Origin: Anaerolineae bacterium | Lineage (GTDB): Bacteria; Chloroflexota; Anaerolineae; JAADDB01 | DNA length: 64,000 bases | Assembly (NCBI GenBank): GCA_015490995.1 | Contig: WFWT01000001.1 | Coordinates: 10,021-74,020, forward strand | Direction of reading: 5' to 3' | Shown here: piece by piece, positions 1 through 64,000 of the stretch | Position numbering within the stretch: position 1 is the first letter of the stretch | How the letters are laid out: every line of letters begins with the position of its first letter | The notes under the pieces: generated by a model | What the model was told of the DNA's origin: nothing | Seen by the model: only the letters and a program-made list of their open reading frames with translations | The model's database searches: none | Program-made: the position numbers and the translations under genes

Positions 1-53
1 TCGGTAACTAAGGCATATTTCCCTTCTTGATCTCAATACATGTATGATTCCCT

Positions 54-752
54 TCACCGACAGCCTCGGTGCAAGCCCAACCGCTTCATCAATTTGGCCA
101 CTGTACTGGCCCCGTGCACCCACGCAGGACTACGGCGGCCCTCCACGCGAGCGTGCCGCAACGCCTTACGCAGGCTATCGGCGTCCTCGAATGGGGGTAC
201 CCAGGTGATCACACGTCCTAGCTCCCAAAGCGTATGGGCGTCTGACCCCCCAAAACGACCTAGACCGTGTTCGCGGGCCAACTGTTCGGCCGCTATGTCC
301 CACACCGCCCGGCGTGTGCGCGCGTTGAATATCTCCAAAGCATCCACGGCCGTCGCCCACCGCAGGGTGTTCTCCCGGCCCATAGCCGACCCCCGGAGCG
401 CGTCAAAGGGATGGGAAATGGCAACCACCGCGCCCTGATCCCGAAGCCGGGCAAGCGCTTCGGCAGGGGGCAACCCAGGCGGCACTTCCTCCTGGACGAA
501 AAAGGCGATAAACTCGCCCTCGGTGGTCAACACCTCCTCGCCCACGACAATGAGGTCGGGGGCGAGAGCCTGGGCGGCTAATGCCCCACGCAAAGTGTTG
601 TGGTCGGTCACCACTACCCGGTCCAACCCCAACGCTCGGGCCCGCAAGATCAGCGCTTCCGGCGTCACCAGGCTATCCGGTGAATAACATGTGTGACAGT
701 GAAATTCAACGCGCCACCACCCTTCCATCGTTGTCCTTTCCCTTACCTTCAC
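54..752 (-). CDS. PHP-domain (polymerase/histidinol-phosphatase family) metal-dependent phosphoesterase
   Basis: N-terminal HCHTxxSPDS motif typical of PHP domain, with further His/Asp metal ligands (ISHPFD, GGSDAHT). Start is ambiguous: GTG at 752 overlapping the upstream stop, or ATG at 728 with an AAGGGAAAGGA SD. Confidence 0.7.
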   Translation of the reverse strand: MKVRERTTMEGWWRVEFHCHTCYSPDSLVTPEALILRARALGLDRVVVTDHNTLRGALAAQALAPDLIVVGEEVLTTEGEFIAFFVQEEVPPGLPPAEALARLRDQGAVVAISHPFDALRGSAMGRENTLRWATAVDALEIFNARTRRAVWDIAAEQLAREHGLGRFGGSDAHTLWELGRVITWVPPFEDADSLRKALRHARVEGRRSPAWVHGASTVAKLMKRLGLHRGCR

Positions 753-1744
753 CCGTGATGGCGGGGAGCATTGGTCCCAGAACTCGCCGTCAACGCAGCT
801 GCCGGCCAGAATCGATGCCGGTGTTTGAGAAGCACCCCTGCCCCTAACACCACACCTAACCAGAGAGTGAACAACCGAATGAGGAGGGTCGCTGCTACTG
901 CCAACGCCTCATCTGGGGTCACCAGCAACAACAGTAACCCTGTCAAGCTGCCCTCCGCCGCCCCCAATCCCCCTGGCAAGGCGGAGACCGCGCCCACAAT
1001 GGTGGCAAACGACAGAATAAACACGGCATGTGCTAATAAAGTAAACGAGGGCTCTAAGCCCAGACCGACCAGTATCAGGTAAAACGCGATGCCTTCCCCA
1101 CCCCACGAGACCAACCCCAGCATCACCGCGGGGATAAGGGCCTCCCAGCGCAGAAGCTGATACGTGCTATCGTACACCACATGGAGCGTATGAACTATGC
1201 GTCCCACGTACGGTAGCCCTTCGCCCCACGTCAGCACCTTCATCGCCCATGAACGCACCTGAACTACGAGGACAAAGGCCATCATAACAGCGGCCACCAC
1301 CATTACCACCCCCCGCGCGGCGGTATAAGAGGCCAGCCCTACCGTCGCTAACAGCGCCATCGCCAGCCCATCGGTCAAGCGCTCGGCCAAAACGATAGGA
1401 GCCCCGCGCGCCACCGGGGTACCGGTTACTTGTTTCAAAAGATAGGCCTTGAACACCTCCCCTACTTTGCCCGGCGTCATCACCATGACAAAATTAGCCA
1501 CAAACACCCGTAATGAATCGGCCCAGGAGATGGAACACACTCCCAGGCGATGGAGATAATAGTGCCACTTGAGGAAACGGAGGGCATAATTGAGCAGAGT
1601 TAACCCCACGACGGGTATCACATAAAGCCACTGAAAACCCTGGAGCACCTGTAGTGTCCGTCGCACATCTGCCACCAACATCAACACCAGCACGACGCCA
1701 AAGGCTAACCCCAGGGAGAGCACAAGGTGGCGCCGCCAGTTCAA
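749..1744 (-). CDS. Integral membrane protein, lysylphosphatidylglycerol-synthase-TM/flippase-like (UPF0104) family
   Basis: 331-aa polytopic membrane protein with multiple hydrophobic helices. Pattern is RxLxxLQxF...LRFLKWxxxL at the N-terminus; stop overlaps the start of the PHP gene. Confidence 0.55.
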   Translation of the reverse strand: MNWRRHLVLSLGLAFGVVLVLMLVADVRRTLQVLQGFQWLYVIPVVGLTLLNYALRFLKWHYYLHRLGVCSISWADSLRVFVANFVMVMTPGKVGEVFKAYLLKQVTGTPVARGAPIVLAERLTDGLAMALLATVGLASYTAARGVVMVVAAVMMAFVLVVQVRSWAMKVLTWGEGLPYVGRIVHTLHVVYDSTYQLLRWEALIPAVMLGLVSWGGEGIAFYLILVGLGLEPSFTLLAHAVFILSFATIVGAVSALPGGLGAAEGSLTGLLLLLVTPDEALAVAATLLIRLFTLWLGVVLGAGVLLKHRHRFWPAAALTASSGTNAPRHHG

Positions 1745-1949
1745 CGCTGCCCCTCCTTAAGCACAACAGACTGTAGGCTCGGGGGCCGATTGTAACACAG
1801 CCACACAGGGACCACAATCCCCCCATGCCCACCGGCCAGCTATTGCAGCTTCATTTGGCCCTACAAAAGAGATAAATTGAATCCAATTTTCAAAAACCGT
1901 CCTTGTGAACAAAAGCACTTTATGACGCGCATCAATGTATTTACGGAAA

Positions 1950-1995
1950 GGTCGTGTTACACTTGGAGGGTATGATTTGTATCACCTATAATCCT
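1950..1995 (+). promoter_or_regulatory. Putative sigma-70 promoter of nifJ (-10 TATAAT at 1987-1992)
   Basis: AT-rich 350-bp intergenic region, TATAAT hexamer about 105 nt upstream of the nifJ ATG, and GGTGAGGAGAAGG SD at 2080-2092. Confidence 0.4.
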
Positions 1996-2096
1996 AACTA
2001 AGACGTCCCACCGTTGCCTGGTAACCTGGCCTGATGGGACGATCGTGGCATACAGGCTGACACACGCACCATCACGATAGGTGAGGAGAAGGAAAG

Positions 2097-5000
2097 ATGG
2101 CACGGCGAATGGTGACCATTGATGGCAATGAAGCAGTTGCCCGGGTAGCTTACATGACCAACGAGGTGATCGCCATTTACCCGATTACCCCAGCTTCTCC
2201 TATGGGGGAGCTAGCGGACGCGTGGGCAGCCGAGAGACGCCCTAATCTGTGGGGTACGGTACCGCTGGTCGTGGAAATGCAATCCGAAGGTGGTGCCGCC
2301 GGCGCGGTGCACGGGGCCCTGCAAACCGGCTCCCTCACCACAACGTTTACCGCCAGTCAAGGGCTCCTCTTGATGTTGCCCAACATGTACAAAATCGCAG
2401 GGGAGCTCACCAGCACGGTCTTCCACATAGCTACACGTACGGTGGCCACACACGCCCTCTCCATCTTTTGTGACCACAGCGATGTAATGGCAGCCCGCAC
2501 CACAGGTTGGGCTATCCTGTTCTCCAGCTCTGTTCAAGAAGCTCACGACTTCGCCCTGATCGCACAAGCGGCCACTCTTCGCGCTCGGGTGCCTTTTATT
2601 CACGCCTTTGACGGCTTTCGCACCTCGCACGAGATCAACAAGATCGTGCTGCTCTCCGAAGAGGACATGCGGGCCCTGATCGACGATGACCTCGTACGAG
2701 CACACCGGGAGCGGGCCCTCTCTCCTGACCGGCCGTTTATCCGAGGTACAGCACAAAATCCTGACGTCTTTTTCCAGGCTCGGGAGCGCATTAATCCCTT
2801 CTACGAAGCTACACCTGCCATTGTCCAAGAAGTGATGGACCAGTTCGCAGCCCGTACAGGTCGTGCCTACCACCTGTTCGACTACGTTGGCGCGGCCGAT
2901 GCCGAGCGGGTTATTGTTATCATGGGCTCCGGCGCAGAAACGGTGGAAGAGACAGTCAAGCACTTGGTAGCCGCCGGTGACAAGGTAGGTGTTGTGAAGG
3001 TGCGACTGTATCGCCCCTTCTCGGTAGCTCACTTCCTCCAAGTTCTACCCCCTACCGTGCGCGTCCTCACCGTGCTGGACCGCACGAAGGAACCGGGGGC
3101 CACAGGCGAACCGCTGTATCAAGATGTCGTTACTGCAGTTAGCGAAGGTCTAACTGCCGGCACCACACCCTTTGACCACATGCCTCGCATCCTCAGCGGC
3201 CGATATGGTCTCTCCTCAAAGGAATTCACGCCGGCCATGGTGAAGGGTATCTTCGACGAAATGACCAAAGAACAACCAAAGCACCACTTTACAGTAGGCA
3301 TTATCGACGACGTCTCTTACACCAGCATTGACTACGACCCCGAATTCTTCATTGAGTCACCCGATGTCACCCGAGCGGTGTTCTACGGCCTAGGCGCTGA
3401 CGGAACCGTCAGCGCTAACAAGAACTCCATCAAGATTATCGGAGAGGAGACTCCCTACCACGCCCAAGGCTACTTTGTGTACGACTCCAAGAAAGCGGGA
3501 GCGCGCACCGTCTCCCACCTCCGGTTCGGCCCTCACCCCATCAAAGCGCCCTATCTGATCCAAAAGGCCAACTTCGTGGCCGTACACCAGTTCGGCTTCT
3601 TGGAGCGATATCGTGTGCTGGACATTGCCGAAGAAGGAGCCACTTTTCTCCTCAACGCGCCTTACAGCCCGGAGGAGGTGTGGGACCACCTGCCGCGCGA
3701 AGTTCAGGAGCAAATCATTGCCAAACGCCTGAAGTTCTACGTCATCGACGCATACCGTTTGGCCAAAGAGTTGGGATTAGGTCAGCGCATTAACACCATC
3801 ATGCAAACGTGCTTCTTTGCCATCACCAACATTATTCCCTTAGAGGATGCCATCGCCCACATTAAAGAGGCCATACGCAAAACGTACGGCAAGCGAGGCG
3901 AGGTCATTGTGCGTAAGAATTTCGCAGCCGTGGACGCGGCACTGGAACACCTCCACGAGGTCACATACCCAGAGCGCGTGACGTCCACCCATACCATGCC
4001 TCCACCGGTGCCTCCGGAAGCACCCCAGTTTGTCCAGCAAGTGACCGCTTTCATGATCGCGGAACAAGGGGACCAGCTTCCGGTGAGTGCCATGCCTGTG
4101 GATGGTACGTGGCCTAGCGGCACTGCCCAATGGGAAAAGCGTAACATTTCGTTGGACGTGCCCGTGTGGGAACCGGATATCTGTATCCAGTGTGGTAAAT
4201 GCGTGCTTGTCTGCCCCCACGCGGTCATTCGGTCTAAAGTAGTGGATCCGGCGGACCTGAAGGACGCGCCGCCCACCTTCAAGTATGTGGACGCGCGTTT
4301 CCGGGAGTTCAAAGGTCAAGGCAAGCAGTACACCCTCCAGGTTTCGGTCGAGGACTGTACCGGATGTACCCTGTGTGTGGAGGTGTGTCCGGCCAAGGAT
4401 AAAACTCAGCCCAGCCGTAAAGCTCTGAACATGGCCCCCAAGCTGCCCATCCTGGAACAGGAACGGGAGAACTGGCGTTTCTTCCTCACGCTACCTGAAG
4501 TGCCACGACATAACGGCATCAAGTTCGACACGGTACGCAATGTGCAATTGTTACAGCCGCTGTTTGAGTTCTCGGGAGCATGTGCTGGGTGCGGTGAAAC
4601 GCCATATCTCAAACTGCTGAGCCAACTTTTCGGCGATCGCGCGTACATTGCCAATGCGACAGGGTGCTCCAGCATTTACGGCGGTAACCTCCCCACTACC
4701 CCGTGGACGTTCAACAAGGAGGGGCGTGGCCCCGCGTGGAGTAACTCCCTCTTTGAGGACAACGCAGAATTCGGTCTGGGCATGCGTCTCACTATTGACA
4801 AACAAGGGGAATATGCTCGGGAATTGGTACGTCAACTGCGGGAGTTAATCGGCCCGGATTTGGCCGACGCGATCCTAACCGCGGATCAACGTGATGAAGC
4901 CGGTATTGAGGCACAACGGGAACGGGTTGCCCTTCTAAAACAACGCCTGGCAGGCATCGATCACCCCCGTGTGCGCGATCTGTTGGCTGTAGCAGACATG

Positions 5001-5675
5001 CTCGTGCGCAAGAGCGTGTGGATCGTGGGAGGGGATGGTTGGGCCTACGATATTGGTTACGGCGGCCTGGACCACGTCCTCGCCAGCAACCGAAACGTCA
5101 ACATCCTTGTCCTTGATACAGAGGTCTACTCCAACACAGGGGGGCAAGCCTCTAAAGCGACCCCTCTCGCTGCCGTAGCCAAGTTCGCCATGGGCGGTAA
5201 AACAACCCCTAAAAAGGACCTAGGGCTCATGGCAATGACATACGGTAACGTGTATGTTGCTCAGGTGGCAATGGGGGCCAACGATGCCCACACCGTTCGC
5301 GCCTTTCTGGAAGCGGAGTCTTACGACGGACCCTCGCTCATCATCGCCTATAGCCACTGTATTGCCCACGGCATTGACATGGCTAAGGGGATGGAACAAC
5401 AGAAGCTCGCAGTGGAATCGGGCTACTGGCCTCTGTTCCGGTTTGACCCGCGCCGAAAAGCCGAGGGTAAGAATCCCTTCCAGTTGGACTCCAAAGCCCC
5501 GCGCATCCCCTTACGTGAGTACATGGAACGAGAGGCACGCTTCCGCATGTTACGCCAGACGAACCCAGAGGCCTTTGAACGCCTCATGGAGGCCGCGCAA
5601 AACGCGGTTCTGGAACGTTGGCGTCTTTACGAGCGTTTGGCGCAGGTCTGGGAACCGGAAAAGGTGATAGCCTAA
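2097..5675 (+). CDS. nifJ: Pyruvate:ferredoxin (flavodoxin) oxidoreductase, single-polypeptide PFOR
   Basis: 1192-aa ORF with a TPP/pyrimidine-binding N-terminus and two CxxCxxCxxxCP ferredoxin motifs (CIQCGKCVLVCP, CTGCTLCVEVCP). Also has the C-terminal TPP GDG motif and the canonical NifJ/PorA length and domain order. Confidence 0.95.
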   Translation: MARRMVTIDGNEAVARVAYMTNEVIAIYPITPASPMGELADAWAAERRPNLWGTVPLVVEMQSEGGAAGAVHGALQTGSLTTTFTASQGLLLMLPNMYKIAGELTSTVFHIATRTVATHALSIFCDHSDVMAARTTGWAILFSSSVQEAHDFALIAQAATLRARVPFIHAFDGFRTSHEINKIVLLSEEDMRALIDDDLVRAHRERALSPDRPFIRGTAQNPDVFFQARERINPFYEATPAIVQEVMDQFAARTGRAYHLFDYVGAADAERVIVIMGSGAETVEETVKHLVAAGDKVGVVKVRLYRPFSVAHFLQVLPPTVRVLTVLDRTKEPGATGEPLYQDVVTAVSEGLTAGTTPFDHMPRILSGRYGLSSKEFTPAMVKGIFDEMTKEQPKHHFTVGIIDDVSYTSIDYDPEFFIESPDVTRAVFYGLGADGTVSANKNSIKIIGEETPYHAQGYFVYDSKKAGARTVSHLRFGPHPIKAPYLIQKANFVAVHQFGFLERYRVLDIAEEGATFLLNAPYSPEEVWDHLPREVQEQIIAKRLKFYVIDAYRLAKELGLGQRINTIMQTCFFAITNIIPLEDAIAHIKEAIRKTYGKRGEVIVRKNFAAVDAALEHLHEVTYPERVTSTHTMPPPVPPEAPQFVQQVTAFMIAEQGDQLPVSAMPVDGTWPSGTAQWEKRNISLDVPVWEPDICIQCGKCVLVCPHAVIRSKVVDPADLKDAPPTFKYVDARFREFKGQGKQYTLQVSVEDCTGCTLCVEVCPAKDKTQPSRKALNMAPKLPILEQERENWRFFLTLPEVPRHNGIKFDTVRNVQLLQPLFEFSGACAGCGETPYLKLLSQLFGDRAYIANATGCSSIYGGNLPTTPWTFNKEGRGPAWSNSLFEDNAEFGLGMRLTIDKQGEYARELVRQLRELIGPDLADAILTADQRDEAGIEAQRERVALLKQRLAGIDHPRVRDLLAVADMLVRKSVWIVGGDGWAYDIGYGGLDHVLASNRNVNILVLDTEVYSNTGGQASKATPLAAVAKFAMGGKTTPKKDLGLMAMTYGNVYVAQVAMGANDAHTVRAFLEAESYDGPSLIIAYSHCIAHGIDMAKGMEQQKLAVESGYWPLFRFDPRRKAEGKNPFQLDSKAPRIPLREYMEREARFRMLRQTNPEAFERLMEAAQNAVLERWRLYERLAQVWEPEKVIA

Positions 5676-5680
5676 CGCGC

Positions 5681-5730
5681 GGTGGCGGGGGGACAGCATT
5701 GCCTCATGCCATCACTGTCCCCCCGCCACC
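5681..5730. terminator. Bidirectional hairpin terminator between convergent nifJ and ferredoxin genes
   Basis: Perfect 16-bp inverted repeat GGTGGCGGGGGGACAG ... CTGTCCCCCCGCCACC with an 18-nt loop, 6 nt after the nifJ stop. No U-tract, which is common in high-GC genomes. Confidence 0.5.
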
Positions 5731-5754
5731 GGGTCAGGCGCTCTGCCGAAGAGC

Positions 5755-6117
5755 TCACATCCAGTCGGGATAAATCTGGGTGCCGTCCAACTCGTATAGG
5801 CGAATCGCCTGAGTAGGGCACTCCTGTGCTGCCTTTAGCAATTGCTCCCGCGTAGCAGCGCTGGCATCAACTACCACTGCAATGTTTTCATCGTCCAGCT
5901 CGAACACTCCCGGAGCGATCTTTATGCACTCAGCCATACCCGTACAGGACTGACGATCGATCTCTATACGCAACACCGGTTGACGACCGGGTGGGGTAGG
6001 TGCTACTCCGGGCAAATCATCTTCCTCTTCAAAGTATATCTCCGCGTCCGTGACAGTCTCCGTGCGGTCAGGCTCAACGTCCTCCTCGCGCCCAAACAAT
6101 TTTTTGAAGAAACTCAT
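5755..6117 (-). CDS. Small ferredoxin (single-cluster, Pyrococcus-type fold) with acidic N-terminal extension
   Basis: C-terminal 60 aa match CxGxxxC...APxVFExDD...ECPxxAI of single-cluster ferredoxins, but only 3 Cys (Asp/Cys positions substituted). ATG at 6117 is preceded by a GGAGGAGGTG SD; the ORF-track start at 6150 is rejected. Confidence 0.7.
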   Translation of the reverse strand: MSFFKKLFGREEDVEPDRTETVTDAEIYFEEEDDLPGVAPTPPGRQPVLRIEIDRQSCTGMAECIKIAPGVFELDDENIAVVVDASAATREQLLKAAQECPTQAIRLYELDGTQIYPDWM

Positions 6118-6146
6118 AGTTTGCACCTCCTCCGTTAGGCTACCCC

Positions 6147-7301
6147 TCATCGCGCCTGCAAAGGTGTGTACGCCAGCTCTTCGGCTCCTGTGTACAAAGC
6201 CCGAGGGCGAATTAACCGATTGTCGGCATGCTGCTCCATCACGTGAGCCGTCCAGCCCACAATGCGGCTGACAGCGAAGAGCAACGTGTAATATTCCGGC
6301 GGAAAGCCCAGGTAGTATGCCACAAGTCCTCCATAGTAGTCCACATTTGGGTAAAGCCGGCGCTCCTGGAAGTACGGATGTTGTAACGTGCGTTCGGCCA
6401 GCCGTTCAGCCAGTTCAAACCATTGAGGTTCATCCGACTCGCTAGCTAAGATACGTGCCTGTTCACGCAGAATCCGCGCGCGGGGGTCCCATGTCTTGTA
6501 CACCCGATGCCCAATGCCCATAATGCGTCGCTTTTCCTTCAAGGCCCGTTCAAACCACGCGTCCACGTTATCCGGCGCGCCGATCTCGAGGAATTGGCGC
6601 ATCGCCGCCTCCATCGCTCCCCCGTGAAGTGGGCCCTTAAGCGCGCCCAGAGCCGCAGTGACAGAGGAATACATATCGCTCATGGTCGAAGCCGTCACCC
6701 GGGCCGTAAAAGTGGATGCGTTAAAGCCATGATCGGCGTACAACACTAGAAACGTGTCCATAGCCCGAGCGGCTGCTGCAGAAGGCTCACGGCCGTGGAA
6801 CATATACAGGAAATTGGCTGCATGGGAGAGATCATCTCGGGGTAAAACCGGCTCTTCACCCTGACGAATCCGGTGCAGAGCCGCGGTCATGGTGGTAAAC
6901 GTGGCCGTCAGGCGCCGTGCGTGGTACAACTCCGCCTCGGGCGTTGTCGCGTCCGCGTTGGGCTCCCATGCCGCTAGGGCCGACACCATCGTCCGCATCG
7001 CGGTGACCGGGGTCGTCTCCCGGGGTAAGTCATACAGCACACAGTATAACCGCGCCGGCAAGCGACGGCTCTGAGCAAGTTGCTGAGAAAACCTCTCCAG
7101 CTCAGTCGCGGTCGGCAAATGCCCATGCCATAGCAAGTATGCCGTCTCCTCAAAACTGCCCTGCTCGGCCAGGTCTTCAATGGCATAACCGCGGTAGAAC
7201 AACCGCCCCCGCTCACCATCCACCCGGGAGAGCTCCGTAGTAGACACGTAGACCCCTTCCAATCCGCGAATGACCTGGGCCTGTTCCACTTTTGTCGTCA
7301 T
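6147..7301 (-). CDS. gltA: Citrate synthase
   Basis: 384-aa protein with citrate synthase hallmarks (GYAIEDL, LHGGA, MGFGHRVYK-like GIGHRVYK, catalytic His/Asp region). ATG at 7301 with a GGGAGGA SD. Confidence 0.9.
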   Translation of the reverse strand: MTTKVEQAQVIRGLEGVYVSTTELSRVDGERGRLFYRGYAIEDLAEQGSFEETAYLLWHGHLPTATELERFSQQLAQSRRLPARLYCVLYDLPRETTPVTAMRTMVSALAAWEPNADATTPEAELYHARRLTATFTTMTAALHRIRQGEEPVLPRDDLSHAANFLYMFHGREPSAAAARAMDTFLVLYADHGFNASTFTARVTASTMSDMYSSVTAALGALKGPLHGGAMEAAMRQFLEIGAPDNVDAWFERALKEKRRIMGIGHRVYKTWDPRARILREQARILASESDEPQWFELAERLAERTLQHPYFQERRLYPNVDYYGGLVAYYLGFPPEYYTLLFAVSRIVGWTAHVMEQHADNRLIRPRALYTGAEELAYTPLQAR

Positions 7302-7399
7302 TGGTGTATCCTCCCTTGAAGTTGCCCTATTAAGGTGCCGCTCACTAGTGGTTGCACGCGCCGGGTACACTTATCGTTCAAGCAACAGGGTTGCGGGGC

Positions 7400-7590
7400 A
7401 TCATGTCAGATGTCGGACATAAGATATTCTACCGGAACCCCCCCGGGGAACAAATTCCCTTGTCGCGTTCAGCCCGTTGAACCTCCGCCCTTCCACCACC
7501 CGGTTAACACCGTTTGGAGGGAAAACCCCTCTCCCGGGTATACTTCACGGTTGAATCACTTCGCAGAACGGCTATCGCAATGGATGGAGG
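7400..7590 (+). ncRNA. Candidate cobalamin riboswitch in cobT leader (tentative)
   Basis: Roughly 290-nt untranslated leader upstream of a cobalamin-biosynthesis gene, with segments resembling riboswitch core elements (GGGGAACAAATTCCC, GCGTTCAGCCCG, CCACCACCC). It does not match the consensus B12 box exactly. Confidence 0.25.
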
Positions 7591-7594
7591 ACCC

Positions 7595-8662
7595 ATGCAG
7601 ATTGAAAAGGACCTGCAATCGTTGATCGATGCTATTCCCCCGCTGGACGTCACCGCCATGGAGGCAGCAGCTTCTCGGCAAAAAACCCTCACCAAACCGC
7701 CGGGGAGTTTAGGGCGCTTGGAGCAGCTTTCCGTACACCTCGCGGGCATTATGGCCACACCACGCCCCCAGATACGCCACAAAGTTATTGTCACCATGGC
7801 GGGCGATCACGGTGTGGTCGCTGAAGGGGTGAGCGCTTACCCTCAAGAGGTCACTGCTCAAATGGTGTACAACTTCTTACACGGAGGGGCGGCCATCAAC
7901 GTTTTGGCTCGCCACGCGGGGGCACGCGTGGTCGTGGTGGACATGGGCGTGGCCGCGGATTTAGACCTCCACCCCGACTTGGTGGACAAGAAGGTGGCGA
8001 AGGGAACGGAGAACATCGCTCGCGGACCGGCCATGACCCGTGAGCAGGCGCTGCAAGCCGTCCTGAACGGCGCGGCAGTGGTGGAAGCGGAACTGGAAAA
8101 GGGCCTGGACATCCTGGGCACCGGGGACATGGGCATCGGCAACACCACGCCTTCTGCAGCCATCGCGGCCGCGATCACCGGCCGGGCCCCGGCGGAGATC
8201 GTCGGCCGCGGCACCGGCGTGGACGACGCCGGCCTGGCCCGCAAAATCGCCGCGGTGCAGCGGGCGCTGGCCGTGAACCGGCCGGACCCGCACGACGGTA
8301 TCGACGTGTTGGCCAAGGTGGGTGGCTTTGAGATCGGTGGATTGGCGGGGGCTATCCTGGCTGCCGCGGCCCACCGCAAACCGGTAGTGGTGGATGGATT
8401 TATCTCCACCGCGGCCGCGCTCATCGCCGTCACCCTGGCGCCACAAGTGCGCCCTTACCTTATTGCCGCACACCGCTCACAGGAAAAAGGCCATCAAATT
8501 ATGCTCCAATGGCTTGGCTTACCCCCCCTTCTGGACTTGGACCTCCGACTGGGGGAAGGAACAGGGGCCGCCCTGGCCATGCACATCGCCGAGGCTGCCT
8601 GCAAAGTGCTCGACGAAATGGCCACCTTTGCCGAAGCAGGCGTCTCGGACCGGAACACCTAA
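7595..8662 (+). CDS. cobT: Nicotinate-nucleotide--dimethylbenzimidazole phosphoribosyltransferase
   Basis: Conserved CobT motifs (PPGSLGRLE, MAGDHGV, GIGNTT, GGFEIGG); ATG at 7595 with a GGAGG SD. Confidence 0.9.
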   Translation: MQIEKDLQSLIDAIPPLDVTAMEAAASRQKTLTKPPGSLGRLEQLSVHLAGIMATPRPQIRHKVIVTMAGDHGVVAEGVSAYPQEVTAQMVYNFLHGGAAINVLARHAGARVVVVDMGVAADLDLHPDLVDKKVAKGTENIARGPAMTREQALQAVLNGAAVVEAELEKGLDILGTGDMGIGNTTPSAAIAAAITGRAPAEIVGRGTGVDDAGLARKIAAVQRALAVNRPDPHDGIDVLAKVGGFEIGGLAGAILAAAAHRKPVVVDGFISTAAALIAVTLAPQVRPYLIAAHRSQEKGHQIMLQWLGLPPLLDLDLRLGEGTGAALAMHIAEAACKVLDEMATFAEAGVSDRNT

Positions 8663-8704
8663 AGTTCTATCCCATTCATCGCTCTTGTATCGGAGGAAAG
8701 CCCC

Positions 8705-9439
8705 ATGAACGCACCACAGGAACTGTTACTTCTTCTGGCCACCTTACTGTTGGGCCTGCGCCACGGCGTCGATTGGGACCATATTGCAGCTATTAGCGAC
8801 ATTACCTCAACACAGGAACGCAGTAAAACGGCATTGTGGTTGGGTACCGTGTATGCCCTGGGCCACGCCACGGTGGTAGGAATTTTAGGCCTCCTGGCCG
8901 TGTTGCTGGACCTCCGCTTGCCCGATTCGGTGGATGCCCTAATGGAGCCTGTTGTGGGCCTCACGTTGCTTTTACTGGGCGGTTACGTGATATATTCACT
9001 GTGGGAACGGGGAGCTGACTTTCAATGGCGCAGCCGATGGCTTCTTCTGTGGGATTGGCTGGAGGCGGGATATTATCGCCTGCGCGGCCAAACGCGCTCT
9101 CAACGTCGCCCCCGAACGTACACCGTACTTTCCGCTTACCTTGTAGGCATGATTCACGGCATCGGCGCAGAAACCCCCACCCAAGTGTTACTGTTCGTTG
9201 CCGCAGCTGGTGCTGCCGGCACCCGTGAGGGCTTATTACTTGTGTTCACCTTCCTGGTAGGATTACTGATATCCAACACCCTTATCGTCATTACATCCAC
9301 CCTGGGCTTCCACCAGGCCCGACGCCATACCACGGCCCACATGCTTCTGGGCGGCGTCGCCGGTCTTTTCAGCATGGCCGTAGGCACGTTATTCCTCGTG
9401 GGGATGGGCGATGTGCTACCCCCTATTTTCAGCCGGTAA
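8705..9439 (+). CDS. NicO/HoxN-like nickel/cobalt transporter-family membrane protein
   Basis: 244-aa polytopic membrane protein with the H-x4-D-H signature (LRHGVDWDH) of the NicO/NiCoT family; sits between cobT and cobS. Confidence 0.55.
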   Translation: MNAPQELLLLLATLLLGLRHGVDWDHIAAISDITSTQERSKTALWLGTVYALGHATVVGILGLLAVLLDLRLPDSVDALMEPVVGLTLLLLGGYVIYSLWERGADFQWRSRWLLLWDWLEAGYYRLRGQTRSQRRPRTYTVLSAYLVGMIHGIGAETPTQVLLFVAAAGAAGTREGLLLVFTFLVGLLISNTLIVITSTLGFHQARRHTTAHMLLGGVAGLFSMAVGTLFLVGMGDVLPPIFSR

Positions 9440-9475
9440 GCACGACAGCACGTGCTTTAAGGAGGCAGAAGCTAC

Positions 9476-10228
9476 GTGGGACAGGCGATCATTCTCGCCT
9501 TCCGATTCCTTACCGTAATGCCCATACCCTACCGGGAGGTCACCCCATCCCCCCAACAGCTGGGCAAGGCCGTCACGTTTTTTCCGCTGGTTGGCGTGAT
9601 ACTGGGGGGGATACTGGCGGGCGCGGCCTATGTGTTGAGCACGGTATTCCCCCCACCCGTTGCCGCTGCCTTCGTGCTCGCGCTCTGGATCGGGATCACC
9701 GGTGCACTGCACCTTGATGGATTGCTGGATGCCTGTGATGGCCTTTGGGGTGGTACCTCTCCAGAAGAACGCTTACGCATCATGCGGGACGAACGTGTAG
9801 GAGCATTTGCCTTCGCCGGCGGGATAGTCGTGATGTTGAGTCAGTATGCCGCCCTGTTGGTCCTCCTACAAAACAGTCCCGCTGTATGGGGGCCCCCACT
9901 TCTCATCGCCCCGGTATTAGGCCGCCAGGCAATGGCGTGGGCGATGGTTATGTTCCCTTACGCCCGACCAACTGGCTTAGGGCAGGAAATGCAAGCCCAC
10001 GTCTCACCACGGGAAGTCGGAATAACCACCCTTCTCACCGGTGGGCTGGCCGGAGGCGTGGGGAATGCCTCGGGCTTCTTCAGCGTTATTCTCGCTCTGG
10101 GCTTAACCTGGGGAAGCGGACGATGGCTCAGACACCGTGTTGGCGGATTTACCGGGGATCTCTACGGCGCACTGTGCCTTCTGGTAGAGGTCATCACCCT
10201 TCTCACCTTCACCGCTCGGGCGCCATAA
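9476..10228 (+). CDS. cobS: Adenosylcobinamide-GDP ribazoletransferase (cobalamin synthase)
   Basis: 250-aa membrane protein with CobS motifs (FLTxxP, GLLDACDG); GTG start preceded by an AAGGAGG SD. Confidence 0.85.
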   Translation: MGQAIILAFRFLTVMPIPYREVTPSPQQLGKAVTFFPLVGVILGGILAGAAYVLSTVFPPPVAAAFVLALWIGITGALHLDGLLDACDGLWGGTSPEERLRIMRDERVGAFAFAGGIVVMLSQYAALLVLLQNSPAVWGPPLLIAPVLGRQAMAWAMVMFPYARPTGLGQEMQAHVSPREVGITTLLTGGLAGGVGNASGFFSVILALGLTWGSGRWLRHRVGGFTGDLYGALCLLVEVITLLTFTARAP

Positions 10229-10337
10229 TCCACCGGGAATTTGCCAAGCGCGTCGCTTTTGGGCATCCTTAACTAGACGGCAGGGTAAGCGATAAGCGGC
10301 GTTGGTGCAGGGTAACGGTGCCTGCACTGGAGGCATT

Positions 10338-11135
10338 ATGGGAGATTTAACCGATCAGGTCGCGGTGGTCACGGGAGGAGGGCGTGGGTTAGGTCGGGCA
10401 ACAGCCCTGTTGCTCGCGGAACAGGGTGCCCACGTGGTGGTCATGGCGCGCTCCTCACGCGAGATCACTGCGGTCGCCGAGGAAATTACGGCCCGTGGTC
10501 GACAAAGCTTACCCCTCACAGTGGATATCTCCTCGTGGCCTAGTGTATCCTCTGCCGTGGACCGGGTCATAGCTACCTTCGGTCGGGTAGACATTCTGAT
10601 CAACAATGCCGGTATCATTGATCCCATTGCCCCGGTCCACCGAGTAGATCCAGAGCGCTGGAGCTACAACATTGACGTCAACCTGAAAGGGGCCTTCTAT
10701 CTCGTACGGAGTATCGTGCCGCACATGCTGGCCACCGGCCAAGGGGTTATTGTGAACGTAGGAAGCGGCGCAGCCCACCGAGTCATTACAGCCTGGAGCG
10801 CGTATTGCGCGGCGAAAGCCGGACTGTACCATTTCACCAACGTACTAGCCACCGAACTGATGGGCACCGGCATTCGGGTGAACAGCGTCCGGCCTGGCGT
10901 GGTGGACACCCGGATGCAAGAGCACATCCGTGCCGCCAGCGAGGCGGACTTCGGCGCCGAAAACCTGGACCATTTTCGCCGCCTAAAGGATGAAGGCCGT
11001 CTTTTGCCCCCGGAGTACCCGGCCCGCCTGATCGTGTGGTTGTGCACTGACGCGGCAGCTGACGTTCACGGCCAGGAGGTTGACATTTACGAAGCGTATT
11101 GGCGTGAACGGGCCGGTCTAGAGCCGTTGCCCTAA
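10338..11135 (+). CDS. SDR-family oxidoreductase
   Basis: TGGGRGLG Rossmann motif, NNAG, catalytic Y-x3-K (YCAAK); ATG at 10338 with a GGAGG SD. Confidence 0.8.
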   Translation: MGDLTDQVAVVTGGGRGLGRATALLLAEQGAHVVVMARSSREITAVAEEITARGRQSLPLTVDISSWPSVSSAVDRVIATFGRVDILINNAGIIDPIAPVHRVDPERWSYNIDVNLKGAFYLVRSIVPHMLATGQGVIVNVGSGAAHRVITAWSAYCAAKAGLYHFTNVLATELMGTGIRVNSVRPGVVDTRMQEHIRAASEADFGAENLDHFRRLKDEGRLLPPEYPARLIVWLCTDAAADVHGQEVDIYEAYWRERAGLEPLP

Positions 11136-11270
11136 ACCGCGTACCTGCCACAAAAGAACGGCCGCCCACGCATACGTTGCCCCACGCTTTTGGGTGTGAC
11201 CCACAGGAAGTCGGCTGCCCAAGACATCTATCGAGTGCTGATAACTCACAAACCAAGGAGGGTACTAAGA

Positions 11271-12521
11271 ATGGGTTACGCAAAGATCGTCGTTCCGCCG
11301 GGTGGCGAACGGATCCGTGTGGACAATGGTAAGCTGGTGGTCCCCGACACCCCTTATGTGTGTTTCATCGAAGGAGATGGCATCGGGGTGGATATCACCC
11401 CGGCGATGCGTCGTGTTTTGGATGCCGCAGTGGAAAAAGCGTACCGTGGCCAACGGCGCCTCATCTGGGTGGAAATTTACGCCGGTGAGAAAGCCTACGA
11501 CCTCTACCGAGAGTATTTACCGGAGGAAACTTTTGAGGCGCTACGAGACTTTCTGGTCGGGATTAAAGGCCCCCTCACCACCCCGGTGGGAGGCGGCTTC
11601 CGTAGCCTGAACGTGACCTTACGTCAGGTGCTGGACCTGTACGCGTGTGTGCGCCCGGTACGCTGGGTGCCCGGTGCCCCTAGCCCGCTCCGGCACCCCG
11701 AGCAGGTAGACATGGTAATCTTCCGGGAAAACACTGAGGATGTCTACGCAGGCATCGAATGGCCCGCACAGTCCCGGGAAGCCCGTCGACTCATCGAGTA
11801 CATGAACGATCATCTGGGCGTTCGCGTGGCCACGGACGCGGCCATTGGGGTCAAGCCGGTGACAGAACAGGGCTCAAAACGGCTGGTTCGCAAGGCTATC
11901 CAATACGCGCTGGAACGCAAACGCCGCAGCGTGACCCTAATGCACAAAGGCAACATCATGAAGTACACCGAAGGTGCTTTCCGAGAGTGGGGCTACGAGG
12001 TGGCCGCGCAGGAGTTCGGCGACGTCACCGTGACCGAAGCCGAAGTGTGGGAGAAGTACAACGGCGAGGTACCCGCGGGCAAGATCCTCATCAAAGATCG
12101 CATTGCGGATAATATGTTTCAACAGATTCTGACCCGCACCGCTGAGTACGATGTGATCGCCACCCTTAACCTGAACGGGGACTACATCAGCGATGCTGCC
12201 GCGGGGCTTATCGGCGGCCTGGGTATGGCTCCAGGTGCAAACATCGGTGACGTGATCGCCCTCTTTGAGGCGACCCACGGTACCGCACCTAAGTATGCTG
12301 GCCAGGATAAGGTCAACCCCAGTTCGCTAATTCTCTCCGGCAAAATGCTGTTGGAATACCTGGGATGGGATGAAGCCGCCGAACTGGTATGGCGCGGGTT
12401 GGCAGGAGCAGTCCGCCAAAAACGGGTGACCTATGACCTGCACAGGCAAATGGAGGGAGCAACGCTCCTAAAAACTTCGGAATTTGCCGAGGCCATCGTC
12501 GAAAACATGGACACAGAATAA
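11271..12521 (+). CDS. icd: NADP-dependent isocitrate dehydrogenase
   Basis: Typical prokaryotic IDH N-terminus ([11 protein letters not shown]...IEGDGIG), SLNVxLRQ, and the NLNGDYISD motif; ATG at 11271 with an AAGGAGGG SD. Confidence 0.92.
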
Positions 12522-12618
12522 TATAGAGGGTACCCTCGGAACCGGAAGGAGCAATACACTCTTCCCTCATCTGGCCCCACACCAGGTTCAACAGCAGACC
12601 GAAAGCAGGAGGTGATAC

Positions 12619-12990
12619 ATGAGCGTACTCGAGGCCGTATGGCGTGGTGTCACCTACCGAGGTGGTATAGGCCACTGGGCTTGGTTGCTCCATCGCGTGT
12701 CCGGTATCGGTGTCGCCGTGTTTCTTACCCTGCACATCCTGGACATCTTCTCCACTGCCTTTGGGCCGGAAGTGTTTAACCGGCTTCTCTTTATCTATCA
12801 TAGCATCTTCTTCCGGCCCTTTCTGGTCATGCTGGTCTTCGGCGTCACTTACCACGCGTTGAATGGCCTTCGTCTTATCCTGGTGGACTTCTGGCCCGGA
12901 CTAATGACCCGATATCACAAAGGCATGTGGTATGTCATTCTTGTCATTTCCCTGATCGCGACGGTTATCAACGCGATAGCCATGTTTTAG
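12619..12990 (+). CDS. sdhC: Succinate dehydrogenase cytochrome b556 subunit
   Basis: 123-aa 3-TM protein with an HRxSG heme-ligand region, leading the sdhCDAB cluster. Confidence 0.8.
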   Translation: MSVLEAVWRGVTYRGGIGHWAWLLHRVSGIGVAVFLTLHILDIFSTAFGPEVFNRLLFIYHSIFFRPFLVMLVFGVTYHALNGLRLILVDFWPGLMTRYHKGMWYVILVISLIATVINAIAMF

Positions 12991-13002
12991 AGGAGGTGCT
13001 CT

Positions 13003-13404
13003 ATGACGTACTTGAGCGAGACGGGCGGTCGTCCTCGCCCCGGGGCAGGGTTTGCCTTATGGTCGTGGTTCTTCATGCGCATCTCCGGCCTCATTCTGAT
13101 CTTCCTGGTCCTTTTCCACCTTTTCTGGATGCACCTCTACATTGGACTGGACAACATCACCTTTGAAACCATCGTAAATCGTTGGACCGGTCCCCTAGGC
13201 GCGTTTTGGCGCATGTATGATTTGATCATGCTGGTCTTCGCGTTTACCCACGGCATGAACGGCGTCCGTTGGGTGATCGAGGATTACGTGCGACAGCCAG
13301 GATGGCGCCTCGCCCTCATCTCCACGCTGGTCGTGGTGTACGTTGTGGTACTTCTCGCCGGTATATACATTATCTTCGCCTTTCCGGTGGTGGAATTGGA
13401 ATAA
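13003..13404 (+). CDS. sdhD: Succinate dehydrogenase hydrophobic membrane anchor subunit
   Basis: 133-aa 3-TM protein immediately between sdhC and sdhA. Confidence 0.7.
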
Positions 13405-13427
13405 GACCGTGCAGGGGAGGGAATACC

Positions 13428-15227
13428 GTGAACTACCACAAGTTTGAGACGGTTATCGTCGGTGCTGGCGGCGCGGGGTTGATGGCAGCTCTGTACGCGT
13501 CCCGCGGCGCCCAGACGGCCGTTATCAGCAAGCTATACCCCACCCGCTCCCACACCGGCGCGGCACAGGGCGGCATCGGCGCAGCCCTCGGCAACATGGA
13601 GGAGGATCACCCAGAATGGCACGCGTTCGACACGGTCAAGGGCTCTGATTACCTGGCCGACCAAGACGCGGTTGAGCTGATGACCGCCATGGCCCCCGAA
13701 ATTGTGTTCGAGTTGGAACACATGGGCTTACCCTTTGACCGCACCCCCGAGGGCAAGATAGCCCAACGGCGCTTCGGAGGACATACCAACAACCGTACGG
13801 GCAAACCGGTCATGCGTGCCTGCCACGCAGCGGACCGAACCGGACACATGATCTTGCAGACCCTGTACCAGCAATGCATCAAAAACAACGTTACCTTCTT
13901 CGATGAGTTCCAGGTGATGGACTTGTTAATCAACGAAGTGGAAGGACGCGTAGTGGGAGTCGTTGCCTATGAAATCGCCACCGGCGAACTACACGTCTTC
14001 CACGCTAAAAGCGTTCTCTTTGCCACCGGCGGTTGGGGACGGGTGTGGGAAGTGACCAGCAACGCGGCCACCCTCACCGGAGACGGCGCGGCCATTGCGT
14101 TTCGCCGAGGCATCCCCCTGGAGGACATGGAATTCTTCCAGTTCCATCCTACCGGTATCTATAAACTGGGCATTCTCATCACCGAAGGCGTGCGCGGGGA
14201 GGGGGGCGTGCTCATCAACAACGAAGGGGAACGCTTCATGAATCGCTACGCCCCCACTGTGAAGGATCTCGCCTCGCGCGATGTCGTCTCTCGGGCAATC
14301 TACCTTGAAATCCGGGCTGGCCGAGGGATTAACGGTCAAAACTACGTTTACTTAGATGTCCGTCCGGAAACGGTCAACAAGTACTTCGCGGAGGACGGCG
14401 TCCAAGGGCCTGACGGCAAGCCTAAACAGGTCACGGCCGAATATCTCCTGAAGAAGCTCCCCGACATCATCGACTTCTGCAAAACCTACCTGGGCATTGA
14501 CCCAATGCAAGAGCCCATGCCGGTCCAACCCACGGCCCACTACGCCATGGGAGGTATACCGACCAACATCTACGGCGAAGTAGTCATTGATGAGCAGAAC
14601 ACCGTACTGCCCGGATTTTACGCCGCCGGTGAGACGGCCTGTGTGTCCGTTCACGGCGCCAATCGCCTGGGAACCAACAGCTTGCTGGACATTGTGGTGT
14701 TCGGCAAACTGGCAGGACAACGCATGGCGGAATTCGCCCGCGCCAACGACTGGGCCCCCTTACCCCAGGAGACGTGGGAACCCACCCAGGCCATGCTGGA
14801 CCGCATTCGCAACAGCCGTGGCAAGGAGCGCGCCGCCCGCCTGCGGGAGGAACTCCGTCGGCTGATGATGGACAACGTGGGCGTGTTCCGCACCGAAGCG
14901 CTGTTAAACGATGCCTTGACCAAAATCCGAGAACTGAAGGAACGCTACCAGCACATCGCCATTGACGACAAGGGCAAAACCTTCAATCAAGACCTCATCG
15001 AAGCGTGGGAGGTTGCTAACCTGCTGGACATCGCCGAAGTCACCACTGTAAGTGCCCTGGCACGTCGGGAAAGTCGGGGCGCGCACTACCGGGAAGATTA
15101 CCCACAACGAGATGACGAGCAGTGGCTTAAGCACACCCTGGCCTACCGCCAACCGGACGGTTGCATTCAACTCCGGTATAAACCGGTGGTAATCACCAAA
15201 TGGCAACCAAAAGAGCGCGTCTACTAA
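13428..15227 (+). CDS. sdhA: Succinate dehydrogenase flavoprotein subunit
   Basis: FAD-binding [10 protein letters not shown] and [10 protein letters not shown] (FAD-linked His) motifs; GTG at 13428 after a GGAGGG SD. The longer ORF-track start at 13269 overlaps sdhD and is rejected. Confidence 0.92.
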
Positions 15228-15291
15228 CTGCTAACGCACGCCCCGGCCCGCGGCCCGGGCGACCAGCAAGGGCAACAACAGGAGGTGGCCT

Positions 15292-16008
15292 ATGGCCGAC
15301 GTCTTCCAGGCAACGGTGCGCATCTTTCGGTACAACCCCGAAGTGGACACTAAACCGCACTGGAAAGAGTACACGGTGGAAGTGGAACCCACCGATCGCG
15401 TCGTAGATGTCTTGCATAAAATAAAATGGTACCAAGACGGCACCCTCGCGTTTCGGCGATCGTGCCTCCACGGCATTTGTGGTTCCGATGCCATGGTCAT
15501 CAACGGCCGCAATGCCCTCGCCTGCAAGGTGCTTATGAAAACTTTGGGGCCGAAAGTGGTGATCGAGCCCCTGCGGGGCTTTCGGGTGATAAAGGACTTG
15601 GTCGTGGACATGGAACCCTTCTTTGCCAAATACCGTTCCATCTTGCCCTACCTGATCAACTATGATCCCCCTCCGGCGCGGGAACGACGACAGTCGCCGA
15701 CAGAACGCGCGCGCTTTGACGATACGACCAAGTGCATCCTTTGTGCAGCTTGCACCACCTCCTGCCCCTCCTTCTGGGCTAACCCCCACTATATCGGACC
15801 GGCAGCCATAGTACAGGCCCACCGCTTCATCTTCGACAGCCGAGATCAAGCCTGGGCCGAACGGCTGCGCATCCTGGCGGATCGGGACGGCGTATGGCGG
15901 TGTCGCAGTGTGTTCAACTGCGTGGAAGCCTGCCCCCGAGAGATCAACATCAAAAAGGCCATTGCCGAAGTTCAACAAGCCATCATCACGGGATCTCGTG
16001 ACCTGTAG
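15292..16008 (+). CDS. sdhB: Succinate dehydrogenase iron-sulfur subunit
   Basis: 2Fe-2S region (CLHGICGSDAMVINGRNALAC) plus CxxCxxCxxxCP and a second Cys cluster (CRSVFNCVEACP). Confidence 0.92.
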   Translation: MADVFQATVRIFRYNPEVDTKPHWKEYTVEVEPTDRVVDVLHKIKWYQDGTLAFRRSCLHGICGSDAMVINGRNALACKVLMKTLGPKVVIEPLRGFRVIKDLVVDMEPFFAKYRSILPYLINYDPPPARERRQSPTERARFDDTTKCILCAACTTSCPSFWANPHYIGPAAIVQAHRFIFDSRDQAWAERLRILADRDGVWRCRSVFNCVEACPREINIKKAIAEVQQAIITGSRDL

Positions 16009-16256
16009 AGGAAGCACAGGCACCGGGGGCACGCCTTAATATGCCCTCGGTGTCACGTTCCAGCGGGCATTTCGCAAATTTGCCTTCTCCGACGGTTGAT
16101 ATTATAATAGGCGTGTGTGCAAACGTGTGCAGCCCCTGACTTAGCCAGGAAGGAGGCGGAGCAGGTGCACTCACGTCGCTTACACCCTTCATAAGCATCC
16201 CCCAGCTTTCCTACGCGGTTGGTGTCAAACCTTTACGCACGTAAAGGAGGGGTACA

Positions 16257-17756
16257 ATGAAACGACGGATGCGGTGGGTTCTTTTGATCACGGTGTTGAT
16301 GGTCGCCTCGCTGATCCTGGTCGCCTGTCCCTCCCCAACACCGGAGGTGATCCGGGAGACGGTGGTGGTGACCAAGGAGGTGGAGAAGGTCGTCACCAGG
16401 GAAGTGCAGAAGATCGTGACTAAGGAGGTCACCAAGGTCGTTGAGGTCGAAAAGGAGCCGGAGCTCGAGGTCATCAAACTGACCGCGTGGACTATCGGCC
16501 CTGATGAGCCCTCCTTCTACCGCCGGGACAACCTCATTGACGCGGCCAAACGCCTGAACCAAGACCTGGAAGCCCTGGGGTCCAACGTGCGGGTGGAGCT
16601 GGAGGCGACATTTGACACGGGTGACTGGGGCGACTACAAGCAGAAGTTCATCCTTGCCGCCCAAGCAGGTAACGCCCCTGACATTATCCTCAGCAGCCAC
16701 CTGGACGTGGCTCCCTGGAGTGAGGCCGGTTATATTATTCCGTTGGACGACTACATTCAGGAATACTGGGAAGAAACGTACCAGGACATTATTCCCACCC
16801 TCTGGAAGGCCGTAGAATACAAGGGGAAGAAGTGGGCCGTACCGCAGGACACCGAAGCCCGCCCGATGTTCTTCAGCAAGAAGCTCCTCCGCGATTGGGG
16901 CTGGACAGAAGAGCAGATTAACGCGCTGCCGCAGCAGGTGCGGGCCGGTGAGTTCACCCTCTATGACATGCTCGAACTGGCCAAGCGGGCCCAGGATGAG
17001 GGCATCATTGAAGAGGGGAACGGCTATTGGACCCGCCCCAAGAAGGGCGCAGATTTCTACCACATCTACTTCGCCTTTGGTGGTGAAATGCAGGACCCCG
17101 AAACGGGCAAGCTCGTCGTCGTGCGCGACGCGCTCCGCAAGTGGCTCCAGTTCCATTATGACAGCGTCTTCACGTACAAGACTACACCCGAAGGGTTCAT
17201 CGGCACCGACTGGAAGATCTGGCACGAGACCGTAAGCAAGGCGGACAAGGTCCTCTTCTGGAACGGCGGTACCTGGCACTGGGCTGAGTGGACCCAGAAG
17301 TACCTGGACGGCAACGAGGACTACCTGTGGGAGAACGTGGGCTTCATGCTCATCCCCGCGGGCGAGCCTGGCCTGCAGCCGACCACCCTCTCCCACCCGC
17401 TGGTGTACATGGTGACCAGCAATTCCAAGTACCCGGATCTGGCCTTCCGCATCATCACGCTGGCCACCACACCGGACCTGAACAGCCGGCACGCGGTGAA
17501 CTCCGCGCACCTGGCCATCCTGCAGTCCCAGATCAACCACCCGGTTTACAAGGCGAACCGCTTCCTGCAGGAAGTGGCTTACATGGTAGAATACACCAAC
17601 TTCCAACCCAACAGCGCGGACTATGGCGAATATGACCGTGTGCTGTGGACCGCGCTGTCTGCGGTGATGGCCGGCGACATGAGTGTGGACGATGCGGTGG
17701 CCTTCGTCGAGGAGGAGATGCAGGCTGCTCTCGGCGATAAGGTGATCTTCAAGTAA
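16257..17756 (+). CDS. ABC transporter substrate-binding lipoprotein (carbohydrate, family 1)
   Basis: Signal peptide plus lipobox (LVAC), a repetitive VTKEVEKVV linker, then an extracellular solute-binding domain; followed by two permeases and an ATPase. Confidence 0.85.
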   Translation: MKRRMRWVLLITVLMVASLILVACPSPTPEVIRETVVVTKEVEKVVTREVQKIVTKEVTKVVEVEKEPELEVIKLTAWTIGPDEPSFYRRDNLIDAAKRLNQDLEALGSNVRVELEATFDTGDWGDYKQKFILAAQAGNAPDIILSSHLDVAPWSEAGYIIPLDDYIQEYWEETYQDIIPTLWKAVEYKGKKWAVPQDTEARPMFFSKKLLRDWGWTEEQINALPQQVRAGEFTLYDMLELAKRAQDEGIIEEGNGYWTRPKKGADFYHIYFAFGGEMQDPETGKLVVVRDALRKWLQFHYDSVFTYKTTPEGFIGTDWKIWHETVSKADKVLFWNGGTWHWAEWTQKYLDGNEDYLWENVGFMLIPAGEPGLQPTTLSHPLVYMVTSNSKYPDLAFRIITLATTPDLNSRHAVNSAHLAILQSQINHPVYKANRFLQEVAYMVEYTNFQPNSADYGEYDRVLWTALSAVMAGDMSVDDAVAFVEEEMQAALGDKVIFK

Positions 17757-17772
17757 ACTTGAGGTAATGTGC

Positions 17773-17806
17773 GTCGGCCCGGCGGTTTCGAGACCGCCGG
17801 GCCGAC
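17773..17806 (+). terminator. Intra-operon hairpin/attenuator after the SBP gene
   Basis: 14-bp perfect inverted repeat GTCGGCCCGGCGGT ... ACCGCCGGGCCGAC with a 6-nt loop, 17 nt after the SBP stop. Confidence 0.4.
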
Positions 17807-17894
17807 CTCTTCAACACGCGCTAGAGGGATAAGGGCCACGACAGCCCTCGCAAATTACAGGTAAGTGTTTAAGGTACGTGTAAGGAGAAACAGC

Positions 17895-18869
17895 ATGGCG
17901 CAACAAACGGTAGTGGCGGAACGGGCTGCCCTCCAGGTGGAACCCAGTTGGCGCGCCCGGTTGCGCGCTATCACTACCCCTGCCTTTTTCATCGGCCCAG
18001 CATTACTCCTGATTCTCATCTTTTTCTTCATTCCGGTGATTCTCACCATTCTCATCAGCCTGACAGACATGAGCGTGGCCACCATCAGCGACATTAACTT
18101 CGTTGGGCTGAAGAACTATGAACGCATCTGGCGCAGTCGCACCACAATGAAAATTCTGAAGAATACGTTCATTTACGTGGGGTTCACCCTCACTCTCTTC
18201 AACGTCGGTATGGCCCTGATCCTTTCCCTGATCACCACACACATTCCCGAACGGGTGGGCACCACGTTCCGTACGTTCTGGCTTCTCCCGCGCATTACCC
18301 CTTCGGTGATCTATGCCATTATGTGGACGTGGTTCACCGCTGACGCGCCGTACGGTATTGTCAATCAGTTTCTGTCCCCCTTTGGCATCACGCCCAAAAA
18401 CTGGCTTAACGCACAACCCTGGCTGGTAGTCATCGCGGCCAACGGGTTTGTGGGCACCTCCTTTGGGATGATCATCTTCACATCGGCCATTCACGCTATC
18501 CCGGTGGATTACTTGCGAGCCGCGCTGGTGGACGGCGCGAGTACCCTACAACGCATCCGGTACGTGATCCTTCCTATGATTCGCTGGCCTATTCTCTTTG
18601 TGGTCACGTACCAGACCCTCTCTCTGCTGGCATCGTTCGAGTACATCTTGCTCTTGACCGATGGTGGTCCAGGATTTTATACCACTGAAGTGTGGAGCCT
18701 ATACGCGTATCACCGCGCCCTGTCCAACTACTTTGGGAACGTCCAGTTCGGCTTTGGTGCGGCTCTGGCCGCTATCCTCGTTATTATCGGTGTAATCGCG
18801 TCTGTCGTTTACTTACGCGTTTTCCGCTTCAGTGAAATGGTCGCAGAACCTAAGATCGAGGTGCTATGA
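17895..18869 (+). CDS. ABC transporter permease (MalF/UgpA-like)
   Basis: 6-TM permease with an EAA-like loop; ATG at 17895 with an AAGGAGAAAC SD. Confidence 0.85.
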   Translation: MAQQTVVAERAALQVEPSWRARLRAITTPAFFIGPALLLILIFFFIPVILTILISLTDMSVATISDINFVGLKNYERIWRSRTTMKILKNTFIYVGFTLTLFNVGMALILSLITTHIPERVGTTFRTFWLLPRITPSVIYAIMWTWFTADAPYGIVNQFLSPFGITPKNWLNAQPWLVVIAANGFVGTSFGMIIFTSAIHAIPVDYLRAALVDGASTLQRIRYVILPMIRWPILFVVTYQTLSLLASFEYILLLTDGGPGFYTTEVWSLYAYHRALSNYFGNVQFGFGAALAAILVIIGVIASVVYLRVFRFSEMVAEPKIEVL

Positions 18870-19711
18870 TGGCTGAGCACGCAGGTAGCCGCATTGGCCA
18901 GATCATTCTCGGGATTATTGTGTTGCTCCTGTCCATGCCCTTACTGGTAATGTACATCTGGCTGGTGGAATCCGCCTTCTCCCAAATCACGTACGGCATC
19001 ATCCCGCAAGGATTCACGTTGAGCAACTGGCGATTCCTATGGGAAGGCTTTACGAACATGCCATCCATCTGGCGTATCACCTGGAACACGCTAGTCTTTG
19101 CGGTGGTAGTAGCCACCATTGAGGTGTTCATCGCTTCCCTTACCGGGTACGCGCTCTCGCGCATGAAGTTCCCCGGCCGGCGCATGTTCTTATCATTGAC
19201 CCTGGTCCTGCACGCCTTTCCTGCTGTCACGTTGCTCATCGCCATCTTTTACGTGTTGTTGGTCCTCGGCCTATACGACACGCTTGTGGGCGTTATCATG
19301 GTCAAGGCAGCCCTGGAACTGCCGTTGGGCGTGTGGATCATGAAGGGGTTCTTCGACAACATCTCCTGGGACATGGAGATGTCCGCCCTTATTGATGGGT
19401 GTTCCCGGTTGCGCACGTGGTGGGAAATCCTCTTGCCCAACATTCGACCGGGCATTGCTGCCCTGTCTATCTTTGCTTTCCTGTCAGGGTGGAGTGAGTT
19501 CCTCTTGCCCTACATTTACACGTCCAGTTTCGAGAATTTTACCCTCTCCGTTCTCCTTCGCCGGCTGGTGGGTGACTTCCGGTTCGTGGACTACGGACTG
19601 CTAACGGCCACGGGGCTGTATTACATGATGCCCGTGTTGTTGTTCTTTATCTTCACCCAGGAGTACCTGTTGAACATCTACGCGGGTGGCACTAAAGGAA
19701 CCACCGTCTAA
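18866..19711 (+). CDS. ABC transporter permease (MalG/UgpE-like)
   Basis: 6-TM permease overlapping the upstream stop by 4 nt. Confidence 0.85.
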   Translation: MMAEHAGSRIGQIILGIIVLLLSMPLLVMYIWLVESAFSQITYGIIPQGFTLSNWRFLWEGFTNMPSIWRITWNTLVFAVVVATIEVFIASLTGYALSRMKFPGRRMFLSLTLVLHAFPAVTLLIAIFYVLLVLGLYDTLVGVIMVKAALELPLGVWIMKGFFDNISWDMEMSALIDGCSRLRTWWEILLPNIRPGIAALSIFAFLSGWSEFLLPYIYTSSFENFTLSVLLRRLVGDFRFVDYGLLTATGLYYMMPVLLFFIFTQEYLLNIYAGGTKGTTV

Positions 19712-19831
19712 ACTCAGCCCCGGACAAAGGTGACCAGGAGGAAGGGAGGGGAAATGTAACACGAGGTGAGTCCCCTATCCTGGAGAAATGTTCCTGAATA
19801 TCTGGACAAGCTTAAAAAGCGGGGGAGCACG

Positions 19832-20920
19832 ATGGAAGTCCGATTAGAACGTTTAAGCAAACACTTTGGCAGCGTAGTGGCAGTGGACGACCTTACCCTC
19901 CACATCAAGAGCGGGGAGTTCGTAGCCCTGCTGGGACCCAGTGGCTGCGGCAAGACAACCACTCTTCTCATGCTGGCCGGTATCTACCGCCCTACCGGCG
20001 GTGAAATCTGGTTTGGCGACCGGTTGGTTAACGATGTCCTACCCAAGGACCGAAATATCGGCATGGTGTTCCAGTCGTACGCACTGTATCCCCACATGAC
20101 GGTGTTCGAAAACATCACCTTCCCCCTGAAGCTAAAGAAAGTGCCCAAGGAGGTCATGCGCGAAAAAGCCCAGCGCGTGGCTGACATGATGCAGATAGGT
20201 CACCTCATGGACCGCCGTCCAGCCCAACTGTCAGGAGGTCAGCAACAACGCGTCGCCTTAGCACGTGCCCTGGTAAAAGAACCGGATATTCTGCTCTTCG
20301 ATGAGCCTCTCAGCAACCTTGATGCCAAGTTACGCCTCACCATGCGGGGCGAGATCAAAAGGCTACAACATGATTTGGACATCACCTCTATCTACGTGAC
20401 CCACGATCAGGTCGAAGCCATGACCATGGCTGACCGCATCGCGGTCTTACGAGATGGTCGTCTGCAAGCCTTTGCTACTCCGGACGAACTATACAACCGG
20501 CCGCGCAATCTCTTTGTGGCCGGCTTCATCGGCAGTCCCCCCATGAACTTCCTGAATGCCCGTCTGACCGCACAGAACGGTCAAGCCATTGTGGAGGGGA
20601 ACGGCTTCCGTATTACTTTGCCTGAAGATCTGGGACGCAAAGCTCTCTCACAGGCACAAAGGGAAGAGGTGATCTATGGCATCCGGCCGGAACATATCCG
20701 CCTCGACCCTGACGGAGAAGTGGAAGCGGAGATCTACGTCATTGAGCCCCTCGGACGGGAAGATCTGCTCGATTGTCGGCTTCCCGATGGGACTTTGTTG
20801 GGCGTTCTAGTACCCTCCGGACACGGCGTGAAGATAGGTGAAAAAGTGCGCTTGAAGTTCCAGTTGGACCACAGCCAACTCTTTGACCCACATACGGAAC
20901 AATCCTTGTTGTGGAATTGA
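19832..20920 (+). CDS. ABC transporter ATP-binding protein (MalK/UgpC-type, with C-terminal TOBE domain)
   Basis: Walker A GPSGCGKTT, LSGGQQQRVALARAL signature, Walker B ILLFDEPLSNLD, and a C-terminal MalK-like regulatory domain. Confidence 0.9.
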   Translation: MEVRLERLSKHFGSVVAVDDLTLHIKSGEFVALLGPSGCGKTTTLLMLAGIYRPTGGEIWFGDRLVNDVLPKDRNIGMVFQSYALYPHMTVFENITFPLKLKKVPKEVMREKAQRVADMMQIGHLMDRRPAQLSGGQQQRVALARALVKEPDILLFDEPLSNLDAKLRLTMRGEIKRLQHDLDITSIYVTHDQVEAMTMADRIAVLRDGRLQAFATPDELYNRPRNLFVAGFIGSPPMNFLNARLTAQNGQAIVEGNGFRITLPEDLGRKALSQAQREEVIYGIRPEHIRLDPDGEVEAEIYVIEPLGREDLLDCRLPDGTLLGVLVPSGHGVKIGEKVRLKFQLDHSQLFDPHTEQSLLWN

Positions 20921-21026
20921 TGACATGCCTACACTGACATAAGGGGATTATCCGACCATACCGAAGGATCGTACAATTCCGTTCGCGGTAGGAGGCACTC
21001 TCACACACGTAACGTGCAACGACGAT

Positions 21027-21064
21027 GAGCCGTCTCCAATAGGGTGAGACGGCTCTAATTTTAT
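21027..21064 (+). terminator. Rho-independent terminator of the sugar ABC operon
   Basis: 10-bp perfect stem GAGCCGTCTC/GAGACGGCTC, 9-nt loop, followed by TAATTTT. Confidence 0.6.
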
Positions 21065-21118
21065 GCCAACCAACTTTCCTAAAACCTGGATGGAAAGGGG
21101 GGGACACAGCAACATATC

Positions 21119-22582
21119 ATGCACGCGACACAGACGTTAACCCAACAACGTGCTCTGGCAGAACGGTACACACCCATTATTTTTGCCGATGAGGCCGAAC
21201 CCTTCCAGCCAGAACTGGTAGGGTATACAATCTTCCGGCAGAGTGGTCCGTCCCTCTCCTTCCCCCGTACTATTGACGTCCATCCCCCGGTGTGGCGGGT
21301 GATCGAATATGCCATCTGGTGGGATTGGGATATCGGTCACCTCTACGAGTTGGAACACGTGTGGGTATACATTGACGAAGAGGAACGCGTTATCAAAGTA
21401 GAGGCATCCTGGCACGGGACGTATCACGAGATGCGAGTTGACGGGAGTATTCCCCTGGAAGGCACGCACCCCATTGTCTACGCTGAACCTGGCAAACACG
21501 CAATGGCCCCCTCGCCGGAGTGGCATACCCGTCGTGCATCTCAGATCATCCTTGCCTGTACCCGATTGGCCGGTGCTGGTGGAGTGTGGGAAAACGTGCT
21601 TTACGGTAGGCCCGAAGTGAAATCCCCACGTGTCGATCGGTTGGTGCGCACGTATCTACGGCGCAAAGCCTTTGTACCCACGTTCCGCTTTACACGCCAA
21701 ATTGCCGTGAAACCGGATATTCTCGTCCCCTGGCGGGAAATGGAACGCTTAATCCCAGCCCGCCTGCGGGTTTGGGTTCACCACCTGGAGCGCGCTTTGC
21801 CCGAGGAAGAACTTACCATGTTGGCTATCGCACACCGAGGAGCGTCGGCCCACGCACCAGAAAACACCCCTCTTGCCATCCGCTTGGCCGCCAGCATGGG
21901 AGCCGACATGGTGGAAATGGACGTCCGGGTCACAGCTGACGGGGTGCCCATCGTCATCCACGACCACGACCTCAAACGTTTGGCAGGCCGTGGTATCGAC
22001 GTTCACGAATTGACGCTGGAAGAGATTCAGGAAGTTCCGTTGCCGGAAAACCAACACATACCTACCTTGCACGAAGCCCTTTCCCTGTGTCGCGAGCTGG
22101 CCATCGGCGCCTACCTGGAATTGAAGGAGCCGGGCACAGCGATTCCGGCCGCGTTATTGGTCCGTCAGACGGGCATGACCTTTCACACGATTTTTAGTTC
22201 TTTTCACGCCGAGCTGTTGCGGGAAGTGAAACGTGTTCTGCCCCACGCCAGCACAGCTATTCTCTTCCGAGATATTGACGTTGATCCATTAGATCTGGCT
22301 GCGCAGGCGGCGGCGGATTACGTCCATCCTGCTTGGGAAAAAGCGGCGCCCCGTCCCGATTTCCTCCTTTCGCGGGCCTGGGTGGAACGAGTCCACGCCC
22401 AGAATCTGGGCATCATCACTTGGCATGAGGAACGCCCTAACGTAGTACGTGCCCTCCGTCACCTGGGCGTGGACGGCATTTGCAGTGACCGGCCAGATGT
22501 GCTTATGTTGGCCAAAAGTGGTCCCGCACTGCCAGGCAACACCCGATGGCACAACGATGGGTACACGTTGACGGGCAATTGA
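21119..22582 (+). CDS. Two-domain protein: N-terminal 230-aa domain of unknown function fused to a glycerophosphodiester phosphodiesterase (GDPD) domain
   Basis: C-terminal half carries GDPD motifs (IAHRGAS..PENT, EMDVRVTADGVPIVIHD, ELK); the N-terminal half has no family I can recognise. Confidence 0.75.
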   Translation: MHATQTLTQQRALAERYTPIIFADEAEPFQPELVGYTIFRQSGPSLSFPRTIDVHPPVWRVIEYAIWWDWDIGHLYELEHVWVYIDEEERVIKVEASWHGTYHEMRVDGSIPLEGTHPIVYAEPGKHAMAPSPEWHTRRASQIILACTRLAGAGGVWENVLYGRPEVKSPRVDRLVRTYLRRKAFVPTFRFTRQIAVKPDILVPWREMERLIPARLRVWVHHLERALPEEELTMLAIAHRGASAHAPENTPLAIRLAASMGADMVEMDVRVTADGVPIVIHDHDLKRLAGRGIDVHELTLEEIQEVPLPENQHIPTLHEALSLCRELAIGAYLELKEPGTAIPAALLVRQTGMTFHTIFSSFHAELLREVKRVLPHASTAILFRDIDVDPLDLAAQAAADYVHPAWEKAAPRPDFLLSRAWVERVHAQNLGIITWHEERPNVVRALRHLGVDGICSDRPDVLMLAKSGPALPGNTRWHNDGYTLTGN

Positions 22583-22631
22583 CCTCTAGGGCCCAGAGAA
22601 CTCCCACCCAGATGCCTGGATAGGAGCGAGC

Positions 22632-23774
22632 ATGGTGAGCCAAGTCGTCGAAACCACGGTCAGCGTCGGTTGGATTCTGGCCGCGGATGTGGTGGACGCT
22701 ACTATCCTGCGCGCGTACTACCAGGCACGAGATATCGTTTTGCGCATCTTACAGGACCAATTTCCGGAATTCTCCTGGGAGATGCCCTTTGTCGAGCGCA
22801 GGGTGTATATGCCCCTGGGCGCATTAGACCCCCTTCCTCTGGCCGAACTGGGCGCGGAAGAGAAGATTTACCGTCACTGGGACTACGCCATCGTGCTGGT
22901 GCCCAACGAGCTCAACCCCCGACATCGCATCTTTACCCTAGCGTTGCCCTCTTCCGCCCTGGAAGTAGCCGTTGTCTCCAGTGCGCGCCTTGGTCACGAT
23001 GAGGGCGCAGCAGAACGCTTGGCCGCCCTAGTCCTTCACGAGTTAGGGCACCTGTGGGGGCTGGATCACGCCCCAGAAGGACCTATGGTGCCACCAGCGG
23101 TGCCGGAACAGCTACAGGTCACTCTCTTTCCGCGTGAACAACAAGAGGCCATCATCGCCCACCTGCGGCCCATCGCGGACGCCCGTCTGGAAGAACAACA
23201 ACCGCGCTGGAACATTTTCCTCTTTTACATTCGCACCTTCTTCCTCAATCCACGTGAGATTCTATTGAGCATCTGGGGATACACTCCCTGGAGAATGCCC
23301 CTATACCTCGGGCGCCTCACAGCAGCGGCGGCCATCTCCACCATTTTCCTGCTCCTAACCGCGGAGGCATGGGAAGTGGGAAGTCATCTTCCGGGCAACA
23401 CGTTCTTCTTTGCTCCCCTGGGTGCTATCCTCCTGGCCACACTGGCCCTTTTCTTCGGCCAGAACATGGGACAAGTTACCCGGGAGATAGCCCTACGAGA
23501 ACAGGCCGCCCGAACCCGCATAGTGCTCTTCGGCACGCTCCTCCTCGGCATGAGCGCGGTTTGGGGTGTAATTTACGTTATCTCTTTGCTCATCGCCTTT
23601 TTGCTCCCCCGTAGTGTACTCGCGCAGTGGGCCGGTATCAACCTCGACACCTTGGCGGTGCTTCGCTACGCGAACTTCATGGCCACTGTAGGGGTCCTGG
23701 CCGCTGCCCTGGGGGGCAACTTAGAAGAAGAGGGAGACATCAAAGCAGAAGTGCTCTTTGACGAGGAAACATAA
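22632..23774 (+). CDS. Putative membrane-anchored zinc metalloprotease (metzincin-like HExxHxxGxxH)
   Basis: HELGHLWGLDH motif in a soluble N-terminal domain, followed by 4-5 predicted TM helices. Confidence 0.45.
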   Translation: MVSQVVETTVSVGWILAADVVDATILRAYYQARDIVLRILQDQFPEFSWEMPFVERRVYMPLGALDPLPLAELGAEEKIYRHWDYAIVLVPNELNPRHRIFTLALPSSALEVAVVSSARLGHDEGAAERLAALVLHELGHLWGLDHAPEGPMVPPAVPEQLQVTLFPREQQEAIIAHLRPIADARLEEQQPRWNIFLFYIRTFFLNPREILLSIWGYTPWRMPLYLGRLTAAAAISTIFLLLTAEAWEVGSHLPGNTFFFAPLGAILLATLALFFGQNMGQVTREIALREQAARTRIVLFGTLLLGMSAVWGVIYVISLLIAFLLPRSVLAQWAGINLDTLAVLRYANFMATVGVLAAALGGNLEEEGDIKAEVLFDEET

Positions 23775-23867
23775 GTGACGAACAATCCCCCGCACCGTTT
23801 ACCCATTACCTGAGACATTTGCTTTCACCCCTCCCCTGTAACGCTCAATCCGGCAGGATAGGAGATC

Positions 23868-25826
23868 ATGGACAATAAACGCCGGTATGGTATTGGGCTC
23901 CTGAGCATTACCGGGCTCGCTTTTGGCCTGCGTTGGGCTTATCCCACGCTCGTGGAGTTCGGATTTGATGAGGCCCACGTCTCCCGCCTTGCCCTGTTTA
24001 TCGCCCATTATGGCTATCGCCCGGTGTTCGGGGTGGAATCGTCCATTGGAGTACGGCAGTTTCCCCTGTTCCTGTACCTAGCTTCCCTGCCTCTCCGCCT
24101 ATGGCCCCACCCGTTAGCTATTGTATTTTTCATCGCCGGTCTGAACGCGTTGGCCGTACCCCTCACGTACATGCTGACGCGACGTTACTGGGGGCCACGC
24201 GCAGCACTTGTAGCCGCGCTGTTATTTGCCGTGAACGGGTGGGCTGTCCTTTATGGTCGCAAGATATGGGTGCAGAACATTACCTTGATCACCGTTCTTT
24301 TCGGCATGGTCTTTTTCCGGGCCTTTGTGGACGACCGTCCTTGGGCTTGGCTTGTGGTCTGGCCAGCAGTGGCGGCGTTAATCGGGCTCCACCTCGAGGG
24401 CCTTGCCTTTGTGGTGATCGTACTCCTGGCAATGGTCCTGCGAGGACGACACGTGCCTTGGCGATGGGCCATCACGGGCATTGGCTTGTCCGCTTTAGCG
24501 TTAAGCCCCTACCTCATAGCTGACGCACGCGCGGGGTGGCGTAACGTGCACAATTTCTGGCACTACATCGGACAAAGCCCAGGCCTTGTGACGCTGGACG
24601 CCTGGCAGTTTGCCCTTCGGCTGGCCAGTGGACAGGCACTCACGGTGCTAGCCGGCCAAAACACGGCACAACTCACATCTCAACTCCCACCGTTCTGGCT
24701 GTTGGATACCGGCATGGGGATCTTGTCGGCCCTTGGTCTCCTCTACGCGCTGGCGCGTGGCCTAAAAGATCGAACCTGGGGAGGACGCCGTTACGTGGCG
24801 TTGGTGTTATGGTTTGTTATTCCTGTACTTTTACAAACGTATCACACCCGCCCCGTGTACCCACGTTATTTCACGATACTCTACCCGGTGCCCTTCATGC
24901 TTGTTGGAGCTCTGGTAGCAGAGGGCCTCCCTGCGCTCAGAAACTGGTTAAGCGATCGTGTGGTAGGCTGGCTCCGATGGTGTGTTGGCGGTTGGCTGGG
25001 CGCGTGGGCCGTGTGGCAATTCGTTCTTTTGCTGGCCATCTGGCGTTTTGTGGACTCTTACCCAACACCGGGCGGCTTCGGAACTCCGCTGAAATATCCT
25101 TGGTCGGCTGCCGAGGTGGCCAAAGCTACAGCCGGAGAGGGGGAGATTATCGTGATGGCCCCTGCCGGTGAACTGGAGTGGAGTGTCCCCCGCCAGATGT
25201 TTGACGCGCTGCTCTTTACCCACGAACGGCGCTTTGTCAACGGCCAGGAGACAATTATCTTGCCCAAGGGCTCTGTCGTCTATATCGTCGGACCTCTTGC
25301 GCCTCAGGACGACGCTATGGCTGCAACGTTAACCTTCCTAGAGACTTACGGTAACGTCCAACGTATCACCACAATAGAGGATCCCAACGACCAGCGGTTT
25401 ATCGTGCTGCGCCGTACCGATGGGCCGCAGTCTATGCCCCCCACGTTCACGTTGTGGACGCCTCCGGTAAGGTTGGCCAACGGCGTGCGTTTCTTTGCGT
25501 TTGCCATACGCCCTGTCGACCACGCTTGGGAAGTGTGGCTGGGATGGGACATCGAACGTGTGTCCGAGGAAATGTACCGCATTTATGTCCACGGGTTGAA
25601 CGCTCAAGGCAATATCGTTGCCCTTGGAGACATCAGTGGTCTATTGCCTTATTATCGCCGAGAGGGGGATCGCCTGTTCAGCCGAGTGGTGCTTCCCACA
25701 TCCCCTAATATGGTCAGGATTCGCGTGGGCATGTACATCTACCCTACACAACAACGGATTCCCATTGTGTCACCGCCTGCTTGGGCAGGGAAGGATGGGG
25801 TCACGTTAAGCTTAGCACCCCAGTAG
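23868..25826 (+). CDS. GT-C-fold glycosyltransferase (ArnT/PMT family-39-like) membrane protein
   Basis: 652 aa with roughly 12 N-terminal TM helices including the characteristic first-loop region, plus a C-terminal soluble domain. Confidence 0.6.
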   Translation: MDNKRRYGIGLLSITGLAFGLRWAYPTLVEFGFDEAHVSRLALFIAHYGYRPVFGVESSIGVRQFPLFLYLASLPLRLWPHPLAIVFFIAGLNALAVPLTYMLTRRYWGPRAALVAALLFAVNGWAVLYGRKIWVQNITLITVLFGMVFFRAFVDDRPWAWLVVWPAVAALIGLHLEGLAFVVIVLLAMVLRGRHVPWRWAITGIGLSALALSPYLIADARAGWRNVHNFWHYIGQSPGLVTLDAWQFALRLASGQALTVLAGQNTAQLTSQLPPFWLLDTGMGILSALGLLYALARGLKDRTWGGRRYVALVLWFVIPVLLQTYHTRPVYPRYFTILYPVPFMLVGALVAEGLPALRNWLSDRVVGWLRWCVGGWLGAWAVWQFVLLLAIWRFVDSYPTPGGFGTPLKYPWSAAEVAKATAGEGEIIVMAPAGELEWSVPRQMFDALLFTHERRFVNGQETIILPKGSVVYIVGPLAPQDDAMAATLTFLETYGNVQRITTIEDPNDQRFIVLRRTDGPQSMPPTFTLWTPPVRLANGVRFFAFAIRPVDHAWEVWLGWDIERVSEEMYRIYVHGLNAQGNIVALGDISGLLPYYRREGDRLFSRVVLPTSPNMVRIRVGMYIYPTQQRIPIVSPPAWAGKDGVTLSLAPQ

Positions 25827-26042
25827 TACTGGGCCACAATGATTCTTTGAGTGAAGGTGAAGGCAAACAGAAGCAGCCGGTTTCCCCTTCTTCCACGAAC
25901 CTCCCTTGGCCAGGCACAGCCATAACAGTCATAAAAGAAATCACCGTGGTCAGGCAGCAGGACGCTGGACATAATGGACTTGTGTCAGAGTCTGGAGGCT
26001 TGGAAAAGGAGACCGGCGGCTATTTAGCCAAAGTTCAGTAGT

Positions 26043-26636
26043 TTAGGAACCCGAGGGGCTAGGAGGTAACCATGATGTATGAGCGTTGAGACGGGTAGCG
26101 ATGTCCGCGTGAAGCTGTGGGATGACGGTAGCGTACAGGAGTTCCCCGGCCTCTGTGGACTCAGCACCTAAGGTAACTGCAGCTTCAACATCCGCGACAG
26201 GGCCGTGGAAAAACACGAGGCCTTTACCCCCCAGCCCATCGGCCAAACGCACTTCCAGAAGCTGGACCTCCGCTCCTTTCCGACCGGCATCCGCAGCCCG
26301 GATGGCCGCCGCTACCGTGCGTGTTTCGACAATGCCAAGCGCTTCCAACACAGGCGGCCAGCGAGCCCCCTGTTCAACCGCCGCGACTACATCCTCGTGT
26401 ACTCCGGGTAAGTATACCTCACCTACCAGAGCAGCCGCGCCGGCCCGGCGACCGGCTACCAGAGCTTCCTCAACTTCTGCCACCGCGCCGGCCACTAATA
26501 CCAACAGCTTTCCCGGCTGGACAGTGCCCACGTGTACGTGGGCTACCGCCGCTCGTTTCACCATCGCATCGGCTGCTTCAATGCCCACAGCAATGCTGTC
26601 AAACTCCAGCAACGCCAAGGCCGGGTAGGTAGTCAC
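26043..26636 (-). CDS. BMC shell protein, tandem BMC-domain trimer type (BMC-T, PduT-like)
   Basis: Two consecutive PF00936-like BMC domains ([26 protein letters not shown] ... and ALGIVETRTVAAAIRAADAGRKGAEV ...), collinear with PduT. The pore Cys of PduT is replaced (GTVQPGK); GTG start with an AGGAGGGAAGG SD. Confidence 0.8.
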   Translation of the reverse strand: MTTYPALALLEFDSIAVGIEAADAMVKRAAVAHVHVGTVQPGKLLVLVAGAVAEVEEALVAGRRAGAAALVGEVYLPGVHEDVVAAVEQGARWPPVLEALGIVETRTVAAAIRAADAGRKGAEVQLLEVRLADGLGGKGLVFFHGPVADVEAAVTLGAESTEAGELLYATVIPQLHADIATRLNAHTSWLPPSPSGS

Positions 26637-26651
26637 CCTTCCCTCCTGGGC

Positions 26652-28157
26652 TTATACAATACGGAAGTGGTCAACCAGGGTGCAGCGGCGTGGCCGGGCA
26701 AAGGTGCGTGCGTTGGTCAACCCTTCGCCGGTAGGACTGGCGATGCTGAAGGAGGTATATCCTTCCCCGCCATAGCCTAACCCGGCCAAGTTAGGCCCGT
26801 TCTTCACAAAGATCGAGGTGTTTATCTCTCGGGCCATCCGGCTTAGATTATCCAGATTTCGGGACCACATCACAGCCGTATGGCCAAAACCATGTTCGGC
26901 CTCCACGGCCAGCCTGATCGCTTCATCCACATCCCGCACTCGCACAATGGGCAATACCGGCATCAATTGTTCTGTCCACACCAGTGGATGCTCTACAGGC
27001 ACCTCAATGATAATCAGGCGGACACGGTCATCTGCAGGGATGCCCAACTCCTTAAGGAGGGCTGCGGCCGATTTCCCCACCCACGATTTACGAATGACCC
27101 CCGGCCGACGTGGTCCACGCATTTCCTCAAAAATGATCTTCTCTAAACTGCGGACGCGATAGGATGGTAATTCTACGGCGCCGTGAGCTGTCATAGCCTG
27201 TTTCAGGGCATCTGCGACTTGATCTACGACGAACACCTCCTTTTCATCGGTGCATACGATGTTATTGTCAAAGGATGCCCCCATTACTATGCCCTGACCG
27301 GCCTTTTCAATGTCGGCCGTCTCATCTACTACCACGGGGGGATTTCCAGGACCGGCACAGATAGCCCGCTTACCCGAGCGCATGGCCTCTCGCACCACCC
27401 CCGGCCCACCGGTAACCAGCAATAACCGCACACCGGGATGACGCATAAGTGCCTGTGCCGTCTCTATGGTGGGGTCCGCGCACGCGGTGATCAAGTCCGG
27501 CGGTCCCCCTGCCGCTCGGATAGCTCGGTTCAGCAACTGAATCTGGAAGGTGTTCACCTGTTTGGCACCGGGATGTACATTGAATACCACGGCGTTGCCC
27601 GCGCTAATAATGCTGATTGCGTTGTTGATGACCGTAGCCGTGGGGTTGGTGATAGGTGTAATCGCGGCAACCACACCGTACGGAGCCCACTCTGTAAGGG
27701 TCAACCCGTCATCACCACTCCATGCTACCGGCTCTAAAATTTCTGGTCCCGGGGTTTTGGTAGCGACTAGCTCGTTCTTTTTGACCTTATCCTCCACTCG
27801 ACCGAGACCCGTTTCCTCATGGGCCATGCGTGCCAGGAGCTCAGCGTTTTGCAGAGAGACGTCCCGAATGGCCTGAATGATGCGCTTTCGCGCGGCAAGG
27901 CTCAAACGGTTTAGCTTCTGATAAGCCACCCGTGCCGCGCGCACGGCGCTATCCACATCTGGATAGATGCCATCCTCGCCGGAGACCACAGGAGGAGCGA
28001 TTTCTCGGCCAACCCGGCCTACATGTGAAAGGTGAGGAGGTGGCCCTTCCTCCTTCTGCACCTGAGAAGCTCCCGTCACCGTTCGGCCTTCACGCTCCTT
28101 TAAAGCGGTCAGAACACGCTGTGTGATCGCCTCGATAGTACGTTCATCCAAAGGCAT
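26652..28157 (-). CDS. CoA-acylating aldehyde dehydrogenase (PduP/EutE family) with N-terminal encapsulation peptide
   Basis: Catalytic region VCTDEKEV and overall PduP/EutE-like architecture. N-terminal amphipathic helix ERTIEAITQRVLTALKE followed by a Pro/Gly-rich linker, as in BMC-targeted aldehyde dehydrogenases. Confidence 0.88.
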   Translation of the reverse strand: MPLDERTIEAITQRVLTALKEREGRTVTGASQVQKEEGPPPHLSHVGRVGREIAPPVVSGEDGIYPDVDSAVRAARVAYQKLNRLSLAARKRIIQAIRDVSLQNAELLARMAHEETGLGRVEDKVKKNELVATKTPGPEILEPVAWSGDDGLTLTEWAPYGVVAAITPITNPTATVINNAISIISAGNAVVFNVHPGAKQVNTFQIQLLNRAIRAAGGPPDLITACADPTIETAQALMRHPGVRLLLVTGGPGVVREAMRSGKRAICAGPGNPPVVVDETADIEKAGQGIVMGASFDNNIVCTDEKEVFVVDQVADALKQAMTAHGAVELPSYRVRSLEKIIFEEMRGPRRPGVIRKSWVGKSAAALLKELGIPADDRVRLIIIEVPVEHPLVWTEQLMPVLPIVRVRDVDEAIRLAVEAEHGFGHTAVMWSRNLDNLSRMAREINTSIFVKNGPNLAGLGYGGEGYTSFSIASPTGEGLTNARTFARPRRCTLVDHFRIV

Positions 28158-28160
28158 GGG

Positions 28161-28457
28161 TTACTCCGCTCCTTTGCGGTATTTCACCTCACCGTTCACT
28201 TCCCACTCGTCAATGATAGCCATGATCACCGCGTCACAGGGTCGCTTGTCCGTCAGGACGGTCTGGCGGGCTGAGGAGCCCGTGGCATACAACACATATT
28301 CACCAACACCTGCTCCCACTGCGTCCACGGCCACCACATATCCCTCTTTCTCCTGGCCGTTGACGTCTACCTGGCGCAGGAGAAGAAATTTCAACCCCTC
28401 CATCTTTGGGTCCTTCCGGGTTGCGACAACAGTACCCACCACTTTGCCTATGAGCAT
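28161..28457 (-). CDS. BMC vertex protein (BMC-P; EutN/PduN/CcmL family)
   Basis: 98-aa protein [15 protein letters not shown]...LKFLLL matching the EutN/CcmL fold signature. ATG at 28457 with a GTGAGG SD; an alternative GTG at 28469 overlaps the upstream stop. Confidence 0.8.
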
Positions 28458-28465
28458 GGTTCGCC

Positions 28466-29308
28466 TCACTTGGGCTTTAGCTCTATGTCGACGGATGGGG
28501 ATTCGGACGTGGGCGGTTCAACCTGGGCTTTGGGTTGACGTGGTACCCCGGGGCGCGTTGCCACTCGGGGACGCCGGGCGCGCTTGGGTGGAGGCGCCGT
28601 GCGCGCGATAAACGCGCGCAACCGTTCACCTGCCCGGTCCGTCAGCACCGGCCCATGGCCAAAACACGCTACCTGTACATTCTTCAGCCGCCCTAGCTTA
28701 CGCAGTGAATCGCGCACAATCTCAGGCTGAGGGGTGAACACAGCCGGTGGAAGCGCCAGTTTTCCTCTCCGATGAGAAATTACATCCCCCACAAAGAGTA
28801 CTCCTGTCTCCTTGTGATAAAGGGACATATGGCCTGGCGTGTGACCGGGCGTGTGGATGACCTGTAGACCGTTGTCCAGTACCTCGGTATCCACCACCAA
28901 CAGGTCGGGCTGCAAGCGGGGTAGCCGTAACACGGTGCGACTGAGCAAGAAGTAAAGGGGGGTGATCAACACGCCCAGGGGATGTCGGAAATTAGGCCAC
29001 CGATGCCATTTCCCTTTAAAAAACATCGCCTCAATGGCATGCACCACTACGCGCGCGCCTGTCGCCTCTCGGATCACCCGCAACCCACCGGCATGATCGG
29101 TGTCGGCATGGGTGATGAGAATCTCCTTTATGTCTTCTGGGTTAAACCCTGCTTCCTTGATTGCGTTTAGGATCTTCTTACCATGCCATGGAAGGCCGGT
29201 GTCAATGAGGGCGAGATGACCATCCCATCGCCACAAGTAGACGTTTACCGAACTACCGATATCATCAATGTGCCACACATTTTCGGCTATCTCCTTCACG
29301 CGGCTCAC
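28466..29308 (-). CDS. MBL-fold metallo-hydrolase embedded in the BMC operon
   Basis: Beta-lactamase-fold motifs: the metal-binding motif reads [11 protein letters not shown] (H-x-D-x-D-H variant of HxHxDH), plus downstream HTPGHTPGH and a GD..H ligand region. Pro/Arg/Lys-rich C-terminal tail of about 45 aa. Confidence 0.8.
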
Positions 29309-29335
29309 CTCCTCTTAAGTTCGGTTATTCTCATT

Positions 29336-29632
29336 TCACGTGTTCTCCACTGCTTCTTGACGACCCAGGGGGAGCACACGGTCCACGTTCGGGTGCGGCC
29401 GCGGAATGACGTGGACAGCAACGACTTCACCCACACGCTCGGCGTTACGTGCACCTGCTTCCACCGCTGCCTTTACCGCCGCCACGTCGCCCCGCACAAT
29501 AGCGGTGACATACCCGCCCCCGGTTTTCTCGTATCCTACCAGTTCAACCTTTGCTGCCTTGACCATAGCATCCGCGGCTTCCACCACGGCGGCAAAACTA
29601 CGGCATTCGATCATACCCAACGCTTCGGCCAT
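29336..29632 (-). CDS. BMC hexamer shell protein (BMC-H, PduA/CcmK-like)
   Basis: MAEALGMIE...[42 protein letters not shown]...VHVIPRPH is a near-canonical BMC-H sequence; ATG at 29632 with an AAGGAGGG SD. Confidence 0.92.
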
Positions 29633-29752
29633 TGTGCCCTCCTTGCCCATTTGAAGTAAAGTTAAAAATGACGGTTCACTCTTTCACAGCCTCATGTTTC
29701 GGGCTAAGAGAACGTCCCATAGGACGAACGGGAGCTCTCCCAATAATCGTGA

Positions 29753-30385
29753 CTATCCGCCGCTCAGGGGACGACCGGTAATGCTTTCGATGGCTTCCAC
29801 GGCTGCCCCATAGCCGGCCATGATATCCCGCTCCTCACCACCCAGGTAAACACGACCAAACGCTCCAAAGGCCCTCACCTCCAAGATGTTGATGTGGGCC
29901 CGCTTCTCGGCCTCGTTGGCAGCAAGGGCTGCATACCCCGCGGGCTCAACTTCTAAGACATAAAGGGTTTGCCCGGGAATAAGCATGTGCCCATGACGCA
30001 TCCGGTTGATCAGCTGGGCTTGAAGTCCGTGTACGTTCCGAATAATTTGGCTGGAAAGAATGCGAGGCTTCAGCCGGTCCTCCTCTTGGAGGCCCAGAGC
30101 CTCCAAAATAGCCACGCCCGCCGCGCGCACATCCGCTTGGGATGGCCCGTGCACTTCTAACAGGCCATACCGTCGTTCCACAATTTGCATGCCCGGGAAC
30201 ACCCCCGTGGCTTTGATGGCAATATCCGTCACCCGGTTGATCTCAATCCCCGGTGAGATCTCCACCCACAAGGAGGCATCGCCGGCCAACGGGAGGAATC
30301 CCTGGGCTACCGTGCCCAGAAAGGCGGCAAATTGGGGTTGCAAGCTATCAATGAACACAAACGACCGGAGTTGCACGTCACTCAT
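29753..30385 (-). CDS. BMC shell protein, double-stacking tandem-domain type (BMC-T, CcmP/CsoS1D-like)
   Basis: 210 aa with two BMC-like halves (...[20 protein letters not shown]... and ...[18 protein letters not shown]...GGEERD...), strongly reminiscent of carboxysomal CcmP. Overlaps the deoC stop by 8 nt. Confidence 0.72.
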
Positions 30386-31292
30386 AGAGGGCCTCCTTTT
30401 GATGGGAAGGGTGTGCTACCTGGGCGGACGCAGAACCGGACTCGGTAACAATTTTCACACCCGCACTGGCACCGATACGTGTGGCGCCGGCGGCGATCAT
30501 TTGCCAGGCAACCTCTGCAGTGCGAATACCACCAGCAGCCTTTACCCCTACTTCTCCACCGACCACGCGACGCATCAGCGCGACATCCTCTACTGTAGCG
30601 CCGCCTGGACCGAACCCGGTGGAGGTTTTTACATAATCGGCTCCTGCAGCTTTCGCCAGCACACAGGCCTCCACTTTCTCTTCATCGGTCAGCAAGGCAG
30701 CTTCGATAATAACCTTCACGATCGCTCCCTGCCGATGGGCCACCTGGACTACAGCAGCGATGTCCTCTGCCACTGCCGCGTACTGCTTGGACTTAAGGCG
30801 GCCGATGTTGATGACCATGTCGATCTCACGTGCGCCATGCGCTATACTCCGCTCGGTCTCATATGCTTTTACCTCGGTCAACGTCGCCCCCAGGGGAAAG
30901 CCCACCACGGTACACACGGCAACATCGCTCCCGGCCAGCAGCTCTCGGCACAGGGCCACCCAGGTGGGATTAACACACACCGCAGCAAAACGGTATTGTT
31001 TAGCTTCCGCACACAAACGACGAACTTGCTCCTCAGTAGCATCCGGTTTGAGCAGAGTGTGGTCAATGTACCGAGCTAAATCGGAAGCCACATTGCCTAC
31101 GCCCAATCGGGCGCTTAACCGATCGGCCCCGGCATTCAACATGGCGCGGGCCGCTTCCGGGCTGTGAACAACGCAATTGCCATCACAGGAGGTACACACT
31201 TCGCAGGACGCGCGACCGTACCGACGCAGCACTTCGTCGGTAATGAGATCGATCAGTTGATCCAAAGTGTACTCCCCAATACGTTCAACCAT
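30378..31292 (-). CDS. deoC: Deoxyribose-phosphate aldolase (DERA) with 80-aa N-terminal extension (encapsulation-peptide-like helix plus CxxCxxCx3C motif)
   Basis: DERA core from [15 protein letters not shown] through the catalytic Lys regions ([14 protein letters not shown]). The N-terminal [18 protein letters not shown] helix and [13 protein letters not shown] motif precede the catalytic domain. Confidence 0.88.
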
Positions 31293-32013
31293 CTTTCCCT
31301 CGAGACCGCATGTAGCGTCGTTCGATTTGCATGATCTTATCCACCCGTCGCCGGTGTCGTCCGCCGCCGTACGGCGTCTCCAACCAGGTTTTCACAATCT
31401 GTTTGGCCAGGTTCGGGCCGATGAGGCCCGCGCCCAGGGTTAGCACGTTCGCGTGGTTGTGTTCACGGCTATTCACCGCGGTAGCTATATCATAGCACAT
31501 CGCAGCACGAACGCCCGGAACTTTGTTACACACCATACAGGAGCCAATCCCCGCGCCGTCGATCATGATGCCATACGTCACTTTACCCTGGGCCACCAGT
31601 TGTGCCACCGCGTACGCGAAGTCCGGATAATCGACGCTTTCCGTACTGTGAGTGCCCACGTCGACACAATCCCACCCCAGCTCTCGCAGATAAGGCTTGA
31701 GGGTTTCTTTCAACGCGTATCCCCCATGATCGGCCCCAATGGCAATCACACGTGCATCCCGAGCCGTGACGTTGGGCACCAGCGTATCTTCCACCAGTTG
31801 AATACCACGCTCGCGTGCCCGCTCGCGGGCCAGAGGGGTAACAATAGCACCAGAGGGGACATGAACCACATCACCTTCCGAGAATCGCTCCACAAAAGCC
31901 GCGTCGATAAGGCGACGGTCCTCAGCGGTATTGTCTGTCACAGCCTGCTCAGCCACGAGGCGACGCACGATCTCTTCCACCAGACGACGGACATCCTCGC
32001 GAGAGGGATTCAC
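31285..32013 (-). CDS. rpiB: Ribose-5-phosphate isomerase B (RpiB/LacAB family) with 90-aa N-terminal extension carrying an encapsulation-peptide-like helix
   Basis: RpiB core begins [14 protein letters not shown] and includes the active-site Cys region [11 protein letters not shown]-terminal [17 protein letters not shown] amphipathic helix; start overlaps the lepB stop (ATGA). Confidence 0.85.
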
Positions 32014-32645
32014 GGCTCCTTCTCTCCAGATGACGGATGTTCAAAGGAGGATGGGTACGTGGCGTGGGGCACGGGACCGAAGCGGTCAAGCGGCCAGAAG
32101 CGCCACACGGCCTTGCCCACAATTAAATTTTGTTTCAACACGCCCCAGCTGTGGGAATCGTTGGAGTTGTTACGATTGTCTCCCAACACGTACACCTCGT
32201 CAGGCCCCACGGTGACCGGCGCGGCCGTGTATGTCGGAGACGCGAGAATATACGGCTCTGGAAGGGGCTGCCCGTTGATGTACACCCGCCCATCCTGGAT
32301 GGCCACCGTTTCCCCGGGCAAACCGATCACGCGCTTGATCAGCGTGCGTCGAGGGTTTAGAGGATATCGGAAGACAATGATATCCCCGCGCTGGGGATGA
32401 CCTTGCCAATACGCCATACGGTATACAAACACGTACTCCCCATCACTCAAGGTTGGCTCCATGCTGGTACCGGAAATACGAAAGTTGATGAACACAGCCC
32501 GCAACGTGAAAAACAAGATGAGGGTAATTAGAAAAACCTCCAACAATTGACGCAGCGCGCGGGCTAACTCCGAGGCTTCGATCTCATCCCCGGCCAGTGT
32601 GATGTACTCTTCCCTCACCTCTGAGATGCGCTCCTGCACGGTCAT
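32010..32645 (-). CDS. lepB: Signal peptidase I
   Basis: GTSMEPTL (catalytic Ser box), RGDIIVF, and GDNRNNSNDSH boxes; ATG at 32645 immediately after the gltX stop. Confidence 0.85.
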   Translation of the reverse strand: MTVQERISEVREEYITLAGDEIEASELARALRQLLEVFLITLILFFTLRAVFINFRISGTSMEPTLSDGEYVFVYRMAYWQGHPQRGDIIVFRYPLNPRRTLIKRVIGLPGETVAIQDGRVYINGQPLPEPYILASPTYTAAPVTVGPDEVYVLGDNRNNSNDSHSWGVLKQNLIVGKAVWRFWPLDRFGPVPHATYPSSFEHPSSGEKEP

Positions 32646-32649
32646 CGGT

Positions 32650-34170
32650 TCACACCGGCGTCGTTGCAATTAAGCGCTCGAGGCGGGCAATGGCCTCGTC
32701 CAAACGGCGCAACGTGGTTTCCCGTCCCAGGGCCAGGATCATGTCAAACAACGGAGGCGTGACTTTCTTTCCCGAGATAGCCACTCGGATAGGGCTGAAC
32801 ATCTGGCCAGCTTTCAAGCCCATGGCAGCTGCTTTGTCACGCAGCGCTTGTTCCAAGGCCTCCGCTTCAAAGGGCACGGTAGCGATAATCTCGCGCGCCG
32901 CACGCAACGCGGCCAAAGTCTCGGTCGCCGAAAGCTTCTTCGCGATCAACATCTCCGGATCATACGTTAAGGACTCGGCATACAAAAAGTCAAGCAGCGC
33001 CGTGGCCTCGGTAAGACGTTTAATCCGTTCCTGCACCGCTGGCAAAAGGCGACGCAACCGCTCGTCCTGACGCAACGTTTGCGCTGGAATTCCCAAATCA
33101 TGACTGAGGAAGGGAATCAGCCGCTCCAACAGCTCCTCTGTAGGGAGAGCACGAATGTAGACGCCGTTCAACCATTCCAGTTTGCTGTAAGGGGCAGCGG
33201 CCGGTTTCGGGTTGATATCCTTAATGTCAAAGTGCCGAACCGCCTCTTCCAGGGTGAATACCTCGGCTTCATCCGGAGGGGTCCACCCAATACGCGCCAA
33301 CCAGTTCACTATCGCTTCCGGCAAATATCCTTGTTCGCGAAAATCGCGCACCAAGATGGGCAAACCACTCTGCGCCGCGCGCCGTTTACTCATCTTGCCC
33401 TTGCCAGAAGGGTCAAGAATTACCGGCAAATGACAGTGAACGGGCATAGGCCACCCGAACGCGTCGTACAAAAGCTTGTGGCGGGGCAAGCTGGGAATCC
33501 ATTCCTCCCCACGGAGCACATGTGTGATTCGCATGTGATGATCGTCGACCACTACGGCCAAGTGATAAGTGGGAAACCCATCAGACTTCAACAACACAAA
33601 GTCATCCAGCGTATGCGCAGCTACCACTACCTCTCCCCGCAAAAGATCTTGAGCCACAACTTGGCCCTCCAGAGGGCTTTTAAAACGGATGACATAAGGC
33701 CGCCCTTCTGCCTCACGACGGGCTACCTCAGCAGGAGAGAGACGACGACAGCGGCGATCGTAGCGCGGCGGTTCACCACGAGCCTGCTGCTCCCGCCGCA
33801 TTTGGTCTAACTCCTCCGGTGTACAGAAACACTTGTACGCGTGCCCCTGCGCCACCAGCCAGTGAGCCCATTCCTGATACAGCTCCAACCGCTCGGATTG
33901 AACATAAGGCCCATAAGGACCACCTACATCAGGCCCTTCATCCCAGGCAAGCCCTAACCACCGCAACCCGTCCATGATGTCCTGTACCGAATCGGGCACG
34001 TAGCGCTTCCTGTCCGTATCTTCTATGCGAAGAACGAAAACCCCACCACAGTGACGCGCGTACAGCCAGTCATAAAGGGCGGTTCGAGCCCCACCTATGT
34101 GCAGGTAGCCTGTCGGGCTAGGTGCAAAACGCACGCGCACGGTTGTGGATATCGTTCCCTCGGATGCCAT
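32650..34170 (-). CDS. gltX: Glutamate--tRNA ligase
   Basis: Class-I HIGH region (PSPTGYLHIGGARTAL) and KMSKR motif; start at 34170 or 34188 (uncertain). Confidence 0.9.
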   Translation of the reverse strand: MASEGTISTTVRVRFAPSPTGYLHIGGARTALYDWLYARHCGGVFVLRIEDTDRKRYVPDSVQDIMDGLRWLGLAWDEGPDVGGPYGPYVQSERLELYQEWAHWLVAQGHAYKCFCTPEELDQMRREQQARGEPPRYDRRCRRLSPAEVARREAEGRPYVIRFKSPLEGQVVAQDLLRGEVVVAAHTLDDFVLLKSDGFPTYHLAVVVDDHHMRITHVLRGEEWIPSLPRHKLLYDAFGWPMPVHCHLPVILDPSGKGKMSKRRAAQSGLPILVRDFREQGYLPEAIVNWLARIGWTPPDEAEVFTLEEAVRHFDIKDINPKPAAAPYSKLEWLNGVYIRALPTEELLERLIPFLSHDLGIPAQTLRQDERLRRLLPAVQERIKRLTEATALLDFLYAESLTYDPEMLIAKKLSATETLAALRAAREIIATVPFEAEALEQALRDKAAAMGLKAGQMFSPIRVAISGKKVTPPLFDMILALGRETTLRRLDEAIARLERLIATTPV

Positions 34171-34375
34171 GGCCCGTTTTCCTCGCAAAGTTTCTAAGGA
34201 ATTTCCGAACGCCCTCGAATAGTGATGCCAAGATACCCCAAAGGCAGCCCAGCAAGGTCCGCCCCACTACCGGATACATGTCCAACCACCACATTGCGAT
34301 TGTACCCGGAACAGAACGGATGAGCAATTGCGCTCACCCAAGAATGCCAAACCCACACCAACATTGATACCCCCT

Positions 34376-34433
34376 TTGACAGTCTTATGCCCACACCGGG
34401 TATAATCCTGTGAAGCAGCTGACAAGACACCTG
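34376..34433 (+). promoter_or_regulatory. nadCAB-niaR promoter (TTGACA-N19-TATAAT) with candidate NiaR operator
   Basis: TTGACA at 34376-81, TATAAT at 34401-06, followed by the imperfect palindrome CAGCTGACAAGACACCTG (34416-33) between -10 and the start codon. Confidence 0.4.
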
Positions 34434-34458
34434 CCGGACATCTGCTGGAGCATACTTT

Positions 34459-35421
34459 ATGACCATAAGTAAAGTAACACCTCCAGCGTTCTGGGAAGTG
34501 GCCCTCCCGGAGGCCCACCGCGCGACGATGTGGGACACGTTGTGCCGGGCCGTCGCCGAGGATGTAGGTGACGGCGACGTCACGACCGCCGCGATTGTAC
34601 CTCCTGAGTTGTACGGACATGGCTATTATGTTACTAAAGCGGAAGGCGTCATTGCCGGCTTGACAGTCGCCAGAGCCGTATACTACCTACTGGATCGCCG
34701 TGTGCAGTTTACTCCTCACGTGGCTGAAGGCACACTTGTGCGCCCAGGACAGGTAATCGCCACCGTCCACGGGCCTGTCCCTGCCCTCCTGACCGGTGAA
34801 CGGGTAGCACTCAACTTTCTCCAACGCATGTCAGGAATCGCCACCTTAACACGTCAATTCGTAAATGCCATAGCCCACACGCGTGCGGTCATCCTTGACA
34901 CCCGCAAGACCGCTCCTGGCCTGCGATTGTTCGATAAATGGGCCGTACGTATCGGAGGGGGCGAAAACCACCGTCTGGGCCTGTATGACATGGTGCTTAT
35001 TAAGGAAAATCACATTAGCGCCGCCGGTACCCTGACCGAGGCAGTACGGCGTGTGCGTGCCCGCTACGGAAGACAATACCCGGTCGAAGTAGAGGTTCGC
35101 ACCCTGGAAGAACTGGTAGAAGCCCTACACTTAGGGGTGGATCGCATCCTGTTGGACAACATGGATGTGGCCACCTTGCGGAGGGCGGTTGCATTGGCCC
35201 AAGGTCGCGTGCCCCTGGAGGCGTCGGGCAATGTGACCCTGGCCAATGTGCGCGCGATTGCCGAAACAGGTGTGGATTACATATCCGTAGGGGCGTTAAC
35301 GCATTCTCCCCGCGCGCTGGACATTAGTTTCCTCTTACATCGGAAGAGCGGGGACGAAACAGAGACAGGCACCCAGCCCACACCAGCACAGCACAGGGAG
35401 GAAGCGCGATGCCGGCTGTAG
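34459..35421 (+). CDS. nadC: Nicotinate-nucleotide pyrophosphorylase (quinolinate phosphoribosyltransferase)
   Basis: QPRTase motifs (TRKTAPGLR, IKENH, LDNM) with a short C-terminal extension. Confidence 0.88.
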   Translation: MTISKVTPPAFWEVALPEAHRATMWDTLCRAVAEDVGDGDVTTAAIVPPELYGHGYYVTKAEGVIAGLTVARAVYYLLDRRVQFTPHVAEGTLVRPGQVIATVHGPVPALLTGERVALNFLQRMSGIATLTRQFVNAIAHTRAVILDTRKTAPGLRLFDKWAVRIGGGENHRLGLYDMVLIKENHISAAGTLTEAVRRVRARYGRQYPVEVEVRTLEELVEALHLGVDRILLDNMDVATLRRAVALAQGRVPLEASGNVTLANVRAIAETGVDYISVGALTHSPRALDISFLLHRKSGDETETGTQPTPAQHREEARCRL

Positions 35422-36473
35422 CAAGCGTTATCTCGGCAGAACAATTGTACGAACGGCTAAAGGCGCAGCTAGACGGTATTGCGCCGGATGTGGAACTCCG
35501 CTATAAAGCACAACTGGCGGCGGAAATCCTCCGATTAAAAGAAGAACGTAACGCGCTGATCCTGGGCCACAATTACATGGAACCCGCCCTGTACTATTCC
35601 ATTCCGGACTACACCGGAGACTCCCTGGAGCTCAGTCGCAAAGCGGCCCAAACCGACAAGGACATTATCGTGTTCTGCGGAGTCAAGTTCATGGCGGAAA
35701 CGGCTAAAATCCTCAACCCAGATAAACTGGTCCTTCTACCTTCGGAAAAGGCGGGGTGTTCCTTGGCCGGTAGCATCACCGCGGAGGATGTCCGCTGGTT
35801 AAAAGCGCGGTTCCCGGGAGTACCCGTCGTAGCGTACATTAACACGTACGCTGAGGTCAAAGCCGAGGCAGATATTTGCTGTACCTCCAGCAACGCGGCT
35901 GCGGTAGTAGAGTCCCTAGGCAGCGATACAGTGATCTTCATTCCAGACGAATACCTGGCCCGCAACGTGGCACGAGAAACCGGTAAGCACATCATCGTGC
36001 CCGTACGGCTACCGAACGGCCAACTCTCCGTTGATGATACTGTGGTTGACTACCAAATCATCGGCTGGTACGGCCGTTGTGAAGTTCACGAAAAGTTTAC
36101 AGTGGCCGACATCGAGGCCATTCGAGCACAGTTTCCCGACGTCGTAGTGCTGGCGCACCCGGAGTGTAGCCCGGACGTTGTGGCTGCGGCAGACTTTACG
36201 GGTAGCACCAGCGCGATGATCCGCTTCGTGCAGCAATCCTCCGCCCAACGTTACGTGCTCTTGACAGAATGCGCGATGGGCGACAACGTAGCAGCCGCGA
36301 CCCCAGATAAGGAAATGGTGCGTCTCTGCAGCATCCGCTGTCCGCACATGAACCAGATCACTTTGGAGGAAACTCTGAGCGCCCTCCGCCAGTTGCGGTA
36401 TGTTATCGATGTCCCTGAGCCCATTCGCTCTCGGGCACGTCGCGCCGTAGAACGTATGCTACACATCGGATAG
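35409..36473 (+). CDS. nadA: Quinolinate synthase
   Basis: NadA motifs (LILGHNYM, VKFMAETAKILNP, conserved Cys ligands); overlaps the nadC end. Confidence 0.9.
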   Translation: MPAVASVISAEQLYERLKAQLDGIAPDVELRYKAQLAAEILRLKEERNALILGHNYMEPALYYSIPDYTGDSLELSRKAAQTDKDIIVFCGVKFMAETAKILNPDKLVLLPSEKAGCSLAGSITAEDVRWLKARFPGVPVVAYINTYAEVKAEADICCTSSNAAAVVESLGSDTVIFIPDEYLARNVARETGKHIIVPVRLPNGQLSVDDTVVDYQIIGWYGRCEVHEKFTVADIEAIRAQFPDVVVLAHPECSPDVVAAADFTGSTSAMIRFVQQSSAQRYVLLTECAMGDNVAAATPDKEMVRLCSIRCPHMNQITLEETLSALRQLRYVIDVPEPIRSRARRAVERMLHIG

Positions 36474-36479
36474 GGCACC

Positions 36480-38039
36480 ATGCCCCACACCGTGGATGTT
36501 GTCGTTATCGGATGTGGCATTGCCGGTGGGATTGCTGCCCTGCGCCTCGCGGATGCGGGCCATAGGGTTGTCCTTCTCACCCGGAGCCATGACCCGCGAG
36601 AAGCTAACACATATTACGCTCAAGGCGGCATCGTCTACCGAGGGCGTAACGATTCACCCCAACAACTGGCCGATGACATCTTCCGCGCCGGAGCATATCG
36701 CAACCACCCCGACGCTGTCACCCTGCTGGCAGAAACAGGACCTTCCCTGGTAGAGCAGTGGCTTATCCGGCGACTGAAGGTCCCCTTTGACCGAGAGGCC
36801 GGCACATTCAGCTTGGTACGAGAAGGGGGCCATTCCGTGCCGCGCATCTTACATGCAGCAGATGCGACCGGCAAGGCCATCCATATCGCCCTTCTCCGGG
36901 CATTACAACAACACTCTCACGTTAATCTGTACCCAGGGCACACAGCTGTGGACGTGATCGTGGACAGGGAAACGACCACACCGCGGTGTGTGGGCGTGTG
37001 GGTGCTGGATCAAAGGACCGGCCAGATAATACCCATTCTGGCTCCGTTTACCATCCTAGCCACAGGAGGATACGGATACCTTTACGCCCGTACCACCAAC
37101 CCGGTCACCACACGGGGAGACGGTGTGGCTATGGCGTGGCGCGCGGGGGCGCGTGTGGGCGGGTTGGAGTACGTCCAGTTTCATCCCACGGCTTTCGCCC
37201 ACCCAGAAGCTCCGCCCTTCCTCATCTCTGAAGCCGTTCGCGGGGCCGGCGGCCGTCTTGTTCACGCGGATGGCTCCCCGTTCATGGCACGGTACGCGCC
37301 GGAATGGCAAGATCTAGCTCCCCGCGATATCGTCGCTCGGGCCATATTTGAGGAAATGCGCACTCACCACCTGAGCCACGTGTACCTCGACCTGTGCTCC
37401 GCATTGCCTGCCGAACACATCCGTCAGCGTTTTCCCACCCTGTACCTACGCTGTTTGAGGTACGGCGTAGACATTACCCGAGACCTTATTCCGGTCGCAC
37501 CGGCAGCTCACTACACTTGTGGCGGTGTACAAAGCGACCTGTGGGGACGCACTACACTCCCCGGCCTGTACGCCGTAGGTGAGGTTGCCTGGACGGGTGT
37601 ACACGGTGCAAATCGCCTGGCCAGCACATCTCTGTTGGAAGGACTGGTCTGGGGGGTGCGGGCTGCGGAGGACATCCTAAGCATGTCCCGCCCCGCCATT
37701 CCCTCCCGCATACCAGAGAAGTCTCCTCCACGGTTGCACAAATCCCCTCCTTCGACTATCCTTAAGACGTGGCGCGAGCAAATTCGGCAGCTCATGTGGG
37801 AGCATGTAGGCATTGTGCGGGATGCCCAGGGACTGGCCCTTGCCCGAGAACGGTTGGCGACCTTGGCGGAGGCCATAGAGGCAGCGTACAGTACATATGG
37901 TGTGACAGACAATCTGGTGGGTTTGCGTAACATGGTCCAGGTTGCACTCTTGGTGACAAGGGCGGCAGAAGCGAACCCCCACTGTGAAGGATGTCACTAC
38001 CGGGCAGACACCGTCCAGGCAGAGGCTCATGTCCGCTGA
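36480..38039 (+). CDS. nadB: L-aspartate oxidase
   Basis: FAD-binding VIGCGIAGG N-terminus, succinate-DH/fumarate-reductase flavoprotein fold (HPTA, GEVAWTGVHGANRL); directly follows nadA. Confidence 0.9.
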   Translation: MPHTVDVVVIGCGIAGGIAALRLADAGHRVVLLTRSHDPREANTYYAQGGIVYRGRNDSPQQLADDIFRAGAYRNHPDAVTLLAETGPSLVEQWLIRRLKVPFDREAGTFSLVREGGHSVPRILHAADATGKAIHIALLRALQQHSHVNLYPGHTAVDVIVDRETTTPRCVGVWVLDQRTGQIIPILAPFTILATGGYGYLYARTTNPVTTRGDGVAMAWRAGARVGGLEYVQFHPTAFAHPEAPPFLISEAVRGAGGRLVHADGSPFMARYAPEWQDLAPRDIVARAIFEEMRTHHLSHVYLDLCSALPAEHIRQRFPTLYLRCLRYGVDITRDLIPVAPAAHYTCGGVQSDLWGRTTLPGLYAVGEVAWTGVHGANRLASTSLLEGLVWGVRAAEDILSMSRPAIPSRIPEKSPPRLHKSPPSTILKTWREQIRQLMWEHVGIVRDAQGLALARERLATLAEAIEAAYSTYGVTDNLVGLRNMVQVALLVTRAAEANPHCEGCHYRADTVQAEAHVR

Positions 38040-38541
38040 ACAACGGCGCCAACGCATTCTCGAGATCCTGCGCTCATCCACAACACCGGTAACCGGTACT
38101 CAGTTGGCAACCTGGCTCGGCGTCAGCCGTCAAGTGATTGTCCAGGATATAGCCATCCTGCGCGCGGCCGGGGAAGCCATCTATGCCAGCCCACGCGGGT
38201 ACTTCCTGTACGAACGCGCACCGGCCCGACAACGTACCGTGATCGCCGTACGCCACACCCCCGCGCAAACAGAGGACGAACTGCTGGCGCTCGTTGACGC
38301 CGGGGTGGAAGTGATAGACGTCATCGTCCAACATCCCATTTACGGCGAACTGCGGGGAATGCTACACATCGCCTCTCAAGCCGACGTGTACGCGTTCATG
38401 GAACGTATGCGCATCACGCGCGCGCACCTGTTGAGCGAACTCACGGACGGCCTCCACCTACACACATTGGAAGCACGCGATCCGGCCGCCCTGGAACGAG
38501 CACGGCAGGTCATGCGAGAACGAGGATATTTAGTGGAATAA
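38029..38541 (+). CDS. niaR: Niacin-responsive transcriptional repressor (NiaR/YrxA family: HTH_11 plus 3H domain)
   Basis: N-terminal HTH (RILEILR...VTGTQLATWLGVSRQVIVQDIAILR) and C-terminal 3H-domain His residues; ATG at 38029 overlaps the nadB 3' end by 11 nt. Confidence 0.75.
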   Translation: MSAEQRRQRILEILRSSTTPVTGTQLATWLGVSRQVIVQDIAILRAAGEAIYASPRGYFLYERAPARQRTVIAVRHTPAQTEDELLALVDAGVEVIDVIVQHPIYGELRGMLHIASQADVYAFMERMRITRAHLLSELTDGLHLHTLEARDPAALERARQVMRERGYLVE

Positions 38542-38751
38542 CAGCGCCTTTCCCCCTCGCGGATCAAATTGCCTCTCTGGCAGTACCCTCACGCGTTTTA
38601 CCCGTTTATCGCTTATGGGGATGGGATATCCGATCATAAGAGCGCCCGATTCAGGCCTATATGTCCAACCTGTAGTATAATCCTATCTAATGAGACTTTC
38701 ATATCGGCCTAACCCAAGCAACAAACAGCATACCCTTCTGGTACGTTAACT

Positions 38752-39588
38752 ATGAGTGATGACAAAGACCTAGAACGTTCAGCGCCATCATCGTTGCACA
38801 TCTTTACTCCGGTCCGATCAGGCAACGCGTTTGAAGAGACCGTGAGCAAACTGGCCGGGGCGATTAAAGCCCGCCTGTTTAGCCCAGGGGATCGCCTTCC
38901 GCCGGAACGGGAGTTAGCCCGCCACCTTGGGGTCAGTCGGTCCACCCTCCGGGAAGCGTTGCGCGTCCTCGTGGAAGCCGGGTACCTAGAAGTGAGGGTA
39001 GGACGTCATGGAGGTACCTTTGTCGCGCGTTGGCCAGACGTGCCCCGTGGCCCGCGCCAGGCAGCCGTGCTGGAGCGCATGCGCGATGAACTACCGGGAT
39101 TACTGGACTACCGTCGCGCCCTGGAGCCCACCGCGGCCGAATTGGCCGCTTTACGGGCCACCTCAGAGGACATTACCCACCTTGCACGCATTCTCGAGGA
39201 CATGCGCGGAATGGAGAAAACGTTCGATCAATACCGGGCAGGCGACGCCCGCTTCCACGTGCGCATAGCTCAGGCGGCCAAAAGCCCTCTCATTCTCCGG
39301 GGGGTCATTGAAGTCCAAACCGCGCTAACGGAGATCCTCGACCTCATCGTTTACCACTCCCGCCGCACGTTGCTCCACTCCACCGAATACCACTGGCAAA
39401 TCTTCGAGGCCATCCAACAGCGAGAGCCTCACCGCGCGCGGCAGATCATGCTTGACCACATCATGGCTACAGAGCACATCATCCACGGCCTTATCCCCGA
39501 AGCGGACTGGCCGTTAGAAGTACTCCCCAACAACCGCCAATCCCCGGACAACGTGACAGGGCTATCCTCTCATTCGGGTGTAATATAG
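38752..39588 (+). CDS. GntR-family (FadR/FCD subfamily) transcriptional regulator
   Basis: GntR HTH (ERELARHLGVSRSTLREALRVL) plus an FCD-like C-terminal domain; extended -10 TGTAGTATAAT at about 38665-38676. Confidence 0.8.
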   Translation: MSDDKDLERSAPSSLHIFTPVRSGNAFEETVSKLAGAIKARLFSPGDRLPPERELARHLGVSRSTLREALRVLVEAGYLEVRVGRHGGTFVARWPDVPRGPRQAAVLERMRDELPGLLDYRRALEPTAAELAALRATSEDITHLARILEDMRGMEKTFDQYRAGDARFHVRIAQAAKSPLILRGVIEVQTALTEILDLIVYHSRRTLLHSTEYHWQIFEAIQQREPHRARQIMLDHIMATEHIIHGLIPEADWPLEVLPNNRQSPDNVTGLSSHSGVI

Positions 39589-40343
39589 GCCGCGGTAATG
39601 CCGCCATCCACCACCAAGGCTGCCCCGGTGATGTACGAAGAGGCATCACTGGCGAGAAAAAGTGCTGCTTGAGCCACTTCGTGTGGACGGGCAAAACGCC
39701 CCAGGGGGATGTGAACGAGGCGGCGTTGTCGGCGTACGGGATCGGCCAGCAGGTCTGCCAGCAAAGGTGTCTCCACTGGTCCAGGGCATAGCGCGTTAGC
39801 CCGAATGTTCTGGCGAGCGAATTCGACTGCAATCTCGCGAGTGAGGGCCAGCACTCCCCCCTTGCTGGCCGTGTACGCAATTTGGGATACAGCCGCTCCC
39901 ATCAACGCCACAAAGGACGCCATGTTGATGATAGACCCTCCTCCGGCGCGCAAGAGGGCCGGTATGCCGTACTTACACCCCAGGAAAACTCCCTTTAGGT
40001 TCACCGCGATGACGTGATCCCAGATGTGCTCATCGGTCTCTAAAATAGAGGTATCCTTGGGGTGAAAGATGCCCGCGTTGTTGAACAAGACATCCAACTG
40101 ACCATAGCGCTCCTCGGCAAAGGCGACCATGGCCTGCACATCTTCAGCCTTAGACACATCTGCCCGGACGAAAGCCGCTTCACCCCCTGCGTCCCGAATC
40201 AACCGCACGGTCTCCTCACCACGCTCTTCGTCCACGTCGGCCACCACCACGCGAGCGCCTTCGCGGGCAAAGAGCAACGCGGACTCTCGTCCGATACCAC
40301 TCCCTGCACCCGTGATCAATGCCACTTTGTTCTCCAGTTGCAT
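39570..40343 (-). CDS. SDR-family oxidoreductase (FabG-like)
   Basis: TGAGSGIG, NNAG, and YTASKGG (Y-x3-K) motifs; last gene of the minus-strand cluster. Confidence 0.8.
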   Translation of the reverse strand: MQLENKVALITGAGSGIGRESALLFAREGARVVVADVDEERGEETVRLIRDAGGEAAFVRADVSKAEDVQAMVAFAEERYGQLDVLFNNAGIFHPKDTSILETDEHIWDHVIAVNLKGVFLGCKYGIPALLRAGGGSIINMASFVALMGAAVSQIAYTASKGGVLALTREIAVEFARQNIRANALCPGPVETPLLADLLADPVRRQRRLVHIPLGRFARPHEVAQAALFLASDASSYITGAALVVDGGITAAYITPE

Positions 40344-40474
40344 GTGTATCGCCTCCTTCCGAGCCGAAACGCCGGGCTACGTTCGTCTCAGCCCGACCGT
40401 CTCGGCCCGACCGTTGGGTGATGTCTATCCGCCACGTGATTTACAAGGGGTACCGGGCGTCACGCTCGTTAAGG

Positions 40475-41863
40475 TCACACTCGCTCAAAATAGCGACGCC
40501 GTTCCCAGCTAGTGACCACCTCGTCAAACTTCCGCTGCTCGGTGCGGAAAAAGTGGATGTAATGCTCCACCACTGCTTCACCGAGCACCGACCGCGCCCA
40601 CTCACTCGCTTCCAGCGCAGCCACAGCCTCCTGCAGGGAGGTAGGCACTTGGGGCAAATCCGGACGGTGATAGAGGTCGCCGCTCATCATAGGCGGAGGC
40701 TCTATACGGTTCAACACCCCATCCAGGCCTGCAGCCAGGGTTACAGCAAAGGCCAGATAAGGATTTGCATCCGCGCCGGGTGCCCGGCACTCTATACGTA
40801 GTGATGTCCCTCGCCCTACCACCCGAAAGGCGGCGGTACGGTTATCGTATCCCCAGGCGATGGTAGTAGGGGCAAAGGAGCCACTGGTGTATCGTTTGTA
40901 CGATGTGGGATATGGCGCATAAAAGGCGAAGAGCTCATGTATATGGGCCATCCACCCACCCAAAAACCACCGAAAAAGGGGAGAAACCATCACCGGCCCC
41001 AGGGGTTCCTCGCCGGGAAACAAAGGGTTTCCCTCCAGATCCCACAAACTGGCGTGCAAGTGCATGCTAGAGCCCGCATATCGAGTATCCCACTTGGCCA
41101 TGAAGGTGATGGCACAACCCTGTTGCCACGCGATCTCCTTTGCTGCGTGCTTGTAAATGGTGTGACGGTCCGCCATCTCCAGAAAGTCCGCAAAGTGCAG
41201 GTTGATCTCTCGCTGGCCCGGGCCCCATTCCCCCTTGGAGAACTCCACAGGGATTCCTGAACGTTCTAAGTGACGGCGGATTGCCCCTACAACGAACTCT
41301 TCGCGTGTGCCCTGAAGAATGTGGTAATCCTCAATATACCATCCCAGTGGGGTGAGGTCATTGTAGTCTTTCGCCGCGGCTTCCTCGTACGTCTCGCGGA
41401 AGATGTACATCTCCAGTTCCGAGGCGCCCATAGCCACATACCCTAACTCGCGGGCACGTTCTACCTGTTGGCGCAGTATTGTGCGGGGGGCCACTACGAC
41501 CGGTTCGCCGGTACGTTCATCGTACACATCACACAGCACCAGGGCTGTCTTCTCCAGCCAGCTGGCAATCCGTAACGTCCGCCAGTCCGGTACTAGATGA
41601 ACATCCCCATACCCCGTTTCCCAACTGGTAAAGGTGTACCCCGGCACCGGGTCCATCTCCATGTCACAGGCCAACAGATAATCACACGCGTGAAGTCCAT
41701 GGGTAAGGACGTGGTCCACGAAAAACCGTCCGGTGATACGTTTGCCCACCAATCGCCCATACATGTCCGGAAACGCGGCAATAACCGTGTCGACGTGGCC
41801 TTCCTCTATGACCTGTTGCAGTTGTTCCACCGTCAAGCGGCCTTGCAGGGCTGTATCTGCCAT
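40475..41863 (-). CDS. Glutamine-synthetase-family ligase (GlnA3/GlnA4/PuuA-like gamma-glutamyl-amine synthetase candidate)
   Basis: GS catalytic-domain signatures (KGEWGPGQREINLHF, MAKWDTRYAGSSMHLHASLW). Start set at ATG 41863 (AGGAGGG SD) rather than the TTG at 41926. Confidence 0.78.
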   Translation of the reverse strand: MADTALQGRLTVEQLQQVIEEGHVDTVIAAFPDMYGRLVGKRITGRFFVDHVLTHGLHACDYLLACDMEMDPVPGYTFTSWETGYGDVHLVPDWRTLRIASWLEKTALVLCDVYDERTGEPVVVAPRTILRQQVERARELGYVAMGASELEMYIFRETYEEAAAKDYNDLTPLGWYIEDYHILQGTREEFVVGAIRRHLERSGIPVEFSKGEWGPGQREINLHFADFLEMADRHTIYKHAAKEIAWQQGCAITFMAKWDTRYAGSSMHLHASLWDLEGNPLFPGEEPLGPVMVSPLFRWFLGGWMAHIHELFAFYAPYPTSYKRYTSGSFAPTTIAWGYDNRTAAFRVVGRGTSLRIECRAPGADANPYLAFAVTLAAGLDGVLNRIEPPPMMSGDLYHRPDLPQVPTSLQEAVAALEASEWARSVLGEAVVEHYIHFFRTEQRKFDEVVTSWERRRYFERV

Positions 41864-41922
41864 AGCAAGCCCTCCTGCGAGTGAGGGATCACCTTCCTCC
41901 CGCCTTATCGCTCGAAGTGTGG

Positions 41923-42741
41923 TCAAGGATCACGCAACACGCGTGCCAAACGGTGAGGAAAATCGGTAAAAATACCCGTCACGCCCCACGCGAGCAGGCG
42001 ACGCATGTCCGACTCTTCGTTCACTACCCAAACATTGACCCCACGACCGGCCGCGCGCAGGCGTTGAATGCGCTCTCGTGTGGCCAAGGAGAGGCGCAAA
42101 TTATATGTAGGAAATTCCAACGTATCCCAATCCACCTCTTGCGCTTCACCATACCCTATCAACGCGGCCACCTCCAGGCGAGGATTAGCCTCCCGGACCT
42201 CCCGCAGCCACCGATGGACAAAGGAAGAGATCACCACACACTCCTCCGCCCGTTCCTCGGCAATGAGGGTCAGCACCTTTTCCACCACCGGAAAATCTTC
42301 CATGGGAGGGGGTAAAGCTTTCAGTTCCAAGTTAATGCGCCAGTGATGGGCCTGGGTAAAACGCAACGCCTCTCGAACAGTAGGGATGGATTCCCCCCTG
42401 TACTCGCGTATGTCCTCGGGTGAAACGTGCCCTGCCTGGATCTCACCGAAGGGGTCCTCTTCCACAAACCATGACCCGGCATCCAGGGTATCCAACTCCG
42501 CTTTGGTGAAGGTGGTGACCGTCCAAGGTGCTCGGTGGGGAAAACGCGCGGCCACATTGGTCGTGCGGGCGAGGGAATCGTCGTGCATGAGCACCAGCTC
42601 ACCATCCGCGGTGACGGAGATGTCCACCTCCCACATGTCAGCCCCGGCGGCAAGGGCCTTGCGGGCTGCTGCCAGCGTGTTCTCTGGAGCCAAGCTGCGT
42701 GCCCCGCGATGCGCGATGTTCAGGACACGGCAACGGGTCAT
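41923..42741 (-). CDS. ugpQ: Glycerophosphodiester phosphodiesterase
   Basis: GDPD motifs (NIAHRGARSLAPENT, EVDISVTADGELVLMHD); the ATG overlaps the ugpE stop (ATGA). Confidence 0.85.
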   Translation of the reverse strand: MTRCRVLNIAHRGARSLAPENTLAAARKALAAGADMWEVDISVTADGELVLMHDDSLARTTNVAARFPHRAPWTVTTFTKAELDTLDAGSWFVEEDPFGEIQAGHVSPEDIREYRGESIPTVREALRFTQAHHWRINLELKALPPPMEDFPVVEKVLTLIAEERAEECVVISSFVHRWLREVREANPRLEVAALIGYGEAQEVDWDTLEFPTYNLRLSLATRERIQRLRAAGRGVNVWVVNEESDMRRLLAWGVTGIFTDFPHRLARVLRDP

Positions 42742-43586
42742 TTTTCCTGTCCCAGCGCGAAACCGCGCATCAACTGCTGATGTAGGAAGATGAACACGAT
42801 AAGGGGAGGCAACATTGCCAGCACCGCGCCGGCCATAACCACGCCCCAGTTGGTGGTGTCCTGCACGGCAGTCATGCCTCGCAGGCCCACCTGAATCACC
42901 TGCCGTTCGTTTTCCCGGATGATCACCAACGGCCACAGGTACTGATTCCATACGTAAATGAACTGAATAAGCGCCAGCGCGCCGATCGCGTTCCAGGACA
43001 TGGGCACCAAAATGCTCCACAGGAAACGAAGGGGGCCGGCTCCGTCCACGCGCGCCGCATCAGCCAGCTCACCGGGTATGCTGGCAAAGTGTTGCCGGAA
43101 GAGAAACACTCCCGTAGCACTGGCCATAAAGGGCACAATGAGGGCCAGATAACTGTTGCTCCACCCCAGGTCCGACACCAAATTGAACAGAGCCACGATC
43201 AGGATTTCCGTGGGCATCATGAGAGTGAACAGGATGAAGTAAAAGACCCCATCCTGAAGGGGATAATCAAAGTACACCAGGGCAAGCCCTGCCAGCAGGG
43301 AGAGAATCGTCTTGGCGAATGTGACAGCCAGAGCCACGATGAAACTGTTTTTCATGAACATGCCCAGTTCAAACGAATACCAGGCAGTGCGGTAATTGTC
43401 CAGCAGCGCCGTACCTGGTCCCAGGATCGGCGGATAATGGAAAACCTGCGCGCGCGTTTGGGTCGATTTCGAAACGGCAAAAAGTACCGGCACCAACACC
43501 AGGAAACACACCACAATCAGCGCAATGTGGGTCAGAATTTCGTTGCGCACCTTCCGCCGCACGTGAAACTTCAGCGCCATCATCAC
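42738..43586 (-). CDS. ugpE: ABC transporter permease (UgpE-like)
   Basis: 6-TM ABC permease with an EAA loop (ELADAARVDGAGPLRFL). Confidence 0.82.
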   Translation of the reverse strand: MMMALKFHVRRKVRNEILTHIALIVVCFLVLVPVLFAVSKSTQTRAQVFHYPPILGPGTALLDNYRTAWYSFELGMFMKNSFIVALAVTFAKTILSLLAGLALVYFDYPLQDGVFYFILFTLMMPTEILIVALFNLVSDLGWSNSYLALIVPFMASATGVFLFRQHFASIPGELADAARVDGAGPLRFLWSILVPMSWNAIGALALIQFIYVWNQYLWPLVIIRENERQVIQVGLRGMTAVQDTTNWGVVMAGAVLAMLPPLIVFIFLHQQLMRGFALGQEK

Positions 43587-44473
43587 CCTCCATAGTGGAC
43601 ATATCGCCCAGACGTGCGGAATTGTAGCAGGGTCAAACCGACCACCAACAGGAAGAGAATCACGGACTGGGCCGCGGCATATCCGCTCTTGTAGTACTCA
43701 AACGCGTCTCGGTATAGGTTGTAGATCATGACGTTCGTCGCGTTCATCGGCCCGCCTTTGGTCACAATGTCGATCATGCCAAAGAGGTCGAAGAAGGAAT
43801 AGGTGATATTGGTGATTAACAGGAAAAAGGTGATGGGAGAGAGCAGCGCGAAGGTCACCGACCAGAAACGCCGCCAGGGGCCGGCACCGTCAATTTCCGC
43901 TGCTTCTAAGATCTCCGTGTTCAAGTTTTGTAGGCCGGCCAGGTAAAAGACCACGTTGTACCCCAGGTTCTTCCAAATGCTCGCCATAATAATGAGCACC
44001 ACCGCCAACCGTGGATTCCCCAACCAGTTCAACTCTCGTCCGATCACCTGGGAAAGCAAGTAATTGATGGCTCCAAAGCCCGGGGCGAAAAGGAACAAGA
44101 AGATCACACCTGCTACCGCGGGCGAAAGCGCGTAAGGCCAAATTAGCAAGATGCGGTACACGGAAGCACCACGGATGTTTTGGTTGGCCAGCATAGCAAT
44201 GGCTAGCGAGATAGCTAACCCACCAATAACCACGGCCACGGTGATCACCAACGTGACCCGAACCGTGTGCCAATAATCCGGACTTTGCAAGAGACTGACA
44301 AAGTTATCCAGCCCCACAAACTGACGTCGCATACCTAGAAACGCGGTGCGATACAGAGAAAGCCGGAACGTTTGAATGACCGGATAGTACAGGAAAACCA
44401 GGAGAATGGCCAGGGTAGGGGCCAGTAACAAGAAGGGCAACAACCGTCCCTTAAATTTGGCCTGATAAGGCAT
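43583..44473 (-). CDS. ugpA: ABC transporter permease (UgpA-like)
   Basis: 6-TM ABC permease with an EAAEIDGAGPWRRF loop; ATG at 44473 with a GGAGGGG SD. Confidence 0.82.
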   Translation of the reverse strand: MPYQAKFKGRLLPFLLLAPTLAILLVFLYYPVIQTFRLSLYRTAFLGMRRQFVGLDNFVSLLQSPDYWHTVRVTLVITVAVVIGGLAISLAIAMLANQNIRGASVYRILLIWPYALSPAVAGVIFLFLFAPGFGAINYLLSQVIGRELNWLGNPRLAVVLIIMASIWKNLGYNVVFYLAGLQNLNTEILEAAEIDGAGPWRRFWSVTFALLSPITFFLLITNITYSFFDLFGMIDIVTKGGPMNATNVMIYNLYRDAFEYYKSGYAAAQSVILFLLVVGLTLLQFRTSGRYVHYGG

Positions 44474-44630
44474 AGATCTTCCCCTCCGTCTCCTCATAGC
44501 GTTGCCGACAGCGGTCGCCTTATCCTTACCTCAAGAGAGTAGGGCGAACGCGCCTCCCGGGTGTCATGTAGCCGTCGCAACGGGAACCCTTTACGGTGCT
44601 TTTTTCATTATAGCGCGAAGCCCCGCCCTG

Positions 44631-44677
44631 AAAATAAGGGGACGGGCCGGGGCAAGGAGATACATTACCCCGGCCCG
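44631..44677 (-). terminator. Hairpin attenuator/terminator after the ugpB-like SBP gene
   Basis: 10-bp stem CGGGCCGGGG/CCCCGGCCCG followed on the minus strand by TTATTTT. Confidence 0.4.
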
Positions 44678-44691
44678 TGCGGACATCGCGA

Positions 44692-46128
44692 TTACTGGCC
44701 GATGGACTTATTATACTCCTCGAGGGCCCGGTCTGCCTTCTGTTTGGCCTCGGCCAGAGCGTCGTCCACGCTGGCCTCGCCCGCCAGCACCTTCTCGACA
44801 GCCTGCTCGATGATGGTCCGGATCTCGGGGAAGGGTCCCATCAGAGCGCCCTGGGTCGCCCGGTTGGCCTTGGTCTGGAGAAGCTGGTCAAAGGCCGCCC
44901 GATAGGCCGGGTTGGTCTCGAACCAGCGCTGCTGACGGAGGACCTCCACAGCGGACTTGCGGATGGGGAAGTAACCGGTTCCCTTGTGCCAGCGGATCGC
45001 GTTCTCCGTGTTGGTGAACCAGACGATGAAGTCCTTCGCCGCCTGCAATTCCTCAGGCGGATGGTCCTTGGTCAGCCAGAGGCTCGCGCCACCGACCACT
45101 ACACCCTGCCATTCCTGATCGCCGGGATAGGGCAAGTACGACGTTCCCAGCTCAAAGCCGTTGGCCACCGCGTCTCGCTGCCGCTGGACTACATCGCTGG
45201 TGGACGTGATCTCCATGGCGGCCTGGCCGGACACAAAGATGGCATCAGAGCCATCCCAGTCCTCCAGCTTACCGCTGTAAGCGTAGTAACCCTTGTCGTA
45301 CATTTCCTTCCACCAGGACACGATCCGTTTGGCCGCGTCGCTGGTCAGGAGCACCTCGGTGGCGCGAGCATCCCGACCGTTGCCGTTGTTGGCCAACATC
45401 GCGCCCTGCACTGCCATCCACTGTTCGAAGAACCAGGAGTGCAACGGCCAGGTCACGCAGTTCTTTGCCGCACCGCTGGAGACAATCTGTTCGCAGACGT
45501 CCAGCATCTCCTCAAAGGTGCGCGGCGGCTTCTCGGGGTCCAGACCGGCTGCGCGGAAGATGTCTTTGTTGTAATAAAGGATGGGATTAGAGGAATTCCA
45601 GGGCATGGAGTAGAACTTGCCGGCAAAGTTGTAGTAGTTGGCCACACCTTCGATCAGATCATCCGGCTGGTATTCCTCGGGCTTGGCCAGATCTGCAAAG
45701 GGCACAAAGATGCCCGAATCCAGAGCCAGCTGCGACCCCACTTCGAAGATCTGCACGATGTGTGGGGGATTCCCCTGTTGGGCCGCCAGAATGGCCGCGT
45801 TCAGCGTATCCCGGTAAGAGCCCTTGTACTCGGCCCGTACGTAGATGCCCGGGTGGGTGTAATTGAAGTCGTCCACCATGCGCTGAATGAACAACTTTCG
45901 CCCACCACCAAACGCGTGCCAGAACTCGATAACAGTCGCTCCCTCGGGGATCTGCTCTTCAGGGGCCTGCTCTACAACGCGCGTCACCTCCACAATACGG
46001 GTGACCTCAACCACTTGCGGTTGAGCCTCTTGGGGCTGTTGCTGTCCGCCTGCACAGGCCGCCAGCAACGCCAACATCACTAACGTGGCGAACAGCACAC
46101 TCCACATGTACCTGCGCCGGTTCAACAT
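44692..46128 (-). CDS. ugpB: ABC transporter substrate-binding lipoprotein (UgpB-like, family 1)
   Basis: Signal peptide with lipobox (LLAACAGG) plus a solute-binding domain; ATG at 46128 with an AAGGAGGGGAG SD. Confidence 0.8.
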   Translation of the reverse strand: MLNRRRYMWSVLFATLVMLALLAACAGGQQQPQEAQPQVVEVTRIVEVTRVVEQAPEEQIPEGATVIEFWHAFGGGRKLFIQRMVDDFNYTHPGIYVRAEYKGSYRDTLNAAILAAQQGNPPHIVQIFEVGSQLALDSGIFVPFADLAKPEEYQPDDLIEGVANYYNFAGKFYSMPWNSSNPILYYNKDIFRAAGLDPEKPPRTFEEMLDVCEQIVSSGAAKNCVTWPLHSWFFEQWMAVQGAMLANNGNGRDARATEVLLTSDAAKRIVSWWKEMYDKGYYAYSGKLEDWDGSDAIFVSGQAAMEITSTSDVVQRQRDAVANGFELGTSYLPYPGDQEWQGVVVGGASLWLTKDHPPEELQAAKDFIVWFTNTENAIRWHKGTGYFPIRKSAVEVLRQQRWFETNPAYRAAFDQLLQTKANRATQGALMGPFPEIRTIIEQAVEKVLAGEASVDDALAEAKQKADRALEEYNKSIGQ

Positions 46129-46257
46129 GGCTCCCCTCCTTTCATCCCACAAAATGTTCGCCAACGACCCGCCGTGGGCACTTACCTGCAATTACCATCC
46201 ACCAGCACTCTCACCTCCTTTCATCATTAGGTAGGGGGATGGCACGGTGAGGGTTGC

Positions 46258-47133
46258 TTACCGCCGCAAAGCGGGTAAGACCAGGTACTCCAACCAGTTA
46301 CGTATCTCCCGCTCCCGTATATCCGGGTTCAAAATGTCTTCCCCAACGGCCAACGCCTCTCGAAGTGTTCGATCTTCCGGGTGATGGTGCAACGCCTTCA
46401 TTTGAGAAGCGTACGCGGCCACAGCGGCCTCATCAGGGAAAAACCCTTCCTTGACCAGGGCGGAGGCGCGCGCCGCGATAAGCCGTCCCATCTCATAGAG
46501 GTTGTATTCGGGATGATACTGGGTTGCCCAAAATGTCCCCCCTTGATACTCCACTGCCAACGCCTGAACAGGTGTATGATCGTTGGTGGCCAACACCGTT
46601 CCCCCTGGGGGCACACGGGTCACTTCGTCCAGGTGCATGATAAACGCATCAAAACAGTCGGGCTTGCCTTGGAGCAACTGCGAGTTCCTGCCAGCAGCTG
46701 TACGTCGGATATTCCGGGCAATGCCCCACTCCCGCCCACGTGGGTTGCGGCGTACCTCCCCACCGGCCGCAACCGCAGCCATTTGCACCCCCCAACAACT
46801 GCCGAACATAGGCACCCCTGCCGCAAAGATCGCCCGCGCCAACTCAACCTGACGCGTCACCCGCGGGTCATCGTGGTAAATCGTGAGGTCCGAACCGGTC
46901 CATATGTACCCATCGTACGAACGCAACGCCGTTCCCTGGGGCAACGATTGGTCCAGGTCCGCCACAAAGAGCACATCAATGTGCACGGTCGGCAAATATC
47001 GCCGTAACACCGCAGCATACAAGTCATGGGGATGACCGACATCCAAACGGTCAAAGTTTTCCCGGCTGGGACGGGGGTATCCGTTCAATATGCAAATCGC
47101 GATGTTGAGGTCAACCTCCACGTTGATGGGCAT
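46258..47133 (-). CDS. Class-I glutamine amidotransferase-like gamma-glutamyl hydrolase (PuuD/C26 peptidase family)
   Basis: GATase1 nucleophile elbow (FGSCWGVQ) and His region (QYHPEY); ATG at 47133. Confidence 0.72.
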   Translation of the reverse strand: MPINVEVDLNIAICILNGYPRPSRENFDRLDVGHPHDLYAAVLRRYLPTVHIDVLFVADLDQSLPQGTALRSYDGYIWTGSDLTIYHDDPRVTRQVELARAIFAAGVPMFGSCWGVQMAAVAAGGEVRRNPRGREWGIARNIRRTAAGRNSQLLQGKPDCFDAFIMHLDEVTRVPPGGTVLATNDHTPVQALAVEYQGGTFWATQYHPEYNLYEMGRLIAARASALVKEGFFPDEAAVAAYASQMKALHHHPEDRTLREALAVGEDILNPDIREREIRNWLEYLVLPALRR

Positions 47134-47274
47134 CGAGCCGTCACCTTTGTGCCACGCTTCTCCCCCGAGAGGGCAGGAGCTTGCCACAACCGTCCCACAA
47201 AAACACAGCCTCACGGCTAGGGCATCACGTGGGACCGCTGAAGTGATGGGCGTCATCGCTTCCGATGGCGGGAG

Positions 47275-47303
47275 TGATTATACCCTGCCCTCTCGGAGGT
47301 GTC
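47275..47303 (-). promoter_or_regulatory. Consensus sigma-70 promoter (TTGACA-N17-TATAAT) upstream of the PuuD-like gene
   Basis: Minus-strand sequence TTGACACCTCCGAGAGGGCAGGGTATAAT, about 140 nt upstream of the 47133 start and just 3' of the AOR gene. Confidence 0.5.
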
Positions 47304-47350
47304 AAGTTTCGTCGCTAAAGGCATGAAATAAGACCATATTCCCCACACGG

Positions 47351-49246
47351 TCAGAGGCCTAGGCGATCGGCCACCCAAGCAAGGCCCACCCCTTCCAGGG
47401 TGGCCCGTGTGGGGTTACCCGTGGCCACATCCCACCCGTTTAAGGCATAATATACGTCCTTTGCCTGTTCCAGCTCCGCCTCGCTCAGGCGAATACCATC
47501 GCTCTTTCCGCCTCTTAACGCTTCCTTGAAGAATCGCTTGGGCAACGTGTCCGCCTCTCGGCCAAACCCTTCCCGGGCGTTAAATGCCCGCAGGAGATTT
47601 AGACGCCGGCGTCCCACCTCCATTAACTCGTACAAGCTCACGTTCCATCCGGTGATCGCGTTAAGCGCCTCCACCAACTGTAAAGCATCGTACAGCTGCC
47701 AGGCCGGTCCAAAGACGAACTGACACACGTTGACTGTGTCCAACGCGCTGTACAACCACTGGGTGCGTACGGCAAAGGTGACCTTTTCACCGTTTAACAC
47801 CTTTGGCGCTACCGGATCCTTTAGATCCAGCGTGGCCATGCGTTCCGGATACTGCACGTAGGCAGGATCGTGCTCGCTGGACTGGTGATCTGCGCCGAAG
47901 GGGTTCACCGCGTAGATCAGGCCTAACGAGCGTTTGAGGTGGGGCATGTGTGCGGGCACTTCCTGCCCCTTGACCGCCACCACAAACTGCTCTGTACCGC
48001 GACCGATCAGCTGGGCTGCCCTGGCCGAGCCTTCCGCCAGGATGTGGCCAAAACCCTCCCGTTTGGCGATCTTCTCCACCATTTGTACCATGGCCTCCGC
48101 GTTGCCGAACCGCAGCTCCACCCCATCGGTGTCCTCCTTTGTCAACAGCCCGACCTCGAAACACTCCATGGCCCAGGCAATGGTCGCGCCACAGGAGATG
48201 GTGTCCATACCGTACATGTTACACAGCTGGTTAGCATAGGCGATCGCTTCCAAGTCATCCACGCCGCAATACGCGCCAAAGGTGGCGAGCGTCTCGTATT
48301 CGGGGCCGCCATACCGGGGATGAACCTGATACCGACCATCGGTGATCTCCACGACACGCTTACATCGGACCACACAACCATAACAGGTATCCCGCTTTTT
48401 CAGGATTTCCTCGTACATGCGTTCGCCGGAGATCTGATCGGCGCCCTCAAAGTATCCCGATTGCCAGTTCCGTGTGGGCAATCCACCGACCTTATTTTGG
48501 GGCACTGTCACTACGGCTGTGCCGAAGAGGGCGAGGCCGGCAGCGTCCGAACTATCCAGATGTTGCGCTCCCCAACGGGCCATACCCTTCAGGCGGTCCG
48601 GGTGGGCCACCTTGGGCTTCCATCGATTGGAGCCCGTGGCCACAATGGCCTTTAACCGTTTACTCCCCATGACCGCGCCCATCCCCGTTCGGCCGTTGGC
48701 CCGGTTAGCCATGTTCATGATGGCCGCAAAGCGTACCCTGTTCTCTCCCGCCGGACCAACCTGTAGCACTTCCAGCCTTTTCACCCCTAACTCTTCCTTG
48801 ATGAGGTCCTCCACCTCTCCGGTCACCCTGTCCCAGAGATGGGACGCATCGCGCAATTCCGCTTCCCCATCATGAAGCCACAGATACACCGGCCGTCGGG
48901 CTTGTCCCCGAATGATAACGGCGTCAAAACCCGCGAACTTCAGTTCGGCCGGAAAATAACCGCCACACTGCGAGTCCCCGACCATGCCTGTCAGCGGAGA
49001 TTTGGCGGCCACGGTCAGACGGGACTGTCCAGAAATCGGCACGCCGGCCATAGGCCCCACAGCCATGGCCAATACGTTCTCTGCCGCAAAGGGGTCCACC
49101 CCCGCCGGCATGTCACGCAGGAGATAATAAAGGCACAGCGCACTTCCTCCCATGTACTTGCGATAAAACGCCTCCTCGGGGATCTCCACACGGAGCTCAC
49201 CGGTGGTTAGATCGACGTGTAGGATACGGCCGTGGAATCCGTACAT
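47351..49246 (-). CDS. Aldehyde:ferredoxin oxidoreductase (tungsten/molybdopterin AOR family)
   Basis: AOR N-terminal domain (MYGFHGRILHVDLTTGE) through the conserved C-terminal cluster/pterin-binding domains (e.g. DTISCG); AGGAGG SD. Confidence 0.9.
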   Translation of the reverse strand: MYGFHGRILHVDLTTGELRVEIPEEAFYRKYMGGSALCLYYLLRDMPAGVDPFAAENVLAMAVGPMAGVPISGQSRLTVAAKSPLTGMVGDSQCGGYFPAELKFAGFDAVIIRGQARRPVYLWLHDGEAELRDASHLWDRVTGEVEDLIKEELGVKRLEVLQVGPAGENRVRFAAIMNMANRANGRTGMGAVMGSKRLKAIVATGSNRWKPKVAHPDRLKGMARWGAQHLDSSDAAGLALFGTAVVTVPQNKVGGLPTRNWQSGYFEGADQISGERMYEEILKKRDTCYGCVVRCKRVVEITDGRYQVHPRYGGPEYETLATFGAYCGVDDLEAIAYANQLCNMYGMDTISCGATIAWAMECFEVGLLTKEDTDGVELRFGNAEAMVQMVEKIAKREGFGHILAEGSARAAQLIGRGTEQFVVAVKGQEVPAHMPHLKRSLGLIYAVNPFGADHQSSEHDPAYVQYPERMATLDLKDPVAPKVLNGEKVTFAVRTQWLYSALDTVNVCQFVFGPAWQLYDALQLVEALNAITGWNVSLYELMEVGRRRLNLLRAFNAREGFGREADTLPKRFFKEALRGGKSDGIRLSEAELEQAKDVYYALNGWDVATGNPTRATLEGVGLAWVADRLGL

Positions 49247-49460
49247 GAACGCCTCCTCTTCTGTCTACCAGTGATGTCCCATATTTCCTCAAATCCATCC
49301 CCCCTCACCTGTGCCATCCTGATACATGACCACGCGCCCACACCATCGATTAATCGCCATAAAATATATTTGTGATAGGTGAGTGATATGCTAAAAGTGA
49401 GGGACACGAATGTCAAATTCAAGGCTACCTGATGGGTCAGATCCCGGAGCAGACGAGTGG

Positions 49461-52019
49461 TTATTCACGCACCCGCACGTCTGCCGGCATCCCGGCTTTT
49501 AGCAGACCGTCAGGGTTGGGCACCCGCACTTTCACCCGTACGACCATCTGCACCCGATCGGAACGCACTTGCACCGCCTTAGGCGTGAATTCAGCCTCGT
49601 CCGCAATCCACACTACCTGTCCTGGGAAAACCTGTCCTGGATACGCGTCTACCAGCACGTCCACACGCTGTCCCAGGTTAAAACGTCCCAATTCAGGCGT
49701 AGGAACAAAGATAACCAGATCCAGGGTGGAGAGGTCCCCGATAACCAAGGTCGTTACACCGGCCTGAGCTACCTCACCGGACCGGACGTCTACCGAAAGA
49801 ACGGTTCCATTGGCGGGCGCAACAACCGTGTACCGTGCAAGCTGTGCCTGGACCAACGCGAGCGCGGCTCGTGCCCGTGCGACATCGGCCTTTGCTAGGG
49901 CTATCTCCTCCGGCCGTGCCGGAGCCTCCGCCACGGCTAACGCGCTCTCAGCCGCGGTTAATCTGGCCTGGGCGACCTGGAGTTCGCCTTCTGCTTGCCG
50001 TACTTGCGCCAGCAAGGCAAGAGGTTTCTCCCGTATCTGCTGCAGGGTAGTCAACAAGCGGCGCGTGCCGGCTATTTCCGCTTCAACCGCCTGGAGGGAC
50101 GCATCCGCTGCCGCGACCTGTTTCTCGGCCATTGCGAACCGAGTACGTCCTTCATCGGTAACCGCGAAACGGTAGAAATCCCGGGTGACTTCGGCCTCCT
50201 TCTTGCGGGCGCGGGCCTCTTCCAACTGCTGTTCCAACACCGCCAGTTGCGCTTCTGTTTGTCGGATGGCATTCTCCAACGCGACCGGTTTGGCCAACAC
50301 CGCGCGAGCAGCCTCTAAGCGCGTTCGAGCTGCCGCTACCTCTGCCCGCGCTTGGTACACTCCCGCGCGGGCGAGGCGTACCTCAGCCGGCACAGGCTGT
50401 GATGCCACCTCCGCCAGGCGGGCCATGGCCGCATCAAGCGCGGCTTCGGCCTCACGCACACGCTGCACCAACGGGCCGGGCTCAAGGCGCAATAACACCT
50501 CACCGGCATTGACTGTATCCCCCTCGGTTACCGTCAGTTCCAGCACCTTAGCCGTAACCTCCGGCATAACCCGCACCTTGCGCGCCTCCAACGTGCCGGA
50601 ATAAAGGGCCTCTTCCTGCGCATTCCTATCGGTTATGAGCGGTGGTGGGGGCACGGCGGTTAAGGTCACATCCGCCGGCATGCCTGGCTTTAACATACCC
50701 TCAGTATTGGGAACCACCACATCGACCGCGTACACTAGAATTACCCGTTCTTCTCGCGTTTGCACGTTCTTGGGGGTAAATTCCGCTTCATCTGCTATGC
50801 GAACCACTTGTCCTTCAAAGGGCTGTTGTGGGAACGCGTCCACCCACACATAGACCTCTTGACCTAGGGTAAAACGGCCCAGTTCGGCTTCCGGCACATA
50901 AATGGTTAAACGCAGAGTGGTGAGATCCGCGATTTCCAGCAACGGAACGCCAGGTACGGCCACTTCCCCGGGTTCCACACTGCGCTGTACAACCCGACCG
51001 TTAAGGGGGGCGGTCAGCACATACAGGGAACGCTGTGCCACCAGGCGTGCGTGCGCCGCACGGGCGCGCCGCACATTGGCTTCGGCTGCGGCAATCGCCT
51101 CCTCACTAACCGCCTCATCCAACGCGGCCTGCTGCTCTTTTGCTGCCGCCAGCGCGGCCTCCGCCTGACGGAGCGCGGTTTCGGCTGCCACTATCGGCTC
51201 CCGTCGTGCCGGATCGTCCAGTCGTGCTCGCGCGGCCGCCAGCGCGGCTTCTGCAGCCTTCACCGCGGCCTCTGCTTGCCGGTACCGGGTCCACGCCTGC
51301 CAGGCTCGTTGAGAAGCAAGGTTCCACTGGTAGTTCACTTCGTTCAATTGCTCCGGCGGGACCGGCACGCGTTGCTGCTCTCCACCGGGCAGCGTGAGGG
51401 TAACGCCCGCGTAAGCCTGCTCCGCCGAACGACGCCACAAGTCCACCAACAAGTCTGCCGCTTGCGCTTGCGCCAAGGCCGCATCTCGCCGGTAACGGGC
51501 CTTGGCCAACTCGATCTCTGCCCGAATAATGTCTGGCCATATGTCCTGTGCGGCCTCATACACTGCTTGGGCGTCGGCAAGGGCTTGTTGTGCTGCTTCC
51601 ACAGCAACACGGGCAGCTCTCACTTCGGCTTCAGCTCGCGCGCGCTCTTCTGACCGGGGACCTGCCCGCAGCAAAGCCAGTTGGGCTTCCGCCAACCGTA
51701 CCTCCGCTGCGGCTAAAGCGATCTCTTTCTCCAGCAGGGTGGTGTCCAATTGGATAAGCACCTCGCCGGAGACCACGTTGTCTCCCTCCTCAACGGCGAC
51801 CGTCACTACCCGGGCCGGAACTTGGCTCATCACCTGCACTTCAGTAGCCTCTAACACACCGGAATACACACCGTCCTGGGCTGCTCCAGAGGACCACCCT
51901 TGCCAAATCGCCTGCCATGCCACCATGGTTGTGGAGGGTATCCAACCCTGTGCGTACGCAACGTACCCCCCCACCACCAAGACAAGCAGGGTTAACAACA
52001 CACCTATCCCCCGCTTCAT
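49461..52019 (-). CDS. Tandem-duplicated HlyD-family membrane-fusion (periplasmic adaptor) protein
   Basis: 852-aa protein with an N-terminal TM helix and two consecutive HlyD units, each with biotinyl-lipoyl, long coiled-coil and beta-barrel segments. The two halves end in near-identical GQVVxIADEAEFTPKxVQ...GMPADV motifs. Confidence 0.7.
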   Translation of the reverse strand: MKRGIGVLLTLLVLVVGGYVAYAQGWIPSTTMVAWQAIWQGWSSGAAQDGVYSGVLEATEVQVMSQVPARVVTVAVEEGDNVVSGEVLIQLDTTLLEKEIALAAAEVRLAEAQLALLRAGPRSEERARAEAEVRAARVAVEAAQQALADAQAVYEAAQDIWPDIIRAEIELAKARYRRDAALAQAQAADLLVDLWRRSAEQAYAGVTLTLPGGEQQRVPVPPEQLNEVNYQWNLASQRAWQAWTRYRQAEAAVKAAEAALAAARARLDDPARREPIVAAETALRQAEAALAAAKEQQAALDEAVSEEAIAAAEANVRRARAAHARLVAQRSLYVLTAPLNGRVVQRSVEPGEVAVPGVPLLEIADLTTLRLTIYVPEAELGRFTLGQEVYVWVDAFPQQPFEGQVVRIADEAEFTPKNVQTREERVILVYAVDVVVPNTEGMLKPGMPADVTLTAVPPPPLITDRNAQEEALYSGTLEARKVRVMPEVTAKVLELTVTEGDTVNAGEVLLRLEPGPLVQRVREAEAALDAAMARLAEVASQPVPAEVRLARAGVYQARAEVAAARTRLEAARAVLAKPVALENAIRQTEAQLAVLEQQLEEARARKKEAEVTRDFYRFAVTDEGRTRFAMAEKQVAAADASLQAVEAEIAGTRRLLTTLQQIREKPLALLAQVRQAEGELQVAQARLTAAESALAVAEAPARPEEIALAKADVARARAALALVQAQLARYTVVAPANGTVLSVDVRSGEVAQAGVTTLVIGDLSTLDLVIFVPTPELGRFNLGQRVDVLVDAYPGQVFPGQVVWIADEAEFTPKAVQVRSDRVQMVVRVKVRVPNPDGLLKAGMPADVRVRE

Positions 52020-52044
52020 GTCTTGTTCCCCCCCATAACGTCGA

Positions 52045-53007
52045 TCATCCGTCTTGGTTCGGATCAACACCCGAACTAGAACGATCTCGAATGCGCGCGA
52101 TGAACACATCTTCCAAGGAAGGTGGAATCACCAGTGCACTTCGTACAGAGATACCTGCTTCGTGCAGTCGACGTCGGATGGCTTCCTCCAGCTGGGCCAC
52201 CTCCTCCGCGACCACATGGACACGCTTGCCGTATAGAGCGACTTCATCGAAAACTCCCCATCCTTTCAACACACGCACTGCCAGTTCCGGGTGGCTGACC
52301 TCTATCTCCATCACCTCGCCGTGCATCTGAGTTGCCTTGATCTCCTGGGGTGTGCCTTGGGCCACAATACGTCCTTGATGGATAAACGCCAAGCGGTGAC
52401 AATTTTCCGCTTCGTCCATGTAGTGCGTCGTCACAAAAATGGTCTTTCCCTGGTCCACCAGCGCGTACAACAATTCCCAGAATTGACGTCGCGATACCGG
52501 ATCGACCCCTGCTGTGGGCTCATCCAGAAATAGGAGGTCAGGGTCATGAAGAATGGCGGCTCCCAGGGCCAGCCGCTGTCGCCACCCGCCCGATAACGTA
52601 CGGGTAAGGGCCCGTTCTCGTCCCTGAAGGCCGGCCATGGCCAGCACCATAGCTTTGCGTTCCCGCAACGTGCGGGGAGGCACGTTATACGCCCGGCCAA
52701 AGAAGTTCAAATTTTCTTCCACCGTCAGATCCTGATACAGGCTGAACTTCTGGCTCATATATCCGACCCGTCTGCGTACCGCGGCTACCTCTTGCGGGAT
52801 CGCGTGTCCCAGAACGTAAATGGTGCCGGCAGTGGGAGGTAACAGTCCCAGAATCATGCGAATCGTGGTAGTCTTGCCGGAACCGTTAGGGCCCAGGAAA
52901 CCAAAGATTTCCCCCCGCAAGACGTGGAACGAGATGGCATCTACCGCCGTGAATTGACCAAACCGCCGGGTTAATTGTTCAACACGAATCGCCGCCGTGT
53001 CCTTCAT
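52045..53007 (-). CDS. ABC transporter ATP-binding protein (ABC-2/DrrA-like)
   Basis: Walker A GPNGSGKTT, LSGGWRQRLALG signature, and Walker B LLFLDEPTAGVD. Confidence 0.85.
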   Translation of the reverse strand: MKDTAAIRVEQLTRRFGQFTAVDAISFHVLRGEIFGFLGPNGSGKTTTIRMILGLLPPTAGTIYVLGHAIPQEVAAVRRRVGYMSQKFSLYQDLTVEENLNFFGRAYNVPPRTLRERKAMVLAMAGLQGRERALTRTLSGGWRQRLALGAAILHDPDLLFLDEPTAGVDPVSRRQFWELLYALVDQGKTIFVTTHYMDEAENCHRLAFIHQGRIVAQGTPQEIKATQMHGEVMEIEVSHPELAVRVLKGWGVFDEVALYGKRVHVVAEEVAQLEEAIRRRLHEAGISVRSALVIPPSLEDVFIARIRDRSSSGVDPNQDG

Positions 53008-53969
53008 CGTTCGCCCCGCTCGTGTACATGTTTCAGGAGGAAAATGAAAGCTTCCTCCAGATGTGGCCGAGCCTCGAACACGGTAGCAAAGGGCACCTGC
53101 GCTTGCTCCAGCGCTGTCCGGACGGCGGGGATCACCGATGGCGGGTCGGGAACGAGCAAGCGTAACCGGTCACCATGCACCTGAACATCGAGCGCGGCGG
53201 TTACAGCACTCAGGGCCTGGCGAGCTCGACGCACCGGCAGCCGTCCATCGGCAGCCGGCTGCAGATGCACTTCCACCAACCGGCCAGGAAGCCGACCGAT
53301 GATGGCTTCCGGCGTGTCCTGAACGAGGATGCGTCCCTCATACATAAGAGCTACTTGGGCACAACGCTCCGCCTCATCCATGTAGGGCGTGCTGACCAGG
53401 ATAGTCACCCCTTCCCCTAACAGGTCGGCCAATAAGTCCCAGAACTCGCGCCGGGAAACCGGGTCTACCCCTGTGCTGGGCTCATCCAGGAGCAGCAATC
53501 GCGGCCGGTGAACCAACGCACATGCGAGGGCCAGTTTTTTCTGCATCCCACCGGACAGATGCCGCGCGCGGCGGTCACGAAACCGGTCCAAACGAGCGAA
53601 ACGCAGGAGTCGCTCAAGACGCTCGCGGCGTGCTCTCCCACGTACCCCGTGCACGTCCGCAAAGAAATTCAAGTTCTCCCAAACACTCAGGTCGCCGTAC
53701 AGGCTGAACTGTTGGGGCATGTACCCTATCTGCTCACGAATGCGCTCCGCATCACGGCGCACATCCCACCCTAACACCCGGGCATCGCCGCGCGAGGGCG
53801 GCAGCACAGTAGCCAACATCCGGATCAACGTGGTTTTGCCCGCACCATCCGGGCCAATCAGACCGAAGATCTGCCCCGGCGCGATCTGAAGGGTTACCTC
53901 CCGAACAGCCTCCACTGTGTCAAAGACTCGCGTTAGCTCGTACGTTTCAATGGCCCATTGGCGATTCAT
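53004..53969 (-). CDS. ABC transporter ATP-binding protein (second NBD, ABC-2 type)
   Basis: Walker A GPDGAGKTT, LSGGMQKKLALA signature, and Walker B LLLLDEPSTGVD. Confidence 0.85.
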   Translation of the reverse strand: MNRQWAIETYELTRVFDTVEAVREVTLQIAPGQIFGLIGPDGAGKTTLIRMLATVLPPSRGDARVLGWDVRRDAERIREQIGYMPQQFSLYGDLSVWENLNFFADVHGVRGRARRERLERLLRFARLDRFRDRRARHLSGGMQKKLALACALVHRPRLLLLDEPSTGVDPVSRREFWDLLADLLGEGVTILVSTPYMDEAERCAQVALMYEGRILVQDTPEAIIGRLPGRLVEVHLQPAADGRLPVRRARQALSAVTAALDVQVHGDRLRLLVPDPPSVIPAVRTALEQAQVPFATVFEARPHLEEAFIFLLKHVHERGER

Positions 53970-53981
53970 AATATTCCCCTC

Positions 53982-55103
53982 TCAAATGCCGCGCTTACGG
54001 AAACGGGATGCGGCCACCACCAGCAACACCACGTTAAAGAGCACCACGGCCAGCACAGCATCTTGCAACTCAGGCAGCCCAACGCCCTTCAGAATGACCC
54101 CTCGGACGATGATGAGCACGTACTTCAAGGGCACGAAGTTGCTAATAAACTGCAGCACCGGGGGCATCGCGTCAATGGGAAAGAAGAATCCGGACAGGAA
54201 AATGGACGGAAGCATGATAAAGTATGTCAAGAACATGGCCTCTTGTTGGGTGTGAGCGATGGTGCTTACCAGCAGGCCGAGGGCCAGAGAACTGAGCAGG
54301 TATAGGGCGGACAGTTCTAACAAGAGCGGCAAACTCCCTCGGATAGGCACGTCAAACCAGAACACGCCCAGAGCTAAGATCTCGAGCAAATCCCAAAACG
54401 CTACTACCACATAAGGAATGACCTTGCCGATGACCAGCTCGATGGGACGGATAGGGGTCACCACCAGCTGTTCCATTGTGCCCCACTCCCGCTCCCGCAC
54501 AATGGACATGGCGGTCATCAGCATGGTGATAAACGTTAACACCATGCCGATGAGACCCGGAATCATGAAGTTCTGCGATCGCATTTCAGGGTTGTACCAG
54601 ACCCGGACCCGCACATCTATACCCGGTTGACGTTTCGGGTCCACGCGCAATCGTTCTTCAATGAGGTCCACCGAGAGGGCCTGGCCCACGGCTTGGGCAG
54701 CCGAGAACGCTGTTTGGGCAATAGAGGGGTCAGATCCATCGATGACAAAGGCAATTTGCCCCCGTCCTGTCTTTTCCAACGTACGTCCGTAACCGGCCGG
54801 GACGATAATCCCCCCCCGTAGACGTCCTCTATCAACCTCAAAACGCAATGCGTCCGCGTTGGGCAAGTATGCTACAATAGTGAAATAGTTGGAGGCCTGG
54901 TACGCGTCCAACAACGCTCGTGACTCAGGTGTGCGGTCATAATCGACCACACCTATGGCCAGGTGTTCTACGTCGGTAGTGGCAGCATACCCTAGAAGTA
55001 AAAGCTGGACCACCGGGATGAGAAACATCACAGCGAGTGAACGCGGATCACGCTGAATGTGGCGAAACTCCTTGAGGACAACGGCCCAAATACGCCGCAG
55101 CAT
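53982..55103 (-). CDS. ABC-2 family transporter permease
   Basis: 373 aa with an N-terminal TM helix, a large periplasmic loop and 5 C-terminal TM helices, typical of ABC-2 exporters. Confidence 0.8.
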   Translation of the reverse strand: MLRRIWAVVLKEFRHIQRDPRSLAVMFLIPVVQLLLLGYAATTDVEHLAIGVVDYDRTPESRALLDAYQASNYFTIVAYLPNADALRFEVDRGRLRGGIIVPAGYGRTLEKTGRGQIAFVIDGSDPSIAQTAFSAAQAVGQALSVDLIEERLRVDPKRQPGIDVRVRVWYNPEMRSQNFMIPGLIGMVLTFITMLMTAMSIVREREWGTMEQLVVTPIRPIELVIGKVIPYVVVAFWDLLEILALGVFWFDVPIRGSLPLLLELSALYLLSSLALGLLVSTIAHTQQEAMFLTYFIMLPSIFLSGFFFPIDAMPPVLQFISNFVPLKYVLIIVRGVILKGVGLPELQDAVLAVVLFNVVLLVVAASRFRKRGI

Positions 55104-55112
55104 TGTTGCCCC

Positions 55113-55709
55113 CTACCTCCGGCGTAAGCCGTCCAGGAAGATAGCTACCACCTCGCGAACGTAAGCGGCCGCGTCCGGCAAGTCTTCGGCCAGTGCAGGA
55201 AACAGGCTACGCCCCAGGGCATAACTGTTTAACATGCCGTAGAAAGCCCGCGCGCTGGCCCGCGGGTCATGCGGCCGAAGGCGTCCCAAGGTCACCTGAC
55301 GGCGAAAGTACTCCTCCAGAAAGCGAATGAAGGTCAGCAGCCCACTATCGGCCAAGGCGGTATTCGTCTCCGGTGACCGCATGGCTTCGGCCACCACGAC
55401 TCGCAACAAGCGCACCGCTTCCGGCCGGGAGAAGGTGTCCAAGTACGCTTGAGCAAAACGCGGCAAGGCCTCCTCAGGCGGGTGTTCCAGCAAGGTGGCA
55501 TCTTCTACAATGTGGGTGAGCAGGGGGGCCAAACGTTGTAAGACCGCCCGAAAGAGCTCACTTTTGTTGGGAAAATACCAGTAAATCAAGGCAGGAGACC
55601 GGAGGCCAGCGGCTTGGGCGATGGCTTTGATGGTCGCCTGATGATACCCTGCCCGAGAGAACACCTCCAGGGCTGCATCCAAAATTTGCCGTCGTCGTTC
55701 CATGTTCAC
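55113..55709 (-). CDS. TetR-family transcriptional regulator
   Basis: N-terminal TetR HTH (ILDAALEVFSRAGYHQATIKAIAQAAG), encoded upstream of the ABC-2/HlyD efflux genes. Confidence 0.8.
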   Translation of the reverse strand: MNMERRRQILDAALEVFSRAGYHQATIKAIAQAAGLRSPALIYWYFPNKSELFRAVLQRLAPLLTHIVEDATLLEHPPEEALPRFAQAYLDTFSRPEAVRLLRVVVAEAMRSPETNTALADSGLLTFIRFLEEYFRRQVTLGRLRPHDPRASARAFYGMLNSYALGRSLFPALAEDLPDAAAYVREVVAIFLDGLRRR

Positions 55710-55923
55710 CTCTAACCACCGTCTTGATTGAACGATCAGTCAAGACGGGCGCATTGTAATCTTCACCCGTCACCGAGGTCAAATGTCCGTCAGCTTATAG
55801 CACTCCAATGGGCGATTAGTACCATAAACCCATTGTAAACCGCGCTCTTTCTCCCTACACTGAACTTGAATCATTGGCATCGCCCCCACTTACGGTATGC
55901 GGTTATTAAGACAGGAGGTAGAC

Positions 55924-56763
55924 GTGGGCCGGGAAGCGGCACAAGGCCCCAAGGAGCAAGACTTTCACACGCTACTGGCGTATATCCAGGACACATACGG
56001 CCTAGATTGTTCTCAATACAAGGAGACATTCGTCCGCAGGCGAGTGGCCACTCGTCTACGCGCGCGAGGCATACGCTCATACAAGGAATACCTTCACCTT
56101 CTGCGCAAAGATCCTCACGAACACGAACACCTGTTAGCCGCGCTTATGGTGGGGTTCACCACGTTTTTTCGCGACGCGAGCATGTTTGAAGTCCTCCGGG
56201 ACATGGTACTTACACCCCTGTTGCGCACGCAGAGCCGTCGTGGTGAGCGGCGTCTCACCGTTTGGAGCGCGGGCTGTGCTACCGGAGAGGAAACGTATTC
56301 CCTCGCCATTCTGCTGTGGCAAATGCTCGGCCCTCGCCTTCGCCGTTGGCACATACACATCCTGGGCACTGACATCGATGGAGCCGCCCTCCAACAAGCG
56401 CAAGCTGGGGTATATTCTACCTGGAGTTTTCGGGGAACCCGCTGGCCTGGACTGGACAAAGCGTTTACTTCTACACCAAAGGGATATGCCGTCATCCCGG
56501 CTATCAAATCCCTAGTACAATTTCGTTACCATAACCTGCTTGCTTCACCTCCGCCGGGACGCTTCGACCTTATCCTGTGCCGCAACGTGCTCATTTACTT
56601 CCAGCGGTCACAACAAGCCCGGTTATGTCGCGCGTTCCACAGTGCATTAGTGAGCGGGGGCACACTGGTACTGGGCAAAACAGAATCGCTCCCACCGGAG
56701 GTCAGTCCTGCCTTTGAAACGCTCCACCTAAGGGAACGGATTTACCGCAAACGAGTGAGCTAA
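55924..56763 (+). CDS. cheR: Chemotaxis protein methyltransferase
   Basis: CheR N-terminal helical domain plus SAM-MTase domain ([20 protein letters not shown]); GTG start after an AGGAGG SD. Confidence 0.85.
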
Positions 56764-56789
56764 ACAGTAAACATGAGGAGGCCTTCACC

Positions 56790-58790
56790 GTGATACAACA
56801 ACTGCGCGCACATTGGAGTCGCTTATCCGTCCGGTTAACGTTGGCTTTTCTTTTCGTGTCGATCATCCCCCTTGTCCTCGTCGGAGGATATGGACTCCAA
56901 GTCAGCACGCGTACCCTACAAGAACAAACCGTACAAAGCGAAATGCTGCGCCTGGAGGATGTGGTTTTCAGCATCGAGTTGTTTTTCAACGCTGCTACAG
57001 AGGACGCGCGCTTTTTGGCGCGTTCGTTTCCCGTACAAGCATACCTGAGTGCAGAGCGAGCTAACGACCGCGCCGCCATGGGGCGCATTGAGGAGGCCGT
57101 CCGTCAGGATCTCGCAGCCCTCGCGCAAGCGCGAAATGTGTACTCGCAAATTCAACTCGTTAACCTCCAAGGAGATGTGATGATCACCGTCGGGACGGAA
57201 AAAGCGCCTTCGGCGGAACCTGGACGCGCGTTACCTGACCCGGATCTCCAATCCGCAATTGCAAAGGGATTGACTCTGGCCGAGGGGGATATCTACATCA
57301 CACGCTTGCGTCTACGCCGCCAGGACGGGGCACCGCTGGTCCCATATGTCCCGACACTTCGGTACATCGTGCCGGTGTTCGCGAACGGAGAACGAATCGG
57401 CCTGGTAATGACCACGGTGGATGCTCGTCCGTTGTTTGAGCACCTGGCCACCATGGCCACGCCGAAAATCCCTGCCGTTGACGAGCACGAGGCAGGTCTT
57501 CTCTTACTGGTGGATGAACAGGGATTTTACCTGTGGCATCCCAACCCTCAAAAGCGATGGGGGGCCCCCTGGGACCTGAACACCGGCGAACAGTTCGGCC
57601 GGGATTACCCCGAGATGGCCCACATCGTAGGCAGCAAAGAGGCCGGCACCATTCAAACAAAGCAATGGCTGGTTACGTATATGCCGGTCATCCCGGCTCC
57701 TGAGTACCGTTGGACGCTGGTGGAAGTCGTGCCCTTGCAGGCAGTACTGGCACCGGTTCAGCAATTTCGCAACTGGTTCAGCCTCCTTATCGTGCTCGCC
57801 CTGGGCTTATCGTTAGGCCTGGGAGCGGTTATCGCCCGTTCTGTGGCACGACCCATTTCCGCCCTAAGCCGTCTAACCACCCGGATGGAATCCGGCGACC
57901 TGCGCGCTACGGAGATGATCCACGCGACCGGTGAGGTGGGTGTACTGGCTCGCGCCTTTCACCACATGCAGGATGAACTGCGAGGGGTGATCCAACGTAT
58001 TGCCCGGGCCACCCAACAAACCCACGACGCGGCGGAAACCCTCTCATCCATGAGCGCTCAACTGCGCCTGAGCGCGGAACAGATTGCCAGCGCGGTACAG
58101 CAGGTGGCCCAGGGTGCCGGTGTCCAAGCTACCCAAATTGACAACATCTCCCGTGCCATCCAGCAACTGGCCCGGGCCACCGACCAGATCGCCACCAACG
58201 CCGCTCACACCCAGGACACATCCGATCAGGCCTCACATAAAGCTAACCGTCTAGTCGAAGCATTGGACGATCTGCAACATCGCTCAGAGGACATTCAGAC
58301 CATGGCCCAGACGGTCAAACGCTTTGCCGATCAGACAAACCTGCTGGCCCTGAACGCGGCCATCGAAGCTGCCCGCGCGGGCGAACACGGCAAAAGCTTC
58401 GCCGTGGTGGCGGACGAGGTCCGTCGTCTTGCCGAGAACTCCCGGCAAGCGGTGGAGGACATCAGCGCCATCAATGCCCAAGTACAAGCCACGGTGCAAA
58501 ACGTCGCTACAGCCGTCCAAGAGATCGCCAACATCGTCCACGAGACCGCAGAACGCGCCCGACAGACGGCAGAAGCCACCGCCCAACAGCGCCAAGAGAC
58601 CGAAACCGTCGCCCAGGCGGTCAACGAAATCGCTGCCCTGGCCGAAGAACAAGCCGCCAGCACCGAGGAAATGGCCACAGCTGTGGAGGAACAAATGGTT
58701 TCTACAGAAGAATTAGCTGCTGCAGCCCAAAACCTCTCCCGTCTGGCTTCTGAGCTGGAAGAGCTCGTGGCGAAGTTTCAGGTGACGTGA
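56790..58790 (+). CDS. Methyl-accepting chemotaxis protein (periplasmic sensor, HAMP, MA domain)
   Basis: N-terminal TM helix, about 270-aa sensor domain, second TM helix, HAMP domain, and the conserved MCP signalling hairpin ([39 protein letters not shown]). Confidence 0.85.
58311..58393 (+). repeat. 83-nt perfect intergenic-copy repeat shared by the two MCP genes (second copy at 59801-59883)
   Basis: Identical 83-nt string ACGGTCAAACGCTTTGCCGATCAGACAAACCTGCTGGCCCTGAACGCGGCCATCGAAGCTGCCCGCGCGGGCGAACACGGCAA occurs in both genes. Flanking sequence drops abruptly to about 75% identity. Confidence 0.6.
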
Positions 58791-58792
58791 GC

Positions 58793-60385
58793 ATGTGGGA
58801 CTTATCGGGAGGATTAGACATGCCTGTTAGTCCGGATGTACAGGAGCTGTTCAGCGAATTGCTCTTCATGCTGGGAGTAGTGGGCACCACGTTAGCCCTG
58901 TTTACGCTGGGAGTGCGTTACTACATTGGTGCCAGTATCTTGACCGGCATCATGATTTGGATAAGCGCGCTGATTACAATCACTGTGGCTGCCGCCTTCT
59001 GGATCGGACATATGGGCATTACCGTGACAACGTTTTTCACCGCTTCTCTGGTCGGCTTTATTGCCACGTTGGGCACTTTATTTATGATCCACCGCCGAAT
59101 CGTCCGGCCCATCCGTGAAATCACGGAAGCCGTTCAGCACATGGCCCGGGGAGAACGCGGCCATTGCACCCTTTATCCCAGAGATGACGAGATAGGCGCG
59201 CTCTCACGCGCCTTTTGTGATCTCCAACAATACTTAGAGGAAATTGCTCAGGCTGCAGACCAGATAGCCACCGGAACCCTGGACACCCACATCCGCCTGC
59301 GGTCGGAGAGGGATCGGCTGGGAGAAGCGCTCACCCGGATGAACACTTACCTTCAAGAAATGGCTTCCCTGGCCCAGCGTATTGCCCAGGGAGACTTTAC
59401 CCACAGTGTTCACCCGCGCGGGGAAAATGACCGTTTTGGCCAGGCCTTTGTGCGTATGCTACGCGAACTGCAAGAGATAATCCGACATGTTACCCGCACT
59501 GCTGCTCACCTAGCTGCGTCTGCCGAGGAACTTTCGGCCATGATGGAAGAGATCAACACGTCGGCCGAACAGGTCGCGGGCGCGGCCCAACAGATCGCCC
59601 AAGGCGCGTCACAACACGCCCAGCAAACCCAGGAAATCAGTACACGCTTACGCCAGATGGCCCACGCGGCGGAACAGATTGACCGAAACGCGCAAGAGGC
59701 TGCAATAGCTGCACGGGAGACCCAAGATCACATCGAACATCTGGCAGTCACTGTGGACCAGCTCAACCAACGCTCTGACGAGATTGCCACCATTGCCGCC
59801 ACGGTCAAACGCTTTGCCGATCAGACAAACCTGCTGGCCCTGAACGCGGCCATCGAAGCTGCCCGCGCGGGCGAACACGGCAAGAGTTTCACCGTGGTGG
59901 CCGACGAAGTCCGTCGCCTGGCCGAAAATTCCCTGCAGGCCGTAGAAGACATCCGGAAACTCATAGCGCACCTTCAGGAAGATTTCCACGCCATTCTCAA
60001 AGACACACAAGAGGTACGTCTGCGGGCGGAACGCACGGTGCAACTTGCCGAAAACACGGCCGTCCAGGCCCAAGAACAGCACACCCAAAAAGCCCACATC
60101 ACCCGTTCCGTGGAGGAGATTGCTACAGTGGCCGAAGAACAAGCCACGGCAGCGGAAGAAATGGCCACGGCAGTGGAACAACAGCTGAGTTCCACAGAAC
60201 AAGTCGTTCAAACAGCCCAAGAGCTTGCCGAGCTGGCCTCTCTGTTAAGTGCCCTTGTACAACGCTTTCGTTTGCCCGAAATCGCGTCGCCCACACCCCG
60301 CGTAAAGCACGACCGGCCGCCTATAGAACCGGCAACGTTATCTACACAAGAGGAGGGAATCCTATGGCCCAACCCCCGATCCTAG
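58793..60385 (+). CDS. Methyl-accepting chemotaxis protein (4-TM membrane module, tandem HAMP, MA domain)
   Basis: Polytopic N-terminus without a large periplasmic domain, HAMP repeats, and the conserved signalling hairpin. Confidence 0.8.
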
Positions 60386-60921
60386 CCCAGGATGAAAACA
60401 CCATTCGTCAATATGTGCTCTTCCAATTGCACGATACAGAGTTCGGCGTTCCCATCGAACAGGTGTGGCGCATTGTGCCCTACATTCAGGCGACCCGGGT
60501 GCCCCACGCGCCACCTGAGGTGGAAGGCCTCATAAACTTGCACGGAGAAATCATCCCTGTAATCAACCTGAAATACCGACTGGGCCTTCCCCCATCCTCG
60601 TACTCTGAAGACACACGCATCCTCGTGGTCGAGACGGATGAGCAACGGGTAGGTCTCACTGTGGACAGGGTAACCACCATCCTACGAGTGCCGATATCCC
60701 AGGTGGCCCCAGCGCCCCCCCTTCTCGACGAACACCTCCATCACCTTGGGAGCCAAATCGCCACCGTTGAGGACCGCATAATCGTGCTCCTAAATGTTCA
60801 TGATCTAATAACGACCACGGCGGAGACCATCGCCACGGCTGTATCGCCCACTCGTTCTACTTCAACGGAGGACAGGACATTATCCGATGAAAGCACAAGT
60901 GCGCGTCCTGGTTGTGGATAA
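60364..60921 (+). CDS. cheW: Chemotaxis coupling protein
   Basis: CheW-like domain ([12 protein letters not shown]...[14 protein letters not shown]) with a 30-aa Ser/Thr-rich C-terminal tail. Confidence 0.85.
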
Positions 60922-61930
60922 TTCGGCACTCATGCGTCGGTGGTTGAAGGATCTGCTGGAATCCGACCCCGATATTGAAGTTATTGCAACGGCGAAAAAC
61001 GGTGACGACGCGTTAAAATGCCTTGCTCGCGAGCACCCTGACGTCGTCACCCTGGATGTAGACATGCCCGATCAGAACGGGCTAGAAGTGCTCCAGCACA
61101 TTACGCAACACACACCAGTGCCGGTGGTTGTGGTGACCGGGCTGACCCAACCGGAGATCGCCGCGGAAGCCAAAGCAAAGGGGGCTGTGGATGTTGTGTT
61201 GAAGCCTTCCGGCCCCCTCTCCTTGGACCTTTACAAAATTCGGGATGAGCTAGTCCATAAGGTGAAAGCAGCGGCCCAACACATGCCGGACACACCCGCA
61301 GTGACTACCCCCTCCTGCCTGTCAGCGACAATCTCCAACGTACGGCCTTATCCGTACTGGGGCGTCATCATCGGGGCTTCGACCGGTGGCCCCCGGGCAG
61401 TAGAGCACGTTCTACAAGCACTTCCGGCAGAATTGCCGGCCACTGTGGTCGTGGTACAACACATGCCGGCGGGGTTTACCTGCTCCTTTGCTGCTCGGCT
61501 CGACCAGCAATGCGCCCTCCCGGTAGTGGAAGCAAGCAACCACCTGGCCCTGAAACCGGGCCAGGTGGTCATCGCTCCTGGCGATTATCACCTGCGTATT
61601 GCCCCCACGTTTCCTTACCCCCTCATTCACCTGGACCGTTCACCACCTATCAAGGGCTTACGACCGGCCGTCGACCTGACCCTGATGGATGCCGCCGCGG
61701 TGTGGGGACCGCGCACCATCGGAGTGATCTTAACCGGTATGGGACGGGATGGACTTGAGGGAGCCCAAAGTGTTAAGGATCAGGGGGGCATCATTATTGC
61801 CCAGGATCGGGAAACCAGTGTGGTCTACGGGATGCCACGTGCCGTGGCCGAAGCCGGCATTGTCGATGCCGTCCTGCCCTTGGCGGCGATTCCAAACGCG
61901 ATTGTGGACATTATTTGCCGAGAGAGGTAA
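60887..61930 (+). CDS. cheB: Chemotaxis response-regulator protein-glutamate methylesterase
   Basis: Receiver domain (VLVVDNS...DVDMP) plus the CheB methylesterase domain (GASTGGP, catalytic Ser/His/Asp). Confidence 0.9.
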   Translation: MKAQVRVLVVDNSALMRRWLKDLLESDPDIEVIATAKNGDDALKCLAREHPDVVTLDVDMPDQNGLEVLQHITQHTPVPVVVVTGLTQPEIAAEAKAKGAVDVVLKPSGPLSLDLYKIRDELVHKVKAAAQHMPDTPAVTTPSCLSATISNVRPYPYWGVIIGASTGGPRAVEHVLQALPAELPATVVVVQHMPAGFTCSFAARLDQQCALPVVEASNHLALKPGQVVIAPGDYHLRIAPTFPYPLIHLDRSPPIKGLRPAVDLTLMDAAAVWGPRTIGVILTGMGRDGLEGAQSVKDQGGIIIAQDRETSVVYGMPRAVAEAGIVDAVLPLAAIPNAIVDIICRER

Positions 61931-61942
61931 GGAACACCACCC

Positions 61943-63568
61943 ATGATGGACATGTCGGAGTTCAAGGACCTGTTTGCCAGCGAGGCACAGGAACACCTGG
62001 ATACGTTGGTCGCAAAACTCTTGGAGCTCGAACAGACACCGCATAACCAGGAGGCGGTAGAAGCACTCTTTCGCGCGGCCCACAGCCTCAAGGGAATTGC
62101 AGCCACCATGGGATACCAGGAAGTAGCACGTGTTGCTCACGCGTTTGAGGATGTGCTGGACCTGCTACGTCACCGCGATCAGCCCGTCCCATCCTCTCTC
62201 GTAGATCACTTGCTAACCGCGGTGGACACGCTGAAAGGGCTCCTAGAAGATGCCCTGGCCGAGACATCCCCCCGTGTCGTGATAGAGGAGTGGATTGCTC
62301 AGTTCAAAGAGAACGCCGACACGCTGATAAACACGCATCACCTCTCTACGCCGGCCCCACACCGTCTAGGGTCTACACCATCCGTCGACAAGGCCATGCC
62401 AACGGATGGAGCAGTATTGCCCCAAACCATCCGCATCCACACCCGGCACTTGGACACGCTGTTAAACCTGGTTGCCGAACTGGTGATCAGTCGCAGCCGC
62501 CTGTGGCGTGTGTGGGAGCACCACCGCGTGCCGGAGCTACGGGAGGCACTTGAACATCACGACCGTCTTCTTAGCACCTTACGTGATACGGTGATTCAGA
62601 CCCGCATGGTACCGGTCGGCCAATTGTTTAACCGATTCCCTCGCATGGTACGTGATCTGCTCCACGAACAAGGTAAAGAAGCGGATTTCGTAGTCAAAGG
62701 AAGCGACATTGAACTGGACCGCACTATTCTCGAACACATGGCCGACCCGATTGCCCACCTGTTACGCAATGCAGTGGACCACGGCATTGAACCCCCTGCT
62801 GAACGGGAACAGGCCGGCAAACAACGACGGGGGCGTATCCGGCTTCAAGCCAGACGAGAACGGGAATCTATCGTCATCGAAGTCAGCGACGATGGCAGGG
62901 GCCTAGATCGAGAACATATCCTGCAGACGGCCCTCCGACAAGGCCTAATTACTGCGGAGGAAGCTGAACACCTCACCGACACGCAGGTCTTTTTGCTCAT
63001 CTGTCACCCTGGTTTTTCCACCGCGTCTCAAGTCACAGAAGTATCCGGCCGTGGTGTGGGCATGGATGCAGTTTACCGGACGGTGGAATCCTTGCACGGA
63101 AGCCTGCATATCACTTCCCGGCCTGGTGAAGGTAGTACCTTCGCCTTGCGTCTTCCGCTCACCCTGGCCATCATTCAGGCCCTCCTGGTAAAGATAGGCC
63201 CTGAACGGTACGCGATCCCTCTGAGCCAGGTGGAGCGGGCCGTGGAAGTCCACTTTGATCAAACTACACCCGTGATATCCCATCGCTGGCTTCACGACGA
63301 AGAGGGCCAAACGTTCCCTCTCCTGGACCTCGGCCACCTCCTGGCCGTCCCGCAGGAAGAGCCACCGCCCCCACGGCGGTACGCCGTTGTTGTGGGCAAA
63401 GATTCTCGACGGGTGGGCCTGCTCGTGGATGCTTTGCTCGGACGCCAAGAAATTGTCATTCGCCCGTTACCCCCTCTTTTAGCCCACCTGCCGGGCCTGG
63501 CCGGAGCCTCTATCCTGGGTGCCGGGGAAGTAATTCTCATCCTAGACGCCTTGCATTTTGTGGGCTAG
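61943..63568 (+). CDS. cheA: Chemotaxis histidine kinase (compact form: Hpt-dimerisation-HATPase-CheW, apparently lacking P2)
   Basis: Hpt domain with HSLKG, ATP-binding G-boxes (DDGRGLD, GRGVGMD), and a C-terminal CheW-like domain. Confidence 0.88.
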   Translation: MMDMSEFKDLFASEAQEHLDTLVAKLLELEQTPHNQEAVEALFRAAHSLKGIAATMGYQEVARVAHAFEDVLDLLRHRDQPVPSSLVDHLLTAVDTLKGLLEDALAETSPRVVIEEWIAQFKENADTLINTHHLSTPAPHRLGSTPSVDKAMPTDGAVLPQTIRIHTRHLDTLLNLVAELVISRSRLWRVWEHHRVPELREALEHHDRLLSTLRDTVIQTRMVPVGQLFNRFPRMVRDLLHEQGKEADFVVKGSDIELDRTILEHMADPIAHLLRNAVDHGIEPPAEREQAGKQRRGRIRLQARRERESIVIEVSDDGRGLDREHILQTALRQGLITAEEAEHLTDTQVFLLICHPGFSTASQVTEVSGRGVGMDAVYRTVESLHGSLHITSRPGEGSTFALRLPLTLAIIQALLVKIGPERYAIPLSQVERAVEVHFDQTTPVISHRWLHDEEGQTFPLLDLGHLLAVPQEEPPPPRRYAVVVGKDSRRVGLLVDALLGRQEIVIRPLPPLLAHLPGLAGASILGAGEVILILDALHFVG

Positions 63569-63641
63569 TCGGTCTATCTGCTACAATCGGGGCACGCGCT
63601 TCCTGACCACTCGACCTATACCGGCTTAGAGAGAGGGCATC

Positions 63642-64000
63642 ATGGCGGGGGAAAAGCACCCTGTACTCGCGGAAGATGTGGTCCACATTCGGGATGTCAA
63701 TCAGCCCACCATCTCCCCGGATGGTCGGCGGGTTGCCTTCTGTGTAGTGACCCATGCCCTGGAAGATAACAAAACGTACAGCCACCTATGGGTGTTGGAC
63801 GTGGCCTCTGGCGAATCGCGGCAGTTTACCTTCGGGCAACACCGGGACATGCTACCGCGTTGGTCCCCCGACGGCCGCTGGATTGCCTTTCTTTCCAACC
63901 GGGGTCACGAAAAAGAGATGCACCTGTGGATCATCCCCGCCGACGGAGGCGAAGCCCGTCAAGTCACATCTGCTCCTATCGTACGTGTCATAGACTTCGA
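63642..64000 (+). CDS. S9-family peptidase (acylaminoacyl-peptidase/prolyl-oligopeptidase-like N-terminal beta-propeller); 5' fragment truncated by the window edge
   Basis: ATG at 63642 with a GAGAGGG SD and an open frame to the window end. Repeated SPDGxxxAF propeller-blade motifs (ISPDGRRVAF, WSPDGRWIAF). Confidence 0.5.
   Translation, partial: MAGEKHPVLAEDVVHIRDVNQPTISPDGRRVAFCVVTHALEDNKTYSHLWVLDVASGESRQFTFGQHRDMLPRWSPDGRWIAFLSNRGHEKEMHLWIIPADGGEARQVTSAPIVRVIDF

Follow-up and report, generated by a model that had tools for sequence, protein, structure and literature searches.

An SPU3-type microcompartment locus with a single pentamer gene and an MBL-fold hydrolase gene, predicted from an uncultured member of the Chloroflexota

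Bacterial microcompartments (BMCs) of the sugar-phosphate-utilising (SPU) class were catalogued in Axen 2014, more than 280 SPU loci in seven subtypes are recognised in Sutter 2021, and catalogued SPU loci are spread over 26 phyla. In subtype SPU6, purified deoxyribose-phosphate aldolase (DERA) is active on deoxyribose-5-phosphate and is found in a complex, of roughly 1:1 stoichiometry, with the RpiB-like protein (RPI), whose own ribose-5-phosphate isomerase activity is negligible (Dwyer, Sutter & Kerfeld 2024, PMC11585597); published SPU loci always hold at least three BMC-P paralogues, as stated in the same paper. Additionally, a 2025 preprint (PMC12747264) reports the self-assembly of an SPU-type shell with recruitment of cargo dependent on encapsulation peptides (EPs), as well as DNA-binding tails on the BMC-P of Hodarchaeales. 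The view of a sequence-only reading of the locus studied here, that no substrate, structure or physiology had been demonstrated for the class, is thus outdated. For subtype SPU3, the catalogue describes N-terminal EPs on the aldehyde dehydrogenase (AldDH) and DERA, a CcmP-like BMC-T(dp), and a BMC-T(s) lacking both an accompanying PduS and the pore cysteine.

Here, we analyse a locus in a 64-kb stretch of DNA (the window) from an uncultured member of the Chloroflexota. The locus probably (at a probability of about 0.75) encodes an SPU metabolosome of subtype SPU3. Gene content, gene order, residues, extensions and relatives come from this analysis, while DERA activity, RPI inactivity, the complex and EP loading are taken from the literature on homologues.

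Gene order and subtype

Eight intact, tightly packed open reading frames lie at 26043-32013 of the window, all on the minus strand as previously read from the ORF listing, and HMM searches for shell and enzyme domains gave strong matches for every one of them (Table 1). One BMC-H, one BMC-P, a PduT-like BMC-T and a CcmP-like BMC-T were each confirmed by their domains and, together with the DERA and RpiB-like signature and the acylating AldDH, uphold the earlier assignment to SPU.

Table 1. Genes of the locus and its upstream context, with window positions and profile matches
Feature	Position	Strand	Length	Match or location
RpiB-like protein (RPI)	31285..32013	-	242 aa	PF02502 2.9e-54 (aa 90-227); NF004051 172 bits
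DERA, SPU signature enzyme	30378..31292	-	304 aa	TIGR00126 296 bits (cutoff 117; aa 72-282)
BMC-T(dp), CcmP-like double-stacking pseudohexamer	29753..30385	-	210 aa	NF053796 CcmP 342.5 bits (cutoff 340)
BMC-H hexamer protein	29336..29632	-	98 aa	PF00936 2.4e-31
MBL-fold metallo-hydrolase	28466..29299	-	277 aa	PF00753 9.6e-34; PF19583 ODP 42.5 bits
BMC-P pentamer (vertex) protein	28161..28457	-	98 aa	PF03319 8.6e-31
CoA-acylating AldDH, PduP/EutE family	26652..28157	-	501 aa	PRK15398 659 bits (cutoff 403)
BMC-T(s), PduT-like tandem-BMC pseudohexamer	26043..26636	-	197 aa	PF00936 x2; TIGR02526 112 bits (under equivalog cutoff)
lepB, signal peptidase I (context)	32010-32669	-		upstream of RPI gene
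gltX, glutamyl-tRNA synthetase (context)	32650-34188	-		upstream of lepB

Within the operon there are overlaps of 8, 8 and 4 nt (the RPI and DERA genes share 8 nt) and gaps of 3-36 nt, with one larger gap of ~120 nt ahead of BMC-H. For the BMC-H gene, a Shine-Dalgarno sequence (AAGGAGG) lies ~8 nt before the ATG at 29632, which gives the 98 aa of the public gene call, and the mechanical ORF reaches 29650; a Shine-Dalgarno sequence likewise favours the shorter GTG start (29299) of the MBL gene, and for BMC-P the ATG at 28457 agrees best with where the Pfam model begins and with the public gene call. The co-directional run extends upstream through lepB, whose stop overlaps the RPI start by 4 nt, and gltX, and since these genes are co-directional with no spacing before the RPI gene, all three are probably carried on one transcript.

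Comparison with the published catalogue places the locus in SPU3. The order RPI-DERA-Tdp-H-P-ALDH-Ts is complete in ten SPU3-order loci (L005, L006, L014, L028, L033, L038, L049, L052, L061 and L071), recurs in L009 and L072, where one or both of the trailing BMC-P genes were not seen, and equals that of the catalogued SPU3 locus of Ardenticatenia Nak82 (locus tags DDG58_14825/35/45). The N-terminal EPs, the CcmP-like Tdp and the Cys-less Ts of the SPU3 description are all shared by the window locus, and the last two, together with gene order and the helix at the AldDH N-terminus, point to this subtype. The scores agree, being much higher against SPU3-order proteins than against those of SPU6 for AldDH (median 581 vs 143 bits), Tdp (322 vs 218 bits) and BMC-P (133 vs 92 bits). 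The locus does not represent a new class of organelle: SPU is already catalogued and the gene order is that of catalogued SPU3.

The MBL-fold hydrolase

The eighth gene, which the sequence-only reading left unnamed, is the most unusual component of the locus. It encodes an MBL-fold hydrolase and lies between BMC-H and BMC-P, where catalogued SPU3 loci have no such gene; it is translationally coupled, with its stop 8 nt from the BMC-P start. The metal motif T-H67-A-D69-T-D71-H72 reads HxDxDH where HxHxDH is usual, and the C-terminal tail is basic and proline-rich (11 residues not shown, then ...VPRQPKA), both motif and tail being conserved in the alignment. AlphaFold2 models the protein at pLDDT 91.6, and the solved structures closest to it (TM ~0.6) are those of TTHA1429, of B3 lactamases and of PqsE, a CoA-thioesterase. 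Of the ten other contigs viewed in the clade, nine (8/9 distinct loci) carry a member of this HxDxDH family at the H/P junction or beside DERA; the contigs with the gene are L084, L085, L086, L087, L088 and L090-L094, including two shell-less lineages, with L084/L085 and L087/L088 being near-identical pairs.

We regard the hydrolase as a lineage-specific accessory, probably cytosolic since no EP-like helix was found in it. It might instead perform an integral step of the pathway, either as a glyoxalase-II/PqsE-like thioesterase that stands in for PTAC and frees CoA, with acetyl-CoA or the product of a thiolase/SDR as its substrate, or as a phosphodiesterase making sugar phosphate from nucleotides. 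The coupled position of the gene, its recurrence across the clade even in shell-less lineages, the PqsE match, the absence of PTAC from the locus, the thiolase gene (with or without SDR) downstream of the operon in several relatives, and the resemblance of the K/R-rich tail to the Hodarchaeales DNA-binding tails would all fit such a role. However, we consider it unlikely, as the protein lacks an EP-like helix and keeps its tail where shell genes are missing, the fold and sequence matches are generic, the clade member L089 has no MBL gene and neither has any of 80 SPU loci of other lineages (0/80), and the housekeeping genes gltX, lepB and ppa are likewise interleaved in the clade operons, so that the MBL gene may be a hitch-hiker.

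Signature enzymes and proposed chemistry

As had been claimed from the letters, AldDH, DERA and RPI each carry an N-terminal extension starting with an amphipathic helix, and these extensions are absent from housekeeping homologues. In AldDH, the extension (~60 aa) consists of an EP-like helix at aa ~5-21 (nt 28095-28145) and a ~40-aa linker, with no C-terminal extension; aa 5-501 align onto PRK15398 model positions 3-465, and the start of this model is what we take to cover the encapsulation-peptide end of PduP/EutE. The catalytic Cys302 is intact. DERA has an extension of ~70 aa with a helix at aa 10-25 (nt 31218-31265) that is predicted by AlphaFold2 and conserved in relatives, followed by a cysteine cluster, C30-x2-C33-x2-C36-x3-C40 (nt 31173-31205), and an AGADRLS motif; among 30 relatives C30, C36, G38, C40 and P45 are invariant and C33 is kept in at least 90%. 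Its catalytic residues D158, K222 and K251 are intact, with the same 64/29 spacing as D165/K229/K258 in the characterised SPU6 DERA, and its catalytic motifs align with those of PDB 8qps (282 bits). Two related lineages (L087/L088 and L094), in which no shell genes were found within 10 kb, keep DERA with its N-terminal helix, and L094 alone also keeps RPI and the four cysteines; the extension may thus have a role beyond encapsulation.

The extension of RPI (~89 aa) comprises the helix (aa ~5-22, nt 31948-32001) and a conserved mini-domain at aa ~34-75, which carries a 16-residue motif (not shown), ahead of the RpiB domain at aa 90-232. Where the RpiB of C. thermocellum (3HE8) reads GIVICGTGLG, the aligned ten residues of RPI (not shown) bring Asp152 (nt 31558-31560) to the position of the catalytic cysteine, while His185 is retained; an aspartate was found there in all 50 SPU RPIs read (50/50). 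With this replacement and a nearly inactive tested homologue, the isomerisation step of the earlier reading is doubtful, and RPI would rather act as partner and scaffold of DERA, its canonical encapsulation helix aiding the packaging of the core. It is improbable that RPI, with Asp as base, still isomerises ribose-5-phosphate or another sugar phosphate in a compartment that, as in the earlier reading, handles pentose phosphates more broadly than deoxyribose-5-phosphate alone. The preserved RpiB fold and His185, the absence of drift at the aspartate, which suggests a site still in function, and the Glu at this site in M. tuberculosis RpiB together with the promiscuity of RPIs (Dwyer et al., PMC11585597) speak for it, but the SPU6 activity is negligible, the locus has no transketolase or other enzyme linking ribulose-5-phosphate or ribose-5-phosphate to DERA or AldDH, and a structural role is a better fit to SPU5, which wholly lacks RPI, and to the RPI-DERA fusion of some SPU3 loci.

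The acetaldehyde-sequestering part of the earlier reading stands and agrees with the published model. In the proposed pathway, 2-deoxyribose-5-phosphate from nucleoside or DNA breakdown would enter the shell and be cleaved by DERA to acetaldehyde and glyceraldehyde-3-phosphate, the latter leaving for glycolysis, and the co-encapsulated acylating AldDH would turn acetaldehyde into acetyl-CoA with formation of NADH. As PTAC, alcohol dehydrogenase and PduS are absent from the locus, CoA, acetyl-CoA and NAD(H) would have to pass through the shell, and the most plausible route is the CcmP-like trimer with its large gated pore. The 64-kb window has no deoA, deoB, deoD, nucleoside transporter, PTAC or acetate kinase gene and so shows neither how substrate would be supplied nor what becomes of acetyl-CoA. 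DERA is a reversible enzyme in general enzymology, and with the deo salvage genes missing from the window, an aldehyde:ferredoxin oxidoreductase gene at 47351-49246, and ethanolamine 'EUT modules', a potential source of acetaldehyde for the same shell, in part of the SPU3 and SPU6 genomes, the compartment could mainly serve acetaldehyde of other origin, or DERA could run in the condensing direction (acetaldehyde plus glyceraldehyde-3-phosphate to deoxyribose-5-phosphate), deoxyribose-5-phosphate not being the physiological input. This is very improbable, since DERA, universal in SPU, is the sole aldehyde-generating enzyme of the locus, the window holds neither EutBC nor another signature enzyme that forms an aldehyde, and the acylating AldDH draws the reaction towards cleavage.

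Shell composition and the Chloroflexota variant

The predicted shell would have hexamers of BMC-H, pentamers of a single BMC-P and two kinds of trimer, one PduT-like and Cys-less, the other a gated double trimer of the CcmP type. BMC-H has KAAK and PRPH as its interface motifs, as is standard. BMC-T(dp) matches the CcmP structures 4HT5/5LSR at 287 bits and HO-5816 at 242 bits and retains the gating pair E70-R71 (IVERRYG in the CcmP alignment against FIERLYG); the catalogue class 'Tdp_mustardGreen_ccmPlike-chloroflexi' occurs in SPU3. BMC-T(s) matches PduT (PDB 3N79/3PAC) at ~105-108 bits, but Gln40 takes the place of the [4Fe-4S] pore cysteine of PduT (vCPGK/iCPGK in 3NWG/3PAC against vQPGK). 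Judged by its identity of 60-67% to P1 and 33-44% to P2/P3 of SPU3-order loci, the BMC-P is an orthologue of SPU3 P1; the catalogue puts the P of the same SPU3 position in the green 'viridian2' clade. Neither a second PF03319-like ORF nor any shell gene beyond the four was found in the 64-kb window, so that the claim of a minimal four-gene shell is true of locus and window, with a satellite BMC-P possible elsewhere in the genome.

Three features set the locus apart from catalogued SPU3: one BMC-P, as counted in locus and window, where SPU3 has a triplet; the MBL gene; and the junction with gltX-lepB upstream, a fusion that catalogued SPU3 lacks. These departures recur in a Chloroflexota clade: a gltX-lepB or lepB junction is also present in L084, L087 and L089-L094, the full shell was seen in six relatives with one BMC-P in each, and the operon architecture is conserved down to ~67% DERA identity. 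The apparent fusion of the operon to housekeeping genes, with no regulator, is atypical of a catabolic organelle.

A reading of the locus as an SPU3 remnant, decaying or unable to build a shell, with two of three pentamer genes lost, unrelated genes inserted and its enzymes free in the cytosol, is hardly credible: the P2-P3 pair is indeed missing, foreign genes sit at the H|P junction and related lineages have DERA (in L094 also RPI) without any shell genes, but none of the eight ORFs is broken and their pore, interface and catalytic residues are conserved, many functional BMC types such as PDU, EUT and RMM have a single BMC-P, and the single-P layout is kept across six independent relatives (BMC-P 89-90%, DERA 67-84% identical), which indicates purifying selection. 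An SPU3 shell in this lineage would assemble with a single pentamer type. Organelles of this type have been in the catalogue since 2014, with partial characterisation from 2024 on, and what the window adds is only a slimmed-down lineage variant of it.

Gene content of the operon

Sugar-phosphate-utilising (SPU) bacterial microcompartments (BMCs) count among the most widespread organelles of bacteria, with a presumed role in recycling deoxyribose derived from DNA. To our knowledge, no native SPU organelle has been studied so far, and the SPU6 BMC of Chloroflexi bacterium GWB2_54_36 is the sole SPU system studied biochemically. The class was named in 2014 (PMC4207490) and by 2021 comprised more than 280 loci in 26 phyla and seven subtypes (Sutter et al., PMC8217296), with deoxyribose-phosphate aldolase (DERA), an RpiB-like protein (RPI), a CoA-acylating aldehyde dehydrogenase (AldDH, ALDH in gene orders) and shell proteins as its defining set (PMC4207490, PMC8217296). 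The sequence-only reading took the class to be without demonstrated substrate or physiology, which is outdated: DERA activity on deoxyribose-5-P and a DERA-RPI complex were reported in 2024 (Dwyer, Sutter & Kerfeld, PMC11585597), and a 2025 preprint describes shell assembly and encapsulation-peptide (EP)-dependent loading for SPU-type archaeal compartments (PMC12747264). The class is already known and partly characterised, and the premises behind the high interest first attached to the locus are out of date. The novelty is modest and consists of a variant recurring in Chloroflexota, with one BMC-P, an embedded HxDxDH hydrolase gene and a housekeeping-gene fusion, together with a conserved four-cysteine motif in DERA.

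All eight co-directional open reading frames were identified using Pfam and NCBIfam, and strong matches to these models and to solved structures bear out the minus-strand BMC operon proposed earlier, in which the gene then left unnamed is an MBL-fold hydrolase (MBL). The structure matches included CcmP 4HT5 for the CcmP-like double-stacking BMC-T (Tdp; 287 bits), PduT 3N79/3PAC for the PduT-like tandem BMC-T (Ts; ~105-108 bits), 8qps for DERA (282 bits) and RpiB 3HE8 for RPI (154 bits). When the putative shell proteins were run against BMC-domain models, BMC-H and both halves of Ts matched PF00936 and BMC-P matched PF03319, with all shell matches clustered inside 6 kb. The proposed minimal four-gene shell holds for the locus and the 64-kb window, as a six-frame search (phmmer --max, with the window BMC-H, BMC-P, Tdp and Ts as queries) found no further shell genes there.

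Genes in the operon overlap by 8, 8 and 4 nt or lie 3-36 nt apart, except for ~120 nt 5' of BMC-H. The shorter starts of BMC-H and MBL are backed by Shine-Dalgarno sequences and that of BMC-P by the Pfam model start and the public gene call. The gap between Tdp and BMC-H is the sole sizeable one and contains a weak hairpin, which could adjust BMC-H expression relative to the genes upstream. Promoter and terminator counts (25.5-35 kb) were not above those in shuffled sequence, no RNA family was matched in Rfam (25-35.5 kb, E<=0.1), and no regulator gene adjoins the operon.

Features of the window, with the eight operon genes listed 5' to 3'
Feature	Coordinates	Strand	Length or residues	Match or remark
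BMC operon	26043-32013	(-)		eight genes
RpiB/LacAB isomerase homologue (RPI)		(-)	242 aa	PF02502 2.9e-54, domain only from aa 90
DERA		(-)	304 aa	TIGR00126 296 bits, domain from aa 72
CcmP-like double-BMC protein (Tdp)	29753-30385	(-)	210 aa	NF053796 342.5 bits
BMC-H		(-)	98 aa	PF00936 2.4e-31
MBL-fold hydrolase	28466-29299	(-)	277 aa	PF00753 9.6e-34
BMC-P		(-)	98 aa	PF03319 8.6e-31
PduP/EutE-type acylating AldDH		(-)	501 aa	PRK15398 659 bits
PduT-like tandem-BMC protein (Ts)		(-)	197 aa	PF00936 x2
EP-like helices			RPI aa ~5-22; DERA aa 10-25; AldDH aa ~5-21 = ERTIEAITQRVLTALKE	
DERA Cys cluster	31173-31205	(-)	aa 30-40	C30-x2-C33-x2-C36-x3-C40
RPI mini-domain	~31789-31914	(-)	aa ~34-75	between EP helix and RpiB domain
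Tdp-H gap	29651-29752	(-)	~120 nt up to real BMC-H start	
Weak hairpin	29715-29733			in Tdp-H gap
gltX and lepB	32010-34188	(-)		head-to-tail, upstream of operon
Membrane protein	23868-25826		652 aa	convergent, abuts operon
AFOR	47351-49246	(-)		AFOR_N/AFOR_C, tungsten-type
PFOR	2097-5675	(+)		
Ugp-like ABC transporter cluster	16257-22582	(+)		with GDPD; ~4 kb below operon
Ugp-like ABC transporter cluster	41923-46191	(-)		with GDPD; ~10 kb above operon

Subtype and comparison with named systems

To place the operon, 80 related loci from species-representative genomes were fetched by the window DERA and annotated with the window's own proteins. Two gene orders dominated: RPI-DERA-P-ALDH-H-Tdp-P-P, which is the SPU6 order and was found in Anaerolineae, and RPI-DERA-Tdp-H-P-ALDH-Ts-P-P, which is spread over several phyla and labelled SPU3 in the catalogue trees (PMC8217296), with Ardenticatenia Nak82 as an example (DDG58_14825 Tdp, DDG58_14835 P, DDG58_14845 Ts; PMC8217296). 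The window order, RPI-DERA-Tdp-H-P-ALDH-Ts, equals the catalogued SPU3 order, and median scores against SPU3-order versus SPU6 loci were 581 vs 143 bits for AldDH, 322 vs 218 for Tdp, 157 vs 109 for BMC-H and 133 vs 92 for BMC-P. In the description of SPU3, AldDH and DERA are extended at the N-terminus, Tdp is CcmP-like, Ts lacks both a PduS partner and the pore cysteine, and PTAC is absent (PMC8217296). With its RpiB-like PF02502, DERA PF01791 and acylating AldDH, the window shares each of these features with SPU3 loci. It departs from them in carrying one BMC-P, without the trailing P-P pair, where they have a green/grey/orange triplet (grey, orange and green/blue/purple clades for SPU loci), in adding the HxDxDH MBL gene at the BMC-H|BMC-P junction, and in being joined to gltX-lepB. 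The SPU assignment made from DERA and RpiB is thus upheld by gene set, order and scores, and judged from its genes the locus is a genuine SPU3-type metabolosome operon that looks complete.

The characterised SPU6 BMC of GWB2_54_36, from the same phylum, shares the ~70-aa DERA N-extension, neighbouring RPI and DERA genes, and an RPI with an N-terminal EP and a Cys to Asp change. SPU6 membership was ruled out, as gene order differs, Ts is present, and the window AldDH lacks the C-terminal extension and scores low against SPU6 AldDHs, which have a C-terminal EP and fall on another (EUT3-like) branch. Further, unlike the window, SPU6 has a Tdp in the 'blue' clade, a GntR regulator and a EutQ-like small protein, and no Ts. 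The HO BMC of Haliangium ochraceum, the structural model shell, resembles the window in a closely related Tdp (HO-5816, 242 bits), a PduT-like Ts without Fe-S cluster and an AldDH with N-terminal EP, and a related function of HO and SPU BMCs has been suggested (PMC8217296). Membership was considered and rejected; neither DERA nor RPI is encoded at the main HO locus, and HO has three BMC-T proteins along with a BMC-P triplet. Hodarchaeales SPU-type BMCs, for which DNA-derived deoxyribose-5-P has been proposed as substrate (PMC12747264), share the DERA and AldDH core and EP-mediated loading, but have a DERA-flavoprotein fusion, PTAC and several BMC-P, one of them with a DNA-binding K/R tail, whereas in the window a K/R/P-rich tail is found on the MBL-fold protein.

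A beta-carboxysome was ruled out, since the enzymes are DERA, AldDH and RPI, the CcmP-like protein alone resembles carboxysome parts, and RuBisCO, CcmK, CcmM, CcmN and carbonic anhydrase are absent from what is a catabolic metabolosome context. Tdp aligns end-to-end with 4HT5, including the gate residues (Glu-Arg pair E70-R71), a likeness that probably arises because both must let phosphorylated sugars or large cofactors through. Its score is just above the NCBIfam equivalog cutoff for 'beta-carboxysome protein CcmP' (340 bits), so automatic annotation would label a carboxysome protein in a non-carboxysome locus. In Ts, Gln40 stands where PduT has its [4Fe-4S] cysteine, and the BMC-H edge motifs KAAK and PRPH are standard.

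Core enzymes and their extensions

RPI, DERA and AldDH each begin with an amphipathic helix followed by a linker. Since Arg-rich windows dominated an 18-mer hydrophobic-moment scan, it did not discriminate EP helices, and in Pfam the N-extensions and the MBL tail gave sub-threshold matches only. The assignment was instead based on AlphaFold2 (AF2) for DERA, on conservation, and on the AldDH N-terminus, which aligned from position 3 of the PRK15398 model, presumably the encapsulation-peptide region of PduP/EutE. AldDH also retains its catalytic Cys302.

The DERA keeps D158, K222 and K251, with spacings (64 and 29 residues) identical to those of D165/K229/K258 in the assayed SPU6 DERA, which cleaves deoxyribose-5-P (PMC11585597). 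Its N-extension of ~70 aa is absent from housekeeping DERA. In an AF2 model from an alignment of 30 relatives, the extension comprises a predicted helix (pLDDT ~76), in which L13 and E20 are invariant, and 40 residues of low confidence, which agrees with the published description of SPU DERA. Just past the helix lies a cysteine cluster, and among the 30 relatives (63-86% identity) C30, C36, G38, C40 and P45 are invariant and C33 is conserved in at least 90%. Across N-extended DERAs from many phyla, the 32 residues before 'AGAxR[ILV]' contain at least four cysteines in 45 of 63 sequences and at least three in 50, while a Cys2His2 version (C-S-P-H-H-x-x-C) occurs in four more. Spacing differs by subtype, the SPU6 DERA having C-x3-C-x4-C-x3-C. 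The cluster is probably a metal site for Zn or Fe-S; a text search of the main text of Dwyer et al. (PMC11585597) returned no mention of zinc, iron-sulfur or the DERA cysteines. Full-length SPU6 DERA was insoluble on expression in E. coli (PMC11585597), which the Cys4 motif could explain.

In RPI, Asp152 occupies the catalytic-cysteine position ('GIMIDGAG' for 'GIVICGTG' in RpiB), as Asp does in all 50 SPU RPIs read from the fetched loci and, according to Dwyer et al., in all SPU RPIs (PMC11585597). The same study found negligible R5P isomerase activity and a stable ~1:1 DERA-RPI complex (PMC11585597). The substitution and the inactivity of the homologue make it unlikely that pentose phosphate is isomerised here, as the sequence-only reading had supposed. 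RPI is more plausibly a packaging partner of DERA, and co-assembly would agree with the 8-nt overlap between their genes. Between its EP helix and RpiB domain, RPI has a conserved mini-domain with a weak, sub-threshold E3_binding/PSBD-like match in Pfam (E 0.018). It is common to SPU3-order and Acidobacteriota RPIs, where SPU6 RPIs have a disordered linker instead, and may be a protein-protein docking element.

The single pentamer, the MBL-fold protein and the Chloroflexota clade

Published SPU loci are said always to have at least three BMC-P paralogues (PMC11585597). The window BMC-P is orthologous to the first of the three in SPU3 loci (60-67% identity, vs 33-44% to P2/P3), and no second BMC-P was found in the locus or elsewhere in the 64-kb window. 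Relatives found via the MBL and DERA proteins share the arrangement: at locus level, one BMC-P is present in all six with fully seen shell genes (L084, L086, L089, L090, L091, L093), and a lepB or gltX-lepB junction is kept in all eight distinct clade relatives with RPI or DERA in the locus (L084, L087, L089-L094). As the relatives agree and the identical locus occurs in three independent assemblies, the single BMC-P, the MBL insertion and the gltX-lepB fusion are not assembly artefacts. With lepB and RPI overlapping by 4 nt, the conserved junction suggests constitutive co-transcription and no dedicated regulator.

Related loci from other genomes or contigs
Locus	Identity to window	Arrangement
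L091	DERA 84%	gltX-lepB-RPI-DERA-Tdp-H-MBL-P-ALDH-Ts-thiolase-SDR
L084	MBL 70%	as L091
L086	no DERA nearby	Tdp-H-MBL-P-ALDH-Ts, without RPI or DERA
L090	DERA 71%	lepB-RPI-DERA-83aa-Tdp-H-PPase-MBL-P-ALDH-Ts-nitroreductase-thiolase
L093	DERA 67%	as L090
L092	DERA 67%	lepB-RPI-DERA-86aa-Tdp-H-PPase-MBL, contig end
L089	DERA 68%	PPase and two other genes at H|P junction; no MBL
L087/L088 (JGI 3300023507, 3300009408)		gltX-lepB-DERA-MBL-thiolase-SDR; shell-less
L094 (GCA_026645955.1)		lepB-RPI-DERA-86aa-PPase-MBL; shell-less

The MBL metal motif, H67-A-D69-T-D71-H72, is HxDxDH where the canonical form is HxHxDH, and aligns with 'HHHPDH' of TTHA1429 and 'HEHFDH' of AIM-1. It is invariant in its own clade and present in most Chloroflexota relatives; among the 80 representative loci, not one carries an MBL homologue at the BMC-H|BMC-P junction. 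The protein lacks an encapsulation-type helix and ends in a basic proline-rich tail ('VAPPxKRR...VPRQPKA') common to the close clade (61-100% identity) and found also in shell-less contexts. Its AF2 model (pLDDT 91.6) has generic best fold neighbours at TM ~0.6, namely TTHA1429, HARLDQ/B3 lactamases and the CoA-thioesterase PqsE; lactonases were also matched. A direct pathway step, as thioesterase or phosphodiesterase, is improbable. Other genes (gltX, lepB and ppa) are interspersed in this clade too, which makes it more likely that MBL is a passenger or has a peripheral role. At the BMC-H|BMC-P junction, a family-I inorganic pyrophosphatase (PPase) adjoins MBL in three relatives (L090, L092, L093), and in L089 PPase and DUF4230 stand in place of MBL.

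No shell or AldDH genes were found within 10 kb in L087/L088 and L094, where DERA and MBL are kept, tying the MBL family to DERA even without shell genes. These DERAs retain the N-terminal amphipathic helix; the cysteine cluster is absent from that of L087 and present in that of L094. Either the shell genes have moved elsewhere or the DERA extension has a shell-independent role. Because the SPU3 order with trailing P-P occurs across several phyla, the simplest history is that the ancestor of the Chloroflexota clade lost P2-P3 and gained an insertion at the H|P junction, and that some branches later lost the shell. Satellite BMC-P genes may lie elsewhere in these genomes.

Taken further, the clade may have remodelled the SPU3 organelle in three ways, a reading to which we give a probability of only about 0.2. 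The shell would be closed with a single pentamer type; the HxDxDH hydrolase, with PPase in sister lineages, would be a new pathway step, either supplying substrate or hydrolysing thioesters or phosphodiesters in place of the missing PTAC; and a Zn or Fe-S Cys4 centre in the DERA EP extension, not described before, would govern core assembly or redox coupling.

Several relatives (L084, L087, L090, L091, L093) have a thiolase downstream of Ts or MBL, with or without SDR or nitroreductase and with an M29 peptidase-like gene, which could serve to drain acetyl-CoA and NADH in the cytosol; in the window this thiolase is absent and the convergent membrane-protein gene abuts the operon. A conserved hypothetical protein of 83-86 aa (no Pfam match) follows DERA in five relatives (L089, L090, L092, L093, L094) and is missing in the window. 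The window comes from an uncultured Chloroflexota genome, and its DERA has its best relatives in Caldilineaceae, Ardenticatenaceae and Promineifilaceae. Neighbouring genes include NAD biosynthesis (nadABC, niaR), TCA-cycle and chemotaxis genes, and deoA/B/D, a nucleoside transporter, PTAC, acetate kinase and thiolase were not found in the 64-kb window. The AFOR and PFOR genes indicate ferredoxin-linked anaerobic metabolism and an alternative acetaldehyde route, and the two Ugp-like/GDPD clusters suggest scavenging of phosphodiester-containing detritus.

With four shell genes and three core enzymes, the window locus ranks among the smallest complete SPU gene sets. Should its shell assemble from a single pentamer type, the BMC-P triplet would be dispensable and the locus a compact engineering chassis. 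The MBL-fold proteins represent an accessory enzyme family genetically linked to DERA, with and without shells, and offer a lead on cofactor recycling and substrate supply.

Follow-up and report, generated by a model that had tools for sequence, protein, structure and literature searches.

The shell protein encoded at positions 29753-30385 of the DNA analysed here (a 64 kb stretch of an Anaerolineae contig, hereafter the window) is probably the CcmP-like-clade BMC-Tdp of a Chloroflexota SPU3-type metabolosome, with a stacked, gated pore that would be the likeliest route for large phosphorylated anions. The open reading frame is a real gene, and its product (hereafter Tdp) is a tandem permuted BMC protein of the CcmP/CsoS1D type. 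Its family, fold, gate residues, clade and operon context are established in this study.

Both this type of Tdp and the idea of a sugar-phosphate conduit are already published: CcmP-like Tdp proteins are described in SPU2 and SPU3 loci, with sugar phosphates as the proposed permeant (Sutter 2021, Dwyer 2024). Because protein type and role are in the literature, the finding is an ordinary one. The locus is a compact, eight-gene example, with four shell genes, of an organelle type that is very widespread and as yet uncharacterised, and it could for that reason serve well as a construct in tests of what a Tdp pore transports. Its local oddities are a single BMC-P in 64 kb, an inserted MBL-fold hydrolase and a phenylalanine, Phe19, at the position of a pocket histidine.

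The Tdp gene and its operon

The reading frame runs from an ATG at 30385 to a stop codon at 29753-29755 on the minus strand, the strand having been left unstated in the initial annotation. Upstream lies DeoC, whose stop overlaps the start of this frame by 8 nt (ATGAGTGA). The operon has the order RpiB-DeoC-Tdp-BMC-H-MBL hydrolase-BMC-P-AldDH-Ts and comprises the following features.

31285-32013, minus strand: RpiB-type isomerase with an N-terminal extension of about 89 residues (encapsulation-peptide-like helix); PF02502 over residues 90-227, TIGR00689
30378-31292, minus strand: deoxyribose-phosphate aldolase (DERA/DeoC), the signature enzyme; TIGR00126, 296 bits, residues 72-282
29753-30385, minus strand: BMC-Tdp, CcmP-like tandem circularly permuted BMC-domain shell protein; 210 residues plus stop
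30077-30385, minus strand: N-terminal permuted BMC domain of Tdp, residues 1-103, which holds the gating hairpin; from alignment to the SeCcmP N-terminal BMC domain and model secondary structure
29756-30076, minus strand: C-terminal permuted BMC domain of Tdp, residues 104-210; from alignment to the CcmP C-terminal BMC domain, with a weak PF00936 match at residues 143-199
29336-29650, minus strand: BMC-H hexamer shell protein; PF00936, 108 bits, with KAAK and PRPH interface motifs in the translation
28466-29308, minus strand: MBL-fold metallo-hydrolase between BMC-H and BMC-P; PF00753, 117.5 bits
28161-28469, minus strand: BMC-P pentamer (vertex) protein; PF03319, 106.7 bits
26652-28157, minus strand: AldDH; NF011927, 659 bits, PF00171 from residue 66
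26043-26636, minus strand: PduT-like BMC-Ts, single-layer tandem BMC protein; PF00936 in two stretches, 112.6 bits

In a PDB phmmer search, Tdp aligned without gaps to CcmP of S. elongatus (SeCcmP) over residues 4-207 (4HT5, E = 8.4e-85; 5LSR, E = 9.5e-85), with a full-length identity of 64-67%; the other matches included HO-5816 (3.9e-71) and CsoS1D (5.9e-56). The precomputed Pfam family of the protein is PF27545 (CsoS1D_N), and the NCBIfam model NF053796, 'beta-carboxysome protein CcmP', scores it at a marginal 342.5 bits, its cutoff being 340. The classical PF00936 model matches weakly and below its cutoff (16.7 bits), in the C-terminal half only. That the frame might encode no BMC protein, as this sub-cutoff score could be read, was ruled out by the PDB, NCBIfam and PF27545 matches. 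PF27545, the CcmP alignment and superposition of an AF2 model place two circularly permuted BMC domains in the one chain. The same protein occurs, identical, in two independent assemblies, and more than 8000 database proteins match it at E <= 1e-10, far beyond chance.

The translations of AldDH, DeoC and RpiB begin with amphipathic helices; the extension of DeoC, about 70 residues long, also carries a CxxCxxCxxxC motif, and its Pfam domain starts at residue 75. The order RpiB-DeoC-Tdp-H-P-AldDH-Ts is kept in most of 80 related loci from several phyla, among which the position of Tdp is strictly conserved. With Tdp inside a DeoC/RpiB/AldDH operon, the assignment to a catabolic sugar-phosphate BMC made in the initial annotation is borne out. 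The MBL-fold gene occupies the same operon position in a subset of the related loci. Family and PDB searches with its product returned generic relatives only (B3 lactamases, lactonases, glyoxalase II), and the protein has no recognisable encapsulation peptide. A hairpin in the gap between Tdp and BMC-H (29701-29737) is unexceptional, with a z of -1.23, and promoter and terminator scans were at background; a regulatory RNA or terminator between the two genes was rejected on these grounds.

Tdp is encoded alongside BMC-H and BMC-P in the same operon, and a tblastn search of the 64 kb returned no second BMC-P, satellite copies outside the window being possible. The shell had been described as having single BMC-H and BMC-P genes, and the one BMC-P does stand for the 64 kb, but the shell also contains Tdp and Ts. 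The latter gene had been overlooked. Its product matches the PduT structures 3NWG, 3PAC and 3N79 (E ~1e-30), is devoid of cysteine and has Gln in place of the Fe-S ligand of PduT (vCPGK versus vQPGK). The shell of this operon is therefore one of four genes in four classes, and EUT3 loci are described with an equal shell-gene count. Because BMC-Ts is a fourth shell gene, the earlier statement that this shell is among the most minimal known fails. BMC-P copy number varies among the 39 loci whose flanking sequence was long enough, a set that includes the contig of this window (L001): three copies in 26, two in 6 and one in 7.

Fold, clade and gate residues

The AF2 monomer model of Tdp (pLDDT 83.7, pTM 0.84) superimposes on CcmP with a TM of 0.87-0.90 in Foldseek. 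Its best 33 PDB matches belong exclusively to the Tdp family (TM 0.78-0.90) and comprise CcmP, HO-5816, HO-3341, two CsoS1D, MSM0271 and MSM0275, a limited literature search having found no paper on the last two. Among them are chains of the double layer in the HO shell, solved intact (5V74, 6MZU). EutL, PduB and EtuB come next, with a TM of at most 0.37, and the PDB sequence search gave no match to a single-layer BMC-T at E <= 1. A single-layer identity of the PduT/EutL/PduB kind was ruled out by the absence of such a sequence match and by the low TM of EutL, PduB and EtuB.

An NJ tree with 300 bootstraps places the cyanobacterial CcmPs together with SPU-type sequences on one side of a split supported at 0.92. 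The other side holds HO T2/T3, CsoS1D, MSM0271 and 20 other 50%-cluster representatives. In a first run that contained chimeric or partial 50%-cluster representatives, support for the clade was 0.60; it rose to 0.92 once seven such sequences had been dropped and the remainder realigned. Phylogeny thus puts Tdp on the double-layer side, in the CcmP-like clade and away from single-layer BMC-T proteins. This placement, the full-length CcmP alignment, PF27545 and the fold all uphold the initial annotation of a CcmP/CsoS1D-type BMC-T protein.

The residues that are known or proposed to govern the pore in characterised homologues lie at these positions.

30365-30367, minus strand: Arg7, aligned with CsoS1D R57; conserved in 80/80 related loci
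30329-30331, minus strand: Phe19 (TTT), where SeCcmP has the ligand-pocket residue His18; a lineage-specific substitution by alignment
30173-30178, minus strand: Glu70-Arg71 pore-gating pair (codons GAA CGA), read from the sequence
30002-30004, minus strand: Arg128, aligned with SeCcmP Arg127 and CsoS1D R178; conserved in 80/80 related loci
29852-29854, minus strand: Arg178, aligned with CsoS1D R229; conserved in 80/80 related loci

The pair E70-R71 aligns with Glu69/Arg70 of SeCcmP and E120/R121 of CsoS1D, the Glu-Arg pair described as the pore gate (PMC5853799, PMC13316943). It is kept in all 80 related loci, in 13/13 cyanobacterial CcmPs and in 4/4 other solved Tdp structures, and the gating residues are reported to be universally conserved across Tdp (Sutter 2021). 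The gate implied by the initial reading of a gated pore is thus present and conserved. The air-lock residues of CsoS1D are R57, E120, R121, R178 and R229 (PMC13316943). All five have counterparts in Tdp (R7, E70, R71, R128 and R178), each invariant among the 80 loci. In CsoS1D, R57 recruits at the pore entrance in a published simulation and R229 modulates the Glu ring barrier (PMC13316943). The Arg127 position of SeCcmP lies at the trimer-trimer interface and in the inner chamber, its interface role coming from PMC5853799. The SeCcmP trimer-trimer contacts Arg127, Arg129, Gly23, Thr24, Ala26 and Gly131 (PMC5853799) are kept in Tdp as R128, R130, G24, T25, A27 and G132, all of which are invariant across the related loci except A27, which is nearly so.

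These residues bear on whether Tdp stacks and gates at all in this shell. Tdp proteins are minor components of carboxysomes, at some 3-5 trimers per particle according to work cited in PMC13316943, and Tdp might here be a single-layer structural tile or a low-use relic. We consider this quite unlikely. The invariance of gate and interface residues in 80 loci of several phyla argues for selection on a gated, stacked form. The strict conservation of operon position and the double layers that HO-5816 and HO-3341 form in an intact metabolosome shell (5V74, 6MZU) also speak against it.

The ligand pocket differs. His18 of SeCcmP is a pocket residue with a proposed part in ligand-linked gating (PMC5853799), and its position holds His in 68/80 related loci and in 13/13 cyanobacterial CcmPs. 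Two relatives that are 90-92% identical to Tdp (P0002, P0003) also have the His. Because the residue is Phe here, CcmP-style ligand control may not apply to Tdp.

Read as an NCBIfam 'equivalog', the protein would be named a true beta-carboxysome CcmP, which would fit its NF053796 score just over the cutoff and CcmP as its best PDB match. We give this reading next to no credence, as it is ruled out by context, taxonomy, phylogeny and the His18 position. The 64 kb window contains no RuBisCO, carbonic anhydrase or CcmK/L/M/N/O, and translation of the gene is coupled to that of DeoC. Non-cyanobacterial MAGs, those of Chloroflexota, Gemmatimonadota and Acidimicrobiia among them, are the source of the relatives with 71-83% identity, and the 13 cyanobacterial CcmPs are monophyletic (bootstrap 1.0), with the Tdp of this locus outside. 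NF053796 scores a non-carboxysomal Tdp above its cutoff, and pipelines can therefore mislabel SPU shell proteins as carboxysomal.

Proposed role of the pore

Stacking, pore size and gating are assigned here by analogy with homologues, and the permeant is inferred. Three Tdp chains would assemble into a pseudohexameric trimer and take their place as a tile next to the BMC-H hexamers of the shell; a second trimer would stack on the first with the two concave faces together, enclosing a small chamber. The central pore of each trimer is expected to measure about 13-14 A, with the Glu70-Arg71 pair as the latch that opens and closes it, so that the pair of trimers could work as an air-lock. Within the organelle, DERA would cleave deoxyribose-5-P to glyceraldehyde-3-P and acetaldehyde, and the acylating aldehyde dehydrogenase would trap the acetaldehyde as acetyl-CoA, both enzymes carrying encapsulation-type N-terminal extensions. 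Tdp would then be the most likely route for anionic phosphorylated molecules too big for the hexamer pore. Candidate permeants are sugar phosphates and, because the window lacks PTAC, alcohol dehydrogenase and PduS, possibly acetyl-CoA/CoA and NAD(H). Ribose-5-P, which the initial annotation had named as a substrate beside deoxyribose-5-P, is doubtful because Asp replaces the catalytic Cys of RpiB (GIMIDGAG versus GIVICGTG in PDB 3HE8); the one SPU RPI to have been assayed, from SPU6, isomerised R5P to a negligible extent.

Tdp could instead serve mainly as a cofactor gate, for acetyl-CoA exit and exchange of CoA and NAD+/NADH, with BMC-H admitting deoxyribose-5-P and glyceraldehyde-3-P through its own pore. 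The preferred reading and this one overlap and differ in the permeant alone. Neither the operon nor the rest of the 64 kb contains PTAC (PF06130/PF01515), alcohol dehydrogenase (PF00465) or PduS, and the usual metabolosome enzymes therefore cannot recycle CoA and NAD+ inside. SPU loci without PTAC, of which this locus is a case, typically encode a Tdp, perhaps as an acetyl-CoA exit, and the BMC-H pore could admit dR5P as well, in which case the substrate might do without Tdp (Dwyer 2024). For deoxyribose-5-P, Tdp is accordingly a candidate conduit and not the obvious one named in the initial annotation. Large cofactors have in addition been suggested as permeants of some Tdp clades (Sutter 2021). 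However, kinship to carboxysomal CcmP and the conserved electropositive phosphate-capture residues suit sugar phosphates equally, and the cysteine-less Ts could carry cofactors too. On balance, a gate mainly for cofactors is a credible reading that we hold to be the less probable one, and a route for large phosphorylated anions in general remains the preferred description.

A more speculative proposal, and one that we regard as improbable, is that the locus represents a reduced SPU3 sub-lineage in which a single BMC-P, a recruited MBL-fold hydrolase, the lack of PTAC, AlcDH and PduS and the change of the pocket His to Phe go together with altered cofactor handling. If this were so, acetyl-CoA/CoA and NAD(H) would have to pass through Tdp; alternatively, the MBL-fold enzyme might act inside, with a thioester or phosphoester as a possible substrate, and close the cycle.

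Comparison with known systems

By published description and our own tree, the locus matches the SPU3 type. SPU3 loci encode AldDh and pfam01791 (DERA) with N-terminal encapsulation peptides and pfam02502 (RPI), and their shells contain one BMC-H, a CcmP-like Tdp, a Ts that lacks a pore cysteine and has no PduS partner, and a BMC-P triplet of the green, grey and orange clades (Sutter 2021). The present locus likewise has AldDh and DERA with N-terminal extensions and an RPI (Pfam domains from residues 66, 75 and 90), one BMC-H, a Tdp that falls in the CcmP-like clade of our NJ tree (0.92), and a cysteine-less Ts without PduS. The phyla also agree, Chloroflexi, Gemmatimonadetes, Actinobacteria, Acidobacteria and Marinimicrobia being among them. 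It differs in having one BMC-P in this 64 kb where the published type has a triplet, and in the MBL-fold hydrolase between BMC-H and BMC-P, which is absent from the published description. The Chloroflexi-only type, SPU6, has a C-terminal encapsulation peptide on AldDh and a blue-clade Tdp, and was therefore rejected in view of the N-terminal AldDH extension and CcmP-like Tdp found here.

SeCcmP (S. elongatus PCC 7942; 4HT5, 5LSR, 5LT5) is of equal length to Tdp, with the ungapped alignment and close fold described above, and its Glu-Arg gate, the interface residues Arg127 and Arg129, and Gln66 are kept. Residues that change from SeCcmP to Tdp include His18 to Phe19, Thr27 to Gln28, Phe67 to Ile68 and Ile172 to Phe173. 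SeCcmP belongs to the CO2-fixing beta-carboxysome of another phylum, whereas Tdp belongs to a catabolic organelle and, as the nucleotide sequence indicates, is encoded within the main operon, coupled to the signature enzyme.

BMC-T2 (Hoch_5816) and BMC-T3 (Hoch_3341) of Haliangium ochraceum (5V74, 5V75, 5V76, 6MZU) are, like Tdp, non-carboxysomal. They share 54-58% identity with it, a TM of 0.84-0.90 and the same gate residues, and their structures show directly that a metabolosome shell, once assembled, can contain double-layer tiles. In contrast to Tdp, they lie across the 0.92 split, and the HO shell draws on three paralogues each of BMC-T and BMC-P.

CsoS1D of the alpha-carboxysome (3F56, 3FCH, 7DHQ) resembles Tdp in architecture, gate and the five air-lock residues, with a TM of 0.85-0.86, but it is only 46-50% identical, belongs to the other major clade and has its own N-terminal extension (the match begins at chain residue 77-78) and one-residue insertion (N180). 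PMC13316943 cites deletion of CsoS1D in carboxysomes as giving no strong phenotype. PduT, EutL and PduB are tandem BMC-domain trimers too, and a PduT-like one is encoded in this operon beside the double-layer type.

The CcmP-like tandem BMC protein and its operon

The minus-strand open reading frame that runs from 30385 to 29753 encodes a BMC-Tdp protein of 210 residues, a permuted tandem BMC protein (Tdp) of the double-stacking CsoS1D/CcmP type, and there is firm evidence for both the gene and its family assignment. Residues 4-207 align without gaps to CcmP of Synechococcus elongatus PCC 7942 (SeCcmP), the best match in the PDB (4HT5, E 8.4e-85; 5LSR, 9.5e-85). Weaker matches were, in order, the Haliangium ochraceum (HO) BMC-T proteins HO-5816 and HO-3341 (about 1e-71), CsoS1D of H. 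neapolitanus (7DHQ, 2e-60) and of Prochlorococcus (3F56, 6e-56), and, from the mycobacterial RMM compartment, MSM0275 and MSM0271. Single-layer BMC-T proteins did not come up in this search at E <= 1. The precomputed Pfam family is PF27545 (CsoS1D_N), and the classical BMC model PF00936 gives a weak match to the C-terminal half only. An identical protein is encoded in two independent assemblies, including a metagenome scaffold of 93.6 kb, and more than 8000 database proteins match it at E <= 1e-10. The assignment made in the initial annotation is therefore upheld, the NCBIfam CcmP equivalog model NF053796 also scoring above its cutoff (342.5 bits; cutoff 340). Since a non-carboxysomal Tdp lies just above this threshold, automated annotation can mislabel shell proteins of sugar-phosphate-utilising (SPU) loci as carboxysome CcmP.

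The predicted fold agrees with the sequence evidence. An AlphaFold2 monomer model from a 32-sequence alignment had a mean pLDDT of 83.7 and a pTM of 0.84, and its best 33 Foldseek matches in the PDB all belonged to the Tdp sequence family. These included CcmP (TM 0.87-0.90), HO-5816 and HO-3341 with chains from the intact HO shell and a "BMC-TD focused" cryo-EM map, two CsoS1D proteins, the "double ringed" MSM0271, and MSM0275. The next matches, EutL, PduB and EtuB, reached a TM of at most 0.37.

The operon is a head-to-tail series of eight minus-strand genes:

31285-32013, minus, RpiB-type isomerase (Pfam domain from residue 90)
30378-31292, minus, DeoC, or DERA (TIGR00126, 296 bits; domain from about residue 72)
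29753-30385, minus, BMC-Tdp, the protein under study
29336-29650, minus, BMC-H
28466-29308, minus, MBL-fold hydrolase, between BMC-H and BMC-P
28161-28469, minus, BMC-P
26652-28157, minus, acylating aldehyde dehydrogenase (domain from residue 66)
26043-26636, minus, BMC-Ts, a second tandem BMC protein (single-layer, PduT type; PDB 3NWG, 3PAC and 3N79 at about 1e-30)

The Tdp start codon (ATG) and the DeoC stop codon share an 8-nt overlap, ATGAGTGA, which makes translational coupling of the two genes probable. The 102-nt spacer between Tdp and BMC-H holds a 15-bp hairpin, GGGAGAGCUCCCGUUCGUCCUAUGGGACGUUCUCUUA (29701-29737, minus strand); the fold energy of this spacer is unexceptional (z -1.23). 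The BMC-Ts protein has no cysteines and carries Gln at the 4Fe-4S ligand position of PduT, so that a PduT-type cluster is impossible. No further shell genes were found in the window by tblastn with all shell proteins as queries.

Gating residues and phylogenetic placement

Scanning one genome per species yielded 80 related loci, with 71-83% identity to the window Tdp. In SeCcmP, an inter-subunit salt bridge between Glu69 and Arg70 shuts the pore, and both residues swing aside to open it (PMC5853799); a 2026 simulation study of CsoS1D describes a three-stage air-lock path lined by five conserved residues, R57, E120, R121, R178 and R229 (PMC13316943). In the alignment these correspond to R7, E70, R71, R128 and R178 of the window Tdp. 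All five are present there, as a gated protein of the kind initially proposed would have them, and all are invariant across the 80 related loci and 13 of 13 cyanobacterial sequences. The trimer-trimer contacts of SeCcmP (Arg127 and Arg129, together with backbone contacts from Gly23, Thr24, Ala26 and Gly131; PMC5853799) map to R128, R130, G24, T25, A27 and G132, all of them invariant or close to it. Stacking of the Tdp trimers is an inference from homologues.

His18 of SeCcmP, a pocket residue conserved in beta-carboxysomal CcmP, has a proposed part in ligand-linked gating (PMC5853799). Its position is occupied by Phe19 in the window Tdp and by His in most related loci (68 of 80), as well as in two close relatives, P0002 and P0003 (90-92% identical). 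Other Tdp proteins have Leu (CsoS1D and both HO proteins) or Phe (MSM0271) at this position, and Phe19 is thus within the family range.

For phylogenetic placement, the window Tdp was aligned with the Tdp sequences of the 80 loci, 12 named cyanobacterial CcmPs, five solved structures (sequences reconstructed from HMMER alignments) and those 50%-cluster representatives that were full-length, taken from an exhaustive HMMER search that gave 1097 clusters (E <= 0.001). Neighbor-joining (NJ) trees were built from Kimura-corrected distances. A first run that included chimeric representatives gave weaker clade support than the cleaned run of 119 sequences, 202 columns and 300 bootstraps. In the latter, the cyanobacterial CcmPs were monophyletic (bootstrap 1.0), and together with the SPU-type sequences they were split at 0.92 from HO-5816 and HO-3341 (HO-T2 and HO-T3), CsoS1D, MSM0271 and 20 other representatives. 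The SPU-type sequences alone were not monophyletic (0.19); the window Tdp grouped with those of L031, L042, L051 and L061 (0.69), related loci that all contain the MBL gene. By these groupings the window Tdp is CcmP-like, yet no cyanobacterial CcmP; neither the PDB sequence search nor the fold comparison puts it with single-layer BMC-T proteins. This placement is in line with the published tree, whose CcmP-containing clade comprises the Tdp proteins of HO, MIC3, SPU2 and SPU3 loci (Sutter 2021).

Enzymes and candidate permeants

The best-supported reading is that Tdp would serve as a gated double-trimer tile in an SPU-type metabolosome. DERA would split deoxyribose-5-P into glyceraldehyde-3-P and acetaldehyde, the latter of which would be converted to acetyl-CoA by the aldehyde dehydrogenase; this scheme, and the DERA activity of one SPU enzyme, are already published (Sutter 2021, Dwyer 2024). 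The DeoC/RpiB/AldDH operon and its fit to the published SPU3 type bear out the sugar-phosphate context first suggested. Ribose-5-P, also named initially as a substrate, is doubtful, as is its isomerisation, because Asp replaces the catalytic Cys in the window RpiB (GIMIDGAG versus GIVICGTG in PDB 3HE8). All SPU RPIs have this Asp, and the only one to be assayed, an SPU6 enzyme, showed negligible isomerisation of R5P (Dwyer 2024).

Outside the operon, the Pfam annotation of the window covers PFOR, TCA-cycle enzymes, cobalamin and NAD biosynthesis, glutamine synthetase, aldehyde:ferredoxin oxidoreductase and chemotaxis genes; RuBisCO, carbonic anhydrase, Ccm proteins, PTAC, iron-type alcohol dehydrogenase and PduS are all missing from it. 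Sugar phosphates have been proposed as the Tdp permeant by analogy with carboxysomal RuBP and 3-PGA (Sutter 2021, Dwyer 2024). Cofactors are at least as plausible for the window, because its locus is without PTAC, AlcDH and PduS: loci without PTAC may need Tdp as the exit for acetyl-CoA, and the hexamer pore also fits dR5P (Dwyer 2024). No nucleoside phosphorylase or phosphopentomutase to feed deoxyribose-5-P was seen in the window.

The N-terminal extension of DERA (30378-31292, minus strand, residues ~1-70) has an amphipathic helix followed by a four-cysteine motif, CxxCxxCxxxC, which may form a metal or Fe-S site. Four-Cys motifs spaced CxxCxxxCxxxC or CxCxxxxCxxxC turn up in some of 72 related DeoC genes and not in the rest; Dwyer 2024 describes the extension, not the cysteines. 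Elsewhere in the window are a tungsten-type aldehyde:ferredoxin oxidoreductase (47351-49246, minus), a pyruvate:ferredoxin oxidoreductase (2097-5675, plus) and two glycerophosphodiester phosphodiesterases (21119-22582, plus; 41923-43020, minus), both of which adjoin ABC sugar-type transporters.

Related loci and known locus types

The hosts of the 80 loci are Chloroflexota (Anaerolineae, Caldilineae, Ardenticatenales), Gemmatimonadota, Acidimicrobiia, Fidelibacterota, Zixibacteria, Thermoanaerobaculia and one Polyangiaceae MAG. The order RpiB-DeoC-Tdp-BMC-H-BMC-P-AldDH-Ts is kept in most, usually with one or two more BMC-P genes after it. Among 39 loci with enough flank, the window's contig included, three BMC-P genes were found in 26, two in 6 and one in 7; these seven include the window's own contig and three MBL-containing relatives. 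The 64 kb hold one BMC-P, and satellite copies may lie beyond the window.

The MBL gene occupies the same position in L003-L006, L031, L042, L051 and L061, a Caldilineae/Anaerolineae subset. An inorganic pyrophosphatase gene precedes it in all six MBL loci inspected and is absent from the window. The window MBL-fold protein has a unique Pro/Arg-rich C-terminal tail and only generic relatives (lactamase, lactonase, glyoxalase II). Between DeoC and Tdp, the closest MBL-type relatives carry a conserved ORF of ~90 aa (L006, 7578-7838; L042, 7601-7882; L051, 7490-7768; L061, 3551-3838) that contains a CxxC motif and matches no Pfam family; it is absent from the window, where DeoC overlaps Tdp directly. 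A signal peptidase I gene (32010-32669, minus strand) overlaps the RpiB start by 4 nt. A gene for this peptidase also directly precedes the BMC operon in many related Chloroflexota loci, with roughly 30 of the 80 loci having one (e.g. L003, L006, L023, L052, L060, L068, L080-L082), a conserved association with a cytoplasmic organelle operon that has no ready explanation.

SPU6, the Chloroflexi-only type, does not match: its AldDh carries the EP at the C-terminus, and its Tdp belongs to the blue clade. The window locus fits the description of SPU3 almost point for point: AldDh and pfam01791, each with an N-terminal EP, and pfam02502; a shell with one BMC-H, a Tdp of the CcmP-like clade and a Ts without a PduS partner or pore cysteine; and occurrence in Acidobacteria, Actinobacteria, Chloroflexi, Gemmatimonadetes, Marinimicrobia and others (Sutter 2021). 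It differs in its extra MBL-fold gene and in its single BMC-P, whereas SPU3 has a triplet and all SPU loci are described with at least that number (Dwyer 2024). The shell had been ranked among the most minimal known, a view that overlooked the Ts gene at 26043-26636; with it, the shell comprises four genes of four classes, and EUT3 loci are likewise described with four shell genes. Both the Tdp and its proposed role are already in the literature, and the lineage-specific features of the window locus, Phe19, the single BMC-P and the MBL insert, are minor.

Follow-up and report, generated by a model that had tools for sequence, protein, structure and literature searches.

The window analysed here is a 64,000-nucleotide stretch of a contig from an Anaerolineae bacterium, and its reverse strand carries a microcompartment operon of the SPU6 type, whose signature enzyme is the aldolase DERA (DeoC; 304 aa, 30378..31292). 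All of the features discussed below lie on this strand. Upstream of DERA is its translationally coupled partner, an RpiB-type isomerase with an N-terminal helix of its own (31285..32013; Pfam LacAB_rpiB E 2.9e-54, aa 90-227); in the homologous system, RPI and DERA form a complex (PMC11585597). Downstream follow a CsoS1D-like BMC-T shell protein of the double-stacking type (29753..30385), which gives a weak Pfam BMC match and whose orthologues in loci L001, L003 and L005 are annotated CsoS1D_N, a BMC-H shell protein (29336..29650; Pfam BMC E 2.4e-31), a metallo-beta-lactamase-fold protein inside the operon (28466..29308; Pfam Lactamase_B E 9.6e-34) that is also encoded in the related loci L001, L007 and L008, a BMC-P (EutN/CcmL) pentamer protein (28161..28469; Pfam EutN_CcmL E 8.6e-31), the aldehyde dehydrogenase that serves as metabolosome core enzyme (26652..28157; Pfam Aldedh E 1.8e-41) and a PduT-like tandem BMC-Ts protein with two Pfam BMC domains (26043..26636). 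The assignment to SPU6 follows the gene content, as DERA, RpiB, AldDH, BMC-H, BMC-Tdp, BMC-Ts and BMC-P are all present, while PduS and PTAC are both absent. SPU6 loci are known to lack PduS and to carry BMC-P genes in triplets (PMC11585597); the window contains a single BMC-P. The original prediction correctly stated that the PduT homologue has lost its cluster Cys, since the window BMC-Ts reads QPGK at the position where cluster-binding homologues have CPGK (L087) or CAGK (L088).

The DERA gene product is a class I deoxyribose-phosphate aldolase by HMM match, TIM-barrel fold and Schiff-base Lys. Pfam DeoC is matched with E 2.5e-16 and 60.4 bits against a cut-off of 23.8, Foldseek aligns the protein to the solved bacterial DERAs 8qps, 6d33 and 5dbu with 61-66% identity, an rmsd of 0.7-0.8 Å and target-normalised TM-scores of 0.95-0.98, and alignment A1 shows no substitution at D158, K193, K222 or K251 (D158, K222 and K251 being catalytic). 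The DeoC match covers aa 75-281 only, and the Cys motif considered here therefore sits in an N-terminal extension, which is missing from the Foldseek-matched solved DERAs, just as had been anticipated for canonical DeoC enzymes. The region that first drew attention, 31050..31292, corresponds to DERA residues 1-81. The annotated start is sound: the RpiB gene upstream extends 8 nt past it before reaching its own stop, it is preceded at 4-9 nt by the Shine-Dalgarno-like sequence GAGGGA, and the residues N-terminal to the Cys motif are conserved at the protein level in more than 200 homologues.

The extension begins with an amphipathic helix of the encapsulation-peptide type (aa 8-25; 31218..31271), which is conserved across homologues and has the terminal position and length of about 15-20 residues that characterize such peptides. 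AF2 models were built for the full DERA, using a 47-sequence alignment, and for the extension alone; they place the helix at aa 10-25 with a pLDDT of 84-91. The most conserved part of the extension is a helix-strand element further downstream (aa 44-68; 31089..31163), in which A54, G55, A56, R58 and G64 are invariant; in the AF2 models, aa 55-67 fall below a pLDDT of 50. By profile comparison, this element is a diverged internal copy of the last helix-strand unit of the barrel itself, the genuine alpha7-beta8 at aa 258-282 (30447..30521). This has statistical support: hhalign relates the two regions with E values of 5e-6 and 1.8e-5, the repeat score is 33.8 compared to 11.6 +/- 2.4 (maximum 22.1) in 150 column shuffles, and a profile of the extension finds 8 different solved DERAs, in each case at their C-terminal end. 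A repeat spanning the whole extension, with the encapsulation helix equivalent to alpha6 and the Cys loop to beta7, was considered as well and rejected, as hhalign supports aa 42-70 only and the longer version yields P 0.07.

The DERA extension as such has already been published. The Chloroflexi SPU6 DERA studied by Dwyer, Sutter and Kerfeld in 2024 belongs to the same family as the window enzyme and shares both its RPI-DERA-shell-AldDH operon without PduS or PTAC and its N-terminal extension of approximately 70 residues with an amphipathic helix (PMC11585597). In that study, the amphipathic-helix extension was treated as an encapsulation peptide and portrayed as one helix followed by two beta strands of low confidence, and it was found responsible for the aggregation of the full-length enzyme, an indirect hint that it may be needed for packaging into shells; the main text mentions no Cys, metal or internal repeat for it (PMC11585597). 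Our literature search for Cys, Zn or Fe-S in DERA extensions likewise retrieved nothing. To our knowledge the Cys site has thus far gone undescribed, and the alpha7-beta8 repeat is a new side finding.

The Cys loop lies between the amphipathic helix and the DeoC barrel, a placement that had been predicted originally and that both the ORF translation and the Pfam limits confirm. Translation of 31164..31205 yields C30-EV-C33-TS-C36-DGN-C40-VV-H43, a Cys-rich knuckle and putative four-ligand metal site composed of four Cys residues in CxxCxxCxxxC spacing, followed by H43. The AlphaFold modelling suggested with the prediction returned only a low-confidence loop here, at a pLDDT of about 60-72. When the entire window is translated in all six frames, the pattern C..C..C...C occurs just four times, and the other three instances are all genuine Fer4 domains, found in PFOR and an SdhB-like protein, each ending in CP. 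In the DERA motif, the fourth Cys is followed by Val rather than Pro. While PFOR and the SdhB-like protein, as positive controls with the same HMM library, reach 30-50 bits in their Fer4 domains, a Pfam search of the window extension returned no Fer4 family match at E<=10 and nothing else of relevance at that threshold. Among the Cys regions of 60 diverse homologues, a set in which the window extension again gave no Fer4 match at E<=1, weak Fer4-clan matches were the most frequent family class (7/60, best E 1e-4 to 5e-3), with zf-CXXC (E 0.002) and a phage Zn-binding domain (E 0.095) each recovered from 1/60. When the extension profile was compared with PDB sequences, the Cys region obtained non-significant matches only (E 0.8-9), and these consisted of a mixture of Fe-S proteins (HdrC, ELP3, ACDS) and Zn proteins (PHD finger, bL32) that does not discriminate between the two. 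The loop matches neither a described zinc-finger or zinc-ribbon family nor the Fer4-type ferredoxins; for the latter, the Pro after the fourth Cys, the HMM match and the conserved spacing are all lacking.

What is conserved among the homologues is the number of Cys residues. We counted Cys in the 30 residues preceding AGAxR in 202 related extensions, which span at least 10 phyla. At least four Cys were present in 187/202 (93%), with individual sequences having none (6), two (3), three (6), exactly four (147), five (11) or six (29). Cys accounts for 13.9% of these 30 residues, compared to 2.7% in the catalytic domain, which is an enrichment of about five-fold, and together with the count in 187/202 this indicates that the motif is more than a product of chance. 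Each of C33, C36 and C40 is at least 90% conserved in alignment A1, and a MAFFT alignment of 60 diverse sequences recovers the same three residues as a near-invariant triad, whereas the fourth Cys shifts upstream or downstream. Mean column identity around the site is only about 30% across diverged homologues. The original prediction, which had read the motif as a 4Fe-4S ferredoxin cluster and proposed a homologue alignment as its test, is thus upheld in part: Cys number is conserved and the ferredoxin spacing is genuine in the window protein, but this spacing is not conserved in the orthologues. There are at least 34 spacing patterns among the 202 extensions, and since CxxCxxCxxxC is found in only 10/202, the ferredoxin-like spacing is particular to the window lineage. 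Frequent patterns include CxxCx3-4CxxxC, Cx3Cx4Cx3C and CxCx3-4Cx3C (dominant spacings 2-4-3, 2-3-3, 3-4-3, 1-3-3 and 1-4-3), and the typical layout is a short pair (CxxC, CxC or CxxxC), a loop of 2-6 residues and then a second such pair, an arrangement to which the n-2-2 class conforms less well. Several variants involve His or a displaced Cys. Five of the six 3-Cys variants have a nearby His (P0006, P0172, P0173, P0222 and P0256), one acidobacterial group carries C-SP-HH-IA-C, a 2Cys+2His set, and the P0056 group is missing C30 while having gained a Cys at position 44. CxxCGxC is found in 20/202 extensions, and P0144 has a complete CxxCxxCxxxCP plus one Cys upstream.

Parsimony over 199 sequences places the Cys site at the root of the family and requires at least 11 losses. 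Cys-less DERAs such as P0063 and P0197 reside in unchanged RPI-DERA-shell-AldDH loci. Some lineages have a hydrophobic beta-hairpin (CVVEVANGVKVKTC) or a Trp in place of the site, a sister group retains only the outer Cys pair flanking the CVVEVANGVKVKTC hairpin, and the Pyrinomonadaceae retain a CxxxC pair alone. In several lineages, a PF02441 flavoprotein-like domain is inserted behind the N-terminal helix, with the Cys knuckle directly following it, and such fusion loci, of which two were looked up, also encode PduS and CPGK BMC-Ts. The site is present both there and in the window locus, and its occurrence is thus not tied to that of the Fe-S electron conduit formed by PduS and BMC-T. A possible link between PduS and loss of the site was sought at 80 genome loci, at none of which a PduS-like ORF was detected within +/-6 kb. 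Shell genes adjoin the extension-bearing DERA in the window and in about 35-40 related loci. We also considered whether the extension might be confined to DERAs adjacent to shell genes, which was rejected, as shell genes are absent from the 6 kb around extension-bearing DERAs in Acidobacteriota, Bacteroidota and Ignavibacteria. Acidobacteria subdivisions 4/6 and Melioribacter roseus are reported to encode microcompartments elsewhere in the genome (PMC8217296, PMC4207490).

Based upon these features, we favor a reading of the Cys loop as a dispensable, structural four-ligand putative metal knuckle, most likely occupied by Zn, and we regard this as having about even prospects of being correct. 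Metal binding, the identity of the metal and the structural or assembly role are all inferred. According to this scenario, microcompartment-associated DERAs would possess a specific three-part N-terminal module consisting of the amphipathic helix, the Cys knuckle and the alpha7-beta8 copy. The four Cys would hold a metal, most likely a structural Zn2+, in tetrahedral coordination within a small knuckle, His43 might stand in as a spare ligand, and the knuckle would rigidify the short loop linking the helix to the alpha7-beta8 copy and the barrel; in the fusion lineages, it would join the inserted flavoprotein-like domain, rather than the helix, to the copy and barrel. Its function would presumably lie in cargo folding, orientation or self-association and not in catalysis or electron transfer. 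Several observations argue for this reading. The conservation of Cys number points to a real ligand set and most simply to a metal site, and a metal knuckle in particular is suggested because ligand number is conserved in a short segment while the spacing varies, because the ligands are laid out in pairs with Cys/His interchange, because the P0056 group appears to compensate for one ligand with another, and because an ancestral site has been lost repeatedly, even from unchanged loci. A mononuclear site is favored since a low-confidence loop of 11-13 residues could hardly shield a cubane cluster, and a non-redox role since the site is kept here despite the absence of PduS and the QPGK sequence of the BMC-Ts. 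Dispensability is suggested by the Chloroflexi DERA lacking the entire extension of approximately 70 aa, which is soluble, active and dimeric and still binds RPI (PMC11585597). A few observations run counter to a structural knuckle: the zinc-finger HMMs are nearly silent while the Fer4 clan gives its occasional weak matches, AF2 does not fold the loop with confidence, CxxCGxC and the complete P0144 motif exist in some lineages, a redox cofactor would make sense where the knuckle follows a PF02441 domain, and Cx3Cx4Cx3C describes cross-strand hairpin pairs better suited to two disulfides than to one metal ion.

Zn(Cys)4 sites that have been gained and lost during evolution are familiar from the medium-chain alcohol dehydrogenase lobe (Cys97/100/103/111), whose structural Zn site uses CxxCxxC-type spacing, from the C+/C- zinc-ribbon ribosomal proteins and from the adenylate kinase lid. 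Like these, the DERA loop presents four Cys in a short surface loop (with CxxCxxC spacing shared with the dehydrogenases), is dispensable for catalysis, is replaced by non-metal packing in some lineages and occasionally has His for Cys; unlike these, it is a putative metal site, it belongs to a targeting extension rather than a catalytic fold, and it matches no zinc-finger model. With the Fer4 clan CxxCxxCxxxCP, the window DERA shares the 2-2-3 spacing, as a minority of its relatives share CxxCGxC or the full motif, but it has a single loop motif and not a beta-alpha-beta domain. The last of the four motif Cys serves as ligand to a second cluster in true ferredoxins. The pore [4Fe-4S] of PduT/BMC-Ts proteins is likewise a Cys-based site in a microcompartment component, and the electron-transfer idea of the original prediction was modelled on it. 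Each subunit of the trimer contributes a single Cys (CPGK) to that cluster at the pore, and the cluster operates together with PduS (MNdh). The window locus has neither this Cys nor PduS, and the DERA site is kept whether or not this conduit is present. Encapsulation peptides of the PduP/PduD/EutC type resemble the DERA extension in combining an amphipathic helix at the terminus, about 18 residues long, with a linker to the enzyme, whereas the DERA linker is itself conserved, comprising the Cys4 knuckle and the helix-strand repeat and sometimes a flavoprotein-like insert. A metal site on microcompartment cargo was originally considered unusual, which in itself it is not, as PduS and the activating enzymes of glycyl-radical enzymes are cargo that carry them. 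A role of the site in assembly, as proposed at the outset, or in structure is plausible. Electron transfer across the shell is unlikely here, because the locus lacks PduS as well as the pore Cys, DERA catalyses a redox-neutral reaction, and the site has been lost repeatedly without changes in the locus.

Among the alternatives, the Cys residues might instead ligate a [4Fe-4S] or [2Fe-2S] cluster, perhaps where DERA meets another subunit, RPI or the shell, and serve as a redox or O2 sensor or an electron station. We consider this rather unlikely, though more probable than the other alternatives. It remains a candidate because some lineages carry CxxCGxC or the full CxxCxxCxxxCP, and it draws further support from the CxxCxxCxxxC motif of the window protein, from the prevalence of the Fer4 clan among the weak matches, and from the fusions that position the motif after a PF02441 domain in loci with PduS and CPGK BMC-Ts. 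A near-invariant triad accompanied by a positionally variable fourth Cys, as seen here, is also common in single-cluster proteins, and a [4Fe-4S] cluster can be accommodated by synthetic 16-residue peptides whose four Cys have 3-2-2 spacing. On the other hand, the ferredoxin spacing is rare among the many patterns, the window protein has neither Cys-Pro nor a Fer4 match when the PFOR and SdhB domains score strongly, and His replacements, including the 2Cys2His variant, as well as the at least 11 losses without locus change speak against a cluster. Furthermore, the site is kept in the Pyrinomonadaceae and Blastocatellia, which are reported as aerobic, the window locus provides neither PduS nor a pore Cys, DERA chemistry needs no electrons, and a cubane cluster could presumably not be buried in so short a loop. 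We would assign a still lower probability to the proposal that the N-terminal module acts as a metal- or redox-gated assembly switch. In this case, the occupancy of a labile Fe-S or redox-sensitive Zn site would control whether the pseudo alpha7-beta8 docks or swaps with the C-terminal alpha7-beta8 of a neighboring subunit, thereby polymerising DERA into a cargo core, and in the flavoprotein-DERA fusions the site could pass on flavin electrons; this is improbable.

It is also conceivable, albeit improbable to nearly the same degree, that no metal is involved and that reversible disulfides staple the hairpin or loop as a thiol/disulfide switch of cargo stiffness or self-association, much like the redox switch proposed for the carboxysome scaffold CcmM. 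The Anaerolineae pattern CKLNCADGLCVKTC has 3-4-3 spacing with a central DG turn, which would oppose C1 to C14 and C5 to C10 in a hairpin, and the two-disulfide peptide tachyplesin has the same spacing. The sister group with only the outer pair around its hairpin, the lone CxxxC pair of the Pyrinomonadaceae and an even Cys count in 185/202 (the remaining 17 having 3 or 5) all agree with pairing, as do the two low-confidence beta strands seen at this location by Dwyer et al. (PMC11585597). However, most patterns (2-4-3, 2-3-3, 2-2-3 and 1-3-3) give no cross-strand Cys partners, the His found in place of Cys in several variants would be useless to a disulfide, and an oxidising metabolosome lumen lacks support. 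Many of the hosts (Levilinea, Bellilinea, Anaerolinea) are moreover strict anaerobes, in which the cytoplasm is reducing. Lastly, the Cys run could have no function at all, being either a relic or an accident of composition within a linker that is disordered. The low AF2 confidence of the region and its loss in several lineages are compatible with this, as is its dispensability for catalysis in the homologue (PMC11585597), but the retention of four or more Cys in 93% of the extensions across at least 10 phyla despite the low column identity nearby, the five-fold enrichment over the rest of the protein and the placement of the site at the family root by parsimony make the relic reading disfavoured and very improbable.

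SPU loci are reported to be among the most widespread microcompartment types, with DERA as their signature enzyme (PMC11585597, PMC8217296). The alpha7-beta8 repeat suggests that the extension may have originated when the 3' end of the gene was partially duplicated. If the extension needs a bound metal, this would help to explain the aggregation of the full-length enzyme in E. coli and would change how the model of an encapsulation peptide plus flexible linker is applied to DERA. It would also provide a simple handle on cargo-core assembly and on the engineering of DERA-loaded shells, in the form of Cys-to-Ser mutations, chelation and Cys-less orthologues. Should the site turn out to hold an Fe-S cluster, it would represent a redox cofactor on a non-redox cargo enzyme, within compartments of a type devoid of the customary PduS conduit.

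The Cys-bearing deoxyribose-phosphate aldolase (DERA) is housed within an SPU6-type microcompartment operon on the minus strand (26043..32013), in which it is the second gene (30378..31292, 304 aa), preceded by an RpiB-type isomerase (31285..32013) and followed by a CsoS1D-like BMC-T (29753..30385), a BMC-H (29336..29650), a metallo-beta-lactamase-fold protein that is conserved in such operons (28466..29308), a BMC-P (28161..28469), an aldehyde dehydrogenase (26652..28157), and lastly a tandem, PduT-like BMC-Ts (26043..26636). BMC-P triplets are part of the described content of SPU loci, whereas tblastn detected a single BMC-P in the window. The isomerase has an N-terminal extension of its own (31747..32013, minus strand), consisting of an amphipathic helix and a stretch resembling the peripheral-subunit (E3) binding domain of 2-oxoacid dehydrogenases, although its match to Pfam E3_binding (E 0.018) falls below threshold. 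A similar stretch is carried by the isomerase-DERA fusion P0257, and it may serve as a protein-protein docking motif.

In the DERA, Pfam DeoC covers only aa 75-281, and the first 74 residues comprise three elements: an amphipathic helix (aa 8-25), the motif C30-EV-C33-TS-C36-DGN-C40-VV-H43 (31164..31205), and a stretch spanning aa 44-68 (31089..31163). The original prediction of a Cys motif between the N-terminal helix and the catalytic domain was thus correct in both place and content. The start codon, located upstream of the motif, is credible for three reasons: it overlaps the stop codon of RpiB, a GAGGGA site lies upstream of it, and hundreds of homologues conserve the residues preceding the motif. 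Foldseek placed the barrel among ordinary short bacterial DERAs, at 61-66% identity and an rmsd of 0.7-0.8 A to 8qps, 6d33, 5dbu, and 3ngj, and none of the solved structures in this comparison covers the extension. AlphaFold modeling, which had been proposed for the extension, was carried out with AF2 and gave a pLDDT of >90 for the barrel, 84-91 for helix residues 10-25, 60-72 for the Cys loop, and <50 for aa 55-67, and the low scores of the latter two were alike in the full protein and the extension alone.

A profile of the extension searched against 1.84 billion representatives had only 195 hits at E<=0.001. Of the 150 matches listed, nearly all readable ones were DERA N-termini, while an ankyrin-repeat protein (P0187) and P0245 were clearly unrelated. 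A further 80 loci came from a genome scan and spanned Chloroflexota, Bacteroidota, Ignavibacteria, Acidobacteriota, Gemmatimonadota, actinobacterial lineages, Elusimicrobia, and other phyla. Across 202 anchored sequences, the Cys content of the 30 residues preceding AGAxR is 13.9%, vs 2.7% in the barrel, with exactly four Cys in 147 sequences and five or six in another 40. Of the 120 nearest homologues in the database (mostly Chloroflexota, at 64-100% identity), 114 likewise have at least four Cys at the site, but only seven share the spacing found in the window. Spacing falls into at least 34 patterns among the anchored sequences, CxxCxxCxxxC occurring in 10/202 and CxxCGxC in 20/202. Consequently, the conserved property is the presence of four ligands in a short loop, rather than ferredoxin spacing; alignment of orthologues upholds the former and not the latter. 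The 2-2-3 arrangement in the window differs from the 2-3-3 and 2-4-3 common among its Chloroflexi relatives solely by a shorter loop.

The suggestion of a ferredoxin-like cluster is therefore only partly supported: four Cys are present and their number is conserved, but their spacing is not, and no Fer4 model matches the window DERA even at E<=10. Six-frame translation of the 64-kb window yields four occurrences of C..C..C...C, the DERA motif included. The other three end in Cys-Pro and are genuine motifs of the ferredoxin type, whereas that of DERA ends in Cys-Val. They belong to two proteins also encoded in the window, a pyruvate:ferredoxin oxidoreductase (2097..5675, plus strand) and an SdhB/FrdB-like Fe-S subunit (15292..16008, plus strand), which served as internal positive controls for motif detection and both produced strong Fer4 scores.

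Several lineages exhibit altered forms of the site. A diverse alignment reveals a near-invariant C33/C36/C40 triad, with a fourth Cys that shifts position. The P0056 group lacks C30 but has a Cys at position 44. Among the anchored sequences, a His lies near the site in five of six three-Cys variants. One acidobacterial group has C-SP-HH-IA-C, and C-x4-C-x-G-W occurs in Melioribacter-type sequences. Only a pair persists in Anaerolinea-type sequences with CVVEVANGVKVKTC, an evident beta-hairpin, and in Pyrinomonadaceae with YCPTFC, while in several groups the site is entirely devoid of Cys. Parsimony, applied to a neighbour-joining tree built from the catalytic domains of 199 sequences, places a four-ligand site at the root, followed by at least 11 losses, and the loci of the Cys-less DERAs P0063 and P0197 retain the gene order of Cys-bearing ones. 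In locus L001, whose DERA lacks all four Cys, the gene is followed by an extra 83-aa ORF (L001:2770-3021; MSQREVLIMLAHAQWCIPCRQKLLHDP...) with a thioredoxin-like WCxPC motif; the window contains no equivalent.

The number of ligands is conserved, Cys and His interchange, a missing ligand can be compensated, and the site has repeatedly been lost cleanly; together, these traits suggest that it is most likely a dispensable structural metal knuckle within the cargo-targeting module. The same pattern is shown by structural metal sites such as those of zinc-ribbon ribosomal proteins, the adenylate kinase lid, and alcohol dehydrogenase, whose structural zinc uses CxxCxxC...C. An Fe-S cluster appears unlikely, though far from negligible. 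The triad with its mobile fourth Cys would suit such a cluster, P0144 carries a complete CxxCxxCxxxCP together with a further Cys upstream, and Fer4-clan models weakly match 7/60 diverse Cys regions (best E 1e-4 to 5e-3), compared with a zinc-finger match in 1/60. Also in its favor are approximately 12 DERAs of 430-500 aa (L087:10001-11425, L088:10001-11386, P0159, P0218, P0262, P0230, and others) in which a ~180-aa PF02441 flavoprotein-like domain separates the helix from a Cys region usually of the form C-x(n)-CxxCGxC; their SPU loci encode PduS, PTAC, and Cys-bearing BMC-Ts. A Hodarchaeales preprint noted this fusion, with no mention of the Cys. A pure disulfide staple is less probable still: a tachyplesin-like 3-4-3 pattern and pairwise Cys loss are suggestive of one, but His replaces Cys in some variants and many hosts are strict anaerobes.

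The proposed electron transfer across the shell is unlikely in this locus. SPU6 is the one SPU subtype devoid of a PduS homologue (PMC11585597), and, as previously remarked, the PduT homologue lacks the cluster Cys: its pore motif is QPGK vs CPGK (L087:8174-8722) or CAGK (L088:8258-8818) in PduS-containing SPU loci. A pore Fe-S cluster is probably absent from this shell. The DERA site occurs both in loci with PduS and Cys-bearing BMC-Ts and in loci without them, and hence does not co-vary with a shell Fe-S conduit. Nor is it catalytic, since a Chloroflexi homologue lacking the whole extension is soluble, active, and dimeric, and retains isomerase binding (PMC11585597).

Within the extension, conservation is highest at aa 44-68 rather than in the Cys loop, and A54, G55, A56, R58, and G64 are invariant. 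The extension profile matches eight different solved DERAs at their C-terminal end. When the extension is aligned with the catalytic portion by hhalign, aa 44-68 pair with aa 258-282 (30447..30521, minus strand), the final helix-strand unit of the barrel, with 11/25 residues identical in the window protein (hhalign 44%). The E value is 5e-6, or 1.8e-5 with a 201-sequence alignment, and the score of 33.8 compares with 11.6 +/- 2.4 (maximum 22.1) for 150 column shuffles. The extension thus carries a diverged internal copy of alpha7-beta8 immediately ahead of beta1, which is consistent with an origin by partial duplication. Docking of this copy on the genuine alpha7-beta8, or an exchange between the two, is speculative.

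DERAs with the full N-terminal module and no shell gene within 6 kb are found in Acidobacteriota, Bacteroidota, and Ignavibacteria such as Melioribacter (L011, L056, L069, L083, and ~35 other genome loci); those of Pyrinomonadaceae have a deoB-like gene and an RpiB with an N-terminal helix nearby. Such proteins may represent cargo whose shell locus lies elsewhere in the genome. The extension itself is already published (PMC11585597), and Cys, zinc, or Fe-S within it are not mentioned in the main text of that study, the 2021 BMC catalogue, the 2014 taxonomy, or the Asgard preprint. The window protein is a new member of a known family, in which the internal repeat and the conserved knuckle of four Cys are features not described in these sources.
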